NCBI GenBank assembly: GCA_049582005.1 | Contig: JBAUTB010000142.1 | Location: forward strand, 1 to 63,709 | DNA length: 63,709 bases | Direction of reading: 5' to 3' | Source of the DNA: Gloeobacterales cyanobacterium | GTDB taxonomy: Bacteria > Cyanobacteriota > Cyanobacteriia > Gloeobacterales > PMM-0068 | Shown here: positions 1-63,709 of the stretch, one piece after another | How positions within the stretch are numbered: the stretch's first letter is position 1 | How the letters are laid out: every line of letters begins with the position of its first letter | Made by a program: the position numbers and the translations under genes | Notes under the pieces: model-generated | What the model was told of the DNA's origin: nothing | What the model saw: the letters and a program-made list of their open reading frames with translations, nothing else | The model's database searches: none

Positions 1-197
1 CCGGACTAAGATGCGGTTCAACGTGCCGAGCGTCAACTTCTGGGAATTTGTTCATCGCCGCTTGTGCTGCTTATTCTTACAAACGGCGTGATATCCTGCA
101 CAAATCCTCTGATCCTCTCCCCGTGGAGATATCCACAAACTGTATAATCACTGGTTAGGCATCGGAGCTCACTCCGAGATAATTCACTGGGAAGCCA

Positions 198-530
198 ATG
201 AGCGCCCGAGAACTCAACAAGAATCACCCGTTAGCATTCTTTGTTCTGATATATGCCATGAGCATTCCTTTCTGGCTCATCAACGTACATCTGGGCAAGA
301 GCGGACTTCCTGACAACATTCCTCTGACTGATATTGGCGCGACGCTCAGTCCTGCCATTGCCGCCTGCGTTTTGGTTTACAGAGAAAATGGCAAATCAGG
401 CTTGAAGCAGTTTCTTAGCCGCGTTTGTGACTACAGCAGAGTAAAAAATAAAAGGTGGCTGGTTGCGAGCATATTCCTAATGCTTGAAATGCTTATCTTA
501 ACTAAGGATCTTTTAATGCACACTCCTTGA
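198..530 (+). pseudogene. Possible N-terminal fragment of a CPBP (CAAX/Abi-type) intramembrane protease family protein
   Basis: The 110-aa ORF has two hydrophobic helices (AFFVLIYAMSIPFWLI, LSPAIAACVLVY) laid out like CPBP N-termini. It stops before any EExxxR / FxxxH / HxxxN catalytic motif could appear. A TATAAT lies at 143-148 upstream. Confidence 0.25.
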
Positions 531-582
531 GCATTGCTCTGAAAAATAGATTTTTATCCTTATGGAGTGCTGAAACCTCAGC

Positions 583-975
583 ATGGACGATTGGTATCAG
601 GCCACAAAAGCGCTCGAAAAGCTTAAGAGCGAATTGCAGAAAGATGTCGAACCCCACAAGGCAGTAGCAGGTAGCAATGTTGGTTGCTATGCCATCCTGT
701 GGTTTGCCTTAGATGAATTGGTCAACAAGTGCTTATCGCTTGGCGAACAGTATTTTGAATCGCTTGCAGAGTCCGATGAACCTGTATTGCAGGACTGCAT
801 TATAGCTTTGCAACAAGCAGAGAAAGCACTTCGTCAGGTGGCACTGATAATTGGGCAAGCACTCACTGAACAGGCCGAGGAGATTCCGGCAAGTTGCCGA
901 TCTGAGATTAATGCTTTCCAAGCCTGCGTTTATATCAAGATGAAGCTGCGCAGCGCCCGTCACCTCAAACGATGA
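583..975 (+). CDS. Hypothetical helical protein
   Basis: 130-aa ORF with no recognisable motif. It fills the gap in front of the str operon promoter. Confidence 0.3.
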   Translation: MDDWYQATKALEKLKSELQKDVEPHKAVAGSNVGCYAILWFALDELVNKCLSLGEQYFESLAESDEPVLQDCIIALQQAEKALRQVALIIGQALTEQAEEIPASCRSEINAFQACVYIKMKLRSARHLKR

Positions 976-1023
976 AACTTCTAGAAACACACAGCAGCAC
1001 CCTTTCAAAATACAAAACTTACC

Positions 1024-1053
1024 TTGACAAGGTACCCCATAAATTGGTATCTT
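1024..1053 (+). promoter_or_regulatory. Candidate sigma70-type promoter of the str operon
   Basis: TTGACA at 1024-1029 is followed by an 18-nt spacer and TATCTT at 1048-1053, about 35 nt upstream of the rpsL ATG at 1087. The promoter lies inside the 5' extension of the track ORF, which argues against that extension. Confidence 0.4.
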
Positions 1054-1086
1054 CAATCCTCGTTGCTTATACAGAATCGCGTCACT

Positions 1087-1476
1087 ATGCCCACAATTGC
1101 GCAGCTCATTCGTAATGAGCGTTTTGACCAGAAAAAGAAAACTAAATCTCCTGCGCTCAAATCTTGTCCGCAGCGTCGTGGCGTCTGTACAAGAGTGTAC
1201 ACAACCACTCCGAAGAAGCCCAACTCGGCGCTCCGGAAGGTTGCACGTGTACGCTTGACCTCTGGGTTTGAAGTAACTGCCTATATCCCTGGCATTGGCC
1301 ACAACCTTCAAGAGCACTCAGTCGTGATGATCCGGGGTGGCAGGGTGAAAGACCTCCCTGGAGTGCGTTATCACATTATCCGTGGAACCTTAGACACCGC
1401 AGGGGTGAAAGACCGGAAGCAAGGGCGCTCTAAGTACGGAGCCAAAACGCCCAAAGCAGCTACTGCGAAGAAGTAA
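1087..1476 (+). CDS. rpsL: 30S ribosomal protein S12
   Basis: [12 protein letters not shown]...[59 protein letters not shown] is canonical S12. I chose the internal ATG at 1087 over the track start at 1024. Confidence 0.97.
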
Positions 1477-1515
1477 TTTATTCCCTGCCGCCTCATCTAA
1501 GGAGAGTTCAGAACC

Positions 1516-2013
1516 ATGTCCCGCCGTCGCATTAAGACCGATAAAGGGTTACGCCCCACCTACAAGAAACGCGCAACTACCGCTGATGGCGTATTTAACA
1601 GCCGTCTTGTGGCCATGATGGTGGCGAAACTCATGTTGGATGGCAAGAAGTCCGTATCAGAGAGCATATTTTACGGAGCTTTGGAGCGCATCAAAGAGCG
1701 TACGGGTGATGAACCCTTAGAAGTTTTTAACAACGCAGTGCGTAATGCAACGCCCTTGGTAGAAGTGAAAGCCCGTCGGGTAGGCGGAGCCACTTATCAA
1801 GTTCCTATGGAAGTGCGTGCAGATCGGGGGACAGCGCTGGCTTTGCGTTGGATCATTGCGGCTTCTCGCAAGCGCCCAGGCAAGTCCATGGTGGATAAGC
1901 TTTCCAATGAACTTATGGATGCAGCCAAGGAAACGGGTAATGCCATTCGTAAGCGGGAAGAAACCCACAAGATGGCAGAGGCAAACAAGGCTTTTGCCCA
2001 CTATCACTACTAA
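1516..2013 (+). CDS. rpsG: 30S ribosomal protein S7
   Basis: [33 protein letters not shown] and [17 protein letters not shown] are S7 hallmarks. The gene has its canonical position after rpsL. Confidence 0.95.
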
Positions 2014-2079
2014 GCTAAACTTGTAATGAAAGTTTGCATTTTTCACTTATAGGGCCAGCGTTAACGCAAGGAGGCAGTT

Positions 2080-4203
2080 GTGGCACGGGCTTATCCCCTT
2101 GAAAGGGTACGGAATATTGGAATCGCTGCGCACATTGATGCGGGCAAAACCACTACGACCGAGAGAATTCTTTTTTATTCAGGGGTTGTCCACAAACTGG
2201 GCGAAGTCCACGATGGTACTGCCGTGACAGACTGGATGGAGCAGGAGCGCGAGCGTGGCATCACGATTACCGCTGCCGCCATCTCGTCTCAATGGACCCA
2301 TAGAGACCCGAAAGACCCAAGTAAGGCAGCTCCTGGAGCTTTAGAGCACCGGATCAACATTATCGATACGCCTGGTCACGTCGATTTCACCATTGAAGTC
2401 GAGCGTTCCATGCGGGTACTTGACGGCGTTATCGTCGTCCTTTGTTCTGTGGGGGGCGTTCAGCCTCAGACTGAAACCGTATGGCGGCAAGCGGATCGAT
2501 ACAAAGTTCCCCGTTTCATCTTTGTAAATAAGATGGATCGCACAGGGGCCAATTTTTACAAAGTTTATGATCAAGCGGTCAATCGCCTGAGAGCGAATGC
2601 GGTTCCTATTCAAATCCCGATTGGCGAAGAATCCAATTTTTCTGGGGTGATTGACCTCGTCAGCATGCGTGCCCGCGTTTACTACGACGATGTTGGCAAC
2701 GACATTCGGGATGAGCCGATTCCTGCTGAATATGAAGAGAAAGCTCAAGAGTTCCGTGCTTTATTGCTGGAAAAAGTCGCTGAAACCGATGATGACCTGA
2801 TGATGAAGTACATGGAAGAAGAGCCCTTCACGGAAGAAGAAATCATGAAGGCGCTCCGTCAAGCGGTGATCGACAGCAAGATTGTTCCTCTGATTTGCGG
2901 TTCTGCGTTTAAGAATCGTGGGGTGCAAACGCTGTTGGACGCAGTCGTAGACTATCTACCCTCTCCCTTGGAAGTCAAGCCAATCAAAGGGATTCTTCCG
3001 AGTGGAGAAGAAACCGAGCGTCCTGCTGACGATAATGCCCCCCTTTCGGCGCTGGCCTTCAAGATTCAGTCAGACCCCTTCGTTGGCCGTTTGACCTTCG
3101 TCCGGGTTTACTCTGGAGTCCTTCAGAAAGGAACCTACGCCCTGAACGTCGGCAAAGGCAAACGTGAGCGGATTTCTCGCTTAGTCGTCCTGAAAGCTGA
3201 CGACCGAATTGAGGTGGATGAACTACGTGCAGGAGACTTAGGAGCCGTTGTTGGCCTCAAAGACACCACCACCGGAGATACGCTGGCTGATCCGGACAAT
3301 CCGATTGTGTTGGAATCTCTCTTCATCCCTGAGCCTGTTATTGAAGTAGCCGTTGAGCCCAAGACCAAAGCTGATTTGGATAAGCTCTCCAAAGCACTAC
3401 AAGCGCTCTCTGAAGAAGACCCAACCTTCCGGGTAAAAATTGACCCAGAAACCAACCAAACGATCATTGCTGGGATGGGTGAGCTTCACTTGGAAATCCT
3501 GGTAGACCGTATGTTGCGGGAATTCAAAGTGGAAGCAGATGTTGGCGCTCCTCAGGTGGGCTATCGCGAGACGGTGCGGAAGAATTCTCATGTGGACAAG
3601 AAGTTTATTCGTCAGTCCGGTGGTAAAGGTCAGTACGGCCACGTCGTTATTGATCTAGAACCTGCTGACGTGGGAACAGGCTTCCAGTTTGTGAACAAGA
3701 TTGTGGGCGGGGTCATCCCGAGAGAATACATTCCAGCGGTTGAAAATGGAGTGCGCGAAGCCTTAGAAGGCGGTGTGATCGCGGGCTATCCAGTCATCGA
3801 TGTGAAGATAACGCTCGTAGATGGCTCTTACCACGAAGTTGACTCTTCTGAAATGGCGTTCAAGATTGCTGGTTCTCAGGCCTTGAAAGATGCAGTGCGT
3901 CAAGCGGCTCCTGTCATCTTGGAACCCACGATGAAGGTGGAAGTTGAAGCCCCCGAAGATTTCTTAGGGGATGTGATGGGAGACTTGAACTCCCGTCGCG
4001 GTCAAATTGAAGGGATGGGTTCTGATGCTGGCCTTGCCAAAGTGACAGCTAAGGTTCCCCTGTCAGAAATGTTTGGTTATGCCACCGATATTCGCTCCAA
4101 GACCCAGGGGCGTGGTACCTTCTCTATGGAATTCAGCACCTATGAAGAGGTACCTCGGAACATTGCTGAACAGATCATCGCGAAAAATCAAGGGAAAGCG
4201 TAA
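2080..4203 (+). CDS. fusA: Elongation factor G
   Basis: GTG start preceded by AGGAGG. Contains [12 protein letters not shown] (G1), DTPGHVDF (G3) and NKMD (G4). Full-length at 707 aa and in str operon context. Confidence 0.97.
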
Positions 4204-4223
4204 CAAGAGAGGAATATAAACCC

Positions 4224-5453
4224 ATGGCTCGTGCTAAATTCGAACGGACCAAACCCCACGTCAATATCGGTACCATCGGTCACGTAGACCATGGCAAAAC
4301 CACCCTGACAGCAGCGATCACCATGACCCTTGCGGCCACCGGTGGTGCCAAGGCCAAGAAATATGACGAAATCGATGCTGCTCCTGAAGAGAAAGCACGG
4401 GGCATCACGATTAACACGGCACACGTCGAGTATGAGACCCCAGCTCGTCACTATGCGCACGTAGATTGCCCTGGTCACGCTGACTATGTCAAGAACATGA
4501 TCACCGGAGCCGCTCAAATGGATGGAGCGATTCTGGTTTGCTCCGCTGCCGATGGCCCTATGCCTCAGACCCGTGAGCACATCCTTTTGGCGCGTCAGGT
4601 TGGCGTACCCAAGCTGGTTGTTTTCTTGAACAAGCAAGACCAAGTCGATGATGAAGAACTACTAGAGCTCGTTGAACTGGAAGTTCGTGAGCTGCTTAGC
4701 TCCTATGATTTCCCTGGGGACGATGTTCCGATCACGATTGGTTCTGCTCTCCTGGCTTTGGAGCACATGGTTGCCAACCCTGCTACCAAGCGTGGCGACA
4801 ACGAGTGGGTAGACAAGATCTACGCCCTTATGGATACCGTCGATCAGTATATCGATACCCCTGTCCGTGACATTGATAAGCCCTTCTTGATGGCGGTAGA
4901 AGACGTATTCTCGATTACCGGTCGAGGTACGGTTGCTACCGGTCGTATTGAACGCGGCAAGGTCAAGATCTCTGATGAAATCGAAATCATTGGTATCCGC
5001 GATACCCGTAAAGCTACCGTCACTGGTCTAGAGATGTTCACCAAGACTCTGGATGAAGGGATGGCTGGAGACAACATTGGGGTGCTGCTGCGCGGCATCA
5101 AAAAAGAGGACATTGAACGGGGTATGGTTTTGGCCAAGCCTGGTTCCATTACTCCGCACACCCAGTTTGAAGGGGAAGTCTACGTCCTCTCGAAAGAAGA
5201 GGGAGGTCGCCATACTCCTTTCTTTACCAACTATCGTCCCCAGTTCTATGTTCGGACTACCGACGTAACCGGAACGATCAAGGGCTTCACCAGTGACGAG
5301 GGTGCTGCCATTGAAATGGTTATGCCTGGTGACCGTATCAAGATGACGGTTGAATTGATCCACCCAATCGCGATTGAGCAAGGAATGCGCTTTGCTATTC
5401 GTGAAGGCGGTCGTACCGTCGGGGCTGGTGTCGTTTCCAAGATCATTAAGTAG
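4224..5453 (+). CDS. tuf: Elongation factor Tu
   Basis: Contains [18 protein letters not shown] and NKQD. 409 aa, immediately downstream of fusA. Confidence 0.98.
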
Positions 5454-5460
5454 ATCTTTG

Positions 5461-5500
5461 CAGGGGAGCTTGTTTTCGAACTCCCCTGACCTATTTTGTT
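5461..5500 (+). terminator. Hairpin with T-rich tail after tuf (terminator or attenuator)
   Basis: CAGGGGAG (5461-5468) pairs with CTCCCCTG (5481-5488), followed by CTATTTTGTTT. rpsJ follows, so read-through is likely. Confidence 0.45.
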
Positions 5501-5544
5501 TGAATCTAGCGATTGGTCCGTAAGGACCCATAAGGAATCAGTCC

Positions 5545-5862
5545 ATGGCTACTCTACAACAGCAAAAAATTCGGATTCGCTTACAGGCATTTGACCATGC
5601 TCTCTTAGACACTTCTTGCGACAAGATCGTGGAAACAGCGAACCGGACGAATGCCGCTTCTGTTGGTCCTATCCCCCTGCCAACCCGCCTGCGTCGCTAT
5701 TGCGTGCTGCGCTCACCCCACGTGGACAAAGACTCACGAGAGCACTTCGAAACCCGCACCCACCGTCGGATTATCGATATTTATCAGCCCACGGCTAAGA
5801 CCATTGATGCTTTGATGAAGCTCGACTTGCCGGCCGGCGTGGACATCGAAGTCAAACTGTAA
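5545..5862 (+). CDS. rpsJ: 30S ribosomal protein S10
   Basis: [19 protein letters not shown]...[23 protein letters not shown] is canonical S10. Confidence 0.97.
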
Positions 5863-5886
5863 GTTCAAAAACTCTTGTTACCCATT

Positions 5887-5913
5887 AAGGGGACTCCTGC
5901 GGTCCCTTTTTTG
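5887..5913 (+). terminator. Intrinsic terminator of the str operon
   Basis: GGGAC (5890-5894) pairs with GTCCC (5902-5906), with flanking A/T extension and a TTTTTT run at 5907-5912. Confidence 0.6.
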
Positions 5914-6105
5914 TTGGGGTTTCGGCTCCCTTCGGCAAGCGTTCATCTGAGCTCACCGTCGAAGCCTCAGCCGAACCACTCACGCCGAAGTCTCAGGGCA
6001 GGCCGCTCAACCCGCACAAAGAGGGCATATCTCATGTAATCGAGCATGGCTATCCATCGCAACGGGAGAATTTATTTCAAAAATCTTCATAGAAGCCGTA
6101 TAATT

Positions 6106-6196
6106 TCCCTAAGAAAGGGAGTAGTCCACCGCGCAAGCGGCCCTTCTAAATCGACATACTGGCGCAAAGCCCGGTTTAGAAGACAGATTTTCTGGG
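6106..6196 (+). promoter_or_regulatory. Candidate yybP-ykoY family (Mn2+-sensing) riboswitch aptamer
   Basis: AAAGGGAGUAG (6113-6123), UCGACAUAC (6150-6158) and GUUUAGAAGAC (6172-6182) match the conserved yybP-ykoY blocks GGGGAGUAG, UUGACAUA and UUUAGCAAGACC. P1 can form between CCCUAAGAAA (6106-6115) and UUUUCUGGGG (6187-6196). An internal CCGC-GCAA-GCGG tetraloop hairpin and an ACUGG/CCGGU hairpin are present. TATAAT at 6098-6103 sits just upstream. The downstream gene belongs to the UPF0016 Mn exporter family. Confidence 0.6.
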
Positions 6197-6274
6197 GACG
6201 AGACTTTCACTGTACCTGTTTAGTTCAGGGCGGTGGAATCTCGTCCTCGCCCATATCAAGAGGAAATCTGTTTC

Positions 6275-6568
6275 ATGGAAGTATTTGATTGGAAGTTGGT
6301 AGCTGTAACCTTTGGGTCCATCTTTTTAGCAGAGCTGGGGGATAAAACCCAATTGGCAACGATGATGATGAGTGCCCAAGCTCGTTCTCCCTGGGCTGTC
6401 TTCTTGGGCTCAGCCGCTGCTCTGGTCTGCACCAGTCTTCTCGGTGTTTTGGCAGGAGAGCTCGTAGGCCGCTACGTACCAGAAATCTATATCAAGGTCG
6501 GCGCTGGCATCGGCTTTATTTTGATCGGGACTATTCTACTCTGGAATACTTTCCTGATTAAAGTTTAG
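6275..6568 (+). CDS. UPF0016 (GDT1/TMEM165/Mnx-like) family membrane protein, single-domain form
   Basis: The E-x-G-D-K-T signature is present (FLAELGDKTQLATMMMSA), with three predicted TM helices. I chose the ATG at 6275, preceded by AAGAGGAA at 6258-6265, over the track start at 6233. Confidence 0.8.
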   Translation: MEVFDWKLVAVTFGSIFLAELGDKTQLATMMMSAQARSPWAVFLGSAAALVCTSLLGVLAGELVGRYVPEIYIKVGAGIGFILIGTILLWNTFLIKV

Positions 6569-6692
6569 AGATGAGGGTACTCTTCCTGGTAGGATAAGTA
6601 AGGTTAAGTTTACATTTAGTAACTTTTCGCCCCCGTGAATCTACTGAGATTCACCCAAAAATCCCTATTCCTTTTCCGAGAGGTGTTCCCTA

Positions 6693-7757
6693 GTGGTCAG
6701 TAGTCTAGACCGCACAGATATCCGTGCGAAAAATCGTGAGCTTTTAGGCCGTTTAGGGCAAGAAATTACTTATCAAGACGTACTGGCCACCATCCCTCGA
6801 GAATGCTTTGAAAAGGATACGATCCGCGGACTTGCAGCCGTAGCACTCCATTTGGTCATTTTGGCTACTTCCTATGCACTGCTCGCTATCGCTCCGGTTT
6901 GGGCCGCTCCTGTCCTCTGGGTTTGGATCGGTACCGTGCTCTGGGGAAATTTTGTACTGGCCCATGATTGCGGCCATCGCTCTTTCTCTCCCTACAAGTG
7001 GCTGAATGATTTCATTGGCCATACGCTCCTATTGCCAACCCTTTATCCTTTTCATTGCTGGCGGATTATGCATAATCGCCATCATGCCTGGACGAACCAT
7101 CAGGACAAGGACAATAGCTGGAAGACGTTAAAGCCAGAAGAATATAGGGCGATGTCTCCTTTGGATCGTTTTTTCTATCGTCATGTCCATGCCTACGCTT
7201 GGTGGTTTGCCTCCGAGATTCATCTCTTCCTCTTTCACTTCGATAAAAACAAGTTCCGGTCTCAAGAATGGCCTGAAGCTCGATTTTCGATTGGTGTAGT
7301 TCTAGCCTTCAGTGCGCTTTTCTTCCCGGCACTCCTCTACTTCACGGGCGTTTGGGGCTTTATTAGCTACTGGCTGATGCCTTGGGTCGTTTTTCACTTC
7401 TGGCTGAGTACCGTTACGCTGATTCACCACAACCATCCTGATATTCCCTACTACCCTGCTAAAGACTGGAATCCAGTCAAAGCTCAACTCTTCGGTACTG
7501 TGCACTGTAAATATCCTTGGTGGGTAGAACTGGTCTGCTACAAGATTGGAGTTCATATTCCTCATCACCTCTCTACAGCTATTCCCTACTACCACCTACC
7601 CGCAGCCCACAAGGCGATCAGAGCAAACTGGCCTGAATTCGTTCATGAATCAACCTTCAACTGGTCCTATGTGCAAACGATTGTGGGCCACTGCCATCTC
7701 AGCGACAAAGAGGGCTATCACGTACCCGTAAGTACCGTAGATAACCAACTGAAGTAA
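6693..7757 (+). CDS. Acyl-lipid fatty acid desaturase (DesA/DesB-like, delta12/omega-3 type)
   Basis: Three histidine boxes are present: HDCGHRSF, HNRHH and HIPHH. GTG start, 354 aa, multiple TM helices. Confidence 0.85.
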   Translation: MVSSLDRTDIRAKNRELLGRLGQEITYQDVLATIPRECFEKDTIRGLAAVALHLVILATSYALLAIAPVWAAPVLWVWIGTVLWGNFVLAHDCGHRSFSPYKWLNDFIGHTLLLPTLYPFHCWRIMHNRHHAWTNHQDKDNSWKTLKPEEYRAMSPLDRFFYRHVHAYAWWFASEIHLFLFHFDKNKFRSQEWPEARFSIGVVLAFSALFFPALLYFTGVWGFISYWLMPWVVFHFWLSTVTLIHHNHPDIPYYPAKDWNPVKAQLFGTVHCKYPWWVELVCYKIGVHIPHHLSTAIPYYHLPAAHKAIRANWPEFVHESTFNWSYVQTIVGHCHLSDKEGYHVPVSTVDNQLK

Positions 7758-7774
7758 GTCTCCTCATTTCTTAC

Positions 7775-7805
7775 AAAAAGCCCTTCTTCCACAGAGGGGC
7801 TTTTT
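7775..7805. terminator. Bidirectional hairpin terminator between the convergent desaturase and fbp genes
   Basis: AAAAAGCCC (7775-7783) pairs with GGGCTTTTT (7797-7805). The A-run and T-run flanks let it work on both strands. Confidence 0.55.
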
Positions 7806-7832
7806 GTAATGGAGTGAATGAAGTCCTGTCTT

Positions 7833-8858
7833 TTACACCAACGCTGGGTCAGCCATATACTGTTCTGCCAAAGTTACTTCATGGGGACTGCCCATAATCA
7901 CAGGCACCCGCTGGTGAAGCTGGGTAGGGACAATATCAAGAATGCGCTCTGTGCCTGTAGTAGCTTTTCCTCCCGCCTTTTCAAGGACGTAGGCCAGAGG
8001 ATTGGCTTCATAGAGGAGACGGAGCTTGCCCTCGGGATTTTTAGCCGTTCCGGGATAGAGGAAAACCCCTCCATGCAAAAGAGTGCGGTGGATATCGGCA
8101 ACCAGAGAACCGACATAGCGTCCACTGTAGCCCTTCGTGTTCTTGATATGGTCCACGTAGGCTTGAATTTGAGGAGACCAATTTTGATAGTTGGCCTCGT
8201 TCACGCTGTAATACTTACCCTTCTCCGGAATACGCATATGGGGGTGAGAAAGCAGAAATTCTCCAATCCCCGCATCCAGGGTAAAGCCATTCACTTCATC
8301 CCCGGTGCTGTAGACCATCATGGTGCTCGGACCATAAAGAATATAGCCAGCGGCGACTTGCTGGACTCCAGGCTGGAGCAAACTTGCTTCCGGTGAAACG
8401 GCATGCTTTTGACGAAGCACAGCAAAACTAGAGCCAACCGTAACATCACAGTCCAGGTTAGAAGACCCATCTAAGGGGTCAATCAAAAGAGAATAGCCGC
8501 CCACGGGACAGGCCTGAATTAAATGCTCTGGGCCTTCCAGCTCTTCAGAAACCAAGACACAGATTAGGCCGGTATCTCGGAAAGCCCGGATAAAGGTTTC
8601 GTTGGCGTACTCATCCATTTTGCGGACTTCTTCGCCTTGAACGTTAATATCGCCTGTAAAACCAAGTGCTTCCTCGATCAACCCTGCCCGGCTCAGTTCA
8701 CGACTAATTACCCGTGCCGCCAGACTAATTTGAATGAGCAGGGCACTAAATTCCCCTGTGGCCTCTACTTGTTTGCGTTGATTTTGGAGAATGAAATTAT
8801 GTAGCGTAATGCCTCTCGTAGATTCCATAATGTCCTCTTTCATGGATGGACTATACAA
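7833..8858 (-). CDS. fbp: Class 1 fructose-1,6-bisphosphatase
   Basis: [34 protein letters not shown] and [17 protein letters not shown] are typical FBPase class 1 motifs. The true start may be the MESTRG Met at 8828. Confidence 0.9.
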
Positions 8859-10836
8859 GCTCTTCTGCGGGCACGGCCTGGGTATCTAACTCTGTTCCCC
8901 TCAAACAAGCCCCGCTCAGCTCTGCCCCCGTCAATATGGCCGATTCCAGGTTGGCACACAGTAGATTGCTATTACGCAGATTCGCACCCGTCAAATAGGC
9001 TCCTGTCAGGTTTGCTCCTTCCAGGTTTGCTCCTTCCAAATTTGCACCCGTTAGATTGGCCCCACTGAGGTCAGCCCCTTCCAAATTCGTTCCCGTTAGG
9101 TCCGTTCCTCTCAGATCACTACCGCGCAGGTCCGATTCCAGCATAGACATCCCACTGAGATTGGCGCCTCCCAGGAAAGAGCCCGCCAGAGAAGCCTGGT
9201 TTAGCTGTGCACCCACCAAAATAGCTCCCCGCAAATCGGCGTTGCGCAGGTCTGCCTTATTCATATGCGCTCCCGTGAGGTCTGCCCCTCGCAAGGAAGC
9301 CCTCAGATTTGCCTGGAAGGCTTGAATCCCCGTCAAATCCGCACCCGCCAATTGGGCCTGTTCTAAATTGGCACTGGTAAAATCTGCCCCACTCAGGTCT
9401 TTTCCTTCCAAACGACTTTCCCGCAAGTCCGCACCCCGGAATTGCTTGGTACTCGTCGTTTCCATGTATCCAGATAACCAACTGGAAGGAATGGCTTGGG
9501 GCCTGGTGGGCATGTTCAAGAATCCCATTTCCGCCAGACGCACCACATGGCCTAGGGTTTCCACCAATTTGGGGTCCCAGAGACGGCCTGCTTCTTCCTG
9601 ACAGCGAGCAAAAGCTTCTCCCAAGGTCAGGGCGGGGCGAGTACCGCGAGGTTGCGTCATTTTTTGGAAGTGAGCCACCAGTCCCAAAATTCTAGATCCC
9701 TGAGGGATTTCCTCCCCCTTCAGGCCATCAGGCTTGCCAGAGCCATCCCAGGCTTCTTTTTTACGGGCAATGATCTGGGTGATCGCATTCAGCTCAGGCA
9801 TAGCACCCAAGAGTTTCACCGCGTGCATCGGATGATTCTCTAGGATCTCCCGCTCTTGGTCGTTCAGGTCATCTTCGGCTTTGAGGAATAAAGTTTGAGA
9901 AGCTTGGGCTAGCCCCACGCGGTGGAGTAAGGCCGCCAAGCGCAATCGACGGATGGACAGAGGCGACAATTGAAGCATCTGGCCCAGGGTTTCCGCCAAG
10001 GCGGCCACCTGCAGCGAGGCCATCGGATTGTAGGGGTCTTTGGCATCTACCTGTTGGGCAATGCGTAAGAAAGCCTGGAGTTTATTGGCTGTTAGGTTAC
10101 GCCCCAAAGGTGTGGGCTGCAGTAAGCGCTCTGTTTCTGCACTGTAGGCGAACAGCTTATCTTCAGTCTCCTGAAGATTGGCCACAATTTGGGTAATAAC
10201 GCCACTTAAGTCTTCTTGCTTCGTCGTTTCTATCTTGTGGATTGCTTCGGCCCGAGCCCGCATGCTTCTTTCTAACGGTGGGTCGTAGACTCCAATACGG
10301 TCCAAAGCAAGGTGCGCGGCTTGATAGACCAACGATTCATCAAAGGTCCAAAGTCCATAGAACTTGCGGTCCAGATCCTCTTCAGGACGCCCTCCCGGGC
10401 CATAGTCTTCCTCGGTCAATTCCTGGCAAAGGCAAGCCGCTGCATAGTCTGGAGCCAGGATAATCAAATTCCATTCTTCAGCGACCGGATCATCCGTGGA
10501 CAGGCTGAGCAGATGGACATTCTCCATACTGCCGGTAGGATGTTGGGTAAAACCGCTACTTTCCACCGCCATAATCACCACATCTTGCGCGTGTTTGGCC
10601 AATTCCTGATAACGGTCTGCCTCTTCGAGATACCATTTACCTTGCTGGAAGGTGCTAATCATCAAGGGGAGGTCTTTTGATTTAACCCCAGTGCGTAATA
10701 CATGGTCTTCCATCGCATGGCAGATAGCTACCAGCGTATTTTTGAAATAGACACGGAATGTCTCAGGCAGGTTGCCGTCGACAGCATCCTGCTCAAGCTG
10801 TTCCCTCAGGTTGTAAAGAATCGAGTTTTTACGCAC
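8851..10836 (-). CDS. Signalling protein: DICT-like domain + degenerate HD-GYP domain + C-terminal pentapeptide repeats
   Basis: N-terminal DICT-like blocks are [32 protein letters not shown] and [20 protein letters not shown]. The central HD-GYP-like domain has substituted motifs: LLHRVGL where HD is expected, and [16 protein letters not shown] where GYP is expected. About 180 aa of A(D/N)LxG pentapeptide repeats occupy the C-terminus, roughly DNA 8880-9430. Confidence 0.8.
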
Positions 10837-11586
10837 CTACCCCCCCATTCCCGGAAAATGACGAATCTTAGCAGAACCATCGAACGTAAGTTGCCCTCGA
10901 CGAATATCACAGCGGTGCATTCGCAAAGCAACCCCGTCTAGCGAGAATTTATCTAGGTCCATCAAGCTATTGATGTGACCTAAGATGGCTTGAGCTACTG
11001 CCTGGGATCGTTCACTGCCTTCTATTATGGAGTCACTGAACAAAATGCGACGGTCTTCTTCTAAAGTAACCTTCGTCCGCAAGCGGATATCCAGCGGTTC
11101 GCTCTCTTTTCCCACGGAAATCTGACTATAAAGTAGCAGAATCCCCCCATCTTGGAGTTCCACGCCCGTATTCTTGAAATTGAGCGGTTCTCCTTCAAAA
11201 GTCAGCATTTGCAGCTTTTCCATAATGAAGGGAGTATTGAACGAGCGGCTGAGGTCTTTCTCGGTCAGCACTACACTTATCGTTCCGCTGGTGGGTTGAC
11301 GGAGCTTAATCTTCCCTCCCATTAAGTTACTCAAGTCAATGGCAATGGCCTGCACCCGCAGGTCCATGCGGGCTACCCGCAACCCGTTGCGCATTTCCAA
11401 GCCACGACCGACTAAATCAAAGCCATCAAGACTCCCCTGCAGGATCTTGCTGACAGGATTGGCCCGGACCTTAGCATTCAAGCTTTCGGTTGTCTTGAAT
11501 AGAGCGGCGATAGCTGCAGTAGCTACCGAACCGACCCATTCATCTCCCCCTTTATTTTGAAACGGAGAGAAAAGGGAACTGAGCAT
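10837..11586 (-). CDS. DUF2993 / LmeA-like protein (putative lipid-binding)
   Basis: 249 aa. The pattern of an N-terminal hydrophobic segment followed by repeated beta-rich halves resembles DUF2993. Its stop codon directly abuts the start of the downstream DICT gene (10837/10836). Confidence 0.45.
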   Translation of the reverse strand: MLSSLFSPFQNKGGDEWVGSVATAAIAALFKTTESLNAKVRANPVSKILQGSLDGFDLVGRGLEMRNGLRVARMDLRVQAIAIDLSNLMGGKIKLRQPTSGTISVVLTEKDLSRSFNTPFIMEKLQMLTFEGEPLNFKNTGVELQDGGILLLYSQISVGKESEPLDIRLRTKVTLEEDRRILFSDSIIEGSERSQAVAQAILGHINSLMDLDKFSLDGVALRMHRCDIRRGQLTFDGSAKIRHFPGMGG

Positions 11587-11696
11587 GTGCGGCTTCCCAA
11601 ACGCAGCAGTAGTAAAGAGCCGCAGAAGAACCGGGCGCTTCTTTCATCCTATAAGAGGTTTTCGGATTCTTGAGTACAAATAAGCTATGCGCTAAA

Positions 11697-11918
11697 TTAA
11701 GCTTGCTTATCGACTGCTGAAGAATCCTTTGACGCAAGAGGTTTGGCCTCTTCTGCAGAACCTCTTTTCAGTTCTGCTTCAAACTCATTGGAAGCTTGCC
11801 TAAAACTCTTTGTCGCTTGCCCAAGCGTTTTTCCCAGTTCTGGAATTTTCTTAGGGCCGAAAATTAGTAGGGCTACTACTGCTATTGCGCCTAATTCCAA
11901 AGGACCCAAGCCGAACAT
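11697..11918 (-). CDS. tatA: Twin-arginine translocase subunit TatA/E
   Basis: MFGLGPLELGAIAVVALLIFGPKKIPELGKTLGQATKSFRQA shows the TM helix, the FGP hinge and the amphipathic helix. Confidence 0.85.
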   Translation of the reverse strand: MFGLGPLELGAIAVVALLIFGPKKIPELGKTLGQATKSFRQASNEFEAELKRGSAEEAKPLASKDSSAVDKQA

Positions 11919-11996
11919 ATAGATACCAATACTTCAGATAGCCTCAGTATAGCGAACTGTAGCTGGGAAGAAGGATAATCGCAGCCAGGATAGGGA

Positions 11997-12338
11997 CTAG
12001 GATAGGGGAAACAGGAGGCGATAGTAGCACAGACTATTGATCGCCAGTAAGGTCAAGCTTGCAGCATGGATTTGCCAACCCAGAGGGGAGGGGGCTACTT
12101 TTTCGCTCACCATAGCGAGGAGCGCAGCATTGACGGAATAGGTCAGCGCCAGCATCTGGAACGCCCACCAGTCGGACCCAAAACCGATTAGACCCGAAAC
12201 AAACGCTAATAGAAACATGACAAGCGCCACGGCTCGAGGAGGGTCTACTTCGCTCCAGTGGCGCAGTTCTTCCACACTGCGGCTCAATTTGGCATATAGG
12301 TTTTGTGGAAACGACACGCGCATAACGGGGAGATTCAT
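11997..12338 (-). CDS. Small hypothetical membrane protein
   Basis: Three hydrophobic helices are predicted. I chose the internal Met at 12338 so the gene does not overlap the upstream glycosyltransferase by 92 nt. Confidence 0.4.
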   Translation of the reverse strand: MNLPVMRVSFPQNLYAKLSRSVEELRHWSEVDPPRAVALVMFLLAFVSGLIGFGSDWWAFQMLALTYSVNAALLAMVSEKVAPSPLGWQIHAASLTLLAINSLCYYRLLFPLS

Positions 12339-12351
12339 TACTGCCGTTAGA

Positions 12352-13545
12352 TTAGCAAACTCCCACCTTTTGCTGCCACCATTGCACCGTCTGTTCGGTA
12401 ATGATATCCCAGGCAAATCTTTGCTGGACCGCTTGTTGCGCATTATGAGCCAGTTTTTGGGCCAGGTCCTGATGGGTCAAAAGCCGCAGAATCGCCCAGG
12501 CGAGATGAGCGCCACTTTTAGGCGGGACTTTGAGGCCACTATATTCATCCGCCACAATTTCAGCGAGTCCACCCACATCAGAAACAACGATAGGGACTCC
12601 TGCTGCCATTGCTTCCAGGGCCACAATGCCAAATGGCTCGTAGAGACTGGGGAATGAACCTATATCAGCAACCCGGATCAAAGCCTGGAGTTCTTCCTCG
12701 GGGAGGTACCCTGTGAACTGCACCTGTTTTGCTACCCCTAACTTCTGACTACGACGTTGGAGTTCCTCCAGATACGGTCCACGGCCCACGAGGACGGCCC
12801 TGGCATTGGGCATATTGCCCAACAAATGCGGCATTGCCTCAACTAGATAGCGAGCTCCTTTTTCATGGACCATGCGCCCGACAAAAAGAATCAGTTTCTG
12901 GTCTTTGGTGACGTAGCGCCCTCGCACTTCAGCTTTTTCTTCTGGGCTAAATTCAGGGTGGGTGTCCACTTGGATACCATTCGGGAAAATGCCAATTTTG
13001 CTGGCGGGGACCTGGAATAGGATCTGAAGTTCTTCTTTCATCGATTTAGAACAAACGATGAGGCTATCAGCCCGATGGGTGAGCCATTCTTCCATCTTGT
13101 GTATATGGCGCTGGAGGGCATCGTGTATTCCACCCATCCGTCCGGATTCTGTGGCGTGCACGGTTGCACTCAAATGAATCTTCCACTGCTCTTGGAGGGC
13201 GAGGCCTGCTTCCGCTGTGAGCCAATCGTGGCAATGGATGAGGTCAAAAGGTTGTTCTTTATGAAAGGCTGGAGCTTTTTCCCGAATCTGCTGGTTAAAA
13301 GTGCGGACCCACCCCAAGAAATCTTCATCGGCCGCGGGCGGATGTAAAACATAATCGACGTGGACACCCTTCAGAGTTTGGGTCTTAGCCCTGCTGTATT
13401 CATCGCTGCCTTCATCGGGGGCAACGGTCAAGACATGGACTTCATGGCCTTGAGCAACCAAGGTTTCACAGAGTCCTTCGCAGTGCCTTGCCAATCCACC
13501 AACAATCCGTGGAGGATATTCCCAAGTGAGTTCAAGAATCCGCAT
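12352..13545 (-). CDS. GT4-family glycosyltransferase (group 1, glycogen-synthase-like)
   Basis: The N-terminus MRILELTWEYPPRIVGGLARHCEGL and the C-terminal E-x7-E region (FPSLYEPFGIVALEAMAAGVPIV) are typical of GT4. Confidence 0.8.
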   Translation of the reverse strand: MRILELTWEYPPRIVGGLARHCEGLCETLVAQGHEVHVLTVAPDEGSDEYSRAKTQTLKGVHVDYVLHPPAADEDFLGWVRTFNQQIREKAPAFHKEQPFDLIHCHDWLTAEAGLALQEQWKIHLSATVHATESGRMGGIHDALQRHIHKMEEWLTHRADSLIVCSKSMKEELQILFQVPASKIGIFPNGIQVDTHPEFSPEEKAEVRGRYVTKDQKLILFVGRMVHEKGARYLVEAMPHLLGNMPNARAVLVGRGPYLEELQRRSQKLGVAKQVQFTGYLPEEELQALIRVADIGSFPSLYEPFGIVALEAMAAGVPIVVSDVGGLAEIVADEYSGLKVPPKSGAHLAWAILRLLTHQDLAQKLAHNAQQAVQQRFAWDIITEQTVQWWQQKVGVC

Positions 13546-13611
13546 AGCCTGGGTGCAAAAAGTACCTTATTGTCCCATGCGCCCTGGTTTAAAAAGCGGA
13601 TTGCCCCACGT

Positions 13612-15546
13612 TTAAAAGTCGATGTCATCATCATCGTCCTCCGCTTCCACTGGGACAAGCAAAGGACGATCGGTTTTAACAGGCACTGCCTGATCGGTCT
13701 CTGACACAATCTGGCCTGCAAAGAAGTCGGCCAAAGAATGGGAAGCCCTATCTAGTTCCCCCATGTCATGGAGTGCGACTTTGCGCGGCCGTTCCGATGA
13801 ACCATGCGCGGGAGTCACAGGCAAAAAAGCTTCTTCCCGTCTGGGTTTGATGGGGGGTTCCTCGTCTTCTTTCGGCAAAATAGAAATCCGGGAAGGGAGG
13901 TCTCTCACCATGGAGGGAGCCGGTTCCGCGGACCGAAAAGCTTGAGCGGGGGAAGAAACCACGACTTCCGGTAGATCCTCTTCTGGCATAGCCTCTGTTT
14001 CTTTTCTCAGAACAAAAGTCACTTCCATCGGGATATAGCCCAGGGTTTCGAGGAAGGCTTTGTCAAGTCTCTTTTTAGCCAGAAAGGCTTTGAACTGTCT
14101 GATTAAATTGAGGCTGGAAATCCCAAAGACTACTTTGTGGGGCGCTTCTGAAACAGGTTTGATATGGTCTATGAAAAAGGGACGACACTGAATATCTAAA
14201 AGACTGGCAAATTTATCCCAGTCGCGAGCGAGGGTACTAGAACCAGCCCCCGCTGATGTTTTGGCTGGAGGCGGAGAGGGTTTGGTCGGGACCACAGGGG
14301 AGGGTGTAGAAGCTTCTCTAGAGGCCGGAGCGGGAGCGGACACTTTAGGAGGAGCATAAGCGGGCTCACGTTCGTCTGCCACAGGTTTAGCCGTAGGAGC
14401 AGTCCTGGAAGTGAGCGGACGAGACAGTGGGCTTATAGGGGCAAGCGTAGGGGCTTTCGCTTCTGTCTCTTGCAGAAGTCCCAGTAGCGTCACTTCCAGC
14501 CATAGCCTGGGCTGGGTCGTGTTTTTGATCAAGGGTTCAGAAGCTTTGAGGCGTTCTTGAACCGAGAGAATTTGAGACAAACTAAAGTTTTTCGCCCGCT
14601 CCAGGAGCGCTGTCCAGGTGGCAGCGGTCACGGAGACTAAGTCCCGACGGTCAGGAGATTGTTGGGCAATCAACAGATCGCGACAAAAAGCCGTCAAGTC
14701 CTGAATCACCTGAATCGGTTCTTTGCCCGTATCCATCAACCGACGGGTCTGGGTTAAGACCTGGATGCTGTCCCCCGCGCTTATGCTATCCCAGAGGATA
14801 AGCAAATCTCGTTCTGGAACAGCCCCCACCAGATTCCAAATCGCTTCAACCCCAATTTCTCCCTCTAAAAGACTGAGTTGGTCTAGCAAACTCTCCGCAT
14901 CTCGGAGCCCCCCTTGAGCAATCTGCGCGACGAGTTCCACGGCTTCTGCCGAAATCGAAATTCCTTCGACGGTTGCAATATGCGTCAGATGCGTCACCAT
15001 AGCTCCAAGCGGAATGCGCCGGAAGTCAAAGCGCTGACAACGGGAAATAATGGTGGGCAAAACCCGTTGGGCGTCTGTGGTGGCCAGGATAAAGACCACC
15101 CGATTGGGAGGCTCTTCCAGGGTTTTCAGCAAAGCATTGAAGGCAGCGTTGCTCAACATATGCACTTCGTCGATGATATACACCTTAAAACGCGCCTGGA
15201 CCGGAGCAAATTGCGCTCGCTCAATCAATTCCCGAATATTATCTACGCCCGTATTGCTAGCCGCATCAATTTCAATGATGTCTAAGGCAGAACCGCGCGT
15301 GATGCTGGTACAAAGCTCACAGACGCCACAGGGTATGGGAGTAGGTCCCTGGATACAGTTTAGGGACTTTGCCATAATCCGGGCGGTAGAAGTTTTGCCA
15401 GTACCTCTAGAGCCGGTAAATAGATAGGCATGGGCCATCCGGTCCGAACGGATTGCACTACTCAGTGTACGGACAATCGCTTCTTGCCCGACAATTTCCA
15501 AAAAGGTTTGAGGACGGTACTTGTGATAGAGAGGTTCGTAGGTCAT
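13612..15546 (-). CDS. dnaX: DNA polymerase III subunit gamma/tau
   Basis: Contains HAYLFTGSRGTGKTSTARI (Walker A), a Zn module (CIQGPTPIPCGVCELC), DEVHML and SRCQRF. A long Pro/Ser/Ala-rich linker and an acidic C-terminus follow. Confidence 0.92.
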   Translation of the reverse strand: MTYEPLYHKYRPQTFLEIVGQEAIVRTLSSAIRSDRMAHAYLFTGSRGTGKTSTARIMAKSLNCIQGPTPIPCGVCELCTSITRGSALDIIEIDAASNTGVDNIRELIERAQFAPVQARFKVYIIDEVHMLSNAAFNALLKTLEEPPNRVVFILATTDAQRVLPTIISRCQRFDFRRIPLGAMVTHLTHIATVEGISISAEAVELVAQIAQGGLRDAESLLDQLSLLEGEIGVEAIWNLVGAVPERDLLILWDSISAGDSIQVLTQTRRLMDTGKEPIQVIQDLTAFCRDLLIAQQSPDRRDLVSVTAATWTALLERAKNFSLSQILSVQERLKASEPLIKNTTQPRLWLEVTLLGLLQETEAKAPTLAPISPLSRPLTSRTAPTAKPVADEREPAYAPPKVSAPAPASREASTPSPVVPTKPSPPPAKTSAGAGSSTLARDWDKFASLLDIQCRPFFIDHIKPVSEAPHKVVFGISSLNLIRQFKAFLAKKRLDKAFLETLGYIPMEVTFVLRKETEAMPEEDLPEVVVSSPAQAFRSAEPAPSMVRDLPSRISILPKEDEEPPIKPRREEAFLPVTPAHGSSERPRKVALHDMGELDRASHSLADFFAGQIVSETDQAVPVKTDRPLLVPVEAEDDDDDIDF

Positions 15547-15745
15547 ACCAAGACTATCTTCCCGCTTTTTCCCGCTTTGCGCGACCTTTCTAAAACAGGT
15601 CGAGAAAAGAAAATTTTAGGTTTGGAGGACCCTATTATCGAGTAATTTTAGTCCTTCTAGCACCGGGATTGCTCGGGAGGAGTCTCCTAGAACCTCTGGA
15701 ATAAGTCACATGGGCTCAGGCATGCGGTAAAAGCGTAGCCGGATT

Positions 15746-15754
15746 TGTTAGAAT
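15746..15754 (+). promoter_or_regulatory. Candidate extended -10 element upstream of rbp
   Basis: TGTTAGAAT (TGnTAGAAT) lies about 77 nt upstream of the rbp ATG. No clear -35 box. Confidence 0.3.
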
Positions 15755-15830
15755 GCAAAAATCTAAATCCAGCAGTAGGGTCATTTTTTGTCCTTGTTGA
15801 CTTGGTCTAGTTACCTCAAAGAGACAAAAA

Positions 15831-16118
15831 ATGACTATATTTGTTGGCAATCTGCCTTTTTCCGTAAGTGAACAAGCCATTACGGATGCTTTTGCTGAGT
15901 ACGGTACTGTAAAGTCTGTCAAAATCCCAACGGATCGTGAAACAGGTCGCCCCCGTGGTTTTGCCTTCGTAGACATGGACAACACAGCGTCCGAAGACAC
16001 CGCTATCAAGGAACTTGACGGCGCAAGCTGGGACAATCGTGCCATCCGCGTTAACAAAGCTGAGCCCAAACCAGAGCGTTCTAACGACAACCGTGGGGGT
16101 GGACGCGGTCGCTATTAA
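15831..16118 (+). CDS. RRM-type RNA-binding protein with a short Gly/Arg tail
   Basis: RNP2 is IFVGNLPF and RNP1 is RGFAFVDM. The C-terminus ends NRGGGRGRY. This is the typical cyanobacterial Rbp family. Confidence 0.92.
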   Translation: MTIFVGNLPFSVSEQAITDAFAEYGTVKSVKIPTDRETGRPRGFAFVDMDNTASEDTAIKELDGASWDNRAIRVNKAEPKPERSNDNRGGGRGRY

Positions 16119-16137
16119 GCTGCTGCTTTCGTATTTT

Positions 16138-16170
16138 AAAACCCGACCCTCGATGGGGGGTTGGGTTTTT
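16138..16170 (+). terminator. Intrinsic terminator after rbp
   Basis: AACCCGACCC (16140-16149) pairs with GGGTTGGGTT (16157-16166), followed by a T-run. Confidence 0.6.
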
Positions 16171-16221
16171 CCTATCTAGGTCAGACGCTAAAATCAAAGG
16201 GCCTGGAATTTTTGTAAGAAC

Positions 16222-16719
16222 ATGCCCTATCCTCAACGCATTGAACCCCAGCCTGGACAGGAATCCGTTTGGGATTATCCTCGTCCACCCCGTTTGGAAC
16301 CCACCTCCAAGCACCTCACCATCACCTTCCATGGTGAGACGATTGCCGATACCAAGAAAGCTTGGCGGGTCCTAGAAACCAGTCATCCTCCGGTTTACTA
16401 CATTCCACCGGAAGATATCCGCATGGAGTTTTTGACCCGCACTCAGCGCCGCTCTTTCTGTGAATTCAAAGGGTCTGCGAGCTACTGGACGGTGAAAGTA
16501 GGCAGTCAACAAGAAAAAGATTGTGCCTGGAGCTATGAGAATCCCACGGCGACCTTCCAACCGATCAAAGGCTATATCGCCTTCTACGCCAGCAAAATGG
16601 ATGCCTGTTATGTGAATGATGAAGAAGTGGACTCCCAGGAAGGAGATTTCTACGGCGGCTGGATCACGTCCGATATTGTAGGGCCATTTAAGGGTGCAAC
16701 GGGGACTTGGGGCTGGTAA
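16222..16719 (+). CDS. DUF427 domain protein
   Basis: HPPVYYIPPEDI and FCEFKGSASYW resemble DUF427 conserved blocks. Confidence 0.65.
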   Translation: MPYPQRIEPQPGQESVWDYPRPPRLEPTSKHLTITFHGETIADTKKAWRVLETSHPPVYYIPPEDIRMEFLTRTQRRSFCEFKGSASYWTVKVGSQQEKDCAWSYENPTATFQPIKGYIAFYASKMDACYVNDEEVDSQEGDFYGGWITSDIVGPFKGATGTWGW

Positions 16720-16780
16720 CTATAACCTGCTTGATTGCATGCTCCTCTTGTACAGGCGCGTCTCACCGCATCTCTCTATC

Positions 16781-17440
16781 TCATTCCGGAACTTGATACT
16801 CCAGTTTGCCTAACGTAATTAGTCTTTCCAAGTCCTCTACGGCATCATCCATATGGGTTTTCACAACAGCCCGAACTTGCCCTAATAGCTCTTCATCCGC
16901 GCCTCCTAACATGCGGCTGAGGTCAGCGATATCTTGAGCACGGCTTTTCATCAGGACCAGATAGGGCAACGCGATAATAGGTAATCCCGTAGGATCTAGG
17001 TTTGGATTTTGGACCGCTTGCGTAACCCAAGCTTCTGAAGATTCAATCACATCCAGAACTGTACCATCCGCTAGTTGCCAACTGCTGCCCCCAACGGTCA
17101 ACAGTCCTATCCGCTTAGCACTTGCCTGGTTAAGCTCTCGATAAAGTCCAGGTGCATCTTGGCTAAACACGAGGATGTCTATATCCAGAGTCATTCGTTC
17201 AGGCATATACAGTCGTGTTGCGACCCCTCTGACAACAACAAAAGGAGTCTCTTGGATAATACGATTTAGGTCTGCCACGGGATAGGCCCAAGTTCTTGAT
17301 TGCATAAATGCTAAGTTGCTACCGCTACCAGGACGCACCCTTTTTTGAATGAGTGCGATGTATTGCTTACGTCTAAGCTTGCCTAAGTCCTGCGTGGCAG
17401 TTGAGGGATTAGAAGAAGCATTAGAAGGATTAATCGTCAT
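16781..17440 (-). CDS. Hypothetical protein with a nucleotidyltransferase-fold-like core
   Basis: VVVRGVATRLYMPERMTLDIDILV resembles the GG/S...D-x-D strand-helix-strand of minimal nucleotidyltransferases. This rests on the motif only. Confidence 0.35.
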   Translation of the reverse strand: MTINPSNASSNPSTATQDLGKLRRKQYIALIQKRVRPGSGSNLAFMQSRTWAYPVADLNRIIQETPFVVVRGVATRLYMPERMTLDIDILVFSQDAPGLYRELNQASAKRIGLLTVGGSSWQLADGTVLDVIESSEAWVTQAVQNPNLDPTGLPIIALPYLVLMKSRAQDIADLSRMLGGADEELLGQVRAVVKTHMDDAVEDLERLITLGKLEYQVPE

Positions 17441-17517
17441 CTTTAGCCAAATTACGGATCACGGTTACATCAAACGTAGCATTGGAGGAAAGAGACACTT
17501 CTTCTGAGCCGCAGTAT

Positions 17518-19035
17518 TCATGACACCAATGAGGACGATTGATTTTGTAGTCCTGCCGGGATAAGCCAGTGGTCCAGCACATCAAACCCAAATTGGACAA
17601 GCAAGGCAAGGACTGCGGCGGGAATGGCCCCTGCCAGTAAGGTGGCATTGTCATTGAGCGCTAAACCAGAGGCGATACGTTCGCCATAGCCTCCAGCACC
17701 GATGAAAGCAGCAATCGTCGCAGTGCCTACGTTAATCACCGCAGAAGTTTTAATGCCTGCCAGAATCGTTCGGGAGGCGAGGGGCAATTCCACCAAGCGC
17801 AAACGAGCTAGAGACGGTAAACCAAGGGCAAGGGCTGACTCTTTCAAGGAAGAAGGAATATCCGATAACCCAGTGTAGGTATTGCGGACAATCGGCAACA
17901 GAGCATAGAGAAAAAGAGCTACTAAAGCGGAGGGAGGACCAATCTGGAAGAGAGGAATCAAAAAAGCGAAGAGCGCCAGAGAAGGGATAGTTTGAATCAC
18001 ACCGACGATAGACAGAATCGGTTGCGTTGCCTGAGGCACCCGTGCCGCCCAAATCCCGAGAGGAACGCCAACCAGAACCCCAAATCCCAAGGAAATAAAC
18101 ACCAGCGACACGTGTTCAGTGGTTAATTTCCAAAAATCGTCCCCAAAGAGCTTGGCTAGAAACGATGGTCGCTCATCTGCTGTGGTTGGAGTATTTATTG
18201 CCTTATTTAAAAACCCGGCGGCAATTGTGGCAAAGCTCTTCCCTTCCAGTTCTGCTTCCGCATTCATGGCAATCATGCGCTTTTCTGAGATTTTGCCTTC
18301 TAGTTTTTGGAAGGCGGCCCAGGTTTTGGGCAGACGTTCCGGCAAATCCAGACGATAGAGGAGCACCGCTTCATAGGAGGGAAAAAATTTGCGGTCATCC
18401 GCCAGCACGCGCAGTTTGTAGCGGTCGATTTTGGCATCCGTCGTATAGATATCGGTGATATCAATCTGGCCTTGGGCGATCGCTTCATAGCTCAGGCCAT
18501 GGTCGATACCGCGTGGCGTAGAAAAAGGCAGCCTGTAAGCTTTCTGGAGGCCAGGCCAACCATCGGCCCGTCCCAGAAATTCTTGGGAAAGGGCAATTTT
18601 TAGCTCTGGGTGTTTTGCCAAATCGGAAAAGGTACGTATTCCTAACTTTTCAGCTTTTTCTTCGCCCATCGCCAAGGCATAAGTATTGTTAAAACCAAGC
18701 GGGATGCCAACCCCCAAACCGATCGGAGCCAGTTGCTGATTGAGGGTGGCAATATCGGCGGGAGCCCTATTCTTGAGAATTTCCCTGTCCAGGGTGCCGA
18801 CGTATTCAGGGTAGACATCGATGCTGCCACCTTTAAGCGCAGCAAAAACAATGCCTGTATTACCCAAGCCTTGTTTATGAACTGTTTTGGTCTCTTGGGT
18901 AGCCTCAGCTGTCTGTCGGATGATTTCTCCAAGAATGTAGGACTCGGTGAACCGTTTGGAACCTACGGTCAATTCCTGTGCAAAGACAGCTGGCGTAAAA
19001 AATAGGGCTATCAAGAATGCAATCGATATTCTCAA
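17518..19035 (-). CDS. Osmoprotectant (glycine betaine/choline-type) ABC transporter, fused substrate-binding and permease protein
   Basis: A signal peptide is followed by an OpuBC/OpuCC-like binding domain (TVGSKRFTESYILGEI, YPEYVGT). The C-terminal BPD permease carries an EAA-like loop (ESALALGLPSLARLRLVELPLA). Confidence 0.85.
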   Translation of the reverse strand: MRISIAFLIALFFTPAVFAQELTVGSKRFTESYILGEIIRQTAEATQETKTVHKQGLGNTGIVFAALKGGSIDVYPEYVGTLDREILKNRAPADIATLNQQLAPIGLGVGIPLGFNNTYALAMGEEKAEKLGIRTFSDLAKHPELKIALSQEFLGRADGWPGLQKAYRLPFSTPRGIDHGLSYEAIAQGQIDITDIYTTDAKIDRYKLRVLADDRKFFPSYEAVLLYRLDLPERLPKTWAAFQKLEGKISEKRMIAMNAEAELEGKSFATIAAGFLNKAINTPTTADERPSFLAKLFGDDFWKLTTEHVSLVFISLGFGVLVGVPLGIWAARVPQATQPILSIVGVIQTIPSLALFAFLIPLFQIGPPSALVALFLYALLPIVRNTYTGLSDIPSSLKESALALGLPSLARLRLVELPLASRTILAGIKTSAVINVGTATIAAFIGAGGYGERIASGLALNDNATLLAGAIPAAVLALLVQFGFDVLDHWLIPAGLQNQSSSLVS

Positions 19036-19784
19036 CGCACCGGCTCCTCGAAGGATGGCAGAGGTGAACGCTGAGCACGAATGAAGTCTGTGACATAGGG
19101 TTCCACCGGACGTTCAAGCAGGTCAGCCAAAGCCCCTCGCTGGACAATTCGTCCCGCGCGCATCAGGACAATCTCATCCCCAAAATAGGCGGCTTCGCCC
19201 ATATCGTGGGTGACCAGCACGACCGTTTTTTTCAGATCCGTAAAGATGTTCTTGAGTTGGGTCTGCAGTTCGCTGCGGGTAATCGGGTCAAGGGCTCCCA
19301 ACGGTTCATCCAAGAGCAGAATGGCAGGGTCCAGCATAAGCGCACGCATGAGCCCCACCCGCTGTCGTTGACCACCGGACAGGTCTTTCGGATACCGGGA
19401 TAGAGCCGTCCGAGAAAGCTGGACTAAGTCGGATAAGGCCGTTACCCGCTGGTTCATTGCCTCAGGAGAACGCTTGAGAAAACGAGCCAGAAGAGTGACA
19501 TTCTCTTCCGCTGTCAGATGGGGAAATAAGCCACCATCTTGAATCACATAGCCAAGGCGGTGACGCATCGCTTCCGCATTATCAGCGGTTAATTCCTGCC
19601 CTCCCAGGACTACATGTCCTCCATCGGGACGAATCAAGCCAACGATAATACGGAGCAGCGTAGACTTACCGCAGCCACTCGGCCCAATCAAGACCGTAGT
19701 AGCCCCAGGTTGAAAGACCAAGGTGGTCGAGGCCAGAGCGGTCTGCTTCCCATAGGTCTTCGAGACATTCTCGACACAAATCAT
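19032..19784 (-). CDS. ABC transporter ATP-binding protein (osmoprotectant type)
   Basis: Contains GPSGCGKST (Walker A), LSGGQRQRVGLMRAL (signature) and LLLDEP (Walker B). Overlaps the permease gene by 4 nt. Confidence 0.9.
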   Translation of the reverse strand: MICVENVSKTYGKQTALASTTLVFQPGATTVLIGPSGCGKSTLLRIIVGLIRPDGGHVVLGGQELTADNAEAMRHRLGYVIQDGGLFPHLTAEENVTLLARFLKRSPEAMNQRVTALSDLVQLSRTALSRYPKDLSGGQRQRVGLMRALMLDPAILLLDEPLGALDPITRSELQTQLKNIFTDLKKTVVLVTHDMGEAAYFGDEIVLMRAGRIVQRGALADLLERPVEPYVTDFIRAQRSPLPSFEEPVR

Positions 19785-19908
19785 AGGTACATGCTACCTT
19801 GCCTGACTATTTCAGCCGCGTGAAGTATGTAACGCTTCGCTTACAACACTGACCGTATATTTTTAGGCTGGCAAAAGTCATATTCAGGGAGCATTTCATT
19901 CTCCTGAT

Positions 19909-20433
19909 TCATAACTCTTCCTCTCCTCTCCGAACGGTCTCCAGGGGCAAGAACAAACGTAAGGGTTGGTCATAGAAAGCAGTAAAGCCAAATTTTATAT
20001 AGAACTGCTTGGCTTTTTCATCTTTGGCATCAACAATGGCTGCGAACATCCCGATACTTTGACGGGCTGCCACGATTCTTTTCAAAGCATCGGCTAGGAG
20101 AATCTTTCCCAAACCCTGCCTTTGGAAATCCTCAGCTACCGCGAGGCGGCCAATGAGTGCCGCTGGCAAGGGGTAGCGTGGGAACTTTCTGGCGAGTTCC
20201 TCTGGCATCGAAACCGCCTGCATGGATGTTGCACTTAAGGTATAAAAACCGGCTATGGTCTGTGATGTCCCTTTGGGAACGACAACAAAAACCTGTGCTA
20301 AGTGCCGTTTAATATCTTGACTGGCTTGTTGTTTAAGATAACGATCGAGGGCTTCAACACCGCAAGAGAAGCAACTTTTATCCTGCTCTTTGCTGAGTGC
20401 CTGGATGAGAAACACAGCCTTCACACTAGACAT
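19909..20433 (-). CDS. GNAT-family acetyltransferase toxin (TacT/KacT/ItaT-like)
   Basis: Has a GNAT acetyl-CoA motif (RQGLGKILLADALKR) and is 174 aa. Overlaps a DUF1778 gene by 8 nt. Confidence 0.8.
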   Translation of the reverse strand: MSSVKAVFLIQALSKEQDKSCFSCGVEALDRYLKQQASQDIKRHLAQVFVVVPKGTSQTIAGFYTLSATSMQAVSMPEELARKFPRYPLPAALIGRLAVAEDFQRQGLGKILLADALKRIVAARQSIGMFAAIVDAKDEKAKQFYIKFGFTAFYDQPLRLFLPLETVRRGEEEL

Positions 20434-20710
20434 TAGATTCAGCTAACTTTTGGTGCAAGGCAAGAGCTTCTTTCAACGCTGGGTTGGGAGCAGGTGGATT
20501 TAGAATAGCGGCAAAAAATAAATCCCGATCTTGGTTACTTAGCTTGACTGTCTCATGATTGGAGATTAGCTGTTCGGCTTTATCCAGAACACTGGACAGA
20601 ATAAAGCTATTGACGGAGCAGTTTGCTATGGATGAGGCTTGCTCGATTTTTTGCTTCGCAAGCGGGTCCAACCTCAAGCTGAGGCGTTTTGACTTAGGAG
20701 AAGTTGTCAT
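20426..20710 (-). CDS. DUF1778-family antitoxin (TacA-like, RHH)
   Basis: RLSLRLDPLAKQKIEQAS...SVNSFILSSVLDKAEQLI together with the C-terminal toxin-binding tail follows the typical DUF1778 layout. Confidence 0.8.
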   Translation of the reverse strand: MTTSPKSKRLSLRLDPLAKQKIEQASSIANCSVNSFILSSVLDKAEQLISNHETVKLSNQDRDLFFAAILNPPAPNPALKEALALHQKLAESNV

Positions 20711-20734
20711 ATGCGTTACAGTGCTCTATCTTTT

Positions 20735-20763
20735 CTACTGTACATCATAATGATGTACAGTAG
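20735..20763 (-). promoter_or_regulatory. Perfect 29-bp palindrome, probable operator of the toxin-antitoxin promoter
   Basis: CTACTGTACATCAT-A-ATGATGTACAGTAG has 14-bp arms and lies 25-53 nt upstream of the antitoxin start codon at 20710. Confidence 0.6.
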
Positions 20764-20802
20764 GGCAGAATTGCCTCTGTCGGTAGCGCCTGACCTTCGG
20801 GC

Positions 20803-21057
20803 TTGGGTGAGGATGGGAAATATCGGAGAGGGATGATGGTTATGTTTCAACCAGTACATAGCACCAGAGTTGAACAAGCTAGCCAAAGAGGACGTCAAGT
20901 GTTTGAGCGAATTACCTTTTATCCTCAGATTATGGGTGGGCGGGTCTGCATCCGAGGGATTGGGATTGGGATTACGGTTTCTCAGGTGCTCAGACTGATT
21001 GCAACAGGAGAGCATTATAGCCCTGGTTGCACACTACACTTGAAACAGAACTCCTAG
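20803..21057 (+). pseudogene. DUF433-family gene, apparently truncated or decayed at its C-terminal third
   Basis: ITFYPQIMGGRVCIRGIGIGITVSQVLRLIATGE matches the DUF433 core (GGxPxIxGTRIxV...G). The expected YP-L-x-ED-I-x-A-L-x-YA tail is missing in frame. Weak echoes in other frames (ESIIALVAHYT, LETELLEAIG) are only suggestive. Confidence 0.35.
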
Positions 21058-21070
21058 AAGCCATTGGGAT

Positions 21071-21640
21071 ATGCCTATGGTTCAGGCAATAGACAAAAAA
21101 CTTACGCTGCAAGAATTTCTAGCCTTACCAGAGGGAGATATTACTTACGAACTTGCCAATGGAGAAGCGATAGCCAAAATGTCTGCAAAGAGCTTCCATT
21201 CCAAAGTCACAGTTGCTCTCTGTCTACTTTTGACCGCATGGGCCCAAGAGCGAGGAGAAATAGGAGTTGAGTGGGCCGTTGTCTTGAAACGTGAGAACCA
21301 AGACTGGGTACCTGTACCTGACCTGCTCTATATTTCCTACGCTCGTCTGCCCAAAGAACCTCTGCTGGATGAAGCTTGCCCTGTTCCCCCTGAGCTGGCT
21401 ATTGAAATCATCTCCCCAGGACAAACCTTTGGCGAAATGGCTGCAAAAGCAACGGCCTACTTGGACGCAGGAGTACTGCGCGTTTGGATTGTAGATACCC
21501 AGGCAAAAAGCATCACTGTATTCTATCCAGATGCTCCCCCCCAAACCTTTATCGGAGCTATACCCCTCACCGATACAATCTTGGAAGGGTTCATCCTCAG
21601 TCCTGAACAGGTTTTCCAGAAAGCAGGACTAGTGAAATAG
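21071..21640 (+). CDS. Uma2-family (DUF820) endonuclease
   Basis: LTLQEFLALPEGDITYELANGEAI and PDLLYISY...PELAIEIISPGQ are the PD-(D/E)xK-like blocks typical of the abundant cyanobacterial Uma2 family. Confidence 0.8.
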   Translation: MPMVQAIDKKLTLQEFLALPEGDITYELANGEAIAKMSAKSFHSKVTVALCLLLTAWAQERGEIGVEWAVVLKRENQDWVPVPDLLYISYARLPKEPLLDEACPVPPELAIEIISPGQTFGEMAAKATAYLDAGVLRVWIVDTQAKSITVFYPDAPPQTFIGAIPLTDTILEGFILSPEQVFQKAGLVK

Positions 21641-21726
21641 TAAAAGCCTTGCGCCTTGAATGCTCGAGGGACAGTCTACCCGATGTTTCACTAAACTAAA
21701 CACATTCCTTACAAGAAATAGTTCCT

Positions 21727-22041
21727 ATGAAGCCTAACAGAATTAAATCTACAAAGTCTAAAGATATCGCTGCTATTATTGCCTTATTTTTAGGACCCTT
21801 TGCGGTCCATAAATTTTATTTAGGTGAATCAAAAGAAGGATTTATTCAAGTAACCTTTGTAGTTATTTTCACCCTTGGGATTATTCTCGCAATCAGTACT
21901 CAAGCCCATGATTTCTATACCAGCCCTCTTTTTATTGCAAGCACTCTAGGCGTCAGCATTGTAGGGTTTAAAGCAGCTTTTGATTCTATTATTCTTGCCT
22001 ATATGAGTGACCATGACTTTAATCAAAAATATAATAAATAG
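21727..22041 (+). CDS. TM2 domain membrane protein
   Basis: IAAIIALFLGPFAVHKFYLGE is the TM2 signature. Two TM helices are predicted. Confidence 0.7.
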   Translation: MKPNRIKSTKSKDIAAIIALFLGPFAVHKFYLGESKEGFIQVTFVVIFTLGIILAISTQAHDFYTSPLFIASTLGVSIVGFKAAFDSIILAYMSDHDFNQKYNK

Positions 22042-22047
22042 CTTCCC

Positions 22048-22629
22048 TCATAACCTTATGCGGTCTTCTAAATCAGTAGCTAGTTGCTGATATTTGGGAT
22101 TCTTAATTAGATTAGGAAATAAATTTTCAATCTGTTTCAAAGAGCGCAGAATAAATGATTTGGATTCAAAGATAAAATCAGCTTTGCTGACGGTAAACTC
22201 CGACTCCAAAAATGCATCTTTTATATGTATTCTTTCATTCACAACACTGAATACTAGTGAAAAATTCCCATCTAAGTCTTCAATCATTTCTTCAGGAGTA
22301 AAATTAGGCAACTGAAAATTCTGAACAACCTTAGATAAATCATCGAGAAAGCTAAACAAGGAAGTCTCTGGAATAAGCAAAAAGGATTGCTCTTGAGAAG
22401 CATTACAGAAATTGATCATCCCGGAGAAATACCATAAAAGATCATCAACACTCATTGTTTCGAGGGGCTGTTCTGTTTCCCGAAGAGTGGGTGATTCAGG
22501 CATTTGAAGAACAATTTTAAACATGAGCACCTTGCACATAAATTTGCTCAAAAAGAGAATGGCCATGCTCTTTCTTAGCCAAAGGGTTTCAGTACATTTG
22601 AACGTGAAAAAGAGGAGTGCATTGACCAA
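22048..22629 (-). CDS. Hypothetical acidic protein (start uncertain)
   Basis: An AT-rich ORF with no recognisable motif. Internal Met candidates (MFKIV, MPESP, MSVDD) would give a product of about 135-155 aa. Confidence 0.3.
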   Translation of the reverse strand: MVNALLFFTFKCTETLWLRKSMAILFLSKFMCKVLMFKIVLQMPESPTLRETEQPLETMSVDDLLWYFSGMINFCNASQEQSFLLIPETSLFSFLDDLSKVVQNFQLPNFTPEEMIEDLDGNFSLVFSVVNERIHIKDAFLESEFTVSKADFIFESKSFILRSLKQIENLFPNLIKNPKYQQLATDLEDRIRL

Positions 22630-22769
22630 GCCGATTGGAGTCGATAACTGTTCCGAAATTATAGATTATGGAATTTAAAGTGCAATTCCTCCTACTAAAA
22701 GCTTTATTTGCAGGCACCAGGGATGGAGGGCTCAGGTGTTAGGATCTGATTCTGAGTGTGAACATTTTT

Positions 22770-23822
22770 ATGTCTAGCCTTGAAAAAGTAGTCGTGGGTC
22801 TTTCAGGCGGAGTCGATAGCTCCGTCACAGCGGCTCTTTTGGTCCAGCAGAACTATCAAGTAGCGGGGCTGACCCTGTGGCTTTTAAATGGCAAAGGTTC
22901 CTGCTGTTCCGATGGCATGAAAGATGCGGCCAAACTCTGTGACCAGTTGGATATTCCCCATTATGTCGTTGATGTCCGCCAGGAATTTGATAAGCGGATT
23001 GTGCAGTTCATTGTCGATGGCTACAAGCACGGGGTAACCCCCTTGCCTTGTTCTCGCTGCAATAAAGACCTGAAATTTGGGCTGATGCTGGACTATGCGC
23101 AGGAAAAATTGGAAATTCCCAAGATTGCCACAGGGCACTATGCACGGGTAGATAGCGTGGAGGGACGCTATCGCCTGCGCCGCGCCCTAGACCGCAACAA
23201 GGACCAAAGCTACTTCCTCTATGAACTCTCCCAAGACCAACTCAGGGGGGCTGTTTTCCCCTTGGGAGAAACCACCAAAGACCAAACCCGCGCTATTGCT
23301 CGTGGCTTGGGGCTTGCCGTGGCCGATAAGCCAGAAAGTATGGACCTCTGCTTAGTAGAAGCCGCTGGTTCGATGCGTAACTTCTTAGATGAGCATCTAG
23401 ATCCCGTAGCCGGTGAGATTGTTGACACTACAGGTGCAGTCTTGGGCAAACATGACGGTGCTCACCACTACACGATTGGGCAACGCAAAGGCTTGGGCGT
23501 AGCCGCCGCCCATCCGCTCTATGTCCTAGATATCCAGGTCGAAAATAACCGGGTCATCGTTGGTCCACGGGAAGATGCTTTTGAAATAGAAACCAGCGTC
23601 CAACGGGTGAACTGGGTATCTTGCCCCGAACCTAGTCAGCCGATCCGCGCCGAAGTGCAAATCCGCTATCGTAGCAGCCCTGTTCTCGCTACCATTGTGC
23701 CAATTGAAGACCATCAAGCCCGAATTGTCTTTGATGAGCCACAATTTGGGATTACCCCAGGTCAAGCAGCCGTTTGGTACGAGGGAGATGTTCTCTTAGG
23801 GGGTGGCCTTATCTGTGGATAA
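22770..23822 (+). CDS. mnmA: tRNA 2-thiouridine(34) synthase
   Basis: Contains the SGGVDSS PP-loop, a catalytic Cys region (PCSRCN) and DQSYFLY. ATG at 22770 chosen. Confidence 0.92.
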
Positions 23823-23892
23823 TTCCGCCCAAGTTCCCGAAAGTGTCAGATAATGCATGGCTGACCTTCCTTAACCAGTGTTGCCCTTTGCC

Positions 23893-24606
23893 ATGAGTCC
23901 TCAAAACACCGACAGTCCAGCGAATATAACCAGCGAGACGAACGATAAGAACGTAGTCCGAGAGTACTTCAACAGCATAGGTTTTGAGCGCTGGCAGAAA
24001 ATTTATGGGGATGGACCCGTCAATCGAGTGCAGCAATCTATCCGCACGGGCCACCAGCAAACCATAGATACCGTTCTTGAATGGTTGGGGGAAGATCTCA
24101 GGGGAGTTAGTATCTGTGACGCAGGCTGTGGTCTGGGGTCTTTGAGTTTGCCCTTAGCCGAGCGGGGTGCCCAAGTTTCTGGCTTTGATATCTCAGAGAA
24201 AATGATTGAAGAAGCCATCCAAATCAGGAATAAAACCTTCGTTAGCTCCCAGAATCCTCACTTTGAAGTCAGGGAAGTAGAAGCGATTGCCGGAAAATAT
24301 GACGTGGTGATTTGTCTCGATGTCTTGATTCACTATCCCCTGGAAGATGTAGAAAAAATGCTGGCCCATTTGAGTTCTTTGAGCCGTTCTCGCCTATTGC
24401 TAACTTTTGCTCCCAAAACTCCCTTTTTGACTATTTTGAAAAAGGTTGGTGGTTTCTTCCCTGGAGCCAGCAAAACAACCCGTGCTTACCAGCATCGCGA
24501 AAAAGACTTGTTGACGCTCTTACAAAAGTTGGGATGGACGTTGAGTAATAGAGCTGCTATCGATGATAAGTTCTACTTTGCACGGCTCTTTGAAGCCAAG
24601 CGATAG
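23893..24606 (+). CDS. chlM: Magnesium-protoporphyrin IX O-methyltransferase
   Basis: VREYFNSIGFERWQKIYGDG, DAGCGLGSLSLPLA, VICLDVLIHYP and SKTTRAYQH give a near-collinear match to my recollection of Synechocystis ChlM. Confidence 0.92.
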   Translation: MSPQNTDSPANITSETNDKNVVREYFNSIGFERWQKIYGDGPVNRVQQSIRTGHQQTIDTVLEWLGEDLRGVSICDAGCGLGSLSLPLAERGAQVSGFDISEKMIEEAIQIRNKTFVSSQNPHFEVREVEAIAGKYDVVICLDVLIHYPLEDVEKMLAHLSSLSRSRLLLTFAPKTPFLTILKKVGGFFPGASKTTRAYQHREKDLLTLLQKLGWTLSNRAAIDDKFYFARLFEAKR

Positions 24607-24614
24607 GTCTTTAT

Positions 24615-25118
24615 ATGTCAGACCTCTATATTTCCTGGGAAGAATATCATCAGAAAATTGAGCAGCTCGCTTTTAAGATTTATCAATCCGATTGGGCCTT
24701 CAATCAAATCGTTTGTCTCGCAAAAGGAGGATTAAGGGTTGGTGATATTCTTTGTCGCCTCTATGATCAACCTTTAGCTATTCTGTATGCCTCTTCCTAT
24801 GGTGGAGAACATAATCAGGTGCGAGGGAATTTAGCTTTTTCCCGTGATGTAGCCATGACCAACGCGCAGATGGGTAGTCACATTCTTTTGGTAGACGACT
24901 TGGTAGATTCAGGCATCACGTTACAACAGTCTATTGACTGGTTGAAACAGCATTATGGGACGTCTGTGGCAGAAGTGCGGACTGCATGCCTATGGTACAA
25001 AGCCCATTCTATGATCGCTCCTGATTACTACGTAGACTATTTAGCCGATAATCCATGGATACATCAACCCTTTGAAATCTACGAAAAAATGAATCCTGGG
25101 GAACTGAACCAGAAATAA
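24615..25118 (+). CDS. Phosphoribosyltransferase family protein (purine PRT-like)
   Basis: Has the PRPP-binding motif ILLVDDLVDSGITL and is 167 aa. Confidence 0.75.
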   Translation: MSDLYISWEEYHQKIEQLAFKIYQSDWAFNQIVCLAKGGLRVGDILCRLYDQPLAILYASSYGGEHNQVRGNLAFSRDVAMTNAQMGSHILLVDDLVDSGITLQQSIDWLKQHYGTSVAEVRTACLWYKAHSMIAPDYYVDYLADNPWIHQPFEIYEKMNPGELNQK

Positions 25119-25130
25119 CTCAATAATCAA

Positions 25131-26093
25131 TTAACGGACGGCTGCTTCAGGTTCAGCTTGTAAAGGTTGGAACATCGCTGAACTGAGATATCGTTCACCA
25201 TTGCTAGGCTGGATAAAGACAATCAGCTTGCCTGCATTTTCTGGACGCTTTCCTACTTGCACCGCAGCCCAGCAAGCAGCCCCACTGGAAATCCCAGAAA
25301 GCAAGCCTTCTTCCTTTGCCAAACGCCGACCGAACTCCAGTGCATCGGCATCGGACACCTGAATTATTTCGTCTATCAAGTCACGACGAAGTACGCTGGG
25401 CACAAACCCGGCCCCAATCCCTTGAATTTTGTGTGGACCCGCCTGACCACCGGAGAGGATAGGACTGGCTTCCGGCTCGACCGCAATCGCTTGGAAGCTT
25501 TTTTTACGGGCTTTGAGGGCTTCGCTGACCCCTGTGATCGTGCCCCCTGTGCCTACGCCAGCAATCAGAATGTCAATCTTGCCGTCCGTATCGTCCCAAA
25601 GCTCTATAGCGGTGGTTTCTCGATGGACTTTGGGATTGGCCGGGTTGTCAAACTGTTGCAACATATAGGCATTGGGGGTCAATTCCACGAGTTGATTGGC
25701 CCGCTCAATCGCCCCGCGCATCCCCAGATGACCAGGGGTAAGCTCCAATTCAGCCCCATAGGCTCTAAGCATAGCCCTCCGTTCCATACTCATGGTTTCT
25801 GGCATCGTCAAAATTAAGCGGTAGCCCTTGGCCGCAGCCACCATCGCCAGGGCAATACCCGTATTCCCAGAAGTGGGTTCGATCAAGACCGTACGCCCAG
25901 GAGAAATATGCCCTCTTTGTTCCGCATCTTCCACCATGGCAATGCCAATCCGGTCTTTCACAGAAGAAGCCGGATTCATACTTTCCATCTTCATGACAAT
26001 TTGAGCGACACAGCCCTCTGCCTGAGGAATGCGGTTGAGCTGTACTAGCGGAGTACGACCGATGAGTTGGGTAATGCTAGGGGCAATGTGCAT
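25131..26093 (-). CDS. cysK: Cysteine synthase A (O-acetylserine sulfhydrylase)
   Basis: Contains [11 protein letters not shown] (PLP lysine), [12 protein letters not shown] and [10 protein letters not shown]. Confidence 0.92.
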
Positions 26094-26233
26094 AAAACTC
26101 TCCTGACGCTGGGGGCACTGTCTACAAGATGTAATGAGTTCGCTATGAGATGGTAAGCGGGTGATGTATGCATATACTTTAGCGTTCCAGGATACGACTA
26201 GAATAAAATCAATGCTTAGACTTTTTTCTCCCT

Positions 26234-26512
26234 ATGAACATACCAACTAAAATCCAAACTGTTCTCCGGGATAAACTCAATGCCTCTGTGGTCGAAATCG
26301 AAGATGAGAGCCATCTGCATGCGGGCCATAAAGGACGGATGGATAGTCAGGGTGGTCATTACAACTTAATAGTTGTTTCTCCTGTTTTTGCAGGCAAACC
26401 GATGTTGAAACAACATCGACTCATTTATGATGCTCTAGCCCAAGAAATGGGTGTGTCAATCCATGCCCTTTCTTTGAAGACCTATACTCCTGAGCAATGG
26501 TCTAAGCTCTAG
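26234..26512 (+). CDS. BolA family protein
   Basis: 92 aa. HLHAGH, the downstream H(R)LIY and IHALSLKTYTP fit the BolA fold pattern. Confidence 0.8.
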   Translation: MNIPTKIQTVLRDKLNASVVEIEDESHLHAGHKGRMDSQGGHYNLIVVSPVFAGKPMLKQHRLIYDALAQEMGVSIHALSLKTYTPEQWSKL

Positions 26513-26550
26513 GCTGTCCTGTAAGCAAGTATTGCGTCCCAAGCGAATGG

Positions 26551-27480
26551 TTATTCAGTAACGCCCGAATCTCCTAACTGCTGCGATAAAACCTCAAACC
26601 CAGACACAATTTCAAGGATTTCTTCAGTAATCGAGGTTTGGCGCTGGTGCTGAAATTGGGTATTTAACTCGACTAAGCGGTTATTAATATTCTGCTCTGC
26701 TAATTGCATCGAGGTTAAGCGACTGAAAGTTTCGCTTGCCAGGGATTCGACGAGGGCACGGTAGAGTGAAATAAAGAGATACTGGCGAATGAGTGCCGAA
26801 AATAGGGGACGCCAATCCATGGTGAACATCGGTACTGTTTGAGACTGCCAAGCAAGAGTTTGAAACTGCTGAAGCCAAGTCAGGTCGATCGGCAAAAGGT
26901 GCAAGGTATGCGGAGTCACAGCCGCATTAGATTGGAGTTGGTTGTAGAGGAGGATGACCTGATCTAAACGCTGCTGCATTTGCCAGGATTCAATAAGCAA
27001 CAGTAATTCCTGCACGATGGGAGTAATCCCTGATAGTGAAGTCGGCATGGAAAAACTGGTTTCAACGGGGTATTCGGCTGTGGCGATCGCCGTCATCACC
27101 CGTGCGCCAACCACGACAATGACTGGAGTTTGATTAGAGAGTGGTTGCGTCTGGAATTGAGCGATCGCGTAACGACTGATCTGCTCATTAAACTGCCCGC
27201 ACATACCCTGGTCCGAACCAAAGATAATCACGCCAATTTGTTTACTCGATGCATGGATCGGGGAGGTGAGCGTTCGCAAATTTCCCTCGCCCGTTCTGGC
27301 GTATTCCCCTAAAAGCACTTGTAACCCCAAATCGATCGTGCGGCTGTATTCCGCCAGTGATTCAATCGCCCGTTCATATTGGCGAATACTGGCAGCTGAG
27401 AGCACTTTCATCGTTTTGACAACCGATTGAAGGTCTTGAATCGTTGAGATCTGGCGTTGAAGAAATTCCAGGGAAGGCAT
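26551..27480 (-). CDS. atpG: N-type ATPase gamma subunit
   Basis: Has the gamma-type N-terminus (I..I.DLQSVVKTMKVLSAA) and C-terminal helix (RQTSITEEILEIVSG). It is the last gene of the atpDCQRBEFAG operon. Confidence 0.85.
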   Translation of the reverse strand: MPSLEFLQRQISTIQDLQSVVKTMKVLSAASIRQYERAIESLAEYSRTIDLGLQVLLGEYARTGEGNLRTLTSPIHASSKQIGVIIFGSDQGMCGQFNEQISRYAIAQFQTQPLSNQTPVIVVVGARVMTAIATAEYPVETSFSMPTSLSGITPIVQELLLLIESWQMQQRLDQVILLYNQLQSNAAVTPHTLHLLPIDLTWLQQFQTLAWQSQTVPMFTMDWRPLFSALIRQYLFISLYRALVESLASETFSRLTSMQLAEQNINNRLVELNTQFQHQRQTSITEEILEIVSGFEVLSQQLGDSGVTE

Positions 27481-27486
27481 CAGGGG

Positions 27487-29037
27487 CTACCTTGTCGGCT
27501 GAAGGGTTTGGTGAGCAAGCTCTAGCAAAGCGGTGCGATTGATCGGACTTAAGGGTTCGCCGGATTGAACCTGTTTGCAGACCGCTGGCAACTGTTCATT
27601 TATTGCCTTACAAAGTGCTTGTTCGCCTGCCGCCATTTGCTCTATGGAGCAGTCATCAAACAAGCCCTCGGTTACTGCCAACAGCACGATAATCTGTTCT
27701 GCGACCGTCATCGGCTGATATTGGTTTTGCTTCAGGACTTCCCGGACGCGTCGTCCCCGTTCCAGGGTTTGTCTGGTGGATTCCTCCAGCCGCGTACCGA
27801 AGCGAGCAAAGGTTTCCAGTTCCTCAAATTGAGCGTAGGAGAGCCGTAGATCGCCAGCAACCGTGCGGTAGGCAGGCAGTTGCGTTTTGCCACCGACGCG
27901 AGACACGGATTTTCCAACATCGACAGCGGGTAATACTCCCTTTTGGAACAGTGTCGGTGAAAGATAGATTTGGCCATCGGTAATCGAAATCAAATTAGTC
28001 GGAATGTAAGCAGACATGTTCTGGGCTTCTGTTTCCATGATCGGCAATGCTGTGAGGGAGCCGCCCCCTCTGGCAGCGTTGAGATGGGTCGATCGCTCCA
28101 AGAGCCGAGCATGCACATAGAAAATATCACCGGGAAAGGCTTCTCGACCGGGAGGACGACGCAGCAGCAGGGACAACTCGCGATAGGCACGGGCATGGGC
28201 GGTAAGATCATCGTACACAATCAGCACATCATGTCCCTGCTCCATGAAGTACTCTGCCATGGTGGTTGCCGCATAGGGAGCAATAAACTGCAAACCCGGT
28301 GGTTCCTCGCCCCCTGCCACGACGATCAGGCAATAGTCCATGGCCTCATGGGATTGTAAATCCGCAATCAATTTAGCAATCGCCGAACTGCGCTGTCCGA
28401 TCGCACAGTAGACACAGAGAACGTCCTGTCCTTTCTGGTTGAGAATAGTATCCAGGGCGATGGCGCTTTTGCCGGTTTGGCGATCGCCCAGGATGAGTTC
28501 GCGTTGGCCCCGCCCGATCGGGATTAGGGCATCCACAACCTTCAGTCCGGTCTGAAGGGGTACGGTCACGGGTGATCGCTCCATAATGCCGGGAGCATTC
28601 CGTTCTGCCGGGCGGCGCTGCGATACCCGCACAGGACCTTTATCATCCAGGGGACGTCCCATCGGGTTGATCACCCGCCCCAACAGCGTTCTCCCAACGG
28701 GTACATCTAGCACCCGGCCAGTGCGCCTGACTTCAGAACCGGCACTCAGATGTTCGCTTTTGTCCAACAAAATGACACCGACTTCATCTGGATCCAGATT
28801 GAAGACCATCCCCAGACCATTGCCCACAAACCGCACCACTTCTTCTGCCTCAACGCCGGGTAAGCCAGACAAGCGAGCAATCCCTTGCCCCACAAACTGG
28901 ACAATGCCGATTTCCTGAGACTCTAGGGCGGGTTGGTAGTTTGCAAGGACGCGATCGAAGGTCGTGAAAGTTTTGTCCCGCAAGGTTTGAAGCGGTTGGT
29001 CATCCAGGTTCATAGCCAACTCCAGTCTCTTCTTCAA
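27487..29037 (-). CDS. atpA: N-type ATPase alpha subunit
   Basis: Contains GDRQTGKS (Walker A), LIVYDDLT and ITDGQIYL. The start is more likely the MNLDDQ Met at 29013. Confidence 0.9.
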
Positions 29038-29797
29038 ACACGGTAGCCAGACGTTCTTCGAAGCGATCCAGATAGTTCTCCACGCTCCAGGCTAATTTGC
29101 ATCCTGGTGCCCGTAACTCGATCCCACAGATCAGGTGAGGGTTGATTTCAAACTTTACGTTCAGGGGTTTAGCCTGTTGCAACTGCTGCTGCAAGGCTTG
29201 GGCGATCGCCTGTCGATCGGGTTCAGAAATCGTAAATGCACTATGGATCACCACTGGATGACGGGTGGAATTTTCAGGTCCGGCTAGACTATCAAGCGCC
29301 TGTTGCTCCGCTTCCGTCAGATGATGTAGCCGTTGTAAGAAAAGGGCAATTAGGCGACGTTCTAAATCCACATCTGCCAGGTCTGCCAAGACTCGTCGCA
29401 CGGTCGTCTGTACCTGCTGTATCGCCTGATGACGCAGTTCTCGCAAAAACGAGGCCTGTTGTTGTCGCACCACCAATTGCCAACGCCCTTGCATCGCATC
29501 CACGTCCTCCCGCACCGTTTGGATCTGGGCTAGCCGGAATTGTTCGACCTCTGCTTTTGTCTGGGCTAGCAGAGCCGCTTTTTGGGCTTCTAGATCCTGT
29601 TGCAGTTGGCGATAGTGTTGGGCTTCCTGTTGCGCCTCCTGCTCCTTTTGGGCAGCAGATTGCAGACGATTGCTGATCATTTCCTCCCGCTGATCCATCG
29701 CCCGGATGATCGGTTTGTACAACACCCGTTGTAATACAAAGACCAGGATCAAAAAGTTAATGATCTGAGCAACCAGCGTAAACCAATTGATTTCCAC
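29000..29797 (-). CDS. atpF: N-type ATPase b subunit with a delta/OSCP-like C-terminal extension
   Basis: An N-terminal TM helix ([17 protein letters not shown]) is followed by a long Gln/Ala coiled coil. About 100 extra aa end in [32 protein letters not shown], which resembles the C-terminal domain of delta subunits. The operon has no separate delta gene. Confidence 0.75.
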
Positions 29798-29801
29798 TGC
29801 C

Positions 29802-30080
29802 TTAAACTCCTGCTTTGCTGATCACGTAACTCCAGAAGGGATTGGCAAAGATCAAAATCAGGGCAATGAGAAAGCAGTAAATCGAAACCGATTCAATAAA
29901 GGCTAAACCGACAAACAGCGTGCGCGTAATGGTGTTGGCTTCATCGGGCTGCTGTGCGATGGCACTGAGTGCCTGGGCGATCGCGCGGCCTTCCCCAAGA
30001 GCGGGTCCAATGGACCCGATCGCCATCGTCAGTCCTGCCGTCAGGATAGAAATCATGCCCAACAGACTAATGCTATTCAT
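29802..30080 (-). CDS. atpE: N-type ATPase c subunit
   Basis: Forms a hairpin of two TM helices with the QQPD loop and IESVSIY in helix 2. I chose the ATG at 30080, 1 nt after the atpB stop, over the track start at 30164. Confidence 0.85.
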   Translation of the reverse strand: MNSISLLGMISILTAGLTMAIGSIGPALGEGRAIAQALSAIAQQPDEANTITRTLFVGLAFIESVSIYCFLIALILIFANPFWSYVISKAGV

Positions 30081-30081
30081 G

Positions 30082-30804
30082 CTACGTTTCCTCCAGAGAT
30101 GATTGAGTTTTAGCCGCATTGGACGGACGCTTATGTCCTGCTTCCACTTGACTGGCTGAAGCAATGTAGACCATGGCTAGGATGGCAAAGATATACGCCT
30201 GGATAAGTCCGATCAACAATCCCAAAGCTTTCATCACAATCGGGAAAAATAGGGGGGCAATGGATAATAAAATGGCGGCAATCATCCCTTCACTCATCAC
30301 ATTGCCAAATAGCCGGACTGCCAGAGCCAGGGTGCGGGAGAGTTCTCCAATCACATGGAAGGGCAACATGATTGGGCTGGGGTCGAGGTAGTGCTTCAAA
30401 TAGCCCAGCAACCCTTGCTGCCAAATCCCGTAGAAGGGCACGGCAAAAAACACACAAATTGCCAGAGCAGCCGTTGTTGATAGGGATCCGGTGGGGGGAT
30501 AATACTCCGGCACGATCGCCAGCACATTGGCAGTGGCAATGAAAATAAATAGCGTCCCGACAAACGGCAGGTAGGGCAGAGGATCTTGGCCGCTGGTTTG
30601 CTGGATTTGATCGCGCACATTGAACACCAGCACTTCCAAGAGATTCTGCCAGCGAGACAGATAAATACCGGTGGAAAGGTTGCGGGTGATCAGCCAAGCA
30701 CCGATGCCCAGCAGCACTATGATGCCCCAGGTATAGACCAGAGTGGCATTGAGAACGATCATCCCCGATCGCCAGAAAATGATGGTGTCCGGACTGATCT
30801 GCAT
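30082..30804 (-). CDS. atpB: N-type ATPase a subunit
   Basis: A polytopic protein with the conserved stator arginine region (LALAVRLFGNVMSEGMI). Confidence 0.85.
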   Translation of the reverse strand: MQISPDTIIFWRSGMIVLNATLVYTWGIIVLLGIGAWLITRNLSTGIYLSRWQNLLEVLVFNVRDQIQQTSGQDPLPYLPFVGTLFIFIATANVLAIVPEYYPPTGSLSTTAALAICVFFAVPFYGIWQQGLLGYLKHYLDPSPIMLPFHVIGELSRTLALAVRLFGNVMSEGMIAAILLSIAPLFFPIVMKALGLLIGLIQAYIFAILAMVYIASASQVEAGHKRPSNAAKTQSSLEET

Positions 30805-30811
30805 AGTGTTC

Positions 30812-31108
30812 TTACCCTACTTTGACGCCTAACCGTTGCACCATCCGGTTGCGTGTCCAGAAAAAGGCAGCAACGCAGCCCAACAGCGGCAATGGGCTGG
30901 GCTGGAGCATGCCCAATAGGAGGGAAAATGCCGCCAGACAAAACCCCAACCGGAGGATGAGACTGATGATCGATAGCTGAATTGTATGGCGAGTCGTCGG
31001 TAAGCGCCGTACTGTCAACCAGAGCCCACCAAAGTAAAGGACGCCCAGGATGAGGCCCCAACCTACCCCTGCCACAATCGCCACGGGCAAAAACAACCCA
31101 TTATTCAT
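30812..31108 (-). CDS. atpR: N-ATPase accessory membrane protein AtpR
   Basis: A small protein of about 98 aa with three hydrophobic helices and Arg residues adjacent to or within them (GGLWLTVRRL, LILRLG). It occupies the atpR position between atpQ and atpB. Start at 31108 overlaps the atpQ stop. Confidence 0.65.
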   Translation of the reverse strand: MNNGLFLPVAIVAGVGWGLILGVLYFGGLWLTVRRLPTTRHTIQLSIISLILRLGFCLAAFSLLLGMLQPSPLPLLGCVAAFFWTRNRMVQRLGVKVG

Positions 31109-31472
31109 CGTGCTGATTTTCCTGCTTGCTTTGTACGGGAGGCTCTGAAGATTGCTCCATCGCCTGCTGCTCTCGGGCAACCCAGTTCCAGGCATTCAGA
31201 CAGCCCAGCATTAATCCGGCAACCATGAGCATCAAGGTCCAGGAAAGGTGGCTGGGAAACTGTCCATCGATCCAGACCCCGATTGCCAGACCTAACAGCG
31301 TCGGAACCACGATCGACCAGCCCACCAAACCGAGCAATCCCAACCCAAACCAGAGGGTCTGATCTTTCTGGCGTCTAGCCCTGAGTTTGCTTTGCTCCCG
31401 GTTCGTGATGCGTTGCATAAAGTGATCACGCGATGTCTGTTGATTGTGCTCGGAGGATGTAACTTTTCCCAT
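31101..31472 (-). CDS. atpQ: N-ATPase accessory membrane protein AtpQ (AtpI/AtpZ-like)
   Basis: Has a basic N-terminus and two TM helices (LWFGLGLLGLVGWSIVVPTLLGLAIGVWID). It sits between atpC and atpR. Confidence 0.65.
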   Translation of the reverse strand: MGKVTSSEHNQQTSRDHFMQRITNREQSKLRARRQKDQTLWFGLGLLGLVGWSIVVPTLLGLAIGVWIDGQFPSHLSWTLMLMVAGLMLGCLNAWNWVAREQQAMEQSSEPPVQSKQENQHDE

Positions 31473-31478
31473 CGTTCC

Positions 31479-31862
31479 CTAACCCCCTAATTCAACAAAT
31501 TGGCGCACCAGATTCGCTTCTAGCTTGGCGAGAACCGATCGCATTTTGGTTTCCCGTTCATCCAAAACTTGGAACTCCTGCTCAATCGTCTGTTTCAGCA
31601 TGCCTAAATCTCCGCCCAGCACAGCTTGAGAGGTAGAAACGAGGACTTCCATCCCACATTTGACCAAAATACCGGAATCTACTGCCAGGAAATGCTCTTG
31701 TCCATTCATTGCCACAAAAGCCAACAATCCGGGCACCAGGGCGGTTACATAATCAATATGGTGCGGCAAAAGGCAAAAGCAACCGTTCTCTGCTTCTGCT
31801 GTAACTTTCGTGACTTCTATCTCCAGCAGAATTTTGGTGGGTAGGATGATTTTAAGTTTCAT
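31479..31862 (-). CDS. atpC: N-type ATPase epsilon subunit
   Basis: 127 aa. The N-terminus is beta-sandwich-like (LKIILPTKILLEIEVTKVTAEAENGCFCLLPHH) and the C-terminus is helical. Confidence 0.8.
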   Translation of the reverse strand: MKLKIILPTKILLEIEVTKVTAEAENGCFCLLPHHIDYVTALVPGLLAFVAMNGQEHFLAVDSGILVKCGMEVLVSTSQAVLGGDLGMLKQTIEQEFQVLDERETKMRSVLAKLEANLVRQFVELGG

Positions 31863-31956
31863 AACGCTCGCCGCTGGGCTATGGCATCACTATGCGACAG
31901 CTTGCAGGAAGTTACCATCCTTGTTCGCACTTCTTGAGGTTTGAATCGGGAAATCC

Positions 31957-34219
<2,263 letters not shown>

Positions 34220-34299
34220 TAAACCCTCAAGACCCAGCCTTCCCGTTCCAGCTTAATCTTGTTGGTTGGTCTTTACATCCACCGTAAGATTCATAAAGG

Positions 34300-35808
34300 C
34301 TAGAACTTCTGGAGTGCTTCTTCTCCCCGACGGTGAATCTCCCGTGCGTAGTCGGTCCAAGTCCCCTGTCCCCAATAGCGAAAGCAACTGGTTTGGGTGA
34401 GGAGATTGTATAGCAGAGCTTCGCGATAGCGGGTTTGGCGCGTGAGCGGTTCTCCAGAAGATTGATTAGTCTCTGCGGTCATCAAGGGGTCTATCTTCTG
34501 GTGGAACATCGCACTCAGTTGATTCATCGGGCCCAACACGTTCTCATAGCCTTTGACCCAACTTAAGTCGTTGGTCCAAGAAGCACCATCCATATGGAAG
34601 TTGTGATGGGTTTTCTTCACTGCTTCGATAGCTTCGGCTACTTTCTCAGGGGTTGCAGATTCTGGAGAAACCCGCTCCCAGATAAGATGTTGCCCCACTG
34701 GCTGACACACAGGATAGTCCTCAGGCTTACAGCCTGCCGCTTCAATCAGCTCTAGATATTCGGTCCCATTCAGACCGACCACGCCTGATGTGCCGCCATT
34801 ATGGTGGGACATGTCATACCAAGCATTCTTGAATCCATCCGGGAATTCATTCATCATCACGCCCCCATTCTCACCATCCCCAATCTGGGTCACGATGGGA
34901 GGGATAGAAATACCGGAAATCTGCTGCCGAGAAAGGGTTTTGGCTTCGTAGTAGGGCTGCATCTGAGCCACCAACTTGGTGTCTGAGCCTTGGGTTTTAA
35001 TCAACGCTGTGATGCTAATGGTCTCGCCGTGGGAATTGCGTGCCAGCAGGCGATGGGGAAGATGCCTGTTATGCAGGCTATGCCCTTCTAAGGTCTCTAT
35101 GGAATGCTCTTGGACCATGAGCCAGCGATAGCCACATTCTTTCAGGGCTTTGATGTACTCATAGAGGGTATCGGGATGATTCGGTAGATGCATTTCTGGA
35201 GGAGAAAATCCCTTCACCCGAGCCAAAGCTTCCCAGCCAAAGACACTGGCGAAGTAGTGTTGCCATGCCTGGATATGTAGCTTCAGGTCAGGGATGGGCG
35301 TGGAAGGCGCAACAGCATGACTCCACATCGTTCCTAACCATTCCACATAGGGCTGATAGCTGGGGTCACAGGTAACACGCTTCAGGTTGTCAAGGACATC
35401 TCCGCGTCCCATTTGTCGGAGTCCCCAGAGGAGGTTTCCCGAATAATCCAACATCACACGCGGGTTACAACCCTGGGCGACGAGTTCAGGGATAAAGTCT
35501 GCAATACGGCTATAGCACCAAGCAAAAACCCCCGCATTGTGGTTATCTCCATCGTGGGGATTCTCAAACATATGTTGCAGGTTGCTTATCAAAGCCCCCT
35601 GATGTCCGGCAGGGATAGTGGGCTGGTGCATATGCAACGCAACGGCAAAAGCAGCCGTAACATTTTCTAGACGAATATTCGTTCTGGGTAAAAACACAGG
35701 CTGGTCTTGTTGCACAACAGACTGGACCTCCGCTTCCCATCCTGAAATATTGGGTAAACCATCGATAATTTCCGAGAGAACGGGTAAGCGTGTGGGAGCA
35801 GAAACCAT
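34300..35808 (-). CDS. Glycoside hydrolase family 57 protein
   Basis: The GH57 region-1 signature ALHMHQP is near the N-terminus, and the protein is about 500 aa. Met at 35808 (MVSAPTR) chosen. Confidence 0.75.
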   Translation of the reverse strand: MVSAPTRLPVLSEIIDGLPNISGWEAEVQSVVQQDQPVFLPRTNIRLENVTAAFAVALHMHQPTIPAGHQGALISNLQHMFENPHDGDNHNAGVFAWCYSRIADFIPELVAQGCNPRVMLDYSGNLLWGLRQMGRGDVLDNLKRVTCDPSYQPYVEWLGTMWSHAVAPSTPIPDLKLHIQAWQHYFASVFGWEALARVKGFSPPEMHLPNHPDTLYEYIKALKECGYRWLMVQEHSIETLEGHSLHNRHLPHRLLARNSHGETISITALIKTQGSDTKLVAQMQPYYEAKTLSRQQISGISIPPIVTQIGDGENGGVMMNEFPDGFKNAWYDMSHHNGGTSGVVGLNGTEYLELIEAAGCKPEDYPVCQPVGQHLIWERVSPESATPEKVAEAIEAVKKTHHNFHMDGASWTNDLSWVKGYENVLGPMNQLSAMFHQKIDPLMTAETNQSSGEPLTRQTRYREALLYNLLTQTSCFRYWGQGTWTDYAREIHRRGEEALQKF

Positions 35809-36121
35809 AGGAATGAGTCCTTTAACAATACAGAGGAAGATCAACCCAATACTACCTAAAAGCTCGCCCTTTCCTTCTCTGGGCTAGCATTTCTGCATCA
35901 GGCCAATAGTTATAAGTGTAGGGATCTAGCCCGCTACAATTTCTAGCCTTAAGGAATAGTCAAGGATTCAAACTATCTACGCGCAAAGGAACTAATTTGC
36001 CCTCGGTTGTGCGCCCAAGCAGCATATTCTGCTGGGCTTGAATTCCTTAGCCAGCAATGGCACAGTGCTCTTCTCATTGCGCTACGGCAGCGATGCTCAC
36101 CCGAAGATCCGCTAAGCCAAC

Positions 36122-36523
36122 CTAATGCGCCCACGCCAACTCCAGAAGACGGCCCAATTGCTGGACACTCATCCAATCCAAACCCCGTAGCGTCGCCAAG
36201 GACTTCTGAGGATTGCTGGTACTGATAAATTGCTGCTTAAATTGCTCCCAGCCAAAGAGTTGAATCATTAAGGCACACTGACTAGGACCTAAGGCAGCCT
36301 CAGCGGGCACCCATTTGTGTGTGGGCACAGTGTGCTGGTCAACGGCATAGGGGTCAAAACCACCATAGGTCTGGATTAGGTCTGGCCAAATTCTCACTAG
36401 TTTGCTTTCTCCAATCTCACGACTAAAGACTACCCAGCAATAAGCTTCAAAGAATGTTTGTGGAGTAAGCTCTATGGACATGCCAGAACTAAAATCGACA
36501 ACTGGCTGAGTTTGGATAAGCAT
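36122..36523 (-). CDS. Hypothetical protein
   Basis: 133-aa ORF with no recognisable motif, flanked by intergenic regions of 277 and 314 nt. Confidence 0.35.
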   Translation of the reverse strand: MLIQTQPVVDFSSGMSIELTPQTFFEAYCWVVFSREIGESKLVRIWPDLIQTYGGFDPYAVDQHTVPTHKWVPAEAALGPSQCALMIQLFGWEQFKQQFISTSNPQKSLATLRGLDWMSVQQLGRLLELAWAH

Positions 36524-36837
36524 GACAGACCTCGGTGGACGTGATGTAGTAGCGGTTCAGTATCTTGCACTCCTGAATTTAGTATGCTCGAAATAACAGG
36601 GTCCTTTCTAAAGGAAGACTGAAGACTACTTGAGGTCTTAATAAAGAGGGTTTGACATAGGTTTATACTTGAAGCATTTTTGTCTTCATTTTGTCTTCAT
36701 ATAGTTACTTTTTGCATGCACTAAGATCACTCCTTCCCTTTTAGACGCACGAAGTGTGGCTGCATTGCAAGGCCTACGCAGGTTAGGTTGGAGGGCTGGG
36801 GGGGCAGATTGCAATGCATTTATTTAATAAATTGGTA

Positions 36838-37836
36838 TTAGCTGACTCGACAGAGCAAAAGACCAAACCAATGATTCGGGTCTGTCCAGGTCTGTATAGG
36901 AACCAATCCCTTAGCCGCGAGATTTTCCTGGATATTTTTCATGTTAAATTTTCGAGAAATCTCCGTTAGGATAGTTTCCCCTGCCTCAAAAGTTACCTTC
37001 AGATCTAAGGCACCAAGATGAACGACTTGATCAACTAAACTCTCTAAATGCATTTCAATTTGCTGCAAAAATTCATTATAAAAAGCCACATGTTTGAACT
37101 GCGTGAGATCAAAATCTCCTCCAAATTTCCGGTTGAGATGACGGAGTACGTTCAGGTTAAAAGCTGCCGTAACCTCCTGACTATCGTTATAGGCAGCTTC
37201 CACGATCGCTTTGGGTTTTTGCAGGTCTACGCCAAGTAAGAAATATGCACCTGTATCCAAGGCATCTCCCATTTGGGTAAAGAATTGGTCGCATTCCTCA
37301 GAATTGAGATTTCCCAGGGTACTGCCCAAAAAACAGAGCATTCGGGTAGGCAAGGGCGAAGGTGCCAATTTCTCTAATGCCAGATCGAAGGTGCTTACGA
37401 CCCCATGCACCTTTAGCGTTGGATAGGACCTAAGTAGCTGCAAAGCACTCTCTTCAAGGATGCCTGCACTCACATCAATCGGTAAATAGTGCAGTGGATA
37501 GCCCAGCGCGCCATAGGCATCAAGCAAAATACGGGTCTTGGTTGAGCTGCCACTCCCCAACTCAACTAATTCACAAGGGCCTGTCAGCTTGGCAATCCCA
37601 GCAGCATTCTGCTGCAAAATGGAAGCTTCTGTACGGGTCGGATAGTACTCGGGAAGGCTACATATTTGCTCAAACAACTCCGAACCTCGGTCATCATAAA
37701 AGTAGCGTGGTGGAAGCGTTTTGGGTACTTGACTCAAGCCTTTTACCACATCTTCATCCCTTTCAAAGAGAGAGGAGGGCCCAGATTGAAGCAGTTGCTC
37801 CAGATACAAACGCTCGTATAACTCTTTCTGAAGCAT
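36838..37836 (-). CDS. egtD: EgtD-like L-histidine N-alpha-methyltransferase (DUF2260 family)
   Basis: PRYFYDDRGSELFEQICSLPEYYPTRTE, VELGSGSSTKTRILLDA, YLPIDVS and FLGSTLGN are the collinear EgtD-family blocks. Confidence 0.8.
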   Translation of the reverse strand: MLQKELYERLYLEQLLQSGPSSLFERDEDVVKGLSQVPKTLPPRYFYDDRGSELFEQICSLPEYYPTRTEASILQQNAAGIAKLTGPCELVELGSGSSTKTRILLDAYGALGYPLHYLPIDVSAGILEESALQLLRSYPTLKVHGVVSTFDLALEKLAPSPLPTRMLCFLGSTLGNLNSEECDQFFTQMGDALDTGAYFLLGVDLQKPKAIVEAAYNDSQEVTAAFNLNVLRHLNRKFGGDFDLTQFKHVAFYNEFLQQIEMHLESLVDQVVHLGALDLKVTFEAGETILTEISRKFNMKNIQENLAAKGLVPIQTWTDPNHWFGLLLCRVS

Positions 37837-38150
37837 ACTGATGATTTCTCCCTGCTTCTCTACGTTGCCGCGCCTTAGCTAAACAGCACAGAGGGACGTA
37901 TGAATTGATTTAGATAACCATGAGTATTATCTATGGTCACCTCTCCAATGATTAGTTCCGTTTGCTACATTAGAGGGCATTTTGGTGCACTTTTGCTCGG
38001 GATCCTCCCTTTGCTCTTTTCCGCCTTGCCGGACTCTTCTAATGACCTTCCGCCGCATCAGAAGCTGCAGAAAATCCAGTTTAATAAAAAATACATTCCA
38101 GCAATCGGCTCAGATAAAGCGTTATAGTCAAACGGTTACGGGATGGATTC

Positions 38151-38798
38151 TTGAAGAGGTTGCGAGTGCCTAGAATAGTCGCTATCGTCAATGGCAAAGG
38201 TGGGGTTGGAAAAACAACGACATCTGTAAACCTAGCTGCGACCCTTGCACAAAAGATAAAAGTTTTGTTAGTGGATGCAGACCCCCAAGCTTCAGCCGCT
38301 TGGTGGGCGGAGCGAAGCGAAAATGGCATTGGTTTTGATCTGATCAGGGAAACCGATCCAGAACGCCTCGGTGATTTACGTAATACAAAGGGCTATGAAT
38401 TGGTGATGGTGGACACCCCTCCTGCTTTACGTTCTGAAGCATTAGCAGCGATAGTCTCTTCTGCTGATTATTTAGTTTTGCCTACTCCACCAGCCCCCAT
38501 GGATCTAACGGTGCTGATTGAGACCGTTCGCGAGGCTGTCAGACCTATAGGGGTTGCGCATCGGGTACTGCTGACACGGGTGGATACCCGTAGTTTGAAA
38601 GAGGCCCTGGAAGCCCAAAAGACTCTAATGGATGTGGGTATTCCTACCTGTAATGCCTTTGTCCGCGCCTACAAAGCTCATGAACGAGCAGCACTGGAAG
38701 GCGTATCGATTACAAACTGGCGAGGAAAAAATGCCCAAGAAGCTGAGGCAGATTATCGTCGGGTGGCCGATGAACTTCAACGAGACTGGGGGAACTAA
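38151..38798 (+). CDS. ParA/MinD-family deviant Walker A ATPase (McdA-like)
   Basis: IVAIVNGKGGVGKTTTSVNLA (KGGxxGKT) and VMVDTPP (Walker B-like) are present. The protein is short, about 210 aa, with no N-terminal DNA-binding domain. The GTG at 38166, preceded by GAAGAGG, is an alternative start. Confidence 0.85.
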   Translation: MKRLRVPRIVAIVNGKGGVGKTTTSVNLAATLAQKIKVLLVDADPQASAAWWAERSENGIGFDLIRETDPERLGDLRNTKGYELVMVDTPPALRSEALAAIVSSADYLVLPTPPAPMDLTVLIETVREAVRPIGVAHRVLLTRVDTRSLKEALEAQKTLMDVGIPTCNAFVRAYKAHERAALEGVSITNWRGKNAQEAEADYRRVADELQRDWGN

Positions 38799-39643
38799 TG
38801 GCTAAAAAACGTTTAGCAGACCTGCTCAGGCAAGAGGCTGAAAAATCTCCAGAAGTCAGCTCTCCCATCCCCGATGAACCAGACCTTCCACAACCGTCTA
38901 TGGAAGCAGAGGAGAAAACACCTATGACCACACCCACACCCCCCAAACGCACAACCCTAACAAAAGCTGATCTAGAAGCAAAGGTGACCGAATTGCAAAC
39001 AGAAATTGATAGTCAGAAAGCGCAGATAGAGCAGCTCCAAGCTTCTCCCTCCCAAATCGGTCAGCCCCAGACCGAAGAGCAGACAGAAAAAGAACTTCTG
39101 CTCCAACAACAGGTAGCTGATTTACAGGCAGAAGTAGGACACCAGAAAGCCCACATCCAACAGCTCCAGACTTATCTAGACCAGACGAGCCAGCTCAAAA
39201 CCGAACTGGAGCGTGTCAAAGAAGAGTTGGAAACGTTTAAGCAACAAAAAACTATTTTGCCCAAGGTCTTTCATCGCCCCACCAACGAAGAGCTGCACGC
39301 CCTTGCCCAAGCTAAAGCAGAGCGTGAAACCGTGAAAAAGCCACTCCTTCCTAAAGCTAGGATCTACCATCGCCCTACCGACGAGGAACTAAAAGCTTTT
39401 GCCCAGGCTAAAGCAGAGGGTGAAGCCGTGAATAAGCCAATCCTTCCTAAAGCCAGGGTCTTTCACAGTCCCACCGACGAAGAAATGGAAGCCATGGCCC
39501 AGGCTAAAACAGAGGGTGAAGCCGTGAAAAAGCCAATTCTTCCTAAAGCTAGAGTCTTTCACAGTCCCACCGAGGAAGAAATGGAAGCCATGGCCTCAAG
39601 CTCCAGAGCGACTTCTGACCAGGATATTGGCTGGTTTGATTAG
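38798..39643 (+). CDS. ParA partner protein: basic N-terminus, Gln-rich coiled coil, 32-aa tandem repeats, C-terminal Trp (McdB-like)
   Basis: The start overlaps the ParA stop (TAATG). The N-terminus is MAKKRLADLLRQ. A Gln-rich heptad region (QKAQIEQLQ...LLLQQQVADLQAEVGHQKAHIQQLQ) is followed by about 3.6 copies of PILPKARVFHSPTDEEMEAMAQAKTEGEAVKK. The protein ends in DIGWFD. Confidence 0.55.
   Translation: MAKKRLADLLRQEAEKSPEVSSPIPDEPDLPQPSMEAEEKTPMTTPTPPKRTTLTKADLEAKVTELQTEIDSQKAQIEQLQASPSQIGQPQTEEQTEKELLLQQQVADLQAEVGHQKAHIQQLQTYLDQTSQLKTELERVKEELETFKQQKTILPKVFHRPTNEELHALAQAKAERETVKKPLLPKARIYHRPTDEELKAFAQAKAEGEAVNKPILPKARVFHSPTDEEMEAMAQAKTEGEAVKKPILPKARVFHSPTEEEMEAMASSSRATSDQDIGWFD
39251..39595 (+). 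repeat. In-frame tandem repeat, period 96 bp (first copy 90 bp), about 3.6 copies
   Basis: Unit starts fall at about 39251, 39341, 39437 and 39533 (CCAMTYCTTCCTAAAGCYAGR...). Spacing is exactly 96 nt between the last three. Confidence 0.85.
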
Positions 39644-40464
39644 GAGAGGTGTAAAGACTGGACGAATGGCTGAAACTTTGGAACGAGATCGGCCCGACTG
39701 GCAACTAGGGTTGGATAGTCTTTGTGTCCGTAGTCTACGCCTGCCAGCAGCGGAAACAGGGGTTTGGATTCTAGGGGAACCCAGACTGCCCCGGCAGCTT
39801 GGACAATTACCCATGCCCCAGCAATATCCCAAATCTTAGGGGTGGCCTCTACTCCGCCTAGCGTAGCTCCCATGGCCACCATCAGGAAGTTATAGGCCGC
39901 ACTGCCCAAGAGCCGAGCCTTACAAGGGAAACCAGGTCGCCACACATGGAGACTACGGGCACAAAAACTAAAAAAGTGATTGGCTGTGATTTCATCGGGA
40001 CTGGCATGAATAACTTGGTTGTTGAGAAAGGCGACTTGCGGACAGTCTCCTGGGGCCTGCCAAAAGCCATGAAAAGCTTGGCCCAAGGGGGGCATATAGA
40101 CATAGCCGAAGACAGGGGTGCCCTGATAGAGCAAACCAAGGGAAATACCCCAAATTGGAATTCCTCGGGTAAAGTTGGTTGTGCCATCCAAAGGGTCAAT
40201 CACCCAGCACCAGTCTTTGTCGGGGAAAACCTGTTCATTTTCTTCGGTCAATAAACCGTGGTCAGGAAAAGCAGCGTTAATTTGCTCTCGGAGATAACGG
40301 TCTGCCCATTGGTCCGACTGAGTAACCAGGCTACCATCGGCCTTTTGGGAAGCTTGAACCTTACCAAAATCAGCCAAAAGTTGCTGTCCTGCCTGCCGGG
40401 TGATGGCGAGGGAACAGGCTAGAATCTGCGGCCAGAACTCTTCCGTTTTATCAGGTGCCATCAT
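39640..40464 (-). CDS. Inositol monophosphatase family protein
   Basis: Contains LTEENE and WVIDPLDGTTNF metal-binding motifs. It is convergent with the partner gene above and overlaps it by 4 nt. Confidence 0.85.
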   Translation of the reverse strand: MMAPDKTEEFWPQILACSLAITRQAGQQLLADFGKVQASQKADGSLVTQSDQWADRYLREQINAAFPDHGLLTEENEQVFPDKDWCWVIDPLDGTTNFTRGIPIWGISLGLLYQGTPVFGYVYMPPLGQAFHGFWQAPGDCPQVAFLNNQVIHASPDEITANHFFSFCARSLHVWRPGFPCKARLLGSAAYNFLMVAMGATLGGVEATPKIWDIAGAWVIVQAAGAVWVPLESKPLFPLLAGVDYGHKDYPTLVASRADLVPKFQPFVQSLHLS

Positions 40465-40555
40465 TATTTAAAGATTACTATGCACCTCCAGATATACCGC
40501 AGGACGAAGGCTTAACTAGGCGAATCCAGATGATCTAAAAGGGCGCATCGGATGG

Positions 40556-41689
40556 CTATGCATGCACCATGAGATATTGACCGTTCCCATTGTATTCACC
40601 ATCACAGGTGGCAAAGTTGGTTCCTAGCCAGAGCAGATAAAATCTCCAAATCCGGCGAAATTTAGCATAGTCCATGCCATAGTCGAGATTTTTAACCATA
40701 TCCTGGTGGGCATCAAAATTGTCTAACCAGGTCATGAAGGTTTTGTGGTAGTTGATACCATTCAAATACCACCGCTGGGTGGTTTTCAGGTCTTTATTAT
40801 GGTTGGGAACGGCATCGTAATTCCAGTAGCGACCGTGGGGGAAGATATATTGATGGGTAAAAGGACTTGAAATATTGTTTGGGGTGCGAACCGTGATGAT
40901 GTGGATGAAAACCGTACCCTTTTCCTTCAAGAAAGAGGCCAGTTTGCGGAATGACTGGGTTAAGTTTCCAACATGGCAGAAGACACCAACCGAGAGGATT
41001 TTGTCAAACTTCTCTTCAAACTGAGCATCATTCAAATCGCCTTCATGCAAGGTGAACCTGCCTGAACTTAAGTAGCTTTCAGGGTCTTGCATTTTTTTAC
41101 GCATGTACTCACATTGGTAATGGCTTAAATTCAACCCCGTAAACCGGACATTGGGAAATTTGGAAAGGATATAGTTCGGCACACAACCCCAACCACACCC
41201 AAAATCTAGAATGTTATCGCCATCCTGGATATTCATTTTTTCAATCATGTCATCAATCATATGCATTTGAGATTCTTCCAGATTGGCGGCTCCTTTCTCC
41301 CATAAACCCATGCTGTATTTAGGATAGATGACCTTCCAATCTCCTAACATCGGGTTCAACATTTCCTGAGGAAGATCATATTGAATCTTCATCAGTTCCC
41401 TCGAGCTGTCTGCCAGGTGATCCGATTCTTTTAGTACCCACTCATAGGGTGCTAATAGAGATGGGAAATGCTTGAAGAATATAGGCATACAGGTATTAAA
41501 AAGTTGGATCAGGGCATCATCAGGAATTTCCAACCCATTAATATAAGATTCTGCCACGGCCATTTGTACTGCATTAACGACCGAAACAACTCCACGGGTT
41601 GTTTGGTATGCAATCGGATCTTTTATATTGATATCCCCAATCAGAGGGATATACTTTTCAAAATCTTGAAATACTGGAGTAGACGTCAT
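40556..41689 (-). CDS. SAM-dependent methyltransferase of the cyclopropane-fatty-acyl-phospholipid/mycolic acid synthase (CMAS) family
   Basis: IQYDLPQEMLNPMLG, ILDFGCGWGC (SAM motif I), TGLNLSHYQCEYM and ILSVGVFCHVG are collinear with CMAS-family blocks. The gene is AT-rich. Confidence 0.8.
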   Translation of the reverse strand: MTSTPVFQDFEKYIPLIGDINIKDPIAYQTTRGVVSVVNAVQMAVAESYINGLEIPDDALIQLFNTCMPIFFKHFPSLLAPYEWVLKESDHLADSSRELMKIQYDLPQEMLNPMLGDWKVIYPKYSMGLWEKGAANLEESQMHMIDDMIEKMNIQDGDNILDFGCGWGCVPNYILSKFPNVRFTGLNLSHYQCEYMRKKMQDPESYLSSGRFTLHEGDLNDAQFEEKFDKILSVGVFCHVGNLTQSFRKLASFLKEKGTVFIHIITVRTPNNISSPFTHQYIFPHGRYWNYDAVPNHNKDLKTTQRWYLNGINYHKTFMTWLDNFDAHQDMVKNLDYGMDYAKFRRIWRFYLLWLGTNFATCDGEYNGNGQYLMVHA

Positions 41690-41804
41690 GATCAGCCTCC
41701 TGATTAGGATTGAATAATCAGCTTCAGAGTTTTATCATAATCTCATAGAATAATGGAAATAATAATCTCGACCCAGACTCAGCGTGGTTTATTCACATAA
41801 GTTC

Positions 41805-42923
41805 ATGAACATTATTGAAAATCAACTTCTGATTCATCAGGCGGAATACGCAAAAAAATTGCGTCCACTGCTGCCTTCTGAGGCCTTTATGCCCGATCGA
41901 AGCAAGGTAGTGATTTTGTTAATTAATCTAACAATTCTGCTGCTTGGTTGGGGGATTGCTTCGCATCTTGATCGCTGGCCTATAGCTCTTTTGTGGCTCT
42001 ATTTGCCCGTGACATTAATTATGGGAAACAGTGTGATTGCTTTACTATTTAGCTCCCATGATTTGATGCATACAGGGATTATTAAAAATCCTTATTGGCT
42101 AAGGATAGTCAGTCTATTAGGGTTAACGATGCTATGGATGCCACCAACGCTATGGAAGAACGTTCATAATCGGGTTCATCATCTTCAAACAAATGCGCTT
42201 GGGGATCCTGACCGCAATTTTTTGTACCAGCAACCCAATACGTGGGGAAAGTGGATTCAAAACCTGTTTGTGCCCTCCCAAACGATTCATCCATTCTGGT
42301 TACTGCTTGGGCTAATGAATTCCTGGGGAATTTATGTATTTCGCAATCTAACTTCAGTCTTGTTATTCAACAGTGAAGATGTAAACTATGTACCTGCAGC
42401 CTTTAAGGTGCGTCCGGAAGAGCGAAGGGAAATTGCCGTAGAATTTCTCATTATTTTTATGCTCCATATAAGCATTCTTGCATATCTACAATTCAACTTA
42501 CTCAAACTAGCACTTAGCTACTTTTTACCGATTGCCATTGGTTATGCAGGTATTATTTTTTATGTTTATACCAACCACATGTTGAGCCCTATGACCAGTA
42601 TAAATGATCCTTTGGCAAATAGTATTTCAATTAAAGTTCCCAAACTGTTTGATCTGCTACATCTGAACTTTTCCTATCACGCTGAACATCATATTTTTCC
42701 TGGAATGAACTCTGACTACTATCCCATCGTACAGAACTTGATCAAGATACACTATCCTGAGCGTTCTCATTACATCCTGGGGGCCAGAGAAGCTTGGTGG
42801 TTGCTGCTAAACACTCCCCGCCATTACAAGAATGAAACCACGCTCACTGATTGGACAGGTGAAGCATCTGTCCCTTGTCGGTTAAATGAAAGCTGTGCAA
42901 TTTTGAAGAAAGATCTTCGATGA
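41805..42923 (+). CDS. Membrane fatty-acid-desaturase-family protein (three His boxes)
   Basis: Contains HDLMH, HNRVHH and HAEHH boxes and multiple TM helices. I chose the ATG at 41805. The gene is AT-rich and divergent from the methyltransferase. Confidence 0.75.
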   Translation: MNIIENQLLIHQAEYAKKLRPLLPSEAFMPDRSKVVILLINLTILLLGWGIASHLDRWPIALLWLYLPVTLIMGNSVIALLFSSHDLMHTGIIKNPYWLRIVSLLGLTMLWMPPTLWKNVHNRVHHLQTNALGDPDRNFLYQQPNTWGKWIQNLFVPSQTIHPFWLLLGLMNSWGIYVFRNLTSVLLFNSEDVNYVPAAFKVRPEERREIAVEFLIIFMLHISILAYLQFNLLKLALSYFLPIAIGYAGIIFYVYTNHMLSPMTSINDPLANSISIKVPKLFDLLHLNFSYHAEHHIFPGMNSDYYPIVQNLIKIHYPERSHYILGAREAWWLLLNTPRHYKNETTLTDWTGEASVPCRLNESCAILKKDLR

Positions 42924-43148
42924 TTAGCGTGAATCTACGTCCAGATTAGTATCCTTGGGTACGAGTAGATGCGCTCATGGCTGCGGTTGATCTTGGTCAG
43001 ATTTGAGAGGGATAGACCAAGCCCATTGCGGATTCTATAGATAGAATTCGTCGTCGAGACCCATCACAAACTAAACATCAGGAGGCAGCATCCTCAGCAC
43101 ACTCCTCCGTTCATAGGCCAGCGTGCAGCCGGAATGAAGATCGTTTTA

Positions 43149-43709
43149 CTAGCTCTTGCTGCCTATCAACAGGGCTCGGTCCACCTCATCCGTCTCTTTC
43201 AAAAAGACCTTGACCTGTTCATGACGGGCGGTAGGAACCTCTTTGCCGCAATAATCAGGATGAATAGGTAATTCCCGATGGCCTCGGTCAATCAAGACCA
43301 AAAGCCGAATCGAAGTCGGTCGCCCATAATCATTCAACGCATCTAAGGCAGCCCGAATGGTGCGCCCTTTGTAAAGCACATCATCCACCAGGACTACTTT
43401 TTTGTCTTGGAGGTCCACAGGGAGTTGGGTCCGCTCAGGCGTTCTCACCCCAATCTTTCGTAAATCATCCCGATATAGGGTCACATCCAAAGCTCCCACC
43501 GGAGGAGCGACTCCCTCTTGTTCTTCTAGCAAACGGGCTAGACGGTGGGCCAGGGGAACACCTCGGGTGTAAATGCCGATCAGGACTAGATCTTGAATGC
43601 CATCCTGGTCTTCCAAAACCTGGAGGGCCAATCTGCGTAGGGTCCGTTCTAGTTCTTCCGCCGAGAAAAGCTCTACGGAAGCCGTAGCGGTCTGCGGTTC
43701 AGGGGTCAT
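43149..43709 (-). CDS. pyrR: Bifunctional pyrimidine regulatory protein / uracil phosphoribosyltransferase
   Basis: LIGIYTRGVPLA, the PRPP motif VVLVDDVLYKGRTIRAAL and LLVLIDRGHRELPI are present. Confidence 0.9.
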   Translation of the reverse strand: MTPEPQTATASVELFSAEELERTLRRLALQVLEDQDGIQDLVLIGIYTRGVPLAHRLARLLEEQEGVAPPVGALDVTLYRDDLRKIGVRTPERTQLPVDLQDKKVVLVDDVLYKGRTIRAALDALNDYGRPTSIRLLVLIDRGHRELPIHPDYCGKEVPTARHEQVKVFLKETDEVDRALLIGSKS

Positions 43710-43769
43710 GATTGCCCTTAGCTGGGCTCCAATTCTAACAAGAACGCCGGAGTGCTGTGAAATAGCGCG

Positions 43770-44696
43770 TTAGCGATTGCGATGCTGGAGGGTATGTAAC
43801 GCATTGCGGCGTAGTCCTTTGGCCTTAACCCGACGCAGGGCCATTCCTCTGCTCCATGCGTCAAAGGTGTCATCATCCATCGTGGCTAGGGCTTCTAAGC
43901 TGGAAGTGAGAACCCCTTCCCTGGGCAGAAAATCGGTAGGAATCTCCTTAGCCGACAGTTTTTGATTATAAGGACAGACACTTTGACAAAGGTCACAACC
44001 GACCACCCAATCCATCAAAGGAAGGTCTGAAGGGAGGGTTTCGCTGCGGTTTTCAATGGTGTGATAGGCGATACAGTGATTACTATCGAGGACTCCAGGC
44101 TGGGGAAAGGCGCGGGTCGGACAACTATCCAAACAGCGGGTGCAGGTGCCGCAATGGGCTGTGGTCGGGGTATCTGCTTCTAGGGGCAAGGTAGTCAGCA
44201 CCACCCCAAGAAAGACATAGGAACCAAAATCTCGGCTCAAAAGCAACGTATTCTTCCCGAGCCACCCCAATCCTGCACGCTCGGCCCATGCTTTTTCTAA
44301 AATCGGTCCGGTGTCCACATACCAACGATGTTGATGGTCTGGAGTTTCCTCATGGAGCCAACGACTTAGAGCTTTCAGTTTCTCCCCCAGGACCTTGTGA
44401 TAGTCACGCCCCCAAGCATAGCGCGAAATTTTGGCTGTTCCGCTGGAGACTGTATCTTCTGTGTAGTAGGAAACTGCAGTCACAATCACCGACTGCACTC
44501 CAGGCAAAACTTGCTGAATATTTTGACGACGAGGGTCTTCCATCCAGGTCATATCAGCCTGATAGCCCTGCTCTAGCCAGTGTGCCAGGTTCTCTGTACG
44601 CGTCAAGGGAACCCGTGCATCCGCAATCCCCACTTGGTGAAATCCCAAACTATGGGCTTTTTCTTTGATGACGAGGGAATCTAACATTGCATCCAT
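43770..44696 (-). CDS. queG: Epoxyqueuosine reductase
   Basis: Contains CGTCTRCLDSCPT and CDLCQSVCPYN (two 4Fe-4S motifs), plus the N-terminus LGFHQVGIA. Confidence 0.88.
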   Translation of the reverse strand: MDAMLDSLVIKEKAHSLGFHQVGIADARVPLTRTENLAHWLEQGYQADMTWMEDPRRQNIQQVLPGVQSVIVTAVSYYTEDTVSSGTAKISRYAWGRDYHKVLGEKLKALSRWLHEETPDHQHRWYVDTGPILEKAWAERAGLGWLGKNTLLLSRDFGSYVFLGVVLTTLPLEADTPTTAHCGTCTRCLDSCPTRAFPQPGVLDSNHCIAYHTIENRSETLPSDLPLMDWVVGCDLCQSVCPYNQKLSAKEIPTDFLPREGVLTSSLEALATMDDDTFDAWSRGMALRRVKAKGLRRNALHTLQHRNR

Positions 44697-44801
44697 TTAT
44701 GTATTACAGTCTCTTGTGCCAATCTCTAAGGGCAATGATTAACCTTGATGCGCGAGGCTAAGCAGGACTAAAGGAACAGCTATCCTCTGCTGACATTTCG
44801 A

Positions 44802-45998
44802 CTAGGCCGCTGGATTGGTTAGAGCCTCGGTGCGGACGGAGATAGGCGTGAGAGTTCCTTGACGATTTACGGTAAAAGCTAGGGTTTGTCCTGGTTTGGT
44901 CTTGTCGATGGCCGCTTGTACTTGATTTCCGTCAGTGACCGGGCTATCGCCTATTTTTACCACAACATCCCCAGGTCTTAGGCCTGCTTTTTGGGCAGGA
45001 GAATTGGGCAAGACCCCTTGGATCAAAACACCTGTCTGCGCACTCAGGGAAATTCCACGCTGTTGTAGCGCCTGAAGCACCTCAGGAGAGAGGGTGATCA
45101 TCTTCACCCCAACAAAAGCGCGAGCAACTTTGCCTTGCTGAATAAGCTGCGTACTGATGTCTTTTGCCAAGTCAATGGGAATGGCAAATCCTAAGCCTTG
45201 GGCTCCTTGAATAATCGCAGTATTGATACCAATGACCCGCCCTTGAATATCGATGAGCGGGCCGCCGGAGTTGCCTGGGTTAATGGCGGCATCGGTCTGA
45301 ATGAAATCCACCTTTCCATCCGCGATGCCCAGCCGAGCACTAGGACGACTCAGCGCGCTGACAATACCAGAAGTGACCGTATTTTCAAAACCTAAGGGGC
45401 TACCCAAGGCCACCACAAACTGACCAGGGCGTAAACTCTTCGACTCTCCCAACTGGACTGGGGGCAAAGGAGTAGGCGCATCGACTTTCACCACCGCCAC
45501 ATCTGTGACCTTATCTACCCCCAGCACCCGTCCTGGGAAAACTCGGTCATCGTTCAGCAACACTTGGACTGTTTGAGCATTGGCAACTACGTGGGCATTG
45601 GTAAGGATCGTGCCATCCGCGTTAATGATGAAACCGGAGCCTTCTCCTCGTTGAATTTGCTGGCGAGGAGTTACCCGTGCGCCAAAAAATTCTTCAATAT
45701 ATCGACGGTAGCGTTCATCTTGGGGCGTTTCTGGAACGACGCTCTCCACTTTAATGGACACAACACTGGGGCTCACTTTCTCCGCGGCGTCCGCAATGAA
45801 ATCGGTCCCTAACGTCCTGGTCACACTATTGCTAGGGGCCACAGAAGCAGAATCCTGGCGCTTGGTAACAGATTCTGCTTCGGGGAGTGCAGATTTCTCT
45901 GGGCTCGGGGGTTGAGGAATTTGCAAATTACTACAAGCGGTAAGGGCTACAAGACTAAGACCCAACAGAAAACGCCTATACAAAAGAGCTACCGTCAT
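44802..45998 (-). CDS. HtrA/DegP-family serine protease with one PDZ domain
   Basis: A lipoprotein-like signal (LTACS) is followed by TNAHV, D..VVKV and GNSGGPL (catalytic triad context). The C-terminal PDZ contains GLRPGDVV. Confidence 0.88.
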   Translation of the reverse strand: MTVALLYRRFLLGLSLVALTACSNLQIPQPPSPEKSALPEAESVTKRQDSASVAPSNSVTRTLGTDFIADAAEKVSPSVVSIKVESVVPETPQDERYRRYIEEFFGARVTPRQQIQRGEGSGFIINADGTILTNAHVVANAQTVQVLLNDDRVFPGRVLGVDKVTDVAVVKVDAPTPLPPVQLGESKSLRPGQFVVALGSPLGFENTVTSGIVSALSRPSARLGIADGKVDFIQTDAAINPGNSGGPLIDIQGRVIGINTAIIQGAQGLGFAIPIDLAKDISTQLIQQGKVARAFVGVKMITLSPEVLQALQQRGISLSAQTGVLIQGVLPNSPAQKAGLRPGDVVVKIGDSPVTDGNQVQAAIDKTKPGQTLAFTVNRQGTLTPISVRTEALTNPAA

Positions 45999-46070
45999 AA
46001 AGAATGTGGAGGATTTCTATTCCCAGCATAGTAAACAAAAGGTTCCCCATGCGGTTTATAACAAGCCAGG

Positions 46071-46631
46071 CTAGCGCCTGCGGAATACTTTGAGCCTTTT
46101 ACGTTGCCGCTTTACCGCAGAAACCAGCGTATCGGCGATGATATGGCTGATAGCGCCGAGTTCTAAGCCTAAAAGAATCCAGACTACAAACTTCCAGTCT
46201 CCGTGAGCCGTCTGTTTGGCCAGCGTCGGGTAGGTTGCTTCTGCGAAACGTCTAGACGGTTCCACTATTTCTTTGAATACAGGTACATCCCCATACTGCT
46301 GAACTGCATAGACCACCAATCCAGCCAACCCACAAAAAACAACGGTGAGATAGACCAAGCGCAGAAAAGTACCTACCAGAACGCCATGGGAAAGCCGAGA
46401 ACGATGGGGAACAAAACGACGGTAGGGCCACCAAATCCAACGCAATAAACCCCAACGCCGGACCTGAACCGAATGGATATCGAGGTCAGGACCGAACATT
46501 AAGCCACTAAAGAGATAACTGGCTCCGACTGCACTGGTTACATCCCAACGTCCACTGAGCCACCAGGTCCCCCCCAAGGTTAGAGGGAAGGTCCACCAGG
46601 TAATCCGGTCATGGGTGCGGCCACTGGGCAT
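46071..46631 (-). CDS. DUF2227-like putative metal-binding membrane protein
   Basis: The N-terminus MPSGRTHDRITWW and downstream His-containing segments resemble DUF2227. Confidence 0.55.
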   Translation of the reverse strand: MPSGRTHDRITWWTFPLTLGGTWWLSGRWDVTSAVGASYLFSGLMFGPDLDIHSVQVRRWGLLRWIWWPYRRFVPHRSRLSHGVLVGTFLRLVYLTVVFCGLAGLVVYAVQQYGDVPVFKEIVEPSRRFAEATYPTLAKQTAHGDWKFVVWILLGLELGAISHIIADTLVSAVKRQRKRLKVFRRR

Positions 46632-46659
46632 GAATTATAGTTGTGTATGTATATTCACA

Positions 46660-48063
46660 TTAAAAGGTATGGGTAACTTTTTCGTATAGGGCTTCATACT
46701 CTTTGGCCGATTTTTTCCAACTGAAATCCTTTTTCATAGCCCGCTGGATTAACTTATTCCAGGAGTCTTTGTGACGATAGCCTTCTTCTGCTTTGAAGAT
46801 GGTTGCCAGCAGAGAAGTACTGGCATACCAGTCAAATCCATACCCTGTACCCGTTTCATGTTCCGGATCATGGTAGGTTACCGTATCTTTCAGCCCGCCT
46901 GTGAACCGAACCAAAGGGATGCAGCCATAACGCAAAGCAATAATCTGACTCAGACCGCAGGGTTCAAAGTGACTGGGCATCAACAAGAGATCCCCCCCAG
47001 CGTAGGCTAATTGCGCAAGATCAGCACTGTAGCCCCTGTAGAAACAGAACCTGGCGGGATGGCGGCTGGCAATGGCCTGTAGTTGAGACTCATAGTGTGG
47101 GTCTCCCGAGCCTAAGAGAAAAAATTTACCCGAGCCAAAGGTTAGCCAAGTATCAAGAATCGGCAAAAGCAGGTCCAATCCTTTTTGTTCCACTAGGCGG
47201 GTGACCATCGTAAATAGGGGTCGGTCATATTCTTCCGAGACACTCCAACCACAGCGTTCCAGCAGTGCTTTTTTATTAGCCGCCTTGCCCTTGACCACGG
47301 TTTTAGCGTCGTACTGGACGGGAATATCTTTGTCTGTGGCAGGATTATAGGTTTCCATATCGATGCCATTGAGAATGCCGCGGAGTTTAAAACTTTGACT
47401 GCGCAAGAAGCCGTCTAGTCTTTCGCCATAGGTGGGCGTCTGAATTTCTTCGGCATAGGTGGGAGAGACGACGCTGATTGCTTGGGCCCACCAACAGCCG
47501 AGAGGCAGGAGTAAGACAGGGTTCGAGGGAGGGAATTGCCAACCATGCATCCCTACCCGGTCCAAGATCCCCCGGTCACACCAGCCCTGATAGGCAAGGT
47601 TATGAATCGTGACAATGGATTTGGTGTGGTGATTGCCCAGGCAATAGGAAAGCCAGGGAATAATCGCCGTATGCCAATCATGACAATGATATACATCCGG
47701 CGTCCAGTCAATCCGAGCCCATAGATCTATCGCCCCTCGACAAAACAGAATAAAACGTTCGGCATCATCCCGGTAGCCATACATATAGTCACGGGTGATG
47801 GAGGGATTATCCAACCAATAAAGGGGAACGGTAGGCGTTCCAGGCAAGGTTGTTTCATAGCAAGTAAAAGGCTGATCATGTCCCCAAGCCCACCAGTGCT
47901 GGATCGCATCTCCTGGAATCGGGGTGCTATGTAGACGGGGTGCAACAATGCGCACATCATGGCCCAGCGTGGCTAAAGCCTTGGGAAGTGAGCCGACGAC
48001 ATCTCCCATCCCTCCTACTTTTACAAAAGGAGCGACTTCACAGGCGACAAAAAGGATTTTCAT
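46660..48063 (-). CDS. glgA: Glycogen synthase (GT5)
   Basis: Contains MKILFVACEVAPFVKVGGMGDVVGSLPKAL (KxGGL-type motif) and PSHFEPCGLSQ. Confidence 0.92.
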   Translation of the reverse strand: MKILFVACEVAPFVKVGGMGDVVGSLPKALATLGHDVRIVAPRLHSTPIPGDAIQHWWAWGHDQPFTCYETTLPGTPTVPLYWLDNPSITRDYMYGYRDDAERFILFCRGAIDLWARIDWTPDVYHCHDWHTAIIPWLSYCLGNHHTKSIVTIHNLAYQGWCDRGILDRVGMHGWQFPPSNPVLLLPLGCWWAQAISVVSPTYAEEIQTPTYGERLDGFLRSQSFKLRGILNGIDMETYNPATDKDIPVQYDAKTVVKGKAANKKALLERCGWSVSEEYDRPLFTMVTRLVEQKGLDLLLPILDTWLTFGSGKFFLLGSGDPHYESQLQAIASRHPARFCFYRGYSADLAQLAYAGGDLLLMPSHFEPCGLSQIIALRYGCIPLVRFTGGLKDTVTYHDPEHETGTGYGFDWYASTSLLATIFKAEEGYRHKDSWNKLIQRAMKKDFSWKKSAKEYEALYEKVTHTF

Positions 48064-48268
48064 GAACACAGTACTTCGCTTGAATCAGGTTATCACTGCG
48101 AGGGGGGTGTTCCTGCCTTCAATCGAGCATGGCTACAGCAATCATCGAAGGCAGGAGTCAACAAAAAGTAACAGAAGTAGGGTTCTAAGTCTCAAGAAAT
48201 AAAGGTTGTTGGTCCCACTTCCTGAAAAAATATATAAGCAAAGAAGTGGGAGCGCACTAGGAACTGCC

Positions 48269-48916
48269 ATGCGTAAGATCATGTTGCTCGGAGCTCCAGG
48301 CTCTGGAAAAGGGACTCAAGCCCAAATCCTACAAGAAGACTACAAAATCCCCCAAATCTCAACGGGTGATATTATCCGGGCTGCGATTAAGGCACAGACG
48401 CCTCTGGGGCAAAAATTTCAGACCTATAGCAATAAAGGTAAGCTGGTGCCCGACAAACTCGTGGTGGCCCTCGTAGAAGAGCGGATGAAAGAACCGGATG
48501 TGGCCCAGGGCTGGATTCTCGATGGATTTCCTCGGACCATCAAGCAAGCTAAAGCCCTTGATGCCATGCTAAAACGCCGAAAGGAAGCCCTAGAAGGAGT
48601 GATTTTGCTCCAAGTCCCCGAGGAGATTCTGTTTGAACGTTTAACGGGGCGTCGGACCTGCTCCGTCTGTAAACAGACCTTTCATATCAAGTTCAAACCT
48701 GCGCCTGACACAGGCTGTACCGATGGTGGTCCCCATACCCTGGAACACCGCAAAGACGATTCTCCAGAAGTTGTTCCGGTCCGTCTAGAAGCGTTTCAAA
48801 ATGAAACAGCGCCGCTCATTGACTACTACAAAGCCCAAGGCAAACTGCATATCGTAGAAGGGGATCAGTCCATGGAGCAAGTATGTGCGCAATTTAAGGA
48901 ACTCATGGGAGACTGA
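48269..48916 (+). CDS. adk: Adenylate kinase (long form, CxxC-x16-CxxD lid)
   Basis: Contains the GAPGSGKGTQ P-loop, GFPRT and the lid CSVC...CTD. I chose the ATG at 48269 over the track start at 48206. Confidence 0.92.
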   Translation: MRKIMLLGAPGSGKGTQAQILQEDYKIPQISTGDIIRAAIKAQTPLGQKFQTYSNKGKLVPDKLVVALVEERMKEPDVAQGWILDGFPRTIKQAKALDAMLKRRKEALEGVILLQVPEEILFERLTGRRTCSVCKQTFHIKFKPAPDTGCTDGGPHTLEHRKDDSPEVVPVRLEAFQNETAPLIDYYKAQGKLHIVEGDQSMEQVCAQFKELMGD

Positions 48917-48964
48917 CTTGCTTGCTGCTGTCATAATGAGTAAAGACCAGGAAAGGAAATTGGC

Positions 48965-49765
48965 ATGAGAGGTATTGAAATTAAGTCCCCCCGCGACATC
49001 GAACGGATGCGTGTAGCTGGCCGGATTGTAGCCACGGTATTGAAAGAGGTCATGGAGATTGCCGCTCCTGGGATGACAACGGCTGATTTGGATGCCCATG
49101 CAGAGCAGCGGTGCAAAGACTTTGAAGTCATACCTGCCTTCAAGGGCTATGGTGGATTCCCCGCCTGCCTATGCACCAGCGTTAACCATGAAGTCGTGCA
49201 CGGCATTCCCTCCAAGAAGAAAGTGCTCCGCGATGGAGATGTGGTCAAAGTAGACTTTGGCGCTATCTATCAAGGATTTCATGGTGATTCTTGCATCACC
49301 GTTGGTCTTGGCACCATAACGCCAGAGGCCCAGAAACTTATAGAAGTGGCAGAAGAAGCTTTGATGCGCGGAATTTCCAAGGTTAAGCAAGGCATTCTTC
49401 TCCAGGAAGTTTCAGGAACGATTCAGGATTATGTAGAAGCCCATAACTTTTCAGTGGTCCGCCAATATGTAGGCCACGGAGTCGGTCGCAAACTCCACGA
49501 GGCTCCCCAGGTGCCAAACTTTCGCACCCGCGAGTTGGGCAATCCTCGATTGAAAGCAGGGATGACCTTAGCAATTGAACCCATGGTCAATGTGGGTAGC
49601 TATGACACCCGCCTCCTAGAAGATAAATGGACGGTCGTTACCGTAGATGGTAAACTCTCAGCCCAATTCGAGCACACAGTCCTCGTAACCCGTGACGGTC
49701 ACGAAATCTTAACGGACCGTACAAAAGTAGACCGAGCCACTATGAAAACGATTTTGGTCGCCTAA
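48965..49765 (+). CDS. map: Type I methionine aminopeptidase
   Basis: Metal ligand context is present (VVKVDFGA, GHGVG, LAIEPM, QFEHT). Confidence 0.93.
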   Translation: MRGIEIKSPRDIERMRVAGRIVATVLKEVMEIAAPGMTTADLDAHAEQRCKDFEVIPAFKGYGGFPACLCTSVNHEVVHGIPSKKKVLRDGDVVKVDFGAIYQGFHGDSCITVGLGTITPEAQKLIEVAEEALMRGISKVKQGILLQEVSGTIQDYVEAHNFSVVRQYVGHGVGRKLHEAPQVPNFRTRELGNPRLKAGMTLAIEPMVNVGSYDTRLLEDKWTVVTVDGKLSAQFEHTVLVTRDGHEILTDRTKVDRATMKTILVA

Positions 49766-49849
49766 GTCTTCTTCCCCTGAAGAGAAAACCTGTTTTGCTT
49801 TCCCTGAAATGCGGTCAACGCGCTTCGGAAGTTTTACAATTAGAAATGT

Positions 49850-50089
49850 ATGTATAAAGGATATTCCTTGTCCAAAGAAGATCTGATTGAAATGGAAGGA
49901 GTCGTAGTTGAAGCTTTACCAGGCACGATGTTCCGGGTAAAACTTGAGAATGACTACGAAATCCTGGCCCACCTAGCGGGCAAACTCAAGAAAAACTACA
50001 TCAAAGTTCTATCGGGCGATAAAGTCCGTGTAGAGCTAACTCCCTATGATTTGACCAAAGGTAGAATCACCTTCCGGCTGAAGAAGTAG
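49850..50089 (+). CDS. infA: Translation initiation factor IF-1
   Basis: [67 protein letters not shown] is canonical IF-1. The TTG at 49868 would give the canonical length. Confidence 0.9.
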
Positions 50090-50222
50090 AGCTAAAAAGC
50101 TGCGCCATAAAAAGGCAAACTCAGGCTGTATATCGTTAGTTCTCATCAGTAATTCCTGGCAAATACTAAAAAGAGGGGTTAATTCTGTACCCTTTTCTGG
50201 GCAGTTTTGTTAAGATATGTAA

Positions 50223-52025
50223 ATGACTGCCATCCAAAACGAGCCCGCGCTCCTTTCAAGTTCAAGTTCTTCTGCAGACCTTTCCCGTTTGCGGAGGTAT
50301 GATACTGGGCAAATTGAGCGGTACTACAGCAATAAAGGATGGCGGGCTTTTGTCCGGTTTTTCCAAATTTTGCTGCCTCTATTTGTTTTTGGATTTTTAG
50401 TTTGGTGGGATAGCCTCACGGGGAATGTTGAACGCAACCAGCCCAAGCGGGCTGTACGCTTCCGAGAAACCCTTACCAAGCTAGGGCCTTTCTATATCAA
50501 GATTGGGCAAGCGCTCTCTACGCGACCGGATGTTGTGCCTCCGGTTTATTTGGAAGAGCTTACCCTCTTACAAGATGATGTCCCACCTTTTCCCAATGAG
50601 TTGGCCTATCAACTGATTGCAGAAGAATTAGGCCGGACGCCCCAAGAAGTTTATCAAGAAATCAGCCCTGAACCGATTGCTGCCGCCTCTCTAGGACAGG
50701 TTTACAAGGGTAGGCTCAAGACAGGCCAAGCCGTGGCAATTAAGGTCCAGCGTCCAGATTTAGTCCCCCGTATTTCCCTAGATCTATATATCTTTCGTAG
50801 CTTGGTTGGCTGGATCACTCCTAAGCTCCCCTTCATCCACAGCGATGTGGTGGCAATTTTGGATGAATTCGGGACCAAACTCTTTGAAGAGATGGATTAT
50901 GTACATGAAGGTCAAAATGCAGAACATTTTGCCCGTTTATTCAAGACTATGCCAGAAATATATGTTCCCAGGATCTATTGGGAATATACCCGTCGTCGGG
51001 TTTTGACGATGGAATGGGTGGACGGTATCAAGCTTACCCGTCTGGACCAAATCCAGCAGGCAGGACTAGATGGCGAAAAACTGATTGAAATTGGCGTACA
51101 GTGCTCTCTGCGCCAGCTGATGGAGTATGGCTTTTTCCACGCAGACCCTCACCCAGGCAACCTCTTGGCTATGGCAGATGGCCGTTTGGCCTACCTAGAC
51201 TTCGGGATGATGAGCGAAGTTACGGCGGAGCAACGCTATGGCTTAATTGATGCGGTAGTACATCTAGTCAATCGGGATTTTGAATCGCTCTCTGAAGACT
51301 ACGTCCGTTTAGGATTTTTGACCCCAGAGACTGACCTCACCAAGATTACCCCAGCCCTGAGAGAAGTTTTCCAAGATGCTTTAGGGGCAACGGTGAATGA
51401 CCTCAACTTCAAGCGCATTACCGATAAACTATCCGGCATCATGTATGAACTGCCCTTCCAAGTGCCTTCCTACTACGCTTTGATTATTCGTTCGATGGTG
51501 ACCTTAGAAGGGATCGCCTTGAGTGTCCGCGGCGACTTCAAAGTTTTGGCCGTGGCTTATCCCTATGTGGCGAACCGGATGCTGACGGATCGCTCTCCCC
51601 AACTCCGCAATTCTTTGAATGAACTGCTCTTCCAGGGGGGCAGCTTCCGCTGGAACCGTCTAGAGAATCTTTTGACCAATGCCAAGAATGCGCGCGACTA
51701 TAGCACCGACAATACCCTAGAGCAAATTCTAGATTTTCTGCTTTCCGAAGGGGGTACTTCCACCCGAGAACGCTTGCTAGAAGCCCTCTTCAACAACCAA
51801 AACGAAGGGTTTAAACGGCTTTGGGCCATGGCAAACAAAGGAGATAGAAAAATCCCGCCAGACCCTCGAAAATACATACCCATCGTCCGGCAGGTTTTAG
51901 CCCGCAAAGAAGGAAGAGAATTTGGTCGCAAGTTAGTATCTCGCTGGATCGAGCAACAAACCGCCCGCCTCCTGCGCAGGATTTTGCTGCCCAGTCCCCA
52001 GATGGCTAAAGCACTCAGGAGCTGA
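50223..52025 (+). CDS. ABC1/UbiB-family atypical kinase
   Basis: Contains PIAAASLGQVYKG, AIKVQRP and FHADPHPGNL. Confidence 0.88.
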   Translation: MTAIQNEPALLSSSSSSADLSRLRRYDTGQIERYYSNKGWRAFVRFFQILLPLFVFGFLVWWDSLTGNVERNQPKRAVRFRETLTKLGPFYIKIGQALSTRPDVVPPVYLEELTLLQDDVPPFPNELAYQLIAEELGRTPQEVYQEISPEPIAAASLGQVYKGRLKTGQAVAIKVQRPDLVPRISLDLYIFRSLVGWITPKLPFIHSDVVAILDEFGTKLFEEMDYVHEGQNAEHFARLFKTMPEIYVPRIYWEYTRRRVLTMEWVDGIKLTRLDQIQQAGLDGEKLIEIGVQCSLRQLMEYGFFHADPHPGNLLAMADGRLAYLDFGMMSEVTAEQRYGLIDAVVHLVNRDFESLSEDYVRLGFLTPETDLTKITPALREVFQDALGATVNDLNFKRITDKLSGIMYELPFQVPSYYALIIRSMVTLEGIALSVRGDFKVLAVAYPYVANRMLTDRSPQLRNSLNELLFQGGSFRWNRLENLLTNAKNARDYSTDNTLEQILDFLLSEGGTSTRERLLEALFNNQNEGFKRLWAMANKGDRKIPPDPRKYIPIVRQVLARKEGREFGRKLVSRWIEQQTARLLRRILLPSPQMAKALRS

Positions 52026-52059
52026 CAAGGAATTTTCCCAAAGACAATTCTAATCTTCC

Positions 52060-53487
52060 CTAATCTCGCCAGGTTTCATCTAAAACAGTCCCCTCCGCAC
52101 CCACTAATTGGACATGCAAGGGCATTTGACCTGCGGCATGGGTCGAACAACTGAGGCAGGGATCAAAGGCACGAATTCCTGCTTCAACCCGATTTAGCAT
52201 ACCTTCAGGAATTTCAGGACCGTGGATGTAATGTTGGGCAATTTGGGTCACCGTTCGATTCATCGCCAGATTATTTTGTCCTGTAGCAATCAGCAGGTCT
52301 ATCTTTTTCATCAGGCCGTTTTCATCTACGTGATAGTGATGAAATAGCGTGCCACGGGGAGCTTCACTCACCCCAATCCCTTCTAACTGATTAATGCCTG
52401 CATGGGCACGGAGATGGCTAGAGAGAATATCGGGTTCATTCAGGAGTTGAGCTATCCATTCAATCGAACCCAATATTTCAATGAGCCGGGCGTAGTGATA
52501 GAAAAAGGATGAGAGGACGACGGTACCTTTCCCTCGGTCACGGAACTCTTTTAACTCCTGGTCTGCCAGAGGCCCACCGATATGGGTACAAATATTCAAA
52601 CGGGCGAGAGGACCGACTCGATACATCCCTGCTGGATAGCCAAGGGGTTTGTAGTAGGGAAACTTCAGATAGGACCAGGGTTCGACCGCTTCTCCCAGGA
52701 TTTCTTCAAAGCGGGTTGGGTCGAGACCATCCACCAGGATATTTCCTGCATTATCTACAACGCGGAGGTAGCCGTCATAGTTCTCCCAGGCTCCGTCGGC
52801 AGTGACCAAGCCCATAAACAGGCTGGCGAAGTTCCCGAAGACTTCTGTTTCTTGTTGGTAATCATCCAGTAAATTTTTGAATCGGTCGATCGCCTTCAGC
52901 ACGGTGGCTTGGACTTCAGGAATGCGGTCATGAATATGGGCACGGCCCTCTTCTGATAAGGGTTCTCGCACGCCTCCTGGCACGGCCCAAGAGGGGTGAA
53001 TCTTGCGACCGCCTAGAATCTCGATAATCTCTTGACCAAACTGGCGTAAACGAATGCCTCCCCTGGCCAGTTCTGGTTCTGCGGCAATCAGTCCAAATAC
53101 ATTGCGAGAGGCCGGATCGCTATCCATACCCAAAAGGAAGTCTGGGGCGCTGAGGTGAAAGAAGCTGAGGGCATGGGATTGGATAATTTGGGCCAGATTC
53201 ATAATCCGCCGCAGTTTGGTTGCCGTCGGTGGAATCGTAACCGATAAAATCTGATCTCCCGCTTTAGCGGAAGCCAGTAAATGGCTAATCGGGCAAATAC
53301 CGCAGATACGAGACGTAATGCCTGGCATTTCCCAAAGCGGACGGCCCTCACAGAACTTTTCAAATCCTCGGAACTCCGTCACATGAAAACGGGCGTCCGC
53401 TACCGCTCCATCCTCATCGAGATGGATGGTGATTTTGGCATGCCCCTCAATGCGGGTGACGGGATCAATAACAATGCGCTGAGACAT
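52060..53487 (-). CDS. hoxH: Bidirectional [NiFe] hydrogenase large subunit
   Basis: Has N-terminal RICGICP and C-terminal DPCLSCSTH Ni-Fe ligand motifs. A post-His extension suits HoxW processing. Confidence 0.93.
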
Positions 53488-53506
53488 AAGCGGTCAACCT
53501 CTCCCC

Positions 53507-54049
53507 TTAGCCAAATCTAATCTCTTTTCCCTCTAAGTGAGGTTCTTCCTCTTTAATCAAGGACTCTAGTACTGCTCGGATCCGAGAGGCAGGAGGTGGA
53601 CAACCCGGCAGGTAGAAGTCCACAGGTACGACTTGATGAACAGGGAGAACTCGGTCCAATAATAGCGGGACGATCCCAGGCTCCTTAGGAATCTGGCGCT
53701 GGATGGCTGCAGCCTCAACATAACAGCGCTGGAGCACCGGTTCTGCACTACCGAAGGGATTCCGTAGGGCCGTGACATTTCCCGTAACGGCACAGTCACC
53801 AAATGAGACCAGGATCTTTGAGCGCTTTCTAACGGTTTGGATGAGGTGGAGGTTATCTTCGTTGGCAATCGCACCTTCCACTAACACCACATCCACGTTT
53901 TCTGGATATTCTTTAACATCGGCAAAAGGACTATAGACTAAATCCACCTGGGCTGCCAAATCAAACAGCCATTCGTCCAGGTCGAGAAAGGACATGTGGC
54001 AGCCAGAACAGCCTCCCAGCCAAACGGTTGCCAGTTTTAAACGAGCCAT
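53507..54049 (-). CDS. hoxY: Bidirectional [NiFe] hydrogenase small subunit
   Basis: [13 protein letters not shown] and LPGCPP are cluster ligands. The protein is the short 180-aa HoxY type. Confidence 0.9.
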
Positions 54050-54753
54050 TGTTTTTTCTTCCTTGCCGTTGCAATAAATTCGATGCGGGAGCGGTTGTGG
54101 ACCATTTCGCCCACACTAGATCCCTGGTGAAAAATAGACCCGGTGGGACAAGCTTCTACACATTTGCCGCAGGAAGTACAGCTTTGGGAAGTGCCCCAGG
54201 GCTGATTCAGGTCCGTAATCACATGGGAGTGGTTGCCTCGACCCGCCATATCCCAGGTATGCGCTCCTTCGAGTTCGTCACAGACCCGTATGCAGCGTGT
54301 GCAGAGAATACAGCGGTTATGGTCTATGCCGAAGAGGTTATGGGAAAGGTCCACCGTCCGGCTTGGATTGAGGTATTCGAACTCCACATGGTCCATCCCC
54401 ACCCTGACAGCCATGTTCTGTAGTTCGCAGTGACCGTTGGAAACACAGACCGAACAAACGTGATTGCCCTCGGCAAAAAACATTTCGGTAATCATCCGCC
54501 GATACTGCTGTAGGCGTTCTGTATTCGTACGAACTTCCATACCCTCCATCGCCTTGGTGACACAGGCCGCCTGCAGTTTGTTACTGCCTGCAACTTCCAC
54601 CAAGCAGAGGCGACAGGCCCCCACCGCTGAGACTCCATCGAGATAACACAGCGTGGGAATGTTAATCCCGGCATCTTGTGCCGCTTCTAGCAAGGTCTCA
54701 TCCTCACGGGCACTGATCATTTGGTCATCAATCGTTAGGGTTTTGACTGCCAT
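54037..54753 (-). CDS. hoxU: Diaphorase subunit HoxU (NuoG N-terminal-like Fe-S protein)
   Basis: Has a 2Fe-2S motif (CRLCLVE...C), an HxxxC..C cluster, [11 protein letters not shown] and [12 protein letters not shown]. Confidence 0.9.
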
Positions 54754-54761
54754 ATCGTTTC

Positions 54762-55244
54762 CTATGGAGGAGGTGGAATAATTTCAAGACCGTATTGCGG
54801 GGCTTCGGCCATGATTTTTTCGATATCTTCGGGACTGACGATCGGTGGAGAAGGGTGATTCGCTAAGGGCTTACCGACTTCCATAAAAAACTTCTCCAGC
54901 CCTGCGGGTGTCACCCAAATCAGCATTTTGCCTAGGGTTGATCCCCTATTGGTAAAGCGATGCAATTGGCCCTTTGGAGAATGGAGAAACGTACCAGGGG
55001 TGGCTACCACTACTTGTTCGCCCAGCTGAAATTCAAACTCCCCCTCTTGGACATAAAAAGCTTCATCTTCCCGTCCGTGGATATGGGGTGGAGGTCCATT
55101 CTGAGGTTGAATTTGGACTTCGACAAGGGCATAGGCTTGCCCGGTTTCCTCGCCTACGGCCTTAATGGTATACAAGTCGCCAAGTACCCAGTAGGACGAG
55201 CCTTGGCCTGGTTGCATCAAAATGGCCTGTGGATCGATAGTCAT
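54762..55244 (-). CDS. Cupin domain protein embedded in the hox operon
   Basis: The cupin motifs [18 protein letters not shown] and HRFTN are present. It ends 8 nt before the hoxU start. Confidence 0.7.
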
Positions 55245-55332
55245 TGTGAATTCCCCACCCTGAAAAGCAAGGGGGTGCTACTTAAAGCTAGAGGTACTTT
55301 TCTGCGTCTGGGGATCTTAAAGCTCATGGTTT

Positions 55333-57003
55333 TTATTGCCTCATCGCGTTAGGGTCTTGAATCAGGGCCAGGTATTCATTGCGGAAATAGCGTAGCGTGC
55401 TCAGGACAGGATTTGGCGCAGACTGGCCTAGCCCACAGAGGCTTGTTTCTTTCACCATCGGGCAGAGCGATTCCAACTGTTCTAAGTCCGCAGGGGAGGC
55501 CCTACCTTCATGGATTTTGGTCAAAAGCCGATACATCAGCACCGTGCCCGCGCGACAGGGAATACATTTGCCGCAGGATTCATCCATGCAGAATTCCATG
55601 AAGTAGCGGGCGACTTCCACCATGTTGTTGCTCTGGTCCATGACAATCATGCCGCCGGAACCCATAATCGAGCCCAGCTGGATCAGGGACTCATAGTCAA
55701 CGGGGGTATCCAGGGCATCCGCTGGAATACAGCCTCCAGAAGGCCCACCCGTCTGAACCGCTTTAACGGAACCGTCTGCTGGTGCTCCTCCGCCCATTTC
55801 TTCCACAATTTGCTGGAGGGTGGTGCCCATAGGTACTTCGACCAGACCTGTGTTACGGACGTTGCCGGTGAGCGAGAAGACCTTTGTGCCCTTGCTTTTC
55901 TCGGTACCGATACTGGCAAACCAGTCGGCTCCGCGACGGAGAATGGTCGGGACATTGGCGTAGGTTTCGACGTTATTAATCAGGGTTGGAGCTCCCCAGA
56001 GGCCCGATTCTGCTGGATAGGGGGGGCGGGGGCTCGGTATGCCCCGTTTACCTTCGATGGAAGCCATCAATGCCGTTTCTTCCCCGCAAACAAAAGCGCC
56101 TGCACCTATTCTGAGATCAATCCGAAAGTCAAAGGGGGACTCAAAAATCTGACTGCCCAAAAGACCTAGTCGTTTCGCCTGCCGAATGGCCGTTTCTAAA
56201 CGACTAATCGCCAAGGGATATTCAGCACGGACGTAGATATAACCTTGGTTCGCTCCCACGGCGTAGGCCGCAATCGCCATTCCCTCTAGCACGCGATGGG
56301 GGTCACTCTCCAGAATACTACGGTCCATGAATGCACCGGGGTCGCCCTCGTCGGCATTGCAGATGACGAATTTCTGGGAGCGACCCCCTGCTCCCATTGA
56401 CTTTGCCACGGTTGCCCATTTCAGCCCGGTTGGATAACCGGCTCCACCCCGTCCCCGAAGACCACTGCGGGTGATACTATTTACCACCTCAGAGGGCGTC
56501 ATTTCTTGCAAAACACGCTGGAGCGACTGATAGCCAGTGGCGGCGATATAGGATTCGATGCGCTCAGGGTCAATCTTGCCGCAATTTTCCAGCACAATCG
56601 ATAGCTGACGGGTAAAAAATGGATGGGTCAGGTCGCCCTGTTGGGCCGTGGCAGTCTCTCCTTTTAGGGAGGCCACAATGGAAGGGGCCTCATGAGGGGT
56701 GACCTTTTCGTAGAGTTGGGTCATCAGTTCGCACTGTAGGGGGGTAGGCCCTTCCGTCGCTAACCGTTCCCCAGCTCCATCAATCTGAACCAGGGGACCC
56801 TGACAGCACAAACGCATGCAGCCTACTCCTACGACCTGCACGCTATCTTGTAATCCCGCTTCTGTAACGGCTTGCTCCAGGCGCTGTTTGACGGCCAGGG
56901 AATTGGAAGACAGACAACCTGCGGCGGTACAACAGCGAATATGGATGCTCTTTTGAGCCTGACGTTCTTGTTCAGCAAGGGCCAAAAGTTCACTGATGTC
57001 CAT
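55333..57003 (-). CDS. hoxF: Diaphorase subunit HoxF (NuoF-like, NAD(P)H/FMN-binding)
   Basis: Contains [13 protein letters not shown] (FMN), ADEGDPGAF and [10 protein letters not shown] (4Fe-4S). The N-terminus is thioredoxin-like. I chose the MDISELL Met at 57003. Confidence 0.92.
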
Positions 57004-57502
57004 CTTCAAGCCACCCTTGTACAAAATGAATAGCCGATTCTGGCGTTTGGTAGCCTGACACTGCACCGTCAAAAACGACCACAGGAGCTAGGCTACAAGC
57101 GCCCAAGCAACGGGCGGTCAAAAGGGAAAGCTTCCCATCGGCTGTGGTTTCTCCTCCCTGGATGTGCGTTTGCTGCTCGAGGGCGGCTAGTACGGAAGCA
57201 GCCCCTTTGACATAGCAAGCCGTTCCCAGACAGACCACACACTGATGAAGCCCTTTTGGCGTAAGGGAGAAGAGATGATAGAAGGTAGCGACGCCATAAA
57301 CACGGCTAGGAGGCAGTTTCAAGCTATGGGCAATGTAGCGTAATAGGTCATCAGGCAAACAGCCAAAGAGTTCCTGGGCTTTGTGCAGTACTTCAATCAG
57401 GGCATCTTGCTGATACTGATAGCGCTTGATCGTGGCATCGAGTATTTTGTATCGCTTATCAGGGATCCTTATAGATTTTTTGTCGAGGATAGGAGCCTGC
57501 AT
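56990..57502 (-). CDS. hoxE: Diaphorase subunit HoxE (NuoE-like 2Fe-2S)
   Basis: Shows the CVCLGTAC...C..C pattern ([23 protein letters not shown]). Confidence 0.9.
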
Positions 57503-57582
57503 ATCTCATCCTGAAAAGGAATCGTTGGAAAACCTCTTAAACAGAGATTGGAATCAGAATCCGTAATTTCTACTTTTTCTCC

Positions 57583-57610
57583 CCCCCCTCTCCGCAAGCG
57601 GAGAGGGGGG
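57583..57610. repeat. Perfect GC-rich hairpin in the hoxE-nifJ divergent intergenic region
   Basis: CCCCCCTCTCCGC (57583-57595) and GCGGAGAGGGGGG (57598-57610) are exact reverse complements. This gives a 12-bp stem with a CAAG loop, followed by CTGGGGGGTGAGGT. Confidence 0.6.
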
Positions 57611-57818
57611 CTGGGGGGTGAGGTTCTTGTTTCCTCTCGATTCTGACCATAGCCAAAATTAAATGGCGAATTGATTCACAAAAATTTAGCTCATAAAGAG
57701 CTAAGAAATATTCCAAATGTTTCATCTTGAGAACCATTTAGCTAGATATAGAGGGTGAAGTGACGTGCCCAAAACGTACAACAAACGAAATAACAACTCT
57801 TACAAGAGGTACCCTGAC

Positions 57819-60800
57819 ATGAGTACAGTCATTTCAAACCCAAGGATTGTTGCGACCCTGGATGGTGATGAGGCCGTAGCCTCCGTCGCCTATCGTCTGA
57901 ATGAAGTGATTGCCCTCTATCCGATTACCCCTTCCACCCCTATAGGCGAATGGGCAGATGCTTGGGCCGCAGAGAGAAAGCCTAACCTCTGGGGTACGGT
58001 CCCTTCGGTGGTCGAGATGCAGTCTGAAGGCGGGGTCGCAGGCGTAATGCACGGGATCTTACAAACCGGATCGCTGGCTACTACCTTTACGGCATCCCAG
58101 GGACTCCTGTTGATGATTCCCAATATGTACAAGATTGCTGGGGAACTGACGTCTACGGTCTTTCATGTGGCAGCCCGTTCGGTAGCGTCCCAAGCGCTAT
58201 CCATCTTCGGGGACCACAGTGATGTGATGGCTACCCGCGCTACAGGTTTTGCCCTGCTGTGTTCGGCCTCCGTGCAGGAAGCCCAAGATTTTGCCCTAAT
58301 TGCCCAGATGGCCACCCTGGAATCGCGGATTCCGTTCTTGCATTTCTTTGATGGCTTCCGCACCTCCCATGAGATTGCCAAAATTGAACGGTTATCCGAT
58401 GATGACCTGCGGGCGATGATCAATCCGCAACGGATTCTAGAACATCGCGCCCGTGCCTTATCGCCGGATCATCCCGTGCTGCGGGGGACCGCCCAAAATC
58501 CAGATGTCTTCTTCCAGGCGCGGGAAACGGTGAATCCTTTCTACACTGCCTGCCCGGAACTTACCCAACAGGCTATGGACCAGTTCGCCCAGATTGTCGG
58601 GCGGCAGTACCACTTGTTTGAATATTATGGAGACCCTGACGCAGAGCGGGTAATCGTACTCATGGGGTCTGGCTGTGAAGCCGTCCAGGAAACCGTAGAC
58701 TTTCTGAACCAGCAAGGTGAAAAGCTCGGCTTAGTCAAAGTGCGGCTCTATCGACCCTTTGACACCCATCGCTTTATCGAAACGCTACCGATAACGACGA
58801 AAGCGATCGCTGTCCTAGACCGCACTAAAGAACCGGGCAGCACCGGTGAACCCCTCTATCTAGACTGTGTTGCTGCCGTCTATGAAGCCCTCAAGGCCAA
58901 ACCTTTTTTAAAGGGGATCAATCTCGTCGGAGGGCGCTATGGTCTATCCTCCAAAGAATTCACCCCCGCCATGATCAAGGGGGTTTTTGACAATCTTACG
59001 CAAGAGCATCCTAGGAACCATTTCACGATCGGCATCCACGATGATGTCAGCCATGCCAGCCTACCCTATGACCCAGAATTTTCGACAGAATCGGATCACA
59101 TGGTTCGCTGTTTGTTCTATGGCTTGGGCTCCGATGGCACCGTTGGAGCCAATAAGAATTCAATCAAAATCATTGGGGAACAGACCAATAACTATGCGCA
59201 GGGCTATTTTGTCTACGATTCCAAGAAATCAGGTTCAGTAACGGTTTCCCATCTTCGGTTCGGCCCTGAGCCAATTCATTCCACCTATCTGGTGAGCCAA
59301 GCCAATTTTGTAGGCTGTCACCAGTCGATATTTCTCGAACGCTTTGATATGCTCCAACCCCTGGTCCCAGGAGGGACCTTCTTGCTGAATACGGCCTATG
59401 GGCCAGAAGAAGTCTGGGAAACTCTGCCGCAAAGGATGCAAGAACAGCTAGTACGCAAGCAGCTGAAGTTCTACGTCATAGATGCCCATAAAGTGGCCCG
59501 TGAAAGCGGCATGGGTCGGCGGATCAATACGGTAATGCAAGTCTGTTTCTTTGCCCTTTCGAACATTATGCCCAGAGACGAAGCAATTACCGAAATCAAA
59601 CGATCGATCCAGAAAACCTATGGCAAGAAAGGCGATGAAATTGTTCAGATGAATTTGAAGGCGGTGGACCACGCCTTAGAACATCTATTTGCCATAGAAA
59701 TCCCGAAAAACATCGTAAAAATCCCAGGTCGCACCCCTGTAGAGGCGCGATATATCGCGTCTCTACAGGCCCCGGTGCCCAATAACGCCCCTGTCTTTGT
59801 GCGGGATGTTCTAGGCAAAATGATTGCCGGACAGGGGGATAGCTTGCCAGTCAGCGCCTTACCAGTGGATGGAACCTACCCTACAGGGACGGCCCGATGG
59901 GAAAAACGCAATATTGCCCAAGAAATTCCGGTTTGGGACCCGGACGTCTGTATCCAGTGCGGCAAATGCGTGATGGTTTGTCCCCATAGCGTCATTCGGG
60001 GCAAGGTGTATGCGCCTGAAGTCTTAGATGGAGCACCTTCAACGTTTAAATCTTCAGAGGCCCGCGACCACGACTGGCAAGGGCTGAAGTTCACCATTCA
60101 GGTTGCGGCGGAAGACTGTACAGGGTGCGGGATCTGCGTGGATGTCTGCCCGGCGAAAAATAAATCTATTCCTTCACTCAAAGCAATCAACATGCAGACG
60201 CAAGCCCCCTTGCGCGAGCCAGAGCGGGAAAACTGGGACTTCTTTTTGAGCATCCCTAATCCAGACCGCCGCCACCTGAATACAACGGTCATTCGTCAGC
60301 AACAGATGCAAGAACCCCTCTTCGAATTCTCCGGAGCCTGTGGAGGTTGTGGAGAAACGCCTTATATCAAACTGGCCTCCCAGCTATTTGGCGACCGTAT
60401 GCTGGTGGCTAACGCCACAGGCTGTTCTTCGATTTATGGAGGGAACCTACCGACCACACCCTGGACCAAAAATGCGGAAGGGCGAGGACCGGCCTGGTCC
60501 AATTCTCTGTTTGAAGACAATGCTGAATTTGGGCTGGGCTTTCGTCTGTCCCTCGATAAGCAGCAGGAATTCGCTACCGAGCTGTTGAAAAAGTTGTCCG
60601 GGGACCTTGGAAACGAACTGGTTCAGACGATTTTGAACGCAGAACAAAAAGATGAAGCAGATATCTATGAACAAAGGGAGCGGGTGGCCGTCCTCAAGCA
60701 GCGATTGCACGCCATAGATTCTAAAGAATCCGAACAGCTATTGAGCCTGGCTGACCTGCTCGTCAAAAAGAGCGTCTGGATCATTGGCGGTGATGGCTGG

Positions 60801-61445
60801 GCCTATGACATTGGATTTGGGGGCTTAGACCATGTGCTGGCCAGTGGTCGGAATGTGAATGTCTTGGTCCTCGATACGGAAGTCTATTCCAACACAGGAG
60901 GACAAATGTCCAAAGCAACTCCCCGTGCCGCCGTTGCCAAATTCGCAGCGGGCGGTAAGCCCGCTCCCAAAAAAGATCTTGGTCTGATGGCGATGACCTA
61001 TGGCAATGTCTACGTAGCGAGTGTCGCTATGGGGGCCAGGGATGAACACACCCTCAAAGCCTTTCTGGAAGCTGAAGCCTACGAAGGCCCTTCGCTGATC
61101 ATTGCCTACTCCCACTGCATTGCCCACGGCATCGATATGGCTACGGCCATGCAAAATCAGAAAGCCGCCGTCAACTCAGGCCAATGGTTGCTCTACCGAT
61201 TTCATCCCGAAAGGGCAGAGCGGGGTGAAAATCCTCTCCAACTAGACTCCCGCGCCCCGAAAATTCCCCTTGAAAAATATCTCTACCTGGAAAACCGTTT
61301 CAAAATGCTGACCAAGAGCAGTCCAACAGTAGCCAAACAGTTACTCGAAGAAGCCCAGAATGATGTGGAAGACCGCTGGCATCTGTACGAATACTTGGCA
61401 GCGCGGGGCGCTCAAGCTCCTACGCAAGGGGGACAACCCGAATGA
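57819..61445 (+). CDS. nifJ: Pyruvate:ferredoxin (flavodoxin) oxidoreductase
   Basis: A single-chain PFOR of about 1200 aa. It has two ferredoxin-type motifs ([24 protein letters not shown]) and a TPP domain ([16 protein letters not shown]). I chose the ATG at 57819. Confidence 0.95.
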
Positions 61446-62437
61446 ATCTGACGACAACCTATATGGGATTAAGGCTGCGGACGCCCCTCGTGCCCTCGGC
61501 CTCCCCTCTCTCAGAAGAAATCGACCATATCAAGCAGATGGAAGAGGCCGGGGCGGCAGCCGTGGTCATGCATTCCCTGTTTGAAGAGCAGTTGCGCCTG
61601 GAACGCTATGAATTACACCATCACTTGACCTATGGGACAGAGAGTTTTGCCGAGGCCCTTACCTATTTTCCAGAACCCACTCTCTTCCATGTTGGACCGG
61701 AAGCGTATTTGAACCATATTGAGCAAGCGAAAGCATCGGTGGACATCCCCATCATCGCTAGCTTGAATGGTTCGACCGTAGGCGGTTGGACGGACTATGC
61801 CCGCCAAATCGAGCAGGCTGGAGCGGATGCCTTGGAACTCAACATCTACTATGTGCCTACGGATATGGAATTGACGGGAGAAGCCATTGAGCAGACCTAT
61901 CTGGAGATCCTCAAAGCCGTTAAATCGGTGGTGACGATTCCTGTGGCGGTCAAGCTGAGTCCGTATTTCAGCAACATGGCTCATATGGCTAAACGTCTGG
62001 ATAGCGCAGGGGCTGATGCTTTAGTCTTGTTCAATCGCTTTTATCAGCCGGATATTAACCTTGAGACCTTAGAAGTGGAGCCGAATGTGCTCTTGAGCAC
62101 GCCCCAGTCGATGCGCCTACCTTTGCGCTGGGTTGCTATTCTCTATGGCCATATTCAGGCTGACTTGGCAGCCACGAGCGGTATTCATAAAGCCACCGAT
62201 GCTCTGAAGATGCTGATGGCAGGTGCCGACGTTACTATGCTCTGTTCGGTGCTCCTCAAGCATGGCATCGCTCAGATTCGGGTGATTGAAGAGGAAATGC
62301 GGGCTTGGATGGAAGAGCATGAATATAGCTCTGTCCAGCAGTTGCAGGGCAGCATGAGTCAGCAAAATTGCCCAAACCCCAGTGCCTTCGAGCGTGCCCA
62401 GTATATGAAGGCGCTCCAGAGCTACAAACCTGTTTAG
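61442..62437 (+). CDS. Dihydroorotate dehydrogenase-like (class 1 DHOD/DHPD TIM-barrel) protein
   Basis: [10 protein letters not shown], the PVAVKLSP-type block ([12 protein letters not shown]) and ALVLFNRF are present. The ATGA overlap with the nifJ stop marks translational coupling. Confidence 0.8.
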
Positions 62438-62446
62438 AGAGGAAAG

Positions 62447-63514
62447 ATGGGACATAAACGAGTTGGCATTCTCACGAGCGGAGGGGATTGTCCTGGCCTC
62501 AATGGGGTGATTCGGGCGGTGGTACAACATGCCAAGCTGACCTATGACTGGGAGGTGATTGGCATTTCCCATGCCACCCAGGGCCTGAAGTCCCGTCCTC
62601 CTAAAACGGCGGCCTTGAATCTGCACTGTATGGATATCCATGGAATCGATCCTTTACTCAGCATGGGAGGGACTTTTCTGGGGACGGTCAGTAGGGGAGA
62701 CCCTTTTGATGAAGCGGTGATCGAAGGCTATCAGCTTATGGATTTGGATGCCTTGATTGCCATCGGCGGGGATGGCAGCTTAAAAATTCTCCGTCAGCTC
62801 GCTCAATCAGGGGGCTGGAACTTGGTGGCCATCCCTAAAACGATTGACAATGACGTGGCCCTGACAGAACGCTCCCTAGGTTTTGATACCGCAGTCAATA
62901 CGGTCACCGACGCTCTTTTTCGCTTAACCTATACGGCGGCTAGCCATGACCGGGTGATGATTGTGGAGACTATGGGACGAGAAGCGGGGTATCTCGCACT
63001 CCATGCGGGGATCGCTGGGGGCGCAGATGTCATTTTGATTCCTGAAATTCCTTATTCTCTCGATCACGTAATGCGCCACATCGTAGAGCTGCGGGACAAA
63101 TGGGGTCGTGAATTTGCGATGATTATTGTCGCCGAAGGGGTGAAACCGAATTCAGGAATACCATTAGAAAAAAAGAAAAGCTCTCTTGATGGAATTGGAC
63201 ACTATATTGCCGACCAGATTAAGCAAACTAGTCTAGAAACCAACACAGAGGTTCGGGTTACGGTCTTGGGCCATGTTCAGCGAGGAGGCCTCCCTTCGGC
63301 TTTAGATCGTTTGGTCGCTGCAAGCTTTGGTAAAGCGGCTATAGATTTGATTGCTCAAGAGAAATATGACCGTATGGTCGCCTGGCAAAATGGGCAGGTT
63401 GTTGACGTTCCGTTAGAGGAAGTTATTGACCAGAGTCCATTGCCCGTGAATCCCCATAGTTTCCTTGTTCAAACTGCACAAGCTTTGGGGATTTATGTGG
63501 GCAATCTTCTCTAA
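62447..63514 (+). CDS. pfkA: ATP-dependent 6-phosphofructokinase
   Basis: Contains GILTSGGDCPGLN, IGGDGS, PKTIDND and MGR.AG. Confidence 0.92.
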   Translation: MGHKRVGILTSGGDCPGLNGVIRAVVQHAKLTYDWEVIGISHATQGLKSRPPKTAALNLHCMDIHGIDPLLSMGGTFLGTVSRGDPFDEAVIEGYQLMDLDALIAIGGDGSLKILRQLAQSGGWNLVAIPKTIDNDVALTERSLGFDTAVNTVTDALFRLTYTAASHDRVMIVETMGREAGYLALHAGIAGGADVILIPEIPYSLDHVMRHIVELRDKWGREFAMIIVAEGVKPNSGIPLEKKKSSLDGIGHYIADQIKQTSLETNTEVRVTVLGHVQRGGLPSALDRLVAASFGKAAIDLIAQEKYDRMVAWQNGQVVDVPLEEVIDQSPLPVNPHSFLVQTAQALGIYVGNLL

Positions 63515-63640
63515 AGATTGAGAATCCGCATCTTGTATTTGAGCTGACCTGCTAAAACTGAAAGCCTAATGCATTTGTATAGATCCCACATTCCGCAGGT
63601 AGGGATTTAGAATGAGGTATTTTTGACCCCCTGCAAAGTT

Positions 63641-63709
63641 ATGAGTTCGCCAACTAACGAGATTCAAGTTCAAGATATAGACCATTTGGGCATTGTCGCC
63701 GGGATAGTG
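63641..63709 (+). mobile_element. 5' end of a transposase gene (DUF4277-type N-terminus, IS4/IS1634-like), truncated by the window edge
   Basis: MSSPTNEIQVQDIDHLGIVAGIV matches the LDHLG(I/L)VAG N-terminal signature as I remember it from cyanobacterial IS transposases. Only 23 codons are visible. Confidence 0.45.

Follow-up and report, generated by a model that had tools for sequence, protein, structure and literature searches.

What does a short ParA-type ATPase position in the cell when its gene overlaps that of a Gln-rich protein with a Trp residue almost at its end, and does such a pair belong to a known family at all? The question is raised by two genes on the plus strand of a 63.7-kb stretch of DNA (the window) from the genome of a close relative of Candidatus Sivonenia alaskensis, a Gloeobacterales member that is uncultured and probably lacks thylakoids. 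An initial annotation had read the locus as an McdA/McdB-like pair of unusual architecture, whose partner protein bears the hallmarks of Type 2 McdB. The comparisons described here make it very probable that the locus is a chromosomal Type 2 beta-McdAB system and an ordinary member of the published family; the two genes are therefore referred to as mcdA and mcdB throughout.

The ATPase and its overlap with the partner gene

The longest open reading frame for the ATPase spans 38151..38798 (+) and would encode 215 aa from an alternative TTG at 38151. Orthologs are almost all 210 aa long and begin with VPRI or MPKI, so the true start of mcdA is probably the GTG at 38166, with the sequence GAGG (38156-38159) on its 5' side. 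This places mcdA at 38166..38798 (+), with its TAA stop at 38796-38798 and a product of 210 aa. Pfam assigns the CbiA and AAA_31 families to this protein, and its alignment with a 210-aa ortholog is free of gaps and shows neither an N-terminal nor a C-terminal extension, in keeping with the annotation of a short ParA ATPase with an intact KGGVGKT. The KGGVGKT core (38196-38216) is the sole such motif in the window and forms part of the longer stretch GKGGVGKTTT (38193-38222).

Type 2 McdAs are 210-228 aa long where they are carboxysome-linked and 202-253 aa overall, and have no N-terminal DNA-binding extension (PMC7182216), a range that accommodates the window ATPase from either start (210 aa, or 215 aa from the TTG). 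Two further signatures used in the same study to recognize Type 2 McdA are also found, namely a deviant Walker A box KGGVGKTTT with the signature Lys and two extra Thr residues (38196..38222, +), and a WW doublet, W46-W47, after the Walker A' box (..DADPQASAAWWAERSENGIGFD..; 38301..38306, +). After the double Trp beside Walker A' comes a short insertion in which F, E and P residues are conserved (..DADPQASAAWWAERSENGIGFDLIRETDPE..). Type 1 McdAs, in contrast, lack the signature Lys and carry a mid-protein extension (PMC7182216), and neither trait applies to the window ATPase, from which that extension is absent. As depicted by its alignment with AKG24853.1, the Type 2 McdA of Calothrix sp. 336/3, the protein shares size, signature Lys, TTT and WW with a published family member, at 74% identity over 208 residues and without gaps. 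The McdA-like structures 6NON, 6NOO and 6NOP of the PDB match it only around the P-loop. In a neighbor-joining tree, built with no bootstrap values, the window ATPase is nested within the chromosomal orthologs from cyanobacteria. Both genes of the pair are under purifying selection when compared with close relatives, and for mcdA the dN/dS values are 0.03-0.06.

The same KGG..KTTT and WW signatures are shared by ParAs encoded on Thermus and Nostoc plasmids, so the WW doublet is not exclusive to McdA. The resemblance extends to overall identity with the window ATPase, which reaches ~71% on 19-25-kb Thermus plasmids (e.g. NZ_AP025598.1) and 62% on plasmid pNOS3756_2 of Nostoc sp. NIES-3756. Because Thermus plasmid ParAs combine the McdA signatures with ~71% identity, the cargo cannot be read from the ATPase by itself. 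Such figures would also suit a DNA-partition cassette, in which a type Ib-like ParA would work with an adaptor that binds a centromere, or the remnant of an integrated plasmid or phage, as would the match of the ATPase to the ParA-like family phrog_164 of PHROGs and a match to ParA_partition of NCBIfam, the latter below its cutoff. The plasmid ParAs nevertheless lie outside the chromosomal clade in the tree, and the partner protein, discussed below, also bears on this alternative.

The stop codon of mcdA and the start codon of mcdB overlap in the sequence TAATG (38796..38800, +), as had been annotated, an arrangement consistent with translational coupling. The sequence GGGGGA lies ~6 nt 5' of the mcdB ATG, and a one-base overlap recurs in about half of 80 orthologous loci.

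The partner protein and its place among Type 2 McdBs

The second gene, mcdB (38798..39643, +), encodes a 281-aa protein that we assign as the Type 2 McdB adaptor on the basis of its reading frame, of 36 weak relatives with the same layout, and of profile alignment with hhalign. The protein opens with a basic amphipathic helix, MAKKRLADLLRQEAEK (residues 1-16; 38798..38845, +), modeled by AF2 as helical over residues 2-15 and with a hydrophobic moment of 0.52. Its charges run positive first and negative second, the order seen in Type 2 McdBs; it is 100% identical in two close relatives (L002 and L008) and is conserved across the family. By analogy with characterized adaptors, this helix would be the peptide that binds McdA and stimulates its ATPase. 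A disordered linker rich in Pro, Glu and Thr follows (residues 17-52; 38846..38953, +), with 10 Pro, 5 Glu and 5 Thr among its 36 residues and pLDDT <50 at residues 17-51. Its dN/dS of 0.7-1.4 marks the linker as near neutral.

The central Gln-rich coiled-coil region (residues 53-157; 38954..39268, +) comprises two AF2 helices, 56-82 and 93-157, separated at about residues 83-92 by a break that contains Pro. In the first helix, 75% of the heptad a/d positions are hydrophobic, against 22% overall, and the second, which is modeled at pLDDT >90, has 56% against 28%. Gln accounts for 21% of residues 53-152, and the region holds the family motifs TKADLE, LQQQVADLQ and QLKTELE. The AF2 model as a whole, made from 4 sequences, has a mean pLDDT of 66.9 and a pTM of 0.26, with 81 residues at pLDDT <50. 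Like other Type 2 McdBs, the protein is strongly polar (GRAVY -0.90). It ends in an acidic tail, SSSRATSDQDIGWFD (39596..39640, +), which contains its sole Trp, W279 of 281 (codon 39632-39634), in the context ...SDQDIGWFD, with D274, D276 and D281 nearby. All of the elements listed in the initial annotation are accordingly present, from the basic N-peptide, Pro/Glu/Thr stretch and Gln-rich heptads to the Trp of DIGWFD, as are the four repeats of 30-32 aa treated in the next section.

The annotation had also noted that the partner lacks ParB or HTH features, and searches of Pfam and NCBIfam agree, returning no ParB, HTH or RHH family and only sub-threshold coiled-coil matches. Sas-6_C_CC, KIF21A, ASRP and phrog_2380, returned from Pfam, NCBIfam and PHROGs, are likewise sub-threshold and were rejected as composition effects. 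The missing DNA-binding domain argues against a partition cassette. So does the lack of a C-terminal module that the plasmid partners have in common, even though those partners start with a similar basic peptide. Searches of 72,556 plasmids and of 50,697 phage records gave no match to the partner, and no iterons or parS-like repeats occur nearby, the only repeat family above chance being the in-frame coding array within mcdB itself. The surroundings are those of a core chromosome, with EF-G, EF-Tu, DnaX, ChlM and GlgA in the window, and the pair and its downstream synteny are kept in L002, L006 and L007, the close relatives with contigs that extend far enough. A partition cassette is thereby largely refuted and must be considered highly improbable. 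Two of the findings that the initial annotation had named as refuting its reading, homology of the partner to a ParB or centromere-binding family and a plasmid or phage cassette with parS-like repeats, both failed to appear. Elsewhere in the window, Rfam reports no RNA family, and a scan for promoters and terminators gave counts at or below the shuffled expectation.

Membership in the Type 2 family rests on recurrence of the same features in orthologous loci. Across 80 reference genomes, 78 of the 80 ORFs downstream of ATPase orthologs have both the N-peptide and a Trp 3-4 residues from the end, and 31 of the 36 database relatives of the partner show the N-peptide with a near-terminal Trp. This recurrence means that the partner features are not due to chance. 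A pair of BMC-shell genes, confirmed by Pfam or HMM and presumably ccmK3/ccmK4, lies within 10 kb in 35 of the 80 orthologous loci. When the partner profile of the window clade was aligned by hhalign to the BMC-linked partners, window residues 1-154 matched with 99.5% probability (E 4e-23), a score that may be inflated by coiled-coil composition, although the N-peptide and the PTKADLE motif give the alignment fixed anchor points. Together with the 74% identity of the ATPase to a Type 2 McdA, this match upholds the annotation of an McdA/McdB-like pair of Type 2 character. Position, N-terminus, coiled coil, Gln content, Trp, Asp and polarity all agree with the sequence-level description of Type 2 McdB in PMC7182216. 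The pairs of Calothrix sp. 336/3 and G. kilaueensis (GKIL_0670/0671, the latter by description) have the same gene order, overlapping stop and start codons, and chromosomal location (PMC7182216), and their McdBs are built in the same way, with a disordered stretch behind the basic N-peptide, a coiled coil rich in Gln at the center, a polar extension toward the C-terminus, and a Trp among the final four residues. The scan of the genome collection returned no Gloeobacter protein among its matches, and an exact look-up in the contig index gave no record of the window McdB or of the AKG24853 protein.

By analogy with these systems, the cargo of the pair would be carboxysomes. The link is indirect, because carboxysome genes are missing both from the 63.7-kb window and from the 10 kb around the pair in close relatives. 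The best match of a BMC HMM in the window has E = 0.38, Pfam finds no ccm or BMC gene among 45 window ORFs with both genes of the pair included, and no BMC gene lies within 10 kb of the pair in close relatives; the window pair differs from those Type 2 pairs that are linked to ccmK3/ccmK4. However, mcdAB is near carboxysome genes in only ~31% of genomes (PMC7182216), so the missing linkage is normal for the family. The annotation had observed correctly that no ccm gene is in the window, but its conclusion that the cargo is for this reason open was overstated.

One alternative is that the pair serves a cargo other than carboxysomes, such as a protein body, a storage granule or an envelope complex, recognized through the Trp tail and the repeats. 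PMC7182216 names plasmids, conjugation, cell division, motility and microcompartments as being served by ParA-type ATPases, and the cargo-facing C-terminal third of the partner is lineage-specific. The paper that defined the family, by MacCready, Basalla & Vecchiarelli in 2020, terms Type 2 function 'speculative' (PMC7182216), and we found no native-host experiment on any Type 2 beta-McdAB in the searchable literature. Set against these points, together with the absence of ccm and BMC genes from the window and from the flanks in close relatives, are the clear homology of the partner to proteins encoded beside BMC-shell gene pairs, the modest rate of ccm linkage among published pairs, and the neighbors of the pair in the window, which are unrelated metabolic genes and suggest no other cargo. 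The Trp-acidic tail, which mediates carboxysome binding in the McdBs that have been tested (PMC11321042), is also kept. A different cargo therefore seems rather unlikely, and carboxysomes are retained as the inferred one.

The repeat block

The pair is unusual in one respect only: its McdB carries a block of three to four 32-residue repeats that is specific to the lineage. In the window, four tandem repeats of ~32 aa cover residues 154-266 (39257..39595, +), as delimited by TRF and by a list of units across relatives. Units begin at residues 154, 184, 216 and 248, with lengths of 30, 32 and 32 aa and a last partial unit, and TRF reports the underlying 96-nt tandem array at 39276-39595 (3.3 copies, 84% matches, score 374). 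The core of the unit reads LPK-x-[RK]-[IV]-[FY]-H-[RS]-P-T-x-E-E-[ML]-x-A-[LMF]. AF2 models one short helix per unit at low confidence (pLDDT 41-79). These helices were considered as encapsulation peptides and rejected, since hydrophobic moments of only 0.02-0.26 show that they are not amphipathic. A Pfam search with the isolated repeat region gave nothing significant. A match of the repeat region to a 906-aa protein of an AT-rich organism (P0129; E 2e-7) was discarded as a chance match amplified by repetition, as that protein has ~31-aa repeats of its own (LPxxVFYNxCSEERLEYLLEKANGE) and no McdB features.

The repeat was seen in the closest relatives only, i.e. the Candidatus Sivonenia-like clade, in 3-4 copies. 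Repeats and tail, the C-terminal third of the protein, do not align to the BMC-linked partners of Nostocales, which end in MWLLD and represent a different tail class from the DIGWFD of the window. After the conserved Lys141, the window McdB continues for 140 residues, compared with 89 +/- 20 in 78 other partners (maximum 153), and this long extension, built from a clade-only repeat, is among its differences from the published Type 2 McdBs. Other McdBs compared here have unrelated repeats of their own and C-terminal parts that are equally long, and Type 2 McdBs are described as 132-394 aa in length, polar, largely disordered and often endowed with lineage-specific repeats (PMC7182216). The repeats reported in the annotation are thus real, but calling the architecture unusual overstated the case. 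We regard them as a lineage-specific expansion of the C-terminal extension, lying after the coiled coil and before the Trp tail.

It is possible, though short of probable, that the block is a neutral, expandable spacer, produced by replication slippage in a disordered tail and with no function of its own. Copy number does vary between three and four among close relatives, the corresponding region of other McdBs also holds repeats, though unrelated ones, which the literature calls common, and AF2 confidence in the repeats is low. Against such a spacer stands the observed constraint: the repeats have dN/dS values of 0.25-0.36, on a par with the coiled coil and much lower than those of the linker, and the core (R/K)(I/V)(F/Y)H(R/S)PTxEE(M/L)xA(L/M) is kept across copies and orthologs at an overall dS from the window of up to 0.59. 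The 32-aa repeat is under purifying selection. Most likely, the repeats add segment length and weak multivalent contacts, through their basic and aromatic residues and acidic helix. The more specific proposal that each repeat is a functional module of valency, variable in copy number and not a spacer, making weak contact with the carboxysome shell, another McdB or McdA, is offered only tentatively. If it were true, strains with three and four copies would differ in McdB loading, condensation or carboxysome spacing.

Known systems, plasmid relatives and significance

The analysis establishes the structure of the two genes, their family membership from sequence and from synteny in relatives, and the selective constraint on them. 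By homology to characterized McdAB and ParA systems, from which each biochemical step proposed here is taken, McdA-ATP dimers would coat the nucleoid non-specifically, and McdB would dimerize or oligomerize through its Gln-rich coiled coil. The acidic, Trp-containing tail of McdB would bind the carboxysome shell, and its basic N-terminal helix would stimulate the McdA ATPase and so clear McdA from the nucleoid around each carboxysome. The resulting McdA gradients would pull carboxysomes apart by a Brownian ratchet, giving even spacing and inheritance by both daughter cells. W279, the family-invariant Trp, is the putative shell-binding motif in this scheme. An invariant Trp has been shown experimentally to be needed for carboxysome association in Type 1 beta and alpha McdBs (PMC11321042), a Type 2 McdB from Gloeobacter is able to load onto the carboxysomes of S. 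elongatus (PMC7182216), and shell-protein binding, condensate formation and McdA stimulation have been shown for other McdBs (PMC7182216, PMC11321042).

In the experimentally characterized Type 1 beta-McdAB of Synechococcus elongatus PCC 7942, too, a ParA-type ATPase is joined by an adaptor that is polar, contains a coiled coil, is charged at its N-terminus and bears an invariant Trp at the C-terminal end; this system is presumed to use the same nucleoid Brownian-ratchet mechanism as the window pair. Type 1 McdB differs in its C-terminal coiled coil and opposite N-terminal charge order (PMC7182216), neither of which is found in the window McdB. The alpha-McdAB of Halothiobacillus neapolitanus likewise pairs a ParA-type ATPase that has the signature Lys with an adaptor whose C-terminus bears a Trp motif, but the alpha-McdBs of proteobacteria are monomeric and ~95% disordered, have no coiled coil, and finish with R(V/I)WPD.

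The plasmid relatives are of a different kind. Directly downstream of the Thermus and Nostoc ATPases are adaptors with the similar basic start (K/R)(K/R)RL(A/S)(E/D)LV(R/Q)EE, but with no coiled coil and no terminal Trp, unlike the window McdB. Instead they share a ~55-aa C-terminal module, ..RLRxDQxDALTxLxRxLNR..GERxTxNTLIRxAVDLLL.., absent from the window partner. By eye the module looks like a putative ribbon-helix-helix DNA-binding domain, an assignment that is unconfirmed since neither Pfam nor a PDB search gave a match. As judged from sequence, a single ATPase and a single N-terminal activating peptide may be common to Type 2 McdAB and the plasmid ParA/adaptor family, so that the only part swapped would be the C-terminal module that binds the cargo. 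Such a modular swap of the cargo-binding end is suggested by the plasmid adaptors, whose one element in common with Type 2 McdB is the N-terminal peptide.

With all of its published sequence hallmarks, Type 2 McdAB very probably occurs in a second genus, an uncultured one, of the cyanobacterial order that branched off first. In the published literature Type 2 is viewed as the ancestral carboxysome-positioning system, and its presence in Sivonenia-like Gloeobacterales fits that view. The labels in public records, 'ParA family protein' or 'chromosome partitioning protein' for the ATPase and 'hypothetical protein' for its partner, can be replaced with confidence. Neither the repeat series nor the lead from plasmid relatives changes what the McdAB system is; the natural series of three and four copies of a constrained repeat within this clade provides a ready test of valency and segment length in McdB function.

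The ATPase and its organism

The ParA-type ATPase ORF (mcdA) opens with TTG at 38151 on the forward strand and encodes 215 aa, although GTG 38166 appears the likelier start, since hundreds of McdA orthologs are 210 aa long with a VPRI or MPKI start and a GAGG precedes the GTG. As described in the initial annotation, its stop overlaps the ATG of a gene for a 281-aa partner (TAATG, 38796-38800), which we refer to as mcdB (38798-39643, forward strand). Pfam finds CbiA and AAA_31 domains in the ATPase, whose KGGVGKT (38196) is the sole deviant Walker A motif in the whole window. According to MacCready et al. 2020 (PMC7182216), five features define Type 2 McdA: it is 210-228 aa long, has the signature Lys, carries two additional Thr behind Walker A, bears a WW doublet and then a short insertion next to Walker A', and does without the Type 1 mid-protein extension. 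The window ATPase shows all five (GKGGVGKTTT; AAWWAERSENGIGFD). The database match P0091 is AKG24853.1 of Calothrix sp. 336/3, named as a Type 2 McdA in the same paper, and is 74% identical to the window ATPase over 208 residues without a gap. At E < 1e-20, matches number approximately 1,800 proteins. Among the top 120, identity ranges from 72% to 97%, and every one of these with an organism name is cyanobacterial. For mcdA, dN/dS is 0.03-0.06. By sequence, the ATPase is a Type 2 McdA ortholog.

In a scan of 185,579 reference genomes, the nearest was MAG PMM_0068 (97% McdA identity). Pessi et al. 2023 (PMC10438808) described this MAG as Candidatus Sivonenia alaskensis, from an uncultured genus of the Gloeobacterales that probably lacks thylakoids; the source of the window is apparently closely related to it. 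ChlM (23878-24606) is 86-91% identical to proteins of uncultured relatives and only ~64% identical to its best match in a named species, Gloeobacter morelensis, values that fit a deep-branching lineage with few sampled members. Type 2 McdAB is listed for Gloeobacter species (PMC7182216).

The partner protein and its family

All of the features first attributed to the partner were found. McdB begins with the peptide MAKKRLADLLRQEAEK, followed by a 36-residue stretch (17-52) rich in Pro (10), Glu (5) and Thr (5). Residues 53-152 are 21% Gln and show clear heptad periodicity. Four repeat units follow, with their first residues at 154, 184, 216 and 248, and the protein ends in SDQDIGWFD, in which its single Trp is third from last. 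An AlphaFold2 model, built on a shallow alignment of four sequences (mean pLDDT 66.9), places helices at residues 2-15, 56-82 and 93-157 (the last with pLDDT above 90), shows 17-51 as disordered, and gives each repeat one short helix, with low-confidence linkers between. The initial annotation had named clear homology to a ParB/centromere-binding family as grounds against its reading; Pfam and NCBIfam contain no ParB, HTH or RHH match to the protein, only sub-threshold coiled-coil matches.

Relatives of McdB are scarce, three by word-indexed search and 36 by exhaustive phmmer against 1.8 billion representatives, which fits the published average similarity of ~20% among McdBs (PMC7182216). Despite their low number they read as a coherent family, with M-x-KK-x-L-x-DLLR-EE at the N-terminus, the motifs PTKA(D/E)LE and QLKxELExAKK, a coiled coil rich in Gln (LQQQ(I/V)ADLQ), and a tail that reads DIGW(F/V)D in some members and N(S/T)WLL(D) in others. 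Of the 36, 31 have a Trp three or four residues before the C-terminus, and 30 of these have no other Trp; the other five matches are fragments or spurious.

Among the best 80 McdA loci retained from the genome scan (L008-L087), 78 have, beginning at the McdA stop or immediately beyond it, an ORF with a Trp at -3 or -4; a regular expression for the basic peptide matches most of these ORFs, and the others carry a close variant. Two BMC-domain genes lie 1.5-7 kb downstream in 35 of the 80 loci, mostly in Nostocales, as confirmed by Pfam in Fischerella PCC 9431 and Nostoc punctiforme NIES-2108. From the reported linkage of mcdAB to ccmK3/ccmK4 in ~25% of genomes (PMC7182216), we infer that these pairs, in which our tests show BMC domains alone, are ccmK3/ccmK4. 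A profile of window-clade partners (A3) matches that of 14 partners from BMC-linked loci (A2) with 99.5% probability and E 4e-23 over window residues 1-154. Coiled-coil composition may have raised this score, but the N-peptide and PTKADLE motif anchor the alignment. The partner carries every published McdB trait that sequence can test and is, by sequence, a Type 2 McdB. The McdA/McdB-like reading is upheld by the five ATPase features, the identity to the Calothrix protein and this profile match, and the pair very probably belongs to the Type 2 McdAB family.

The tails at the 80 loci fall into two classes. About a dozen loci, from Chroococcales, Leptolyngbya-like organisms, Elainellales, Aliterella and the window clade, have (D/N)xGW(F/V)D; the rest, comprising all Nostocales and several Oscillatoriales, have (M/T/S/A)W(L/M)(L/Y)(D), and linkage to a BMC-shell gene pair was seen only at the latter.

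The repeats share the core LPK-x-(R/K)-(I/V)-(F/Y)-H-(R/S)-P-T-x-E-E-(M/L)-x-A-(L/M/F) and appear in the DNA as a 96-nt array (39276-39595; 3.3 copies, 84% matches). Four copies occur in the window and in the related loci L006 and L007, and three in L002, L008 (PMM_0068) and database protein P0001; the motif is absent from 33 of 33 more distant database relatives and from all other 79 genome loci. The repeats are not drifting freely: their dN/dS (0.25-0.36) is near that of the coiled coil (0.23-0.37) and well below that of the N-terminal disordered stretch (0.7-1.4), values that are approximate given within-repeat alignment and possible concerted evolution. The architecture, first called unusual, is not exceptional for the family: many partners in the set have repeats of their own (10-aa units in Scytonema, 31-aa in Chlorogloeopsis, 41-aa in Nostoc), and the 140 residues that follow the conserved Lys141, against 89 +/- 20 in 78 other partners, are fewer than the maximum of 153. 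The expansion is clade-specific, yet within the family's known variability.

A likeness of the repeat helices to encapsulation peptides was ruled out, because the helices are not amphipathic. P0129, a 906-aa metagenomic protein from an AT-rich organism, has ~12 tandem ~31-aa repeats (LPxxVFYNxCSEERLEYLLEKANGE, residues ~200-620) whose period and several positions are like those of the McdB repeat (phmmer E 2e-7); it lacks McdB features, and the match is probably repeat-amplified chance. It also has a partial Pfam match to the C-terminal part of PFO_beta_C (E 2.4e-13), presumably repeat-driven.

Genomic setting and plasmid relatives

A plasmid or phage partition cassette could also encode such a pair, and the ATPase is indeed ~71% identical to the ParA of 19-25-kb Thermus plasmids and 62% identical to a Nostoc plasmid ParA. 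The window, however, is ordinary chromosome, encoding EF-G, EF-Tu, DnaX, ChlM, MnmA, GlgA, Adk, Map and PFK, as well as Hox-type NiFe hydrogenase subunits (52060-57072) adjoining a pyruvate:ferredoxin/flavodoxin oxidoreductase (57765-61445). The order mcdA, mcdB, inositol-phosphatase-family gene, CMAS-type methyltransferase, desaturase is kept in close relatives with long enough contigs. By tblastn, the partner finds no counterpart among 72,556 plasmids and 50,697 phage records; the parS-like repeats that an integrated element might have brought are not seen, the in-frame coding array being the only above-chance repeat near the locus; and a neighbor-joining tree, which carries no bootstrap values, places the plasmid ATPases outside the chromosomal clade and the window McdA inside.

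An EgtD-like histidine-specific methyltransferase gene (Methyltransf_33, E 2e-118; 36838-37836, reverse strand) lies upstream of mcdA, likewise in L006. L002 and L004 have other genes in this position (a 134-aa ORF and acetyl-CoA synthetase), so that gene order is preserved on the downstream side of mcdAB but not on the upstream side. The mcdB stop (TAG, 39641-39643) shares 4 nt (39640-39643) with the end of an ORF of the inositol-monophosphatase family that converges on it (39640-40464, reverse strand); no terminator-like site above chance was found at the mcdB 3' end, where the overlap leaves no intergenic room for one. A second-type ATP synthase cluster (26551-33423, reverse strand) runs beta ... 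a ... b(/delta-like) - alpha - gamma on one strand, an order that we take to resemble N-ATPase operons. Just upstream of it, large ORFs at 33377-34219 (280 aa) and 34300-35844 (514 aa) have no Pfam family.

The plasmid systems of Thermus thermophilus (NZ_AP025598.1; L088, 2998-3980) and Nostoc sp. NIES-3756 (pNOS3756_2; L089, 2998-4669) share the KGG..KTTT and WW signatures of Type 2 McdA. Downstream of each ParA is encoded an adaptor with a basic N-terminal peptide similar to that of window McdB, to which its weak similarity is confined; unlike McdB, the adaptors lack a coiled coil and terminal Trp and end in a common ~55-aa module, which has no match in Pfam or PDB and to the eye looks ribbon-helix-helix-like. 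Because plasmid ParAs share this identity and the TTT/WW signatures, the ATPase alone does not specify cargo; the partner does, and the window partner is of the McdB type. The like N-terminal peptides and unlike C-terminal ends of McdB and the plasmid adaptors suggest that the cargo-binding end has been exchanged as a module, possibly with cross-phylum transfer between cyanobacteria and Thermus. MacCready et al. (PMC7182216) describe such a plasmid link for Type 1 only.

Cargo and proposed mechanism

The pair may position a cargo other than carboxysomes. The initial annotation left the cargo open as no ccm gene adjoins the locus; that observation holds, and extends to BMC genes in the window (best HMM E 0.38) and in the flanks of close relatives. 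However, mcdAB lies near carboxysome genes in only ~31% of genomes (PMC7182216), so that the unlinked arrangement is the majority state. Type 2 function was called speculative in that paper, and the literature searched yielded no native-host experiment on any Type 2 system. Nevertheless, the Trp tail is the element that mediates carboxysome binding in tested McdBs (PMC11321042), and the McdB of G. kilaueensis loads onto carboxysomes of S. elongatus (PMC7182216). The window pair probably positions carboxysomes.

By analogy with homologous systems, ATP-bound McdA would bind the nucleoid, while McdB would oligomerise via its coiled coil and dock on the carboxysome shell via the Trp-acidic tail. 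Its N-terminal basic helix would stimulate the McdA ATPase and clear McdA locally, and carboxysomes would climb the resulting McdA gradients to even spacing. The repeats would lengthen the segment between coiled coil and tail and may add weak multivalent contacts. This locus very probably adds a further pair to the known Type 2 McdAB family; the genome that carries it is Gloeobacterales-like, and its repeat expansion is particular to the clade.
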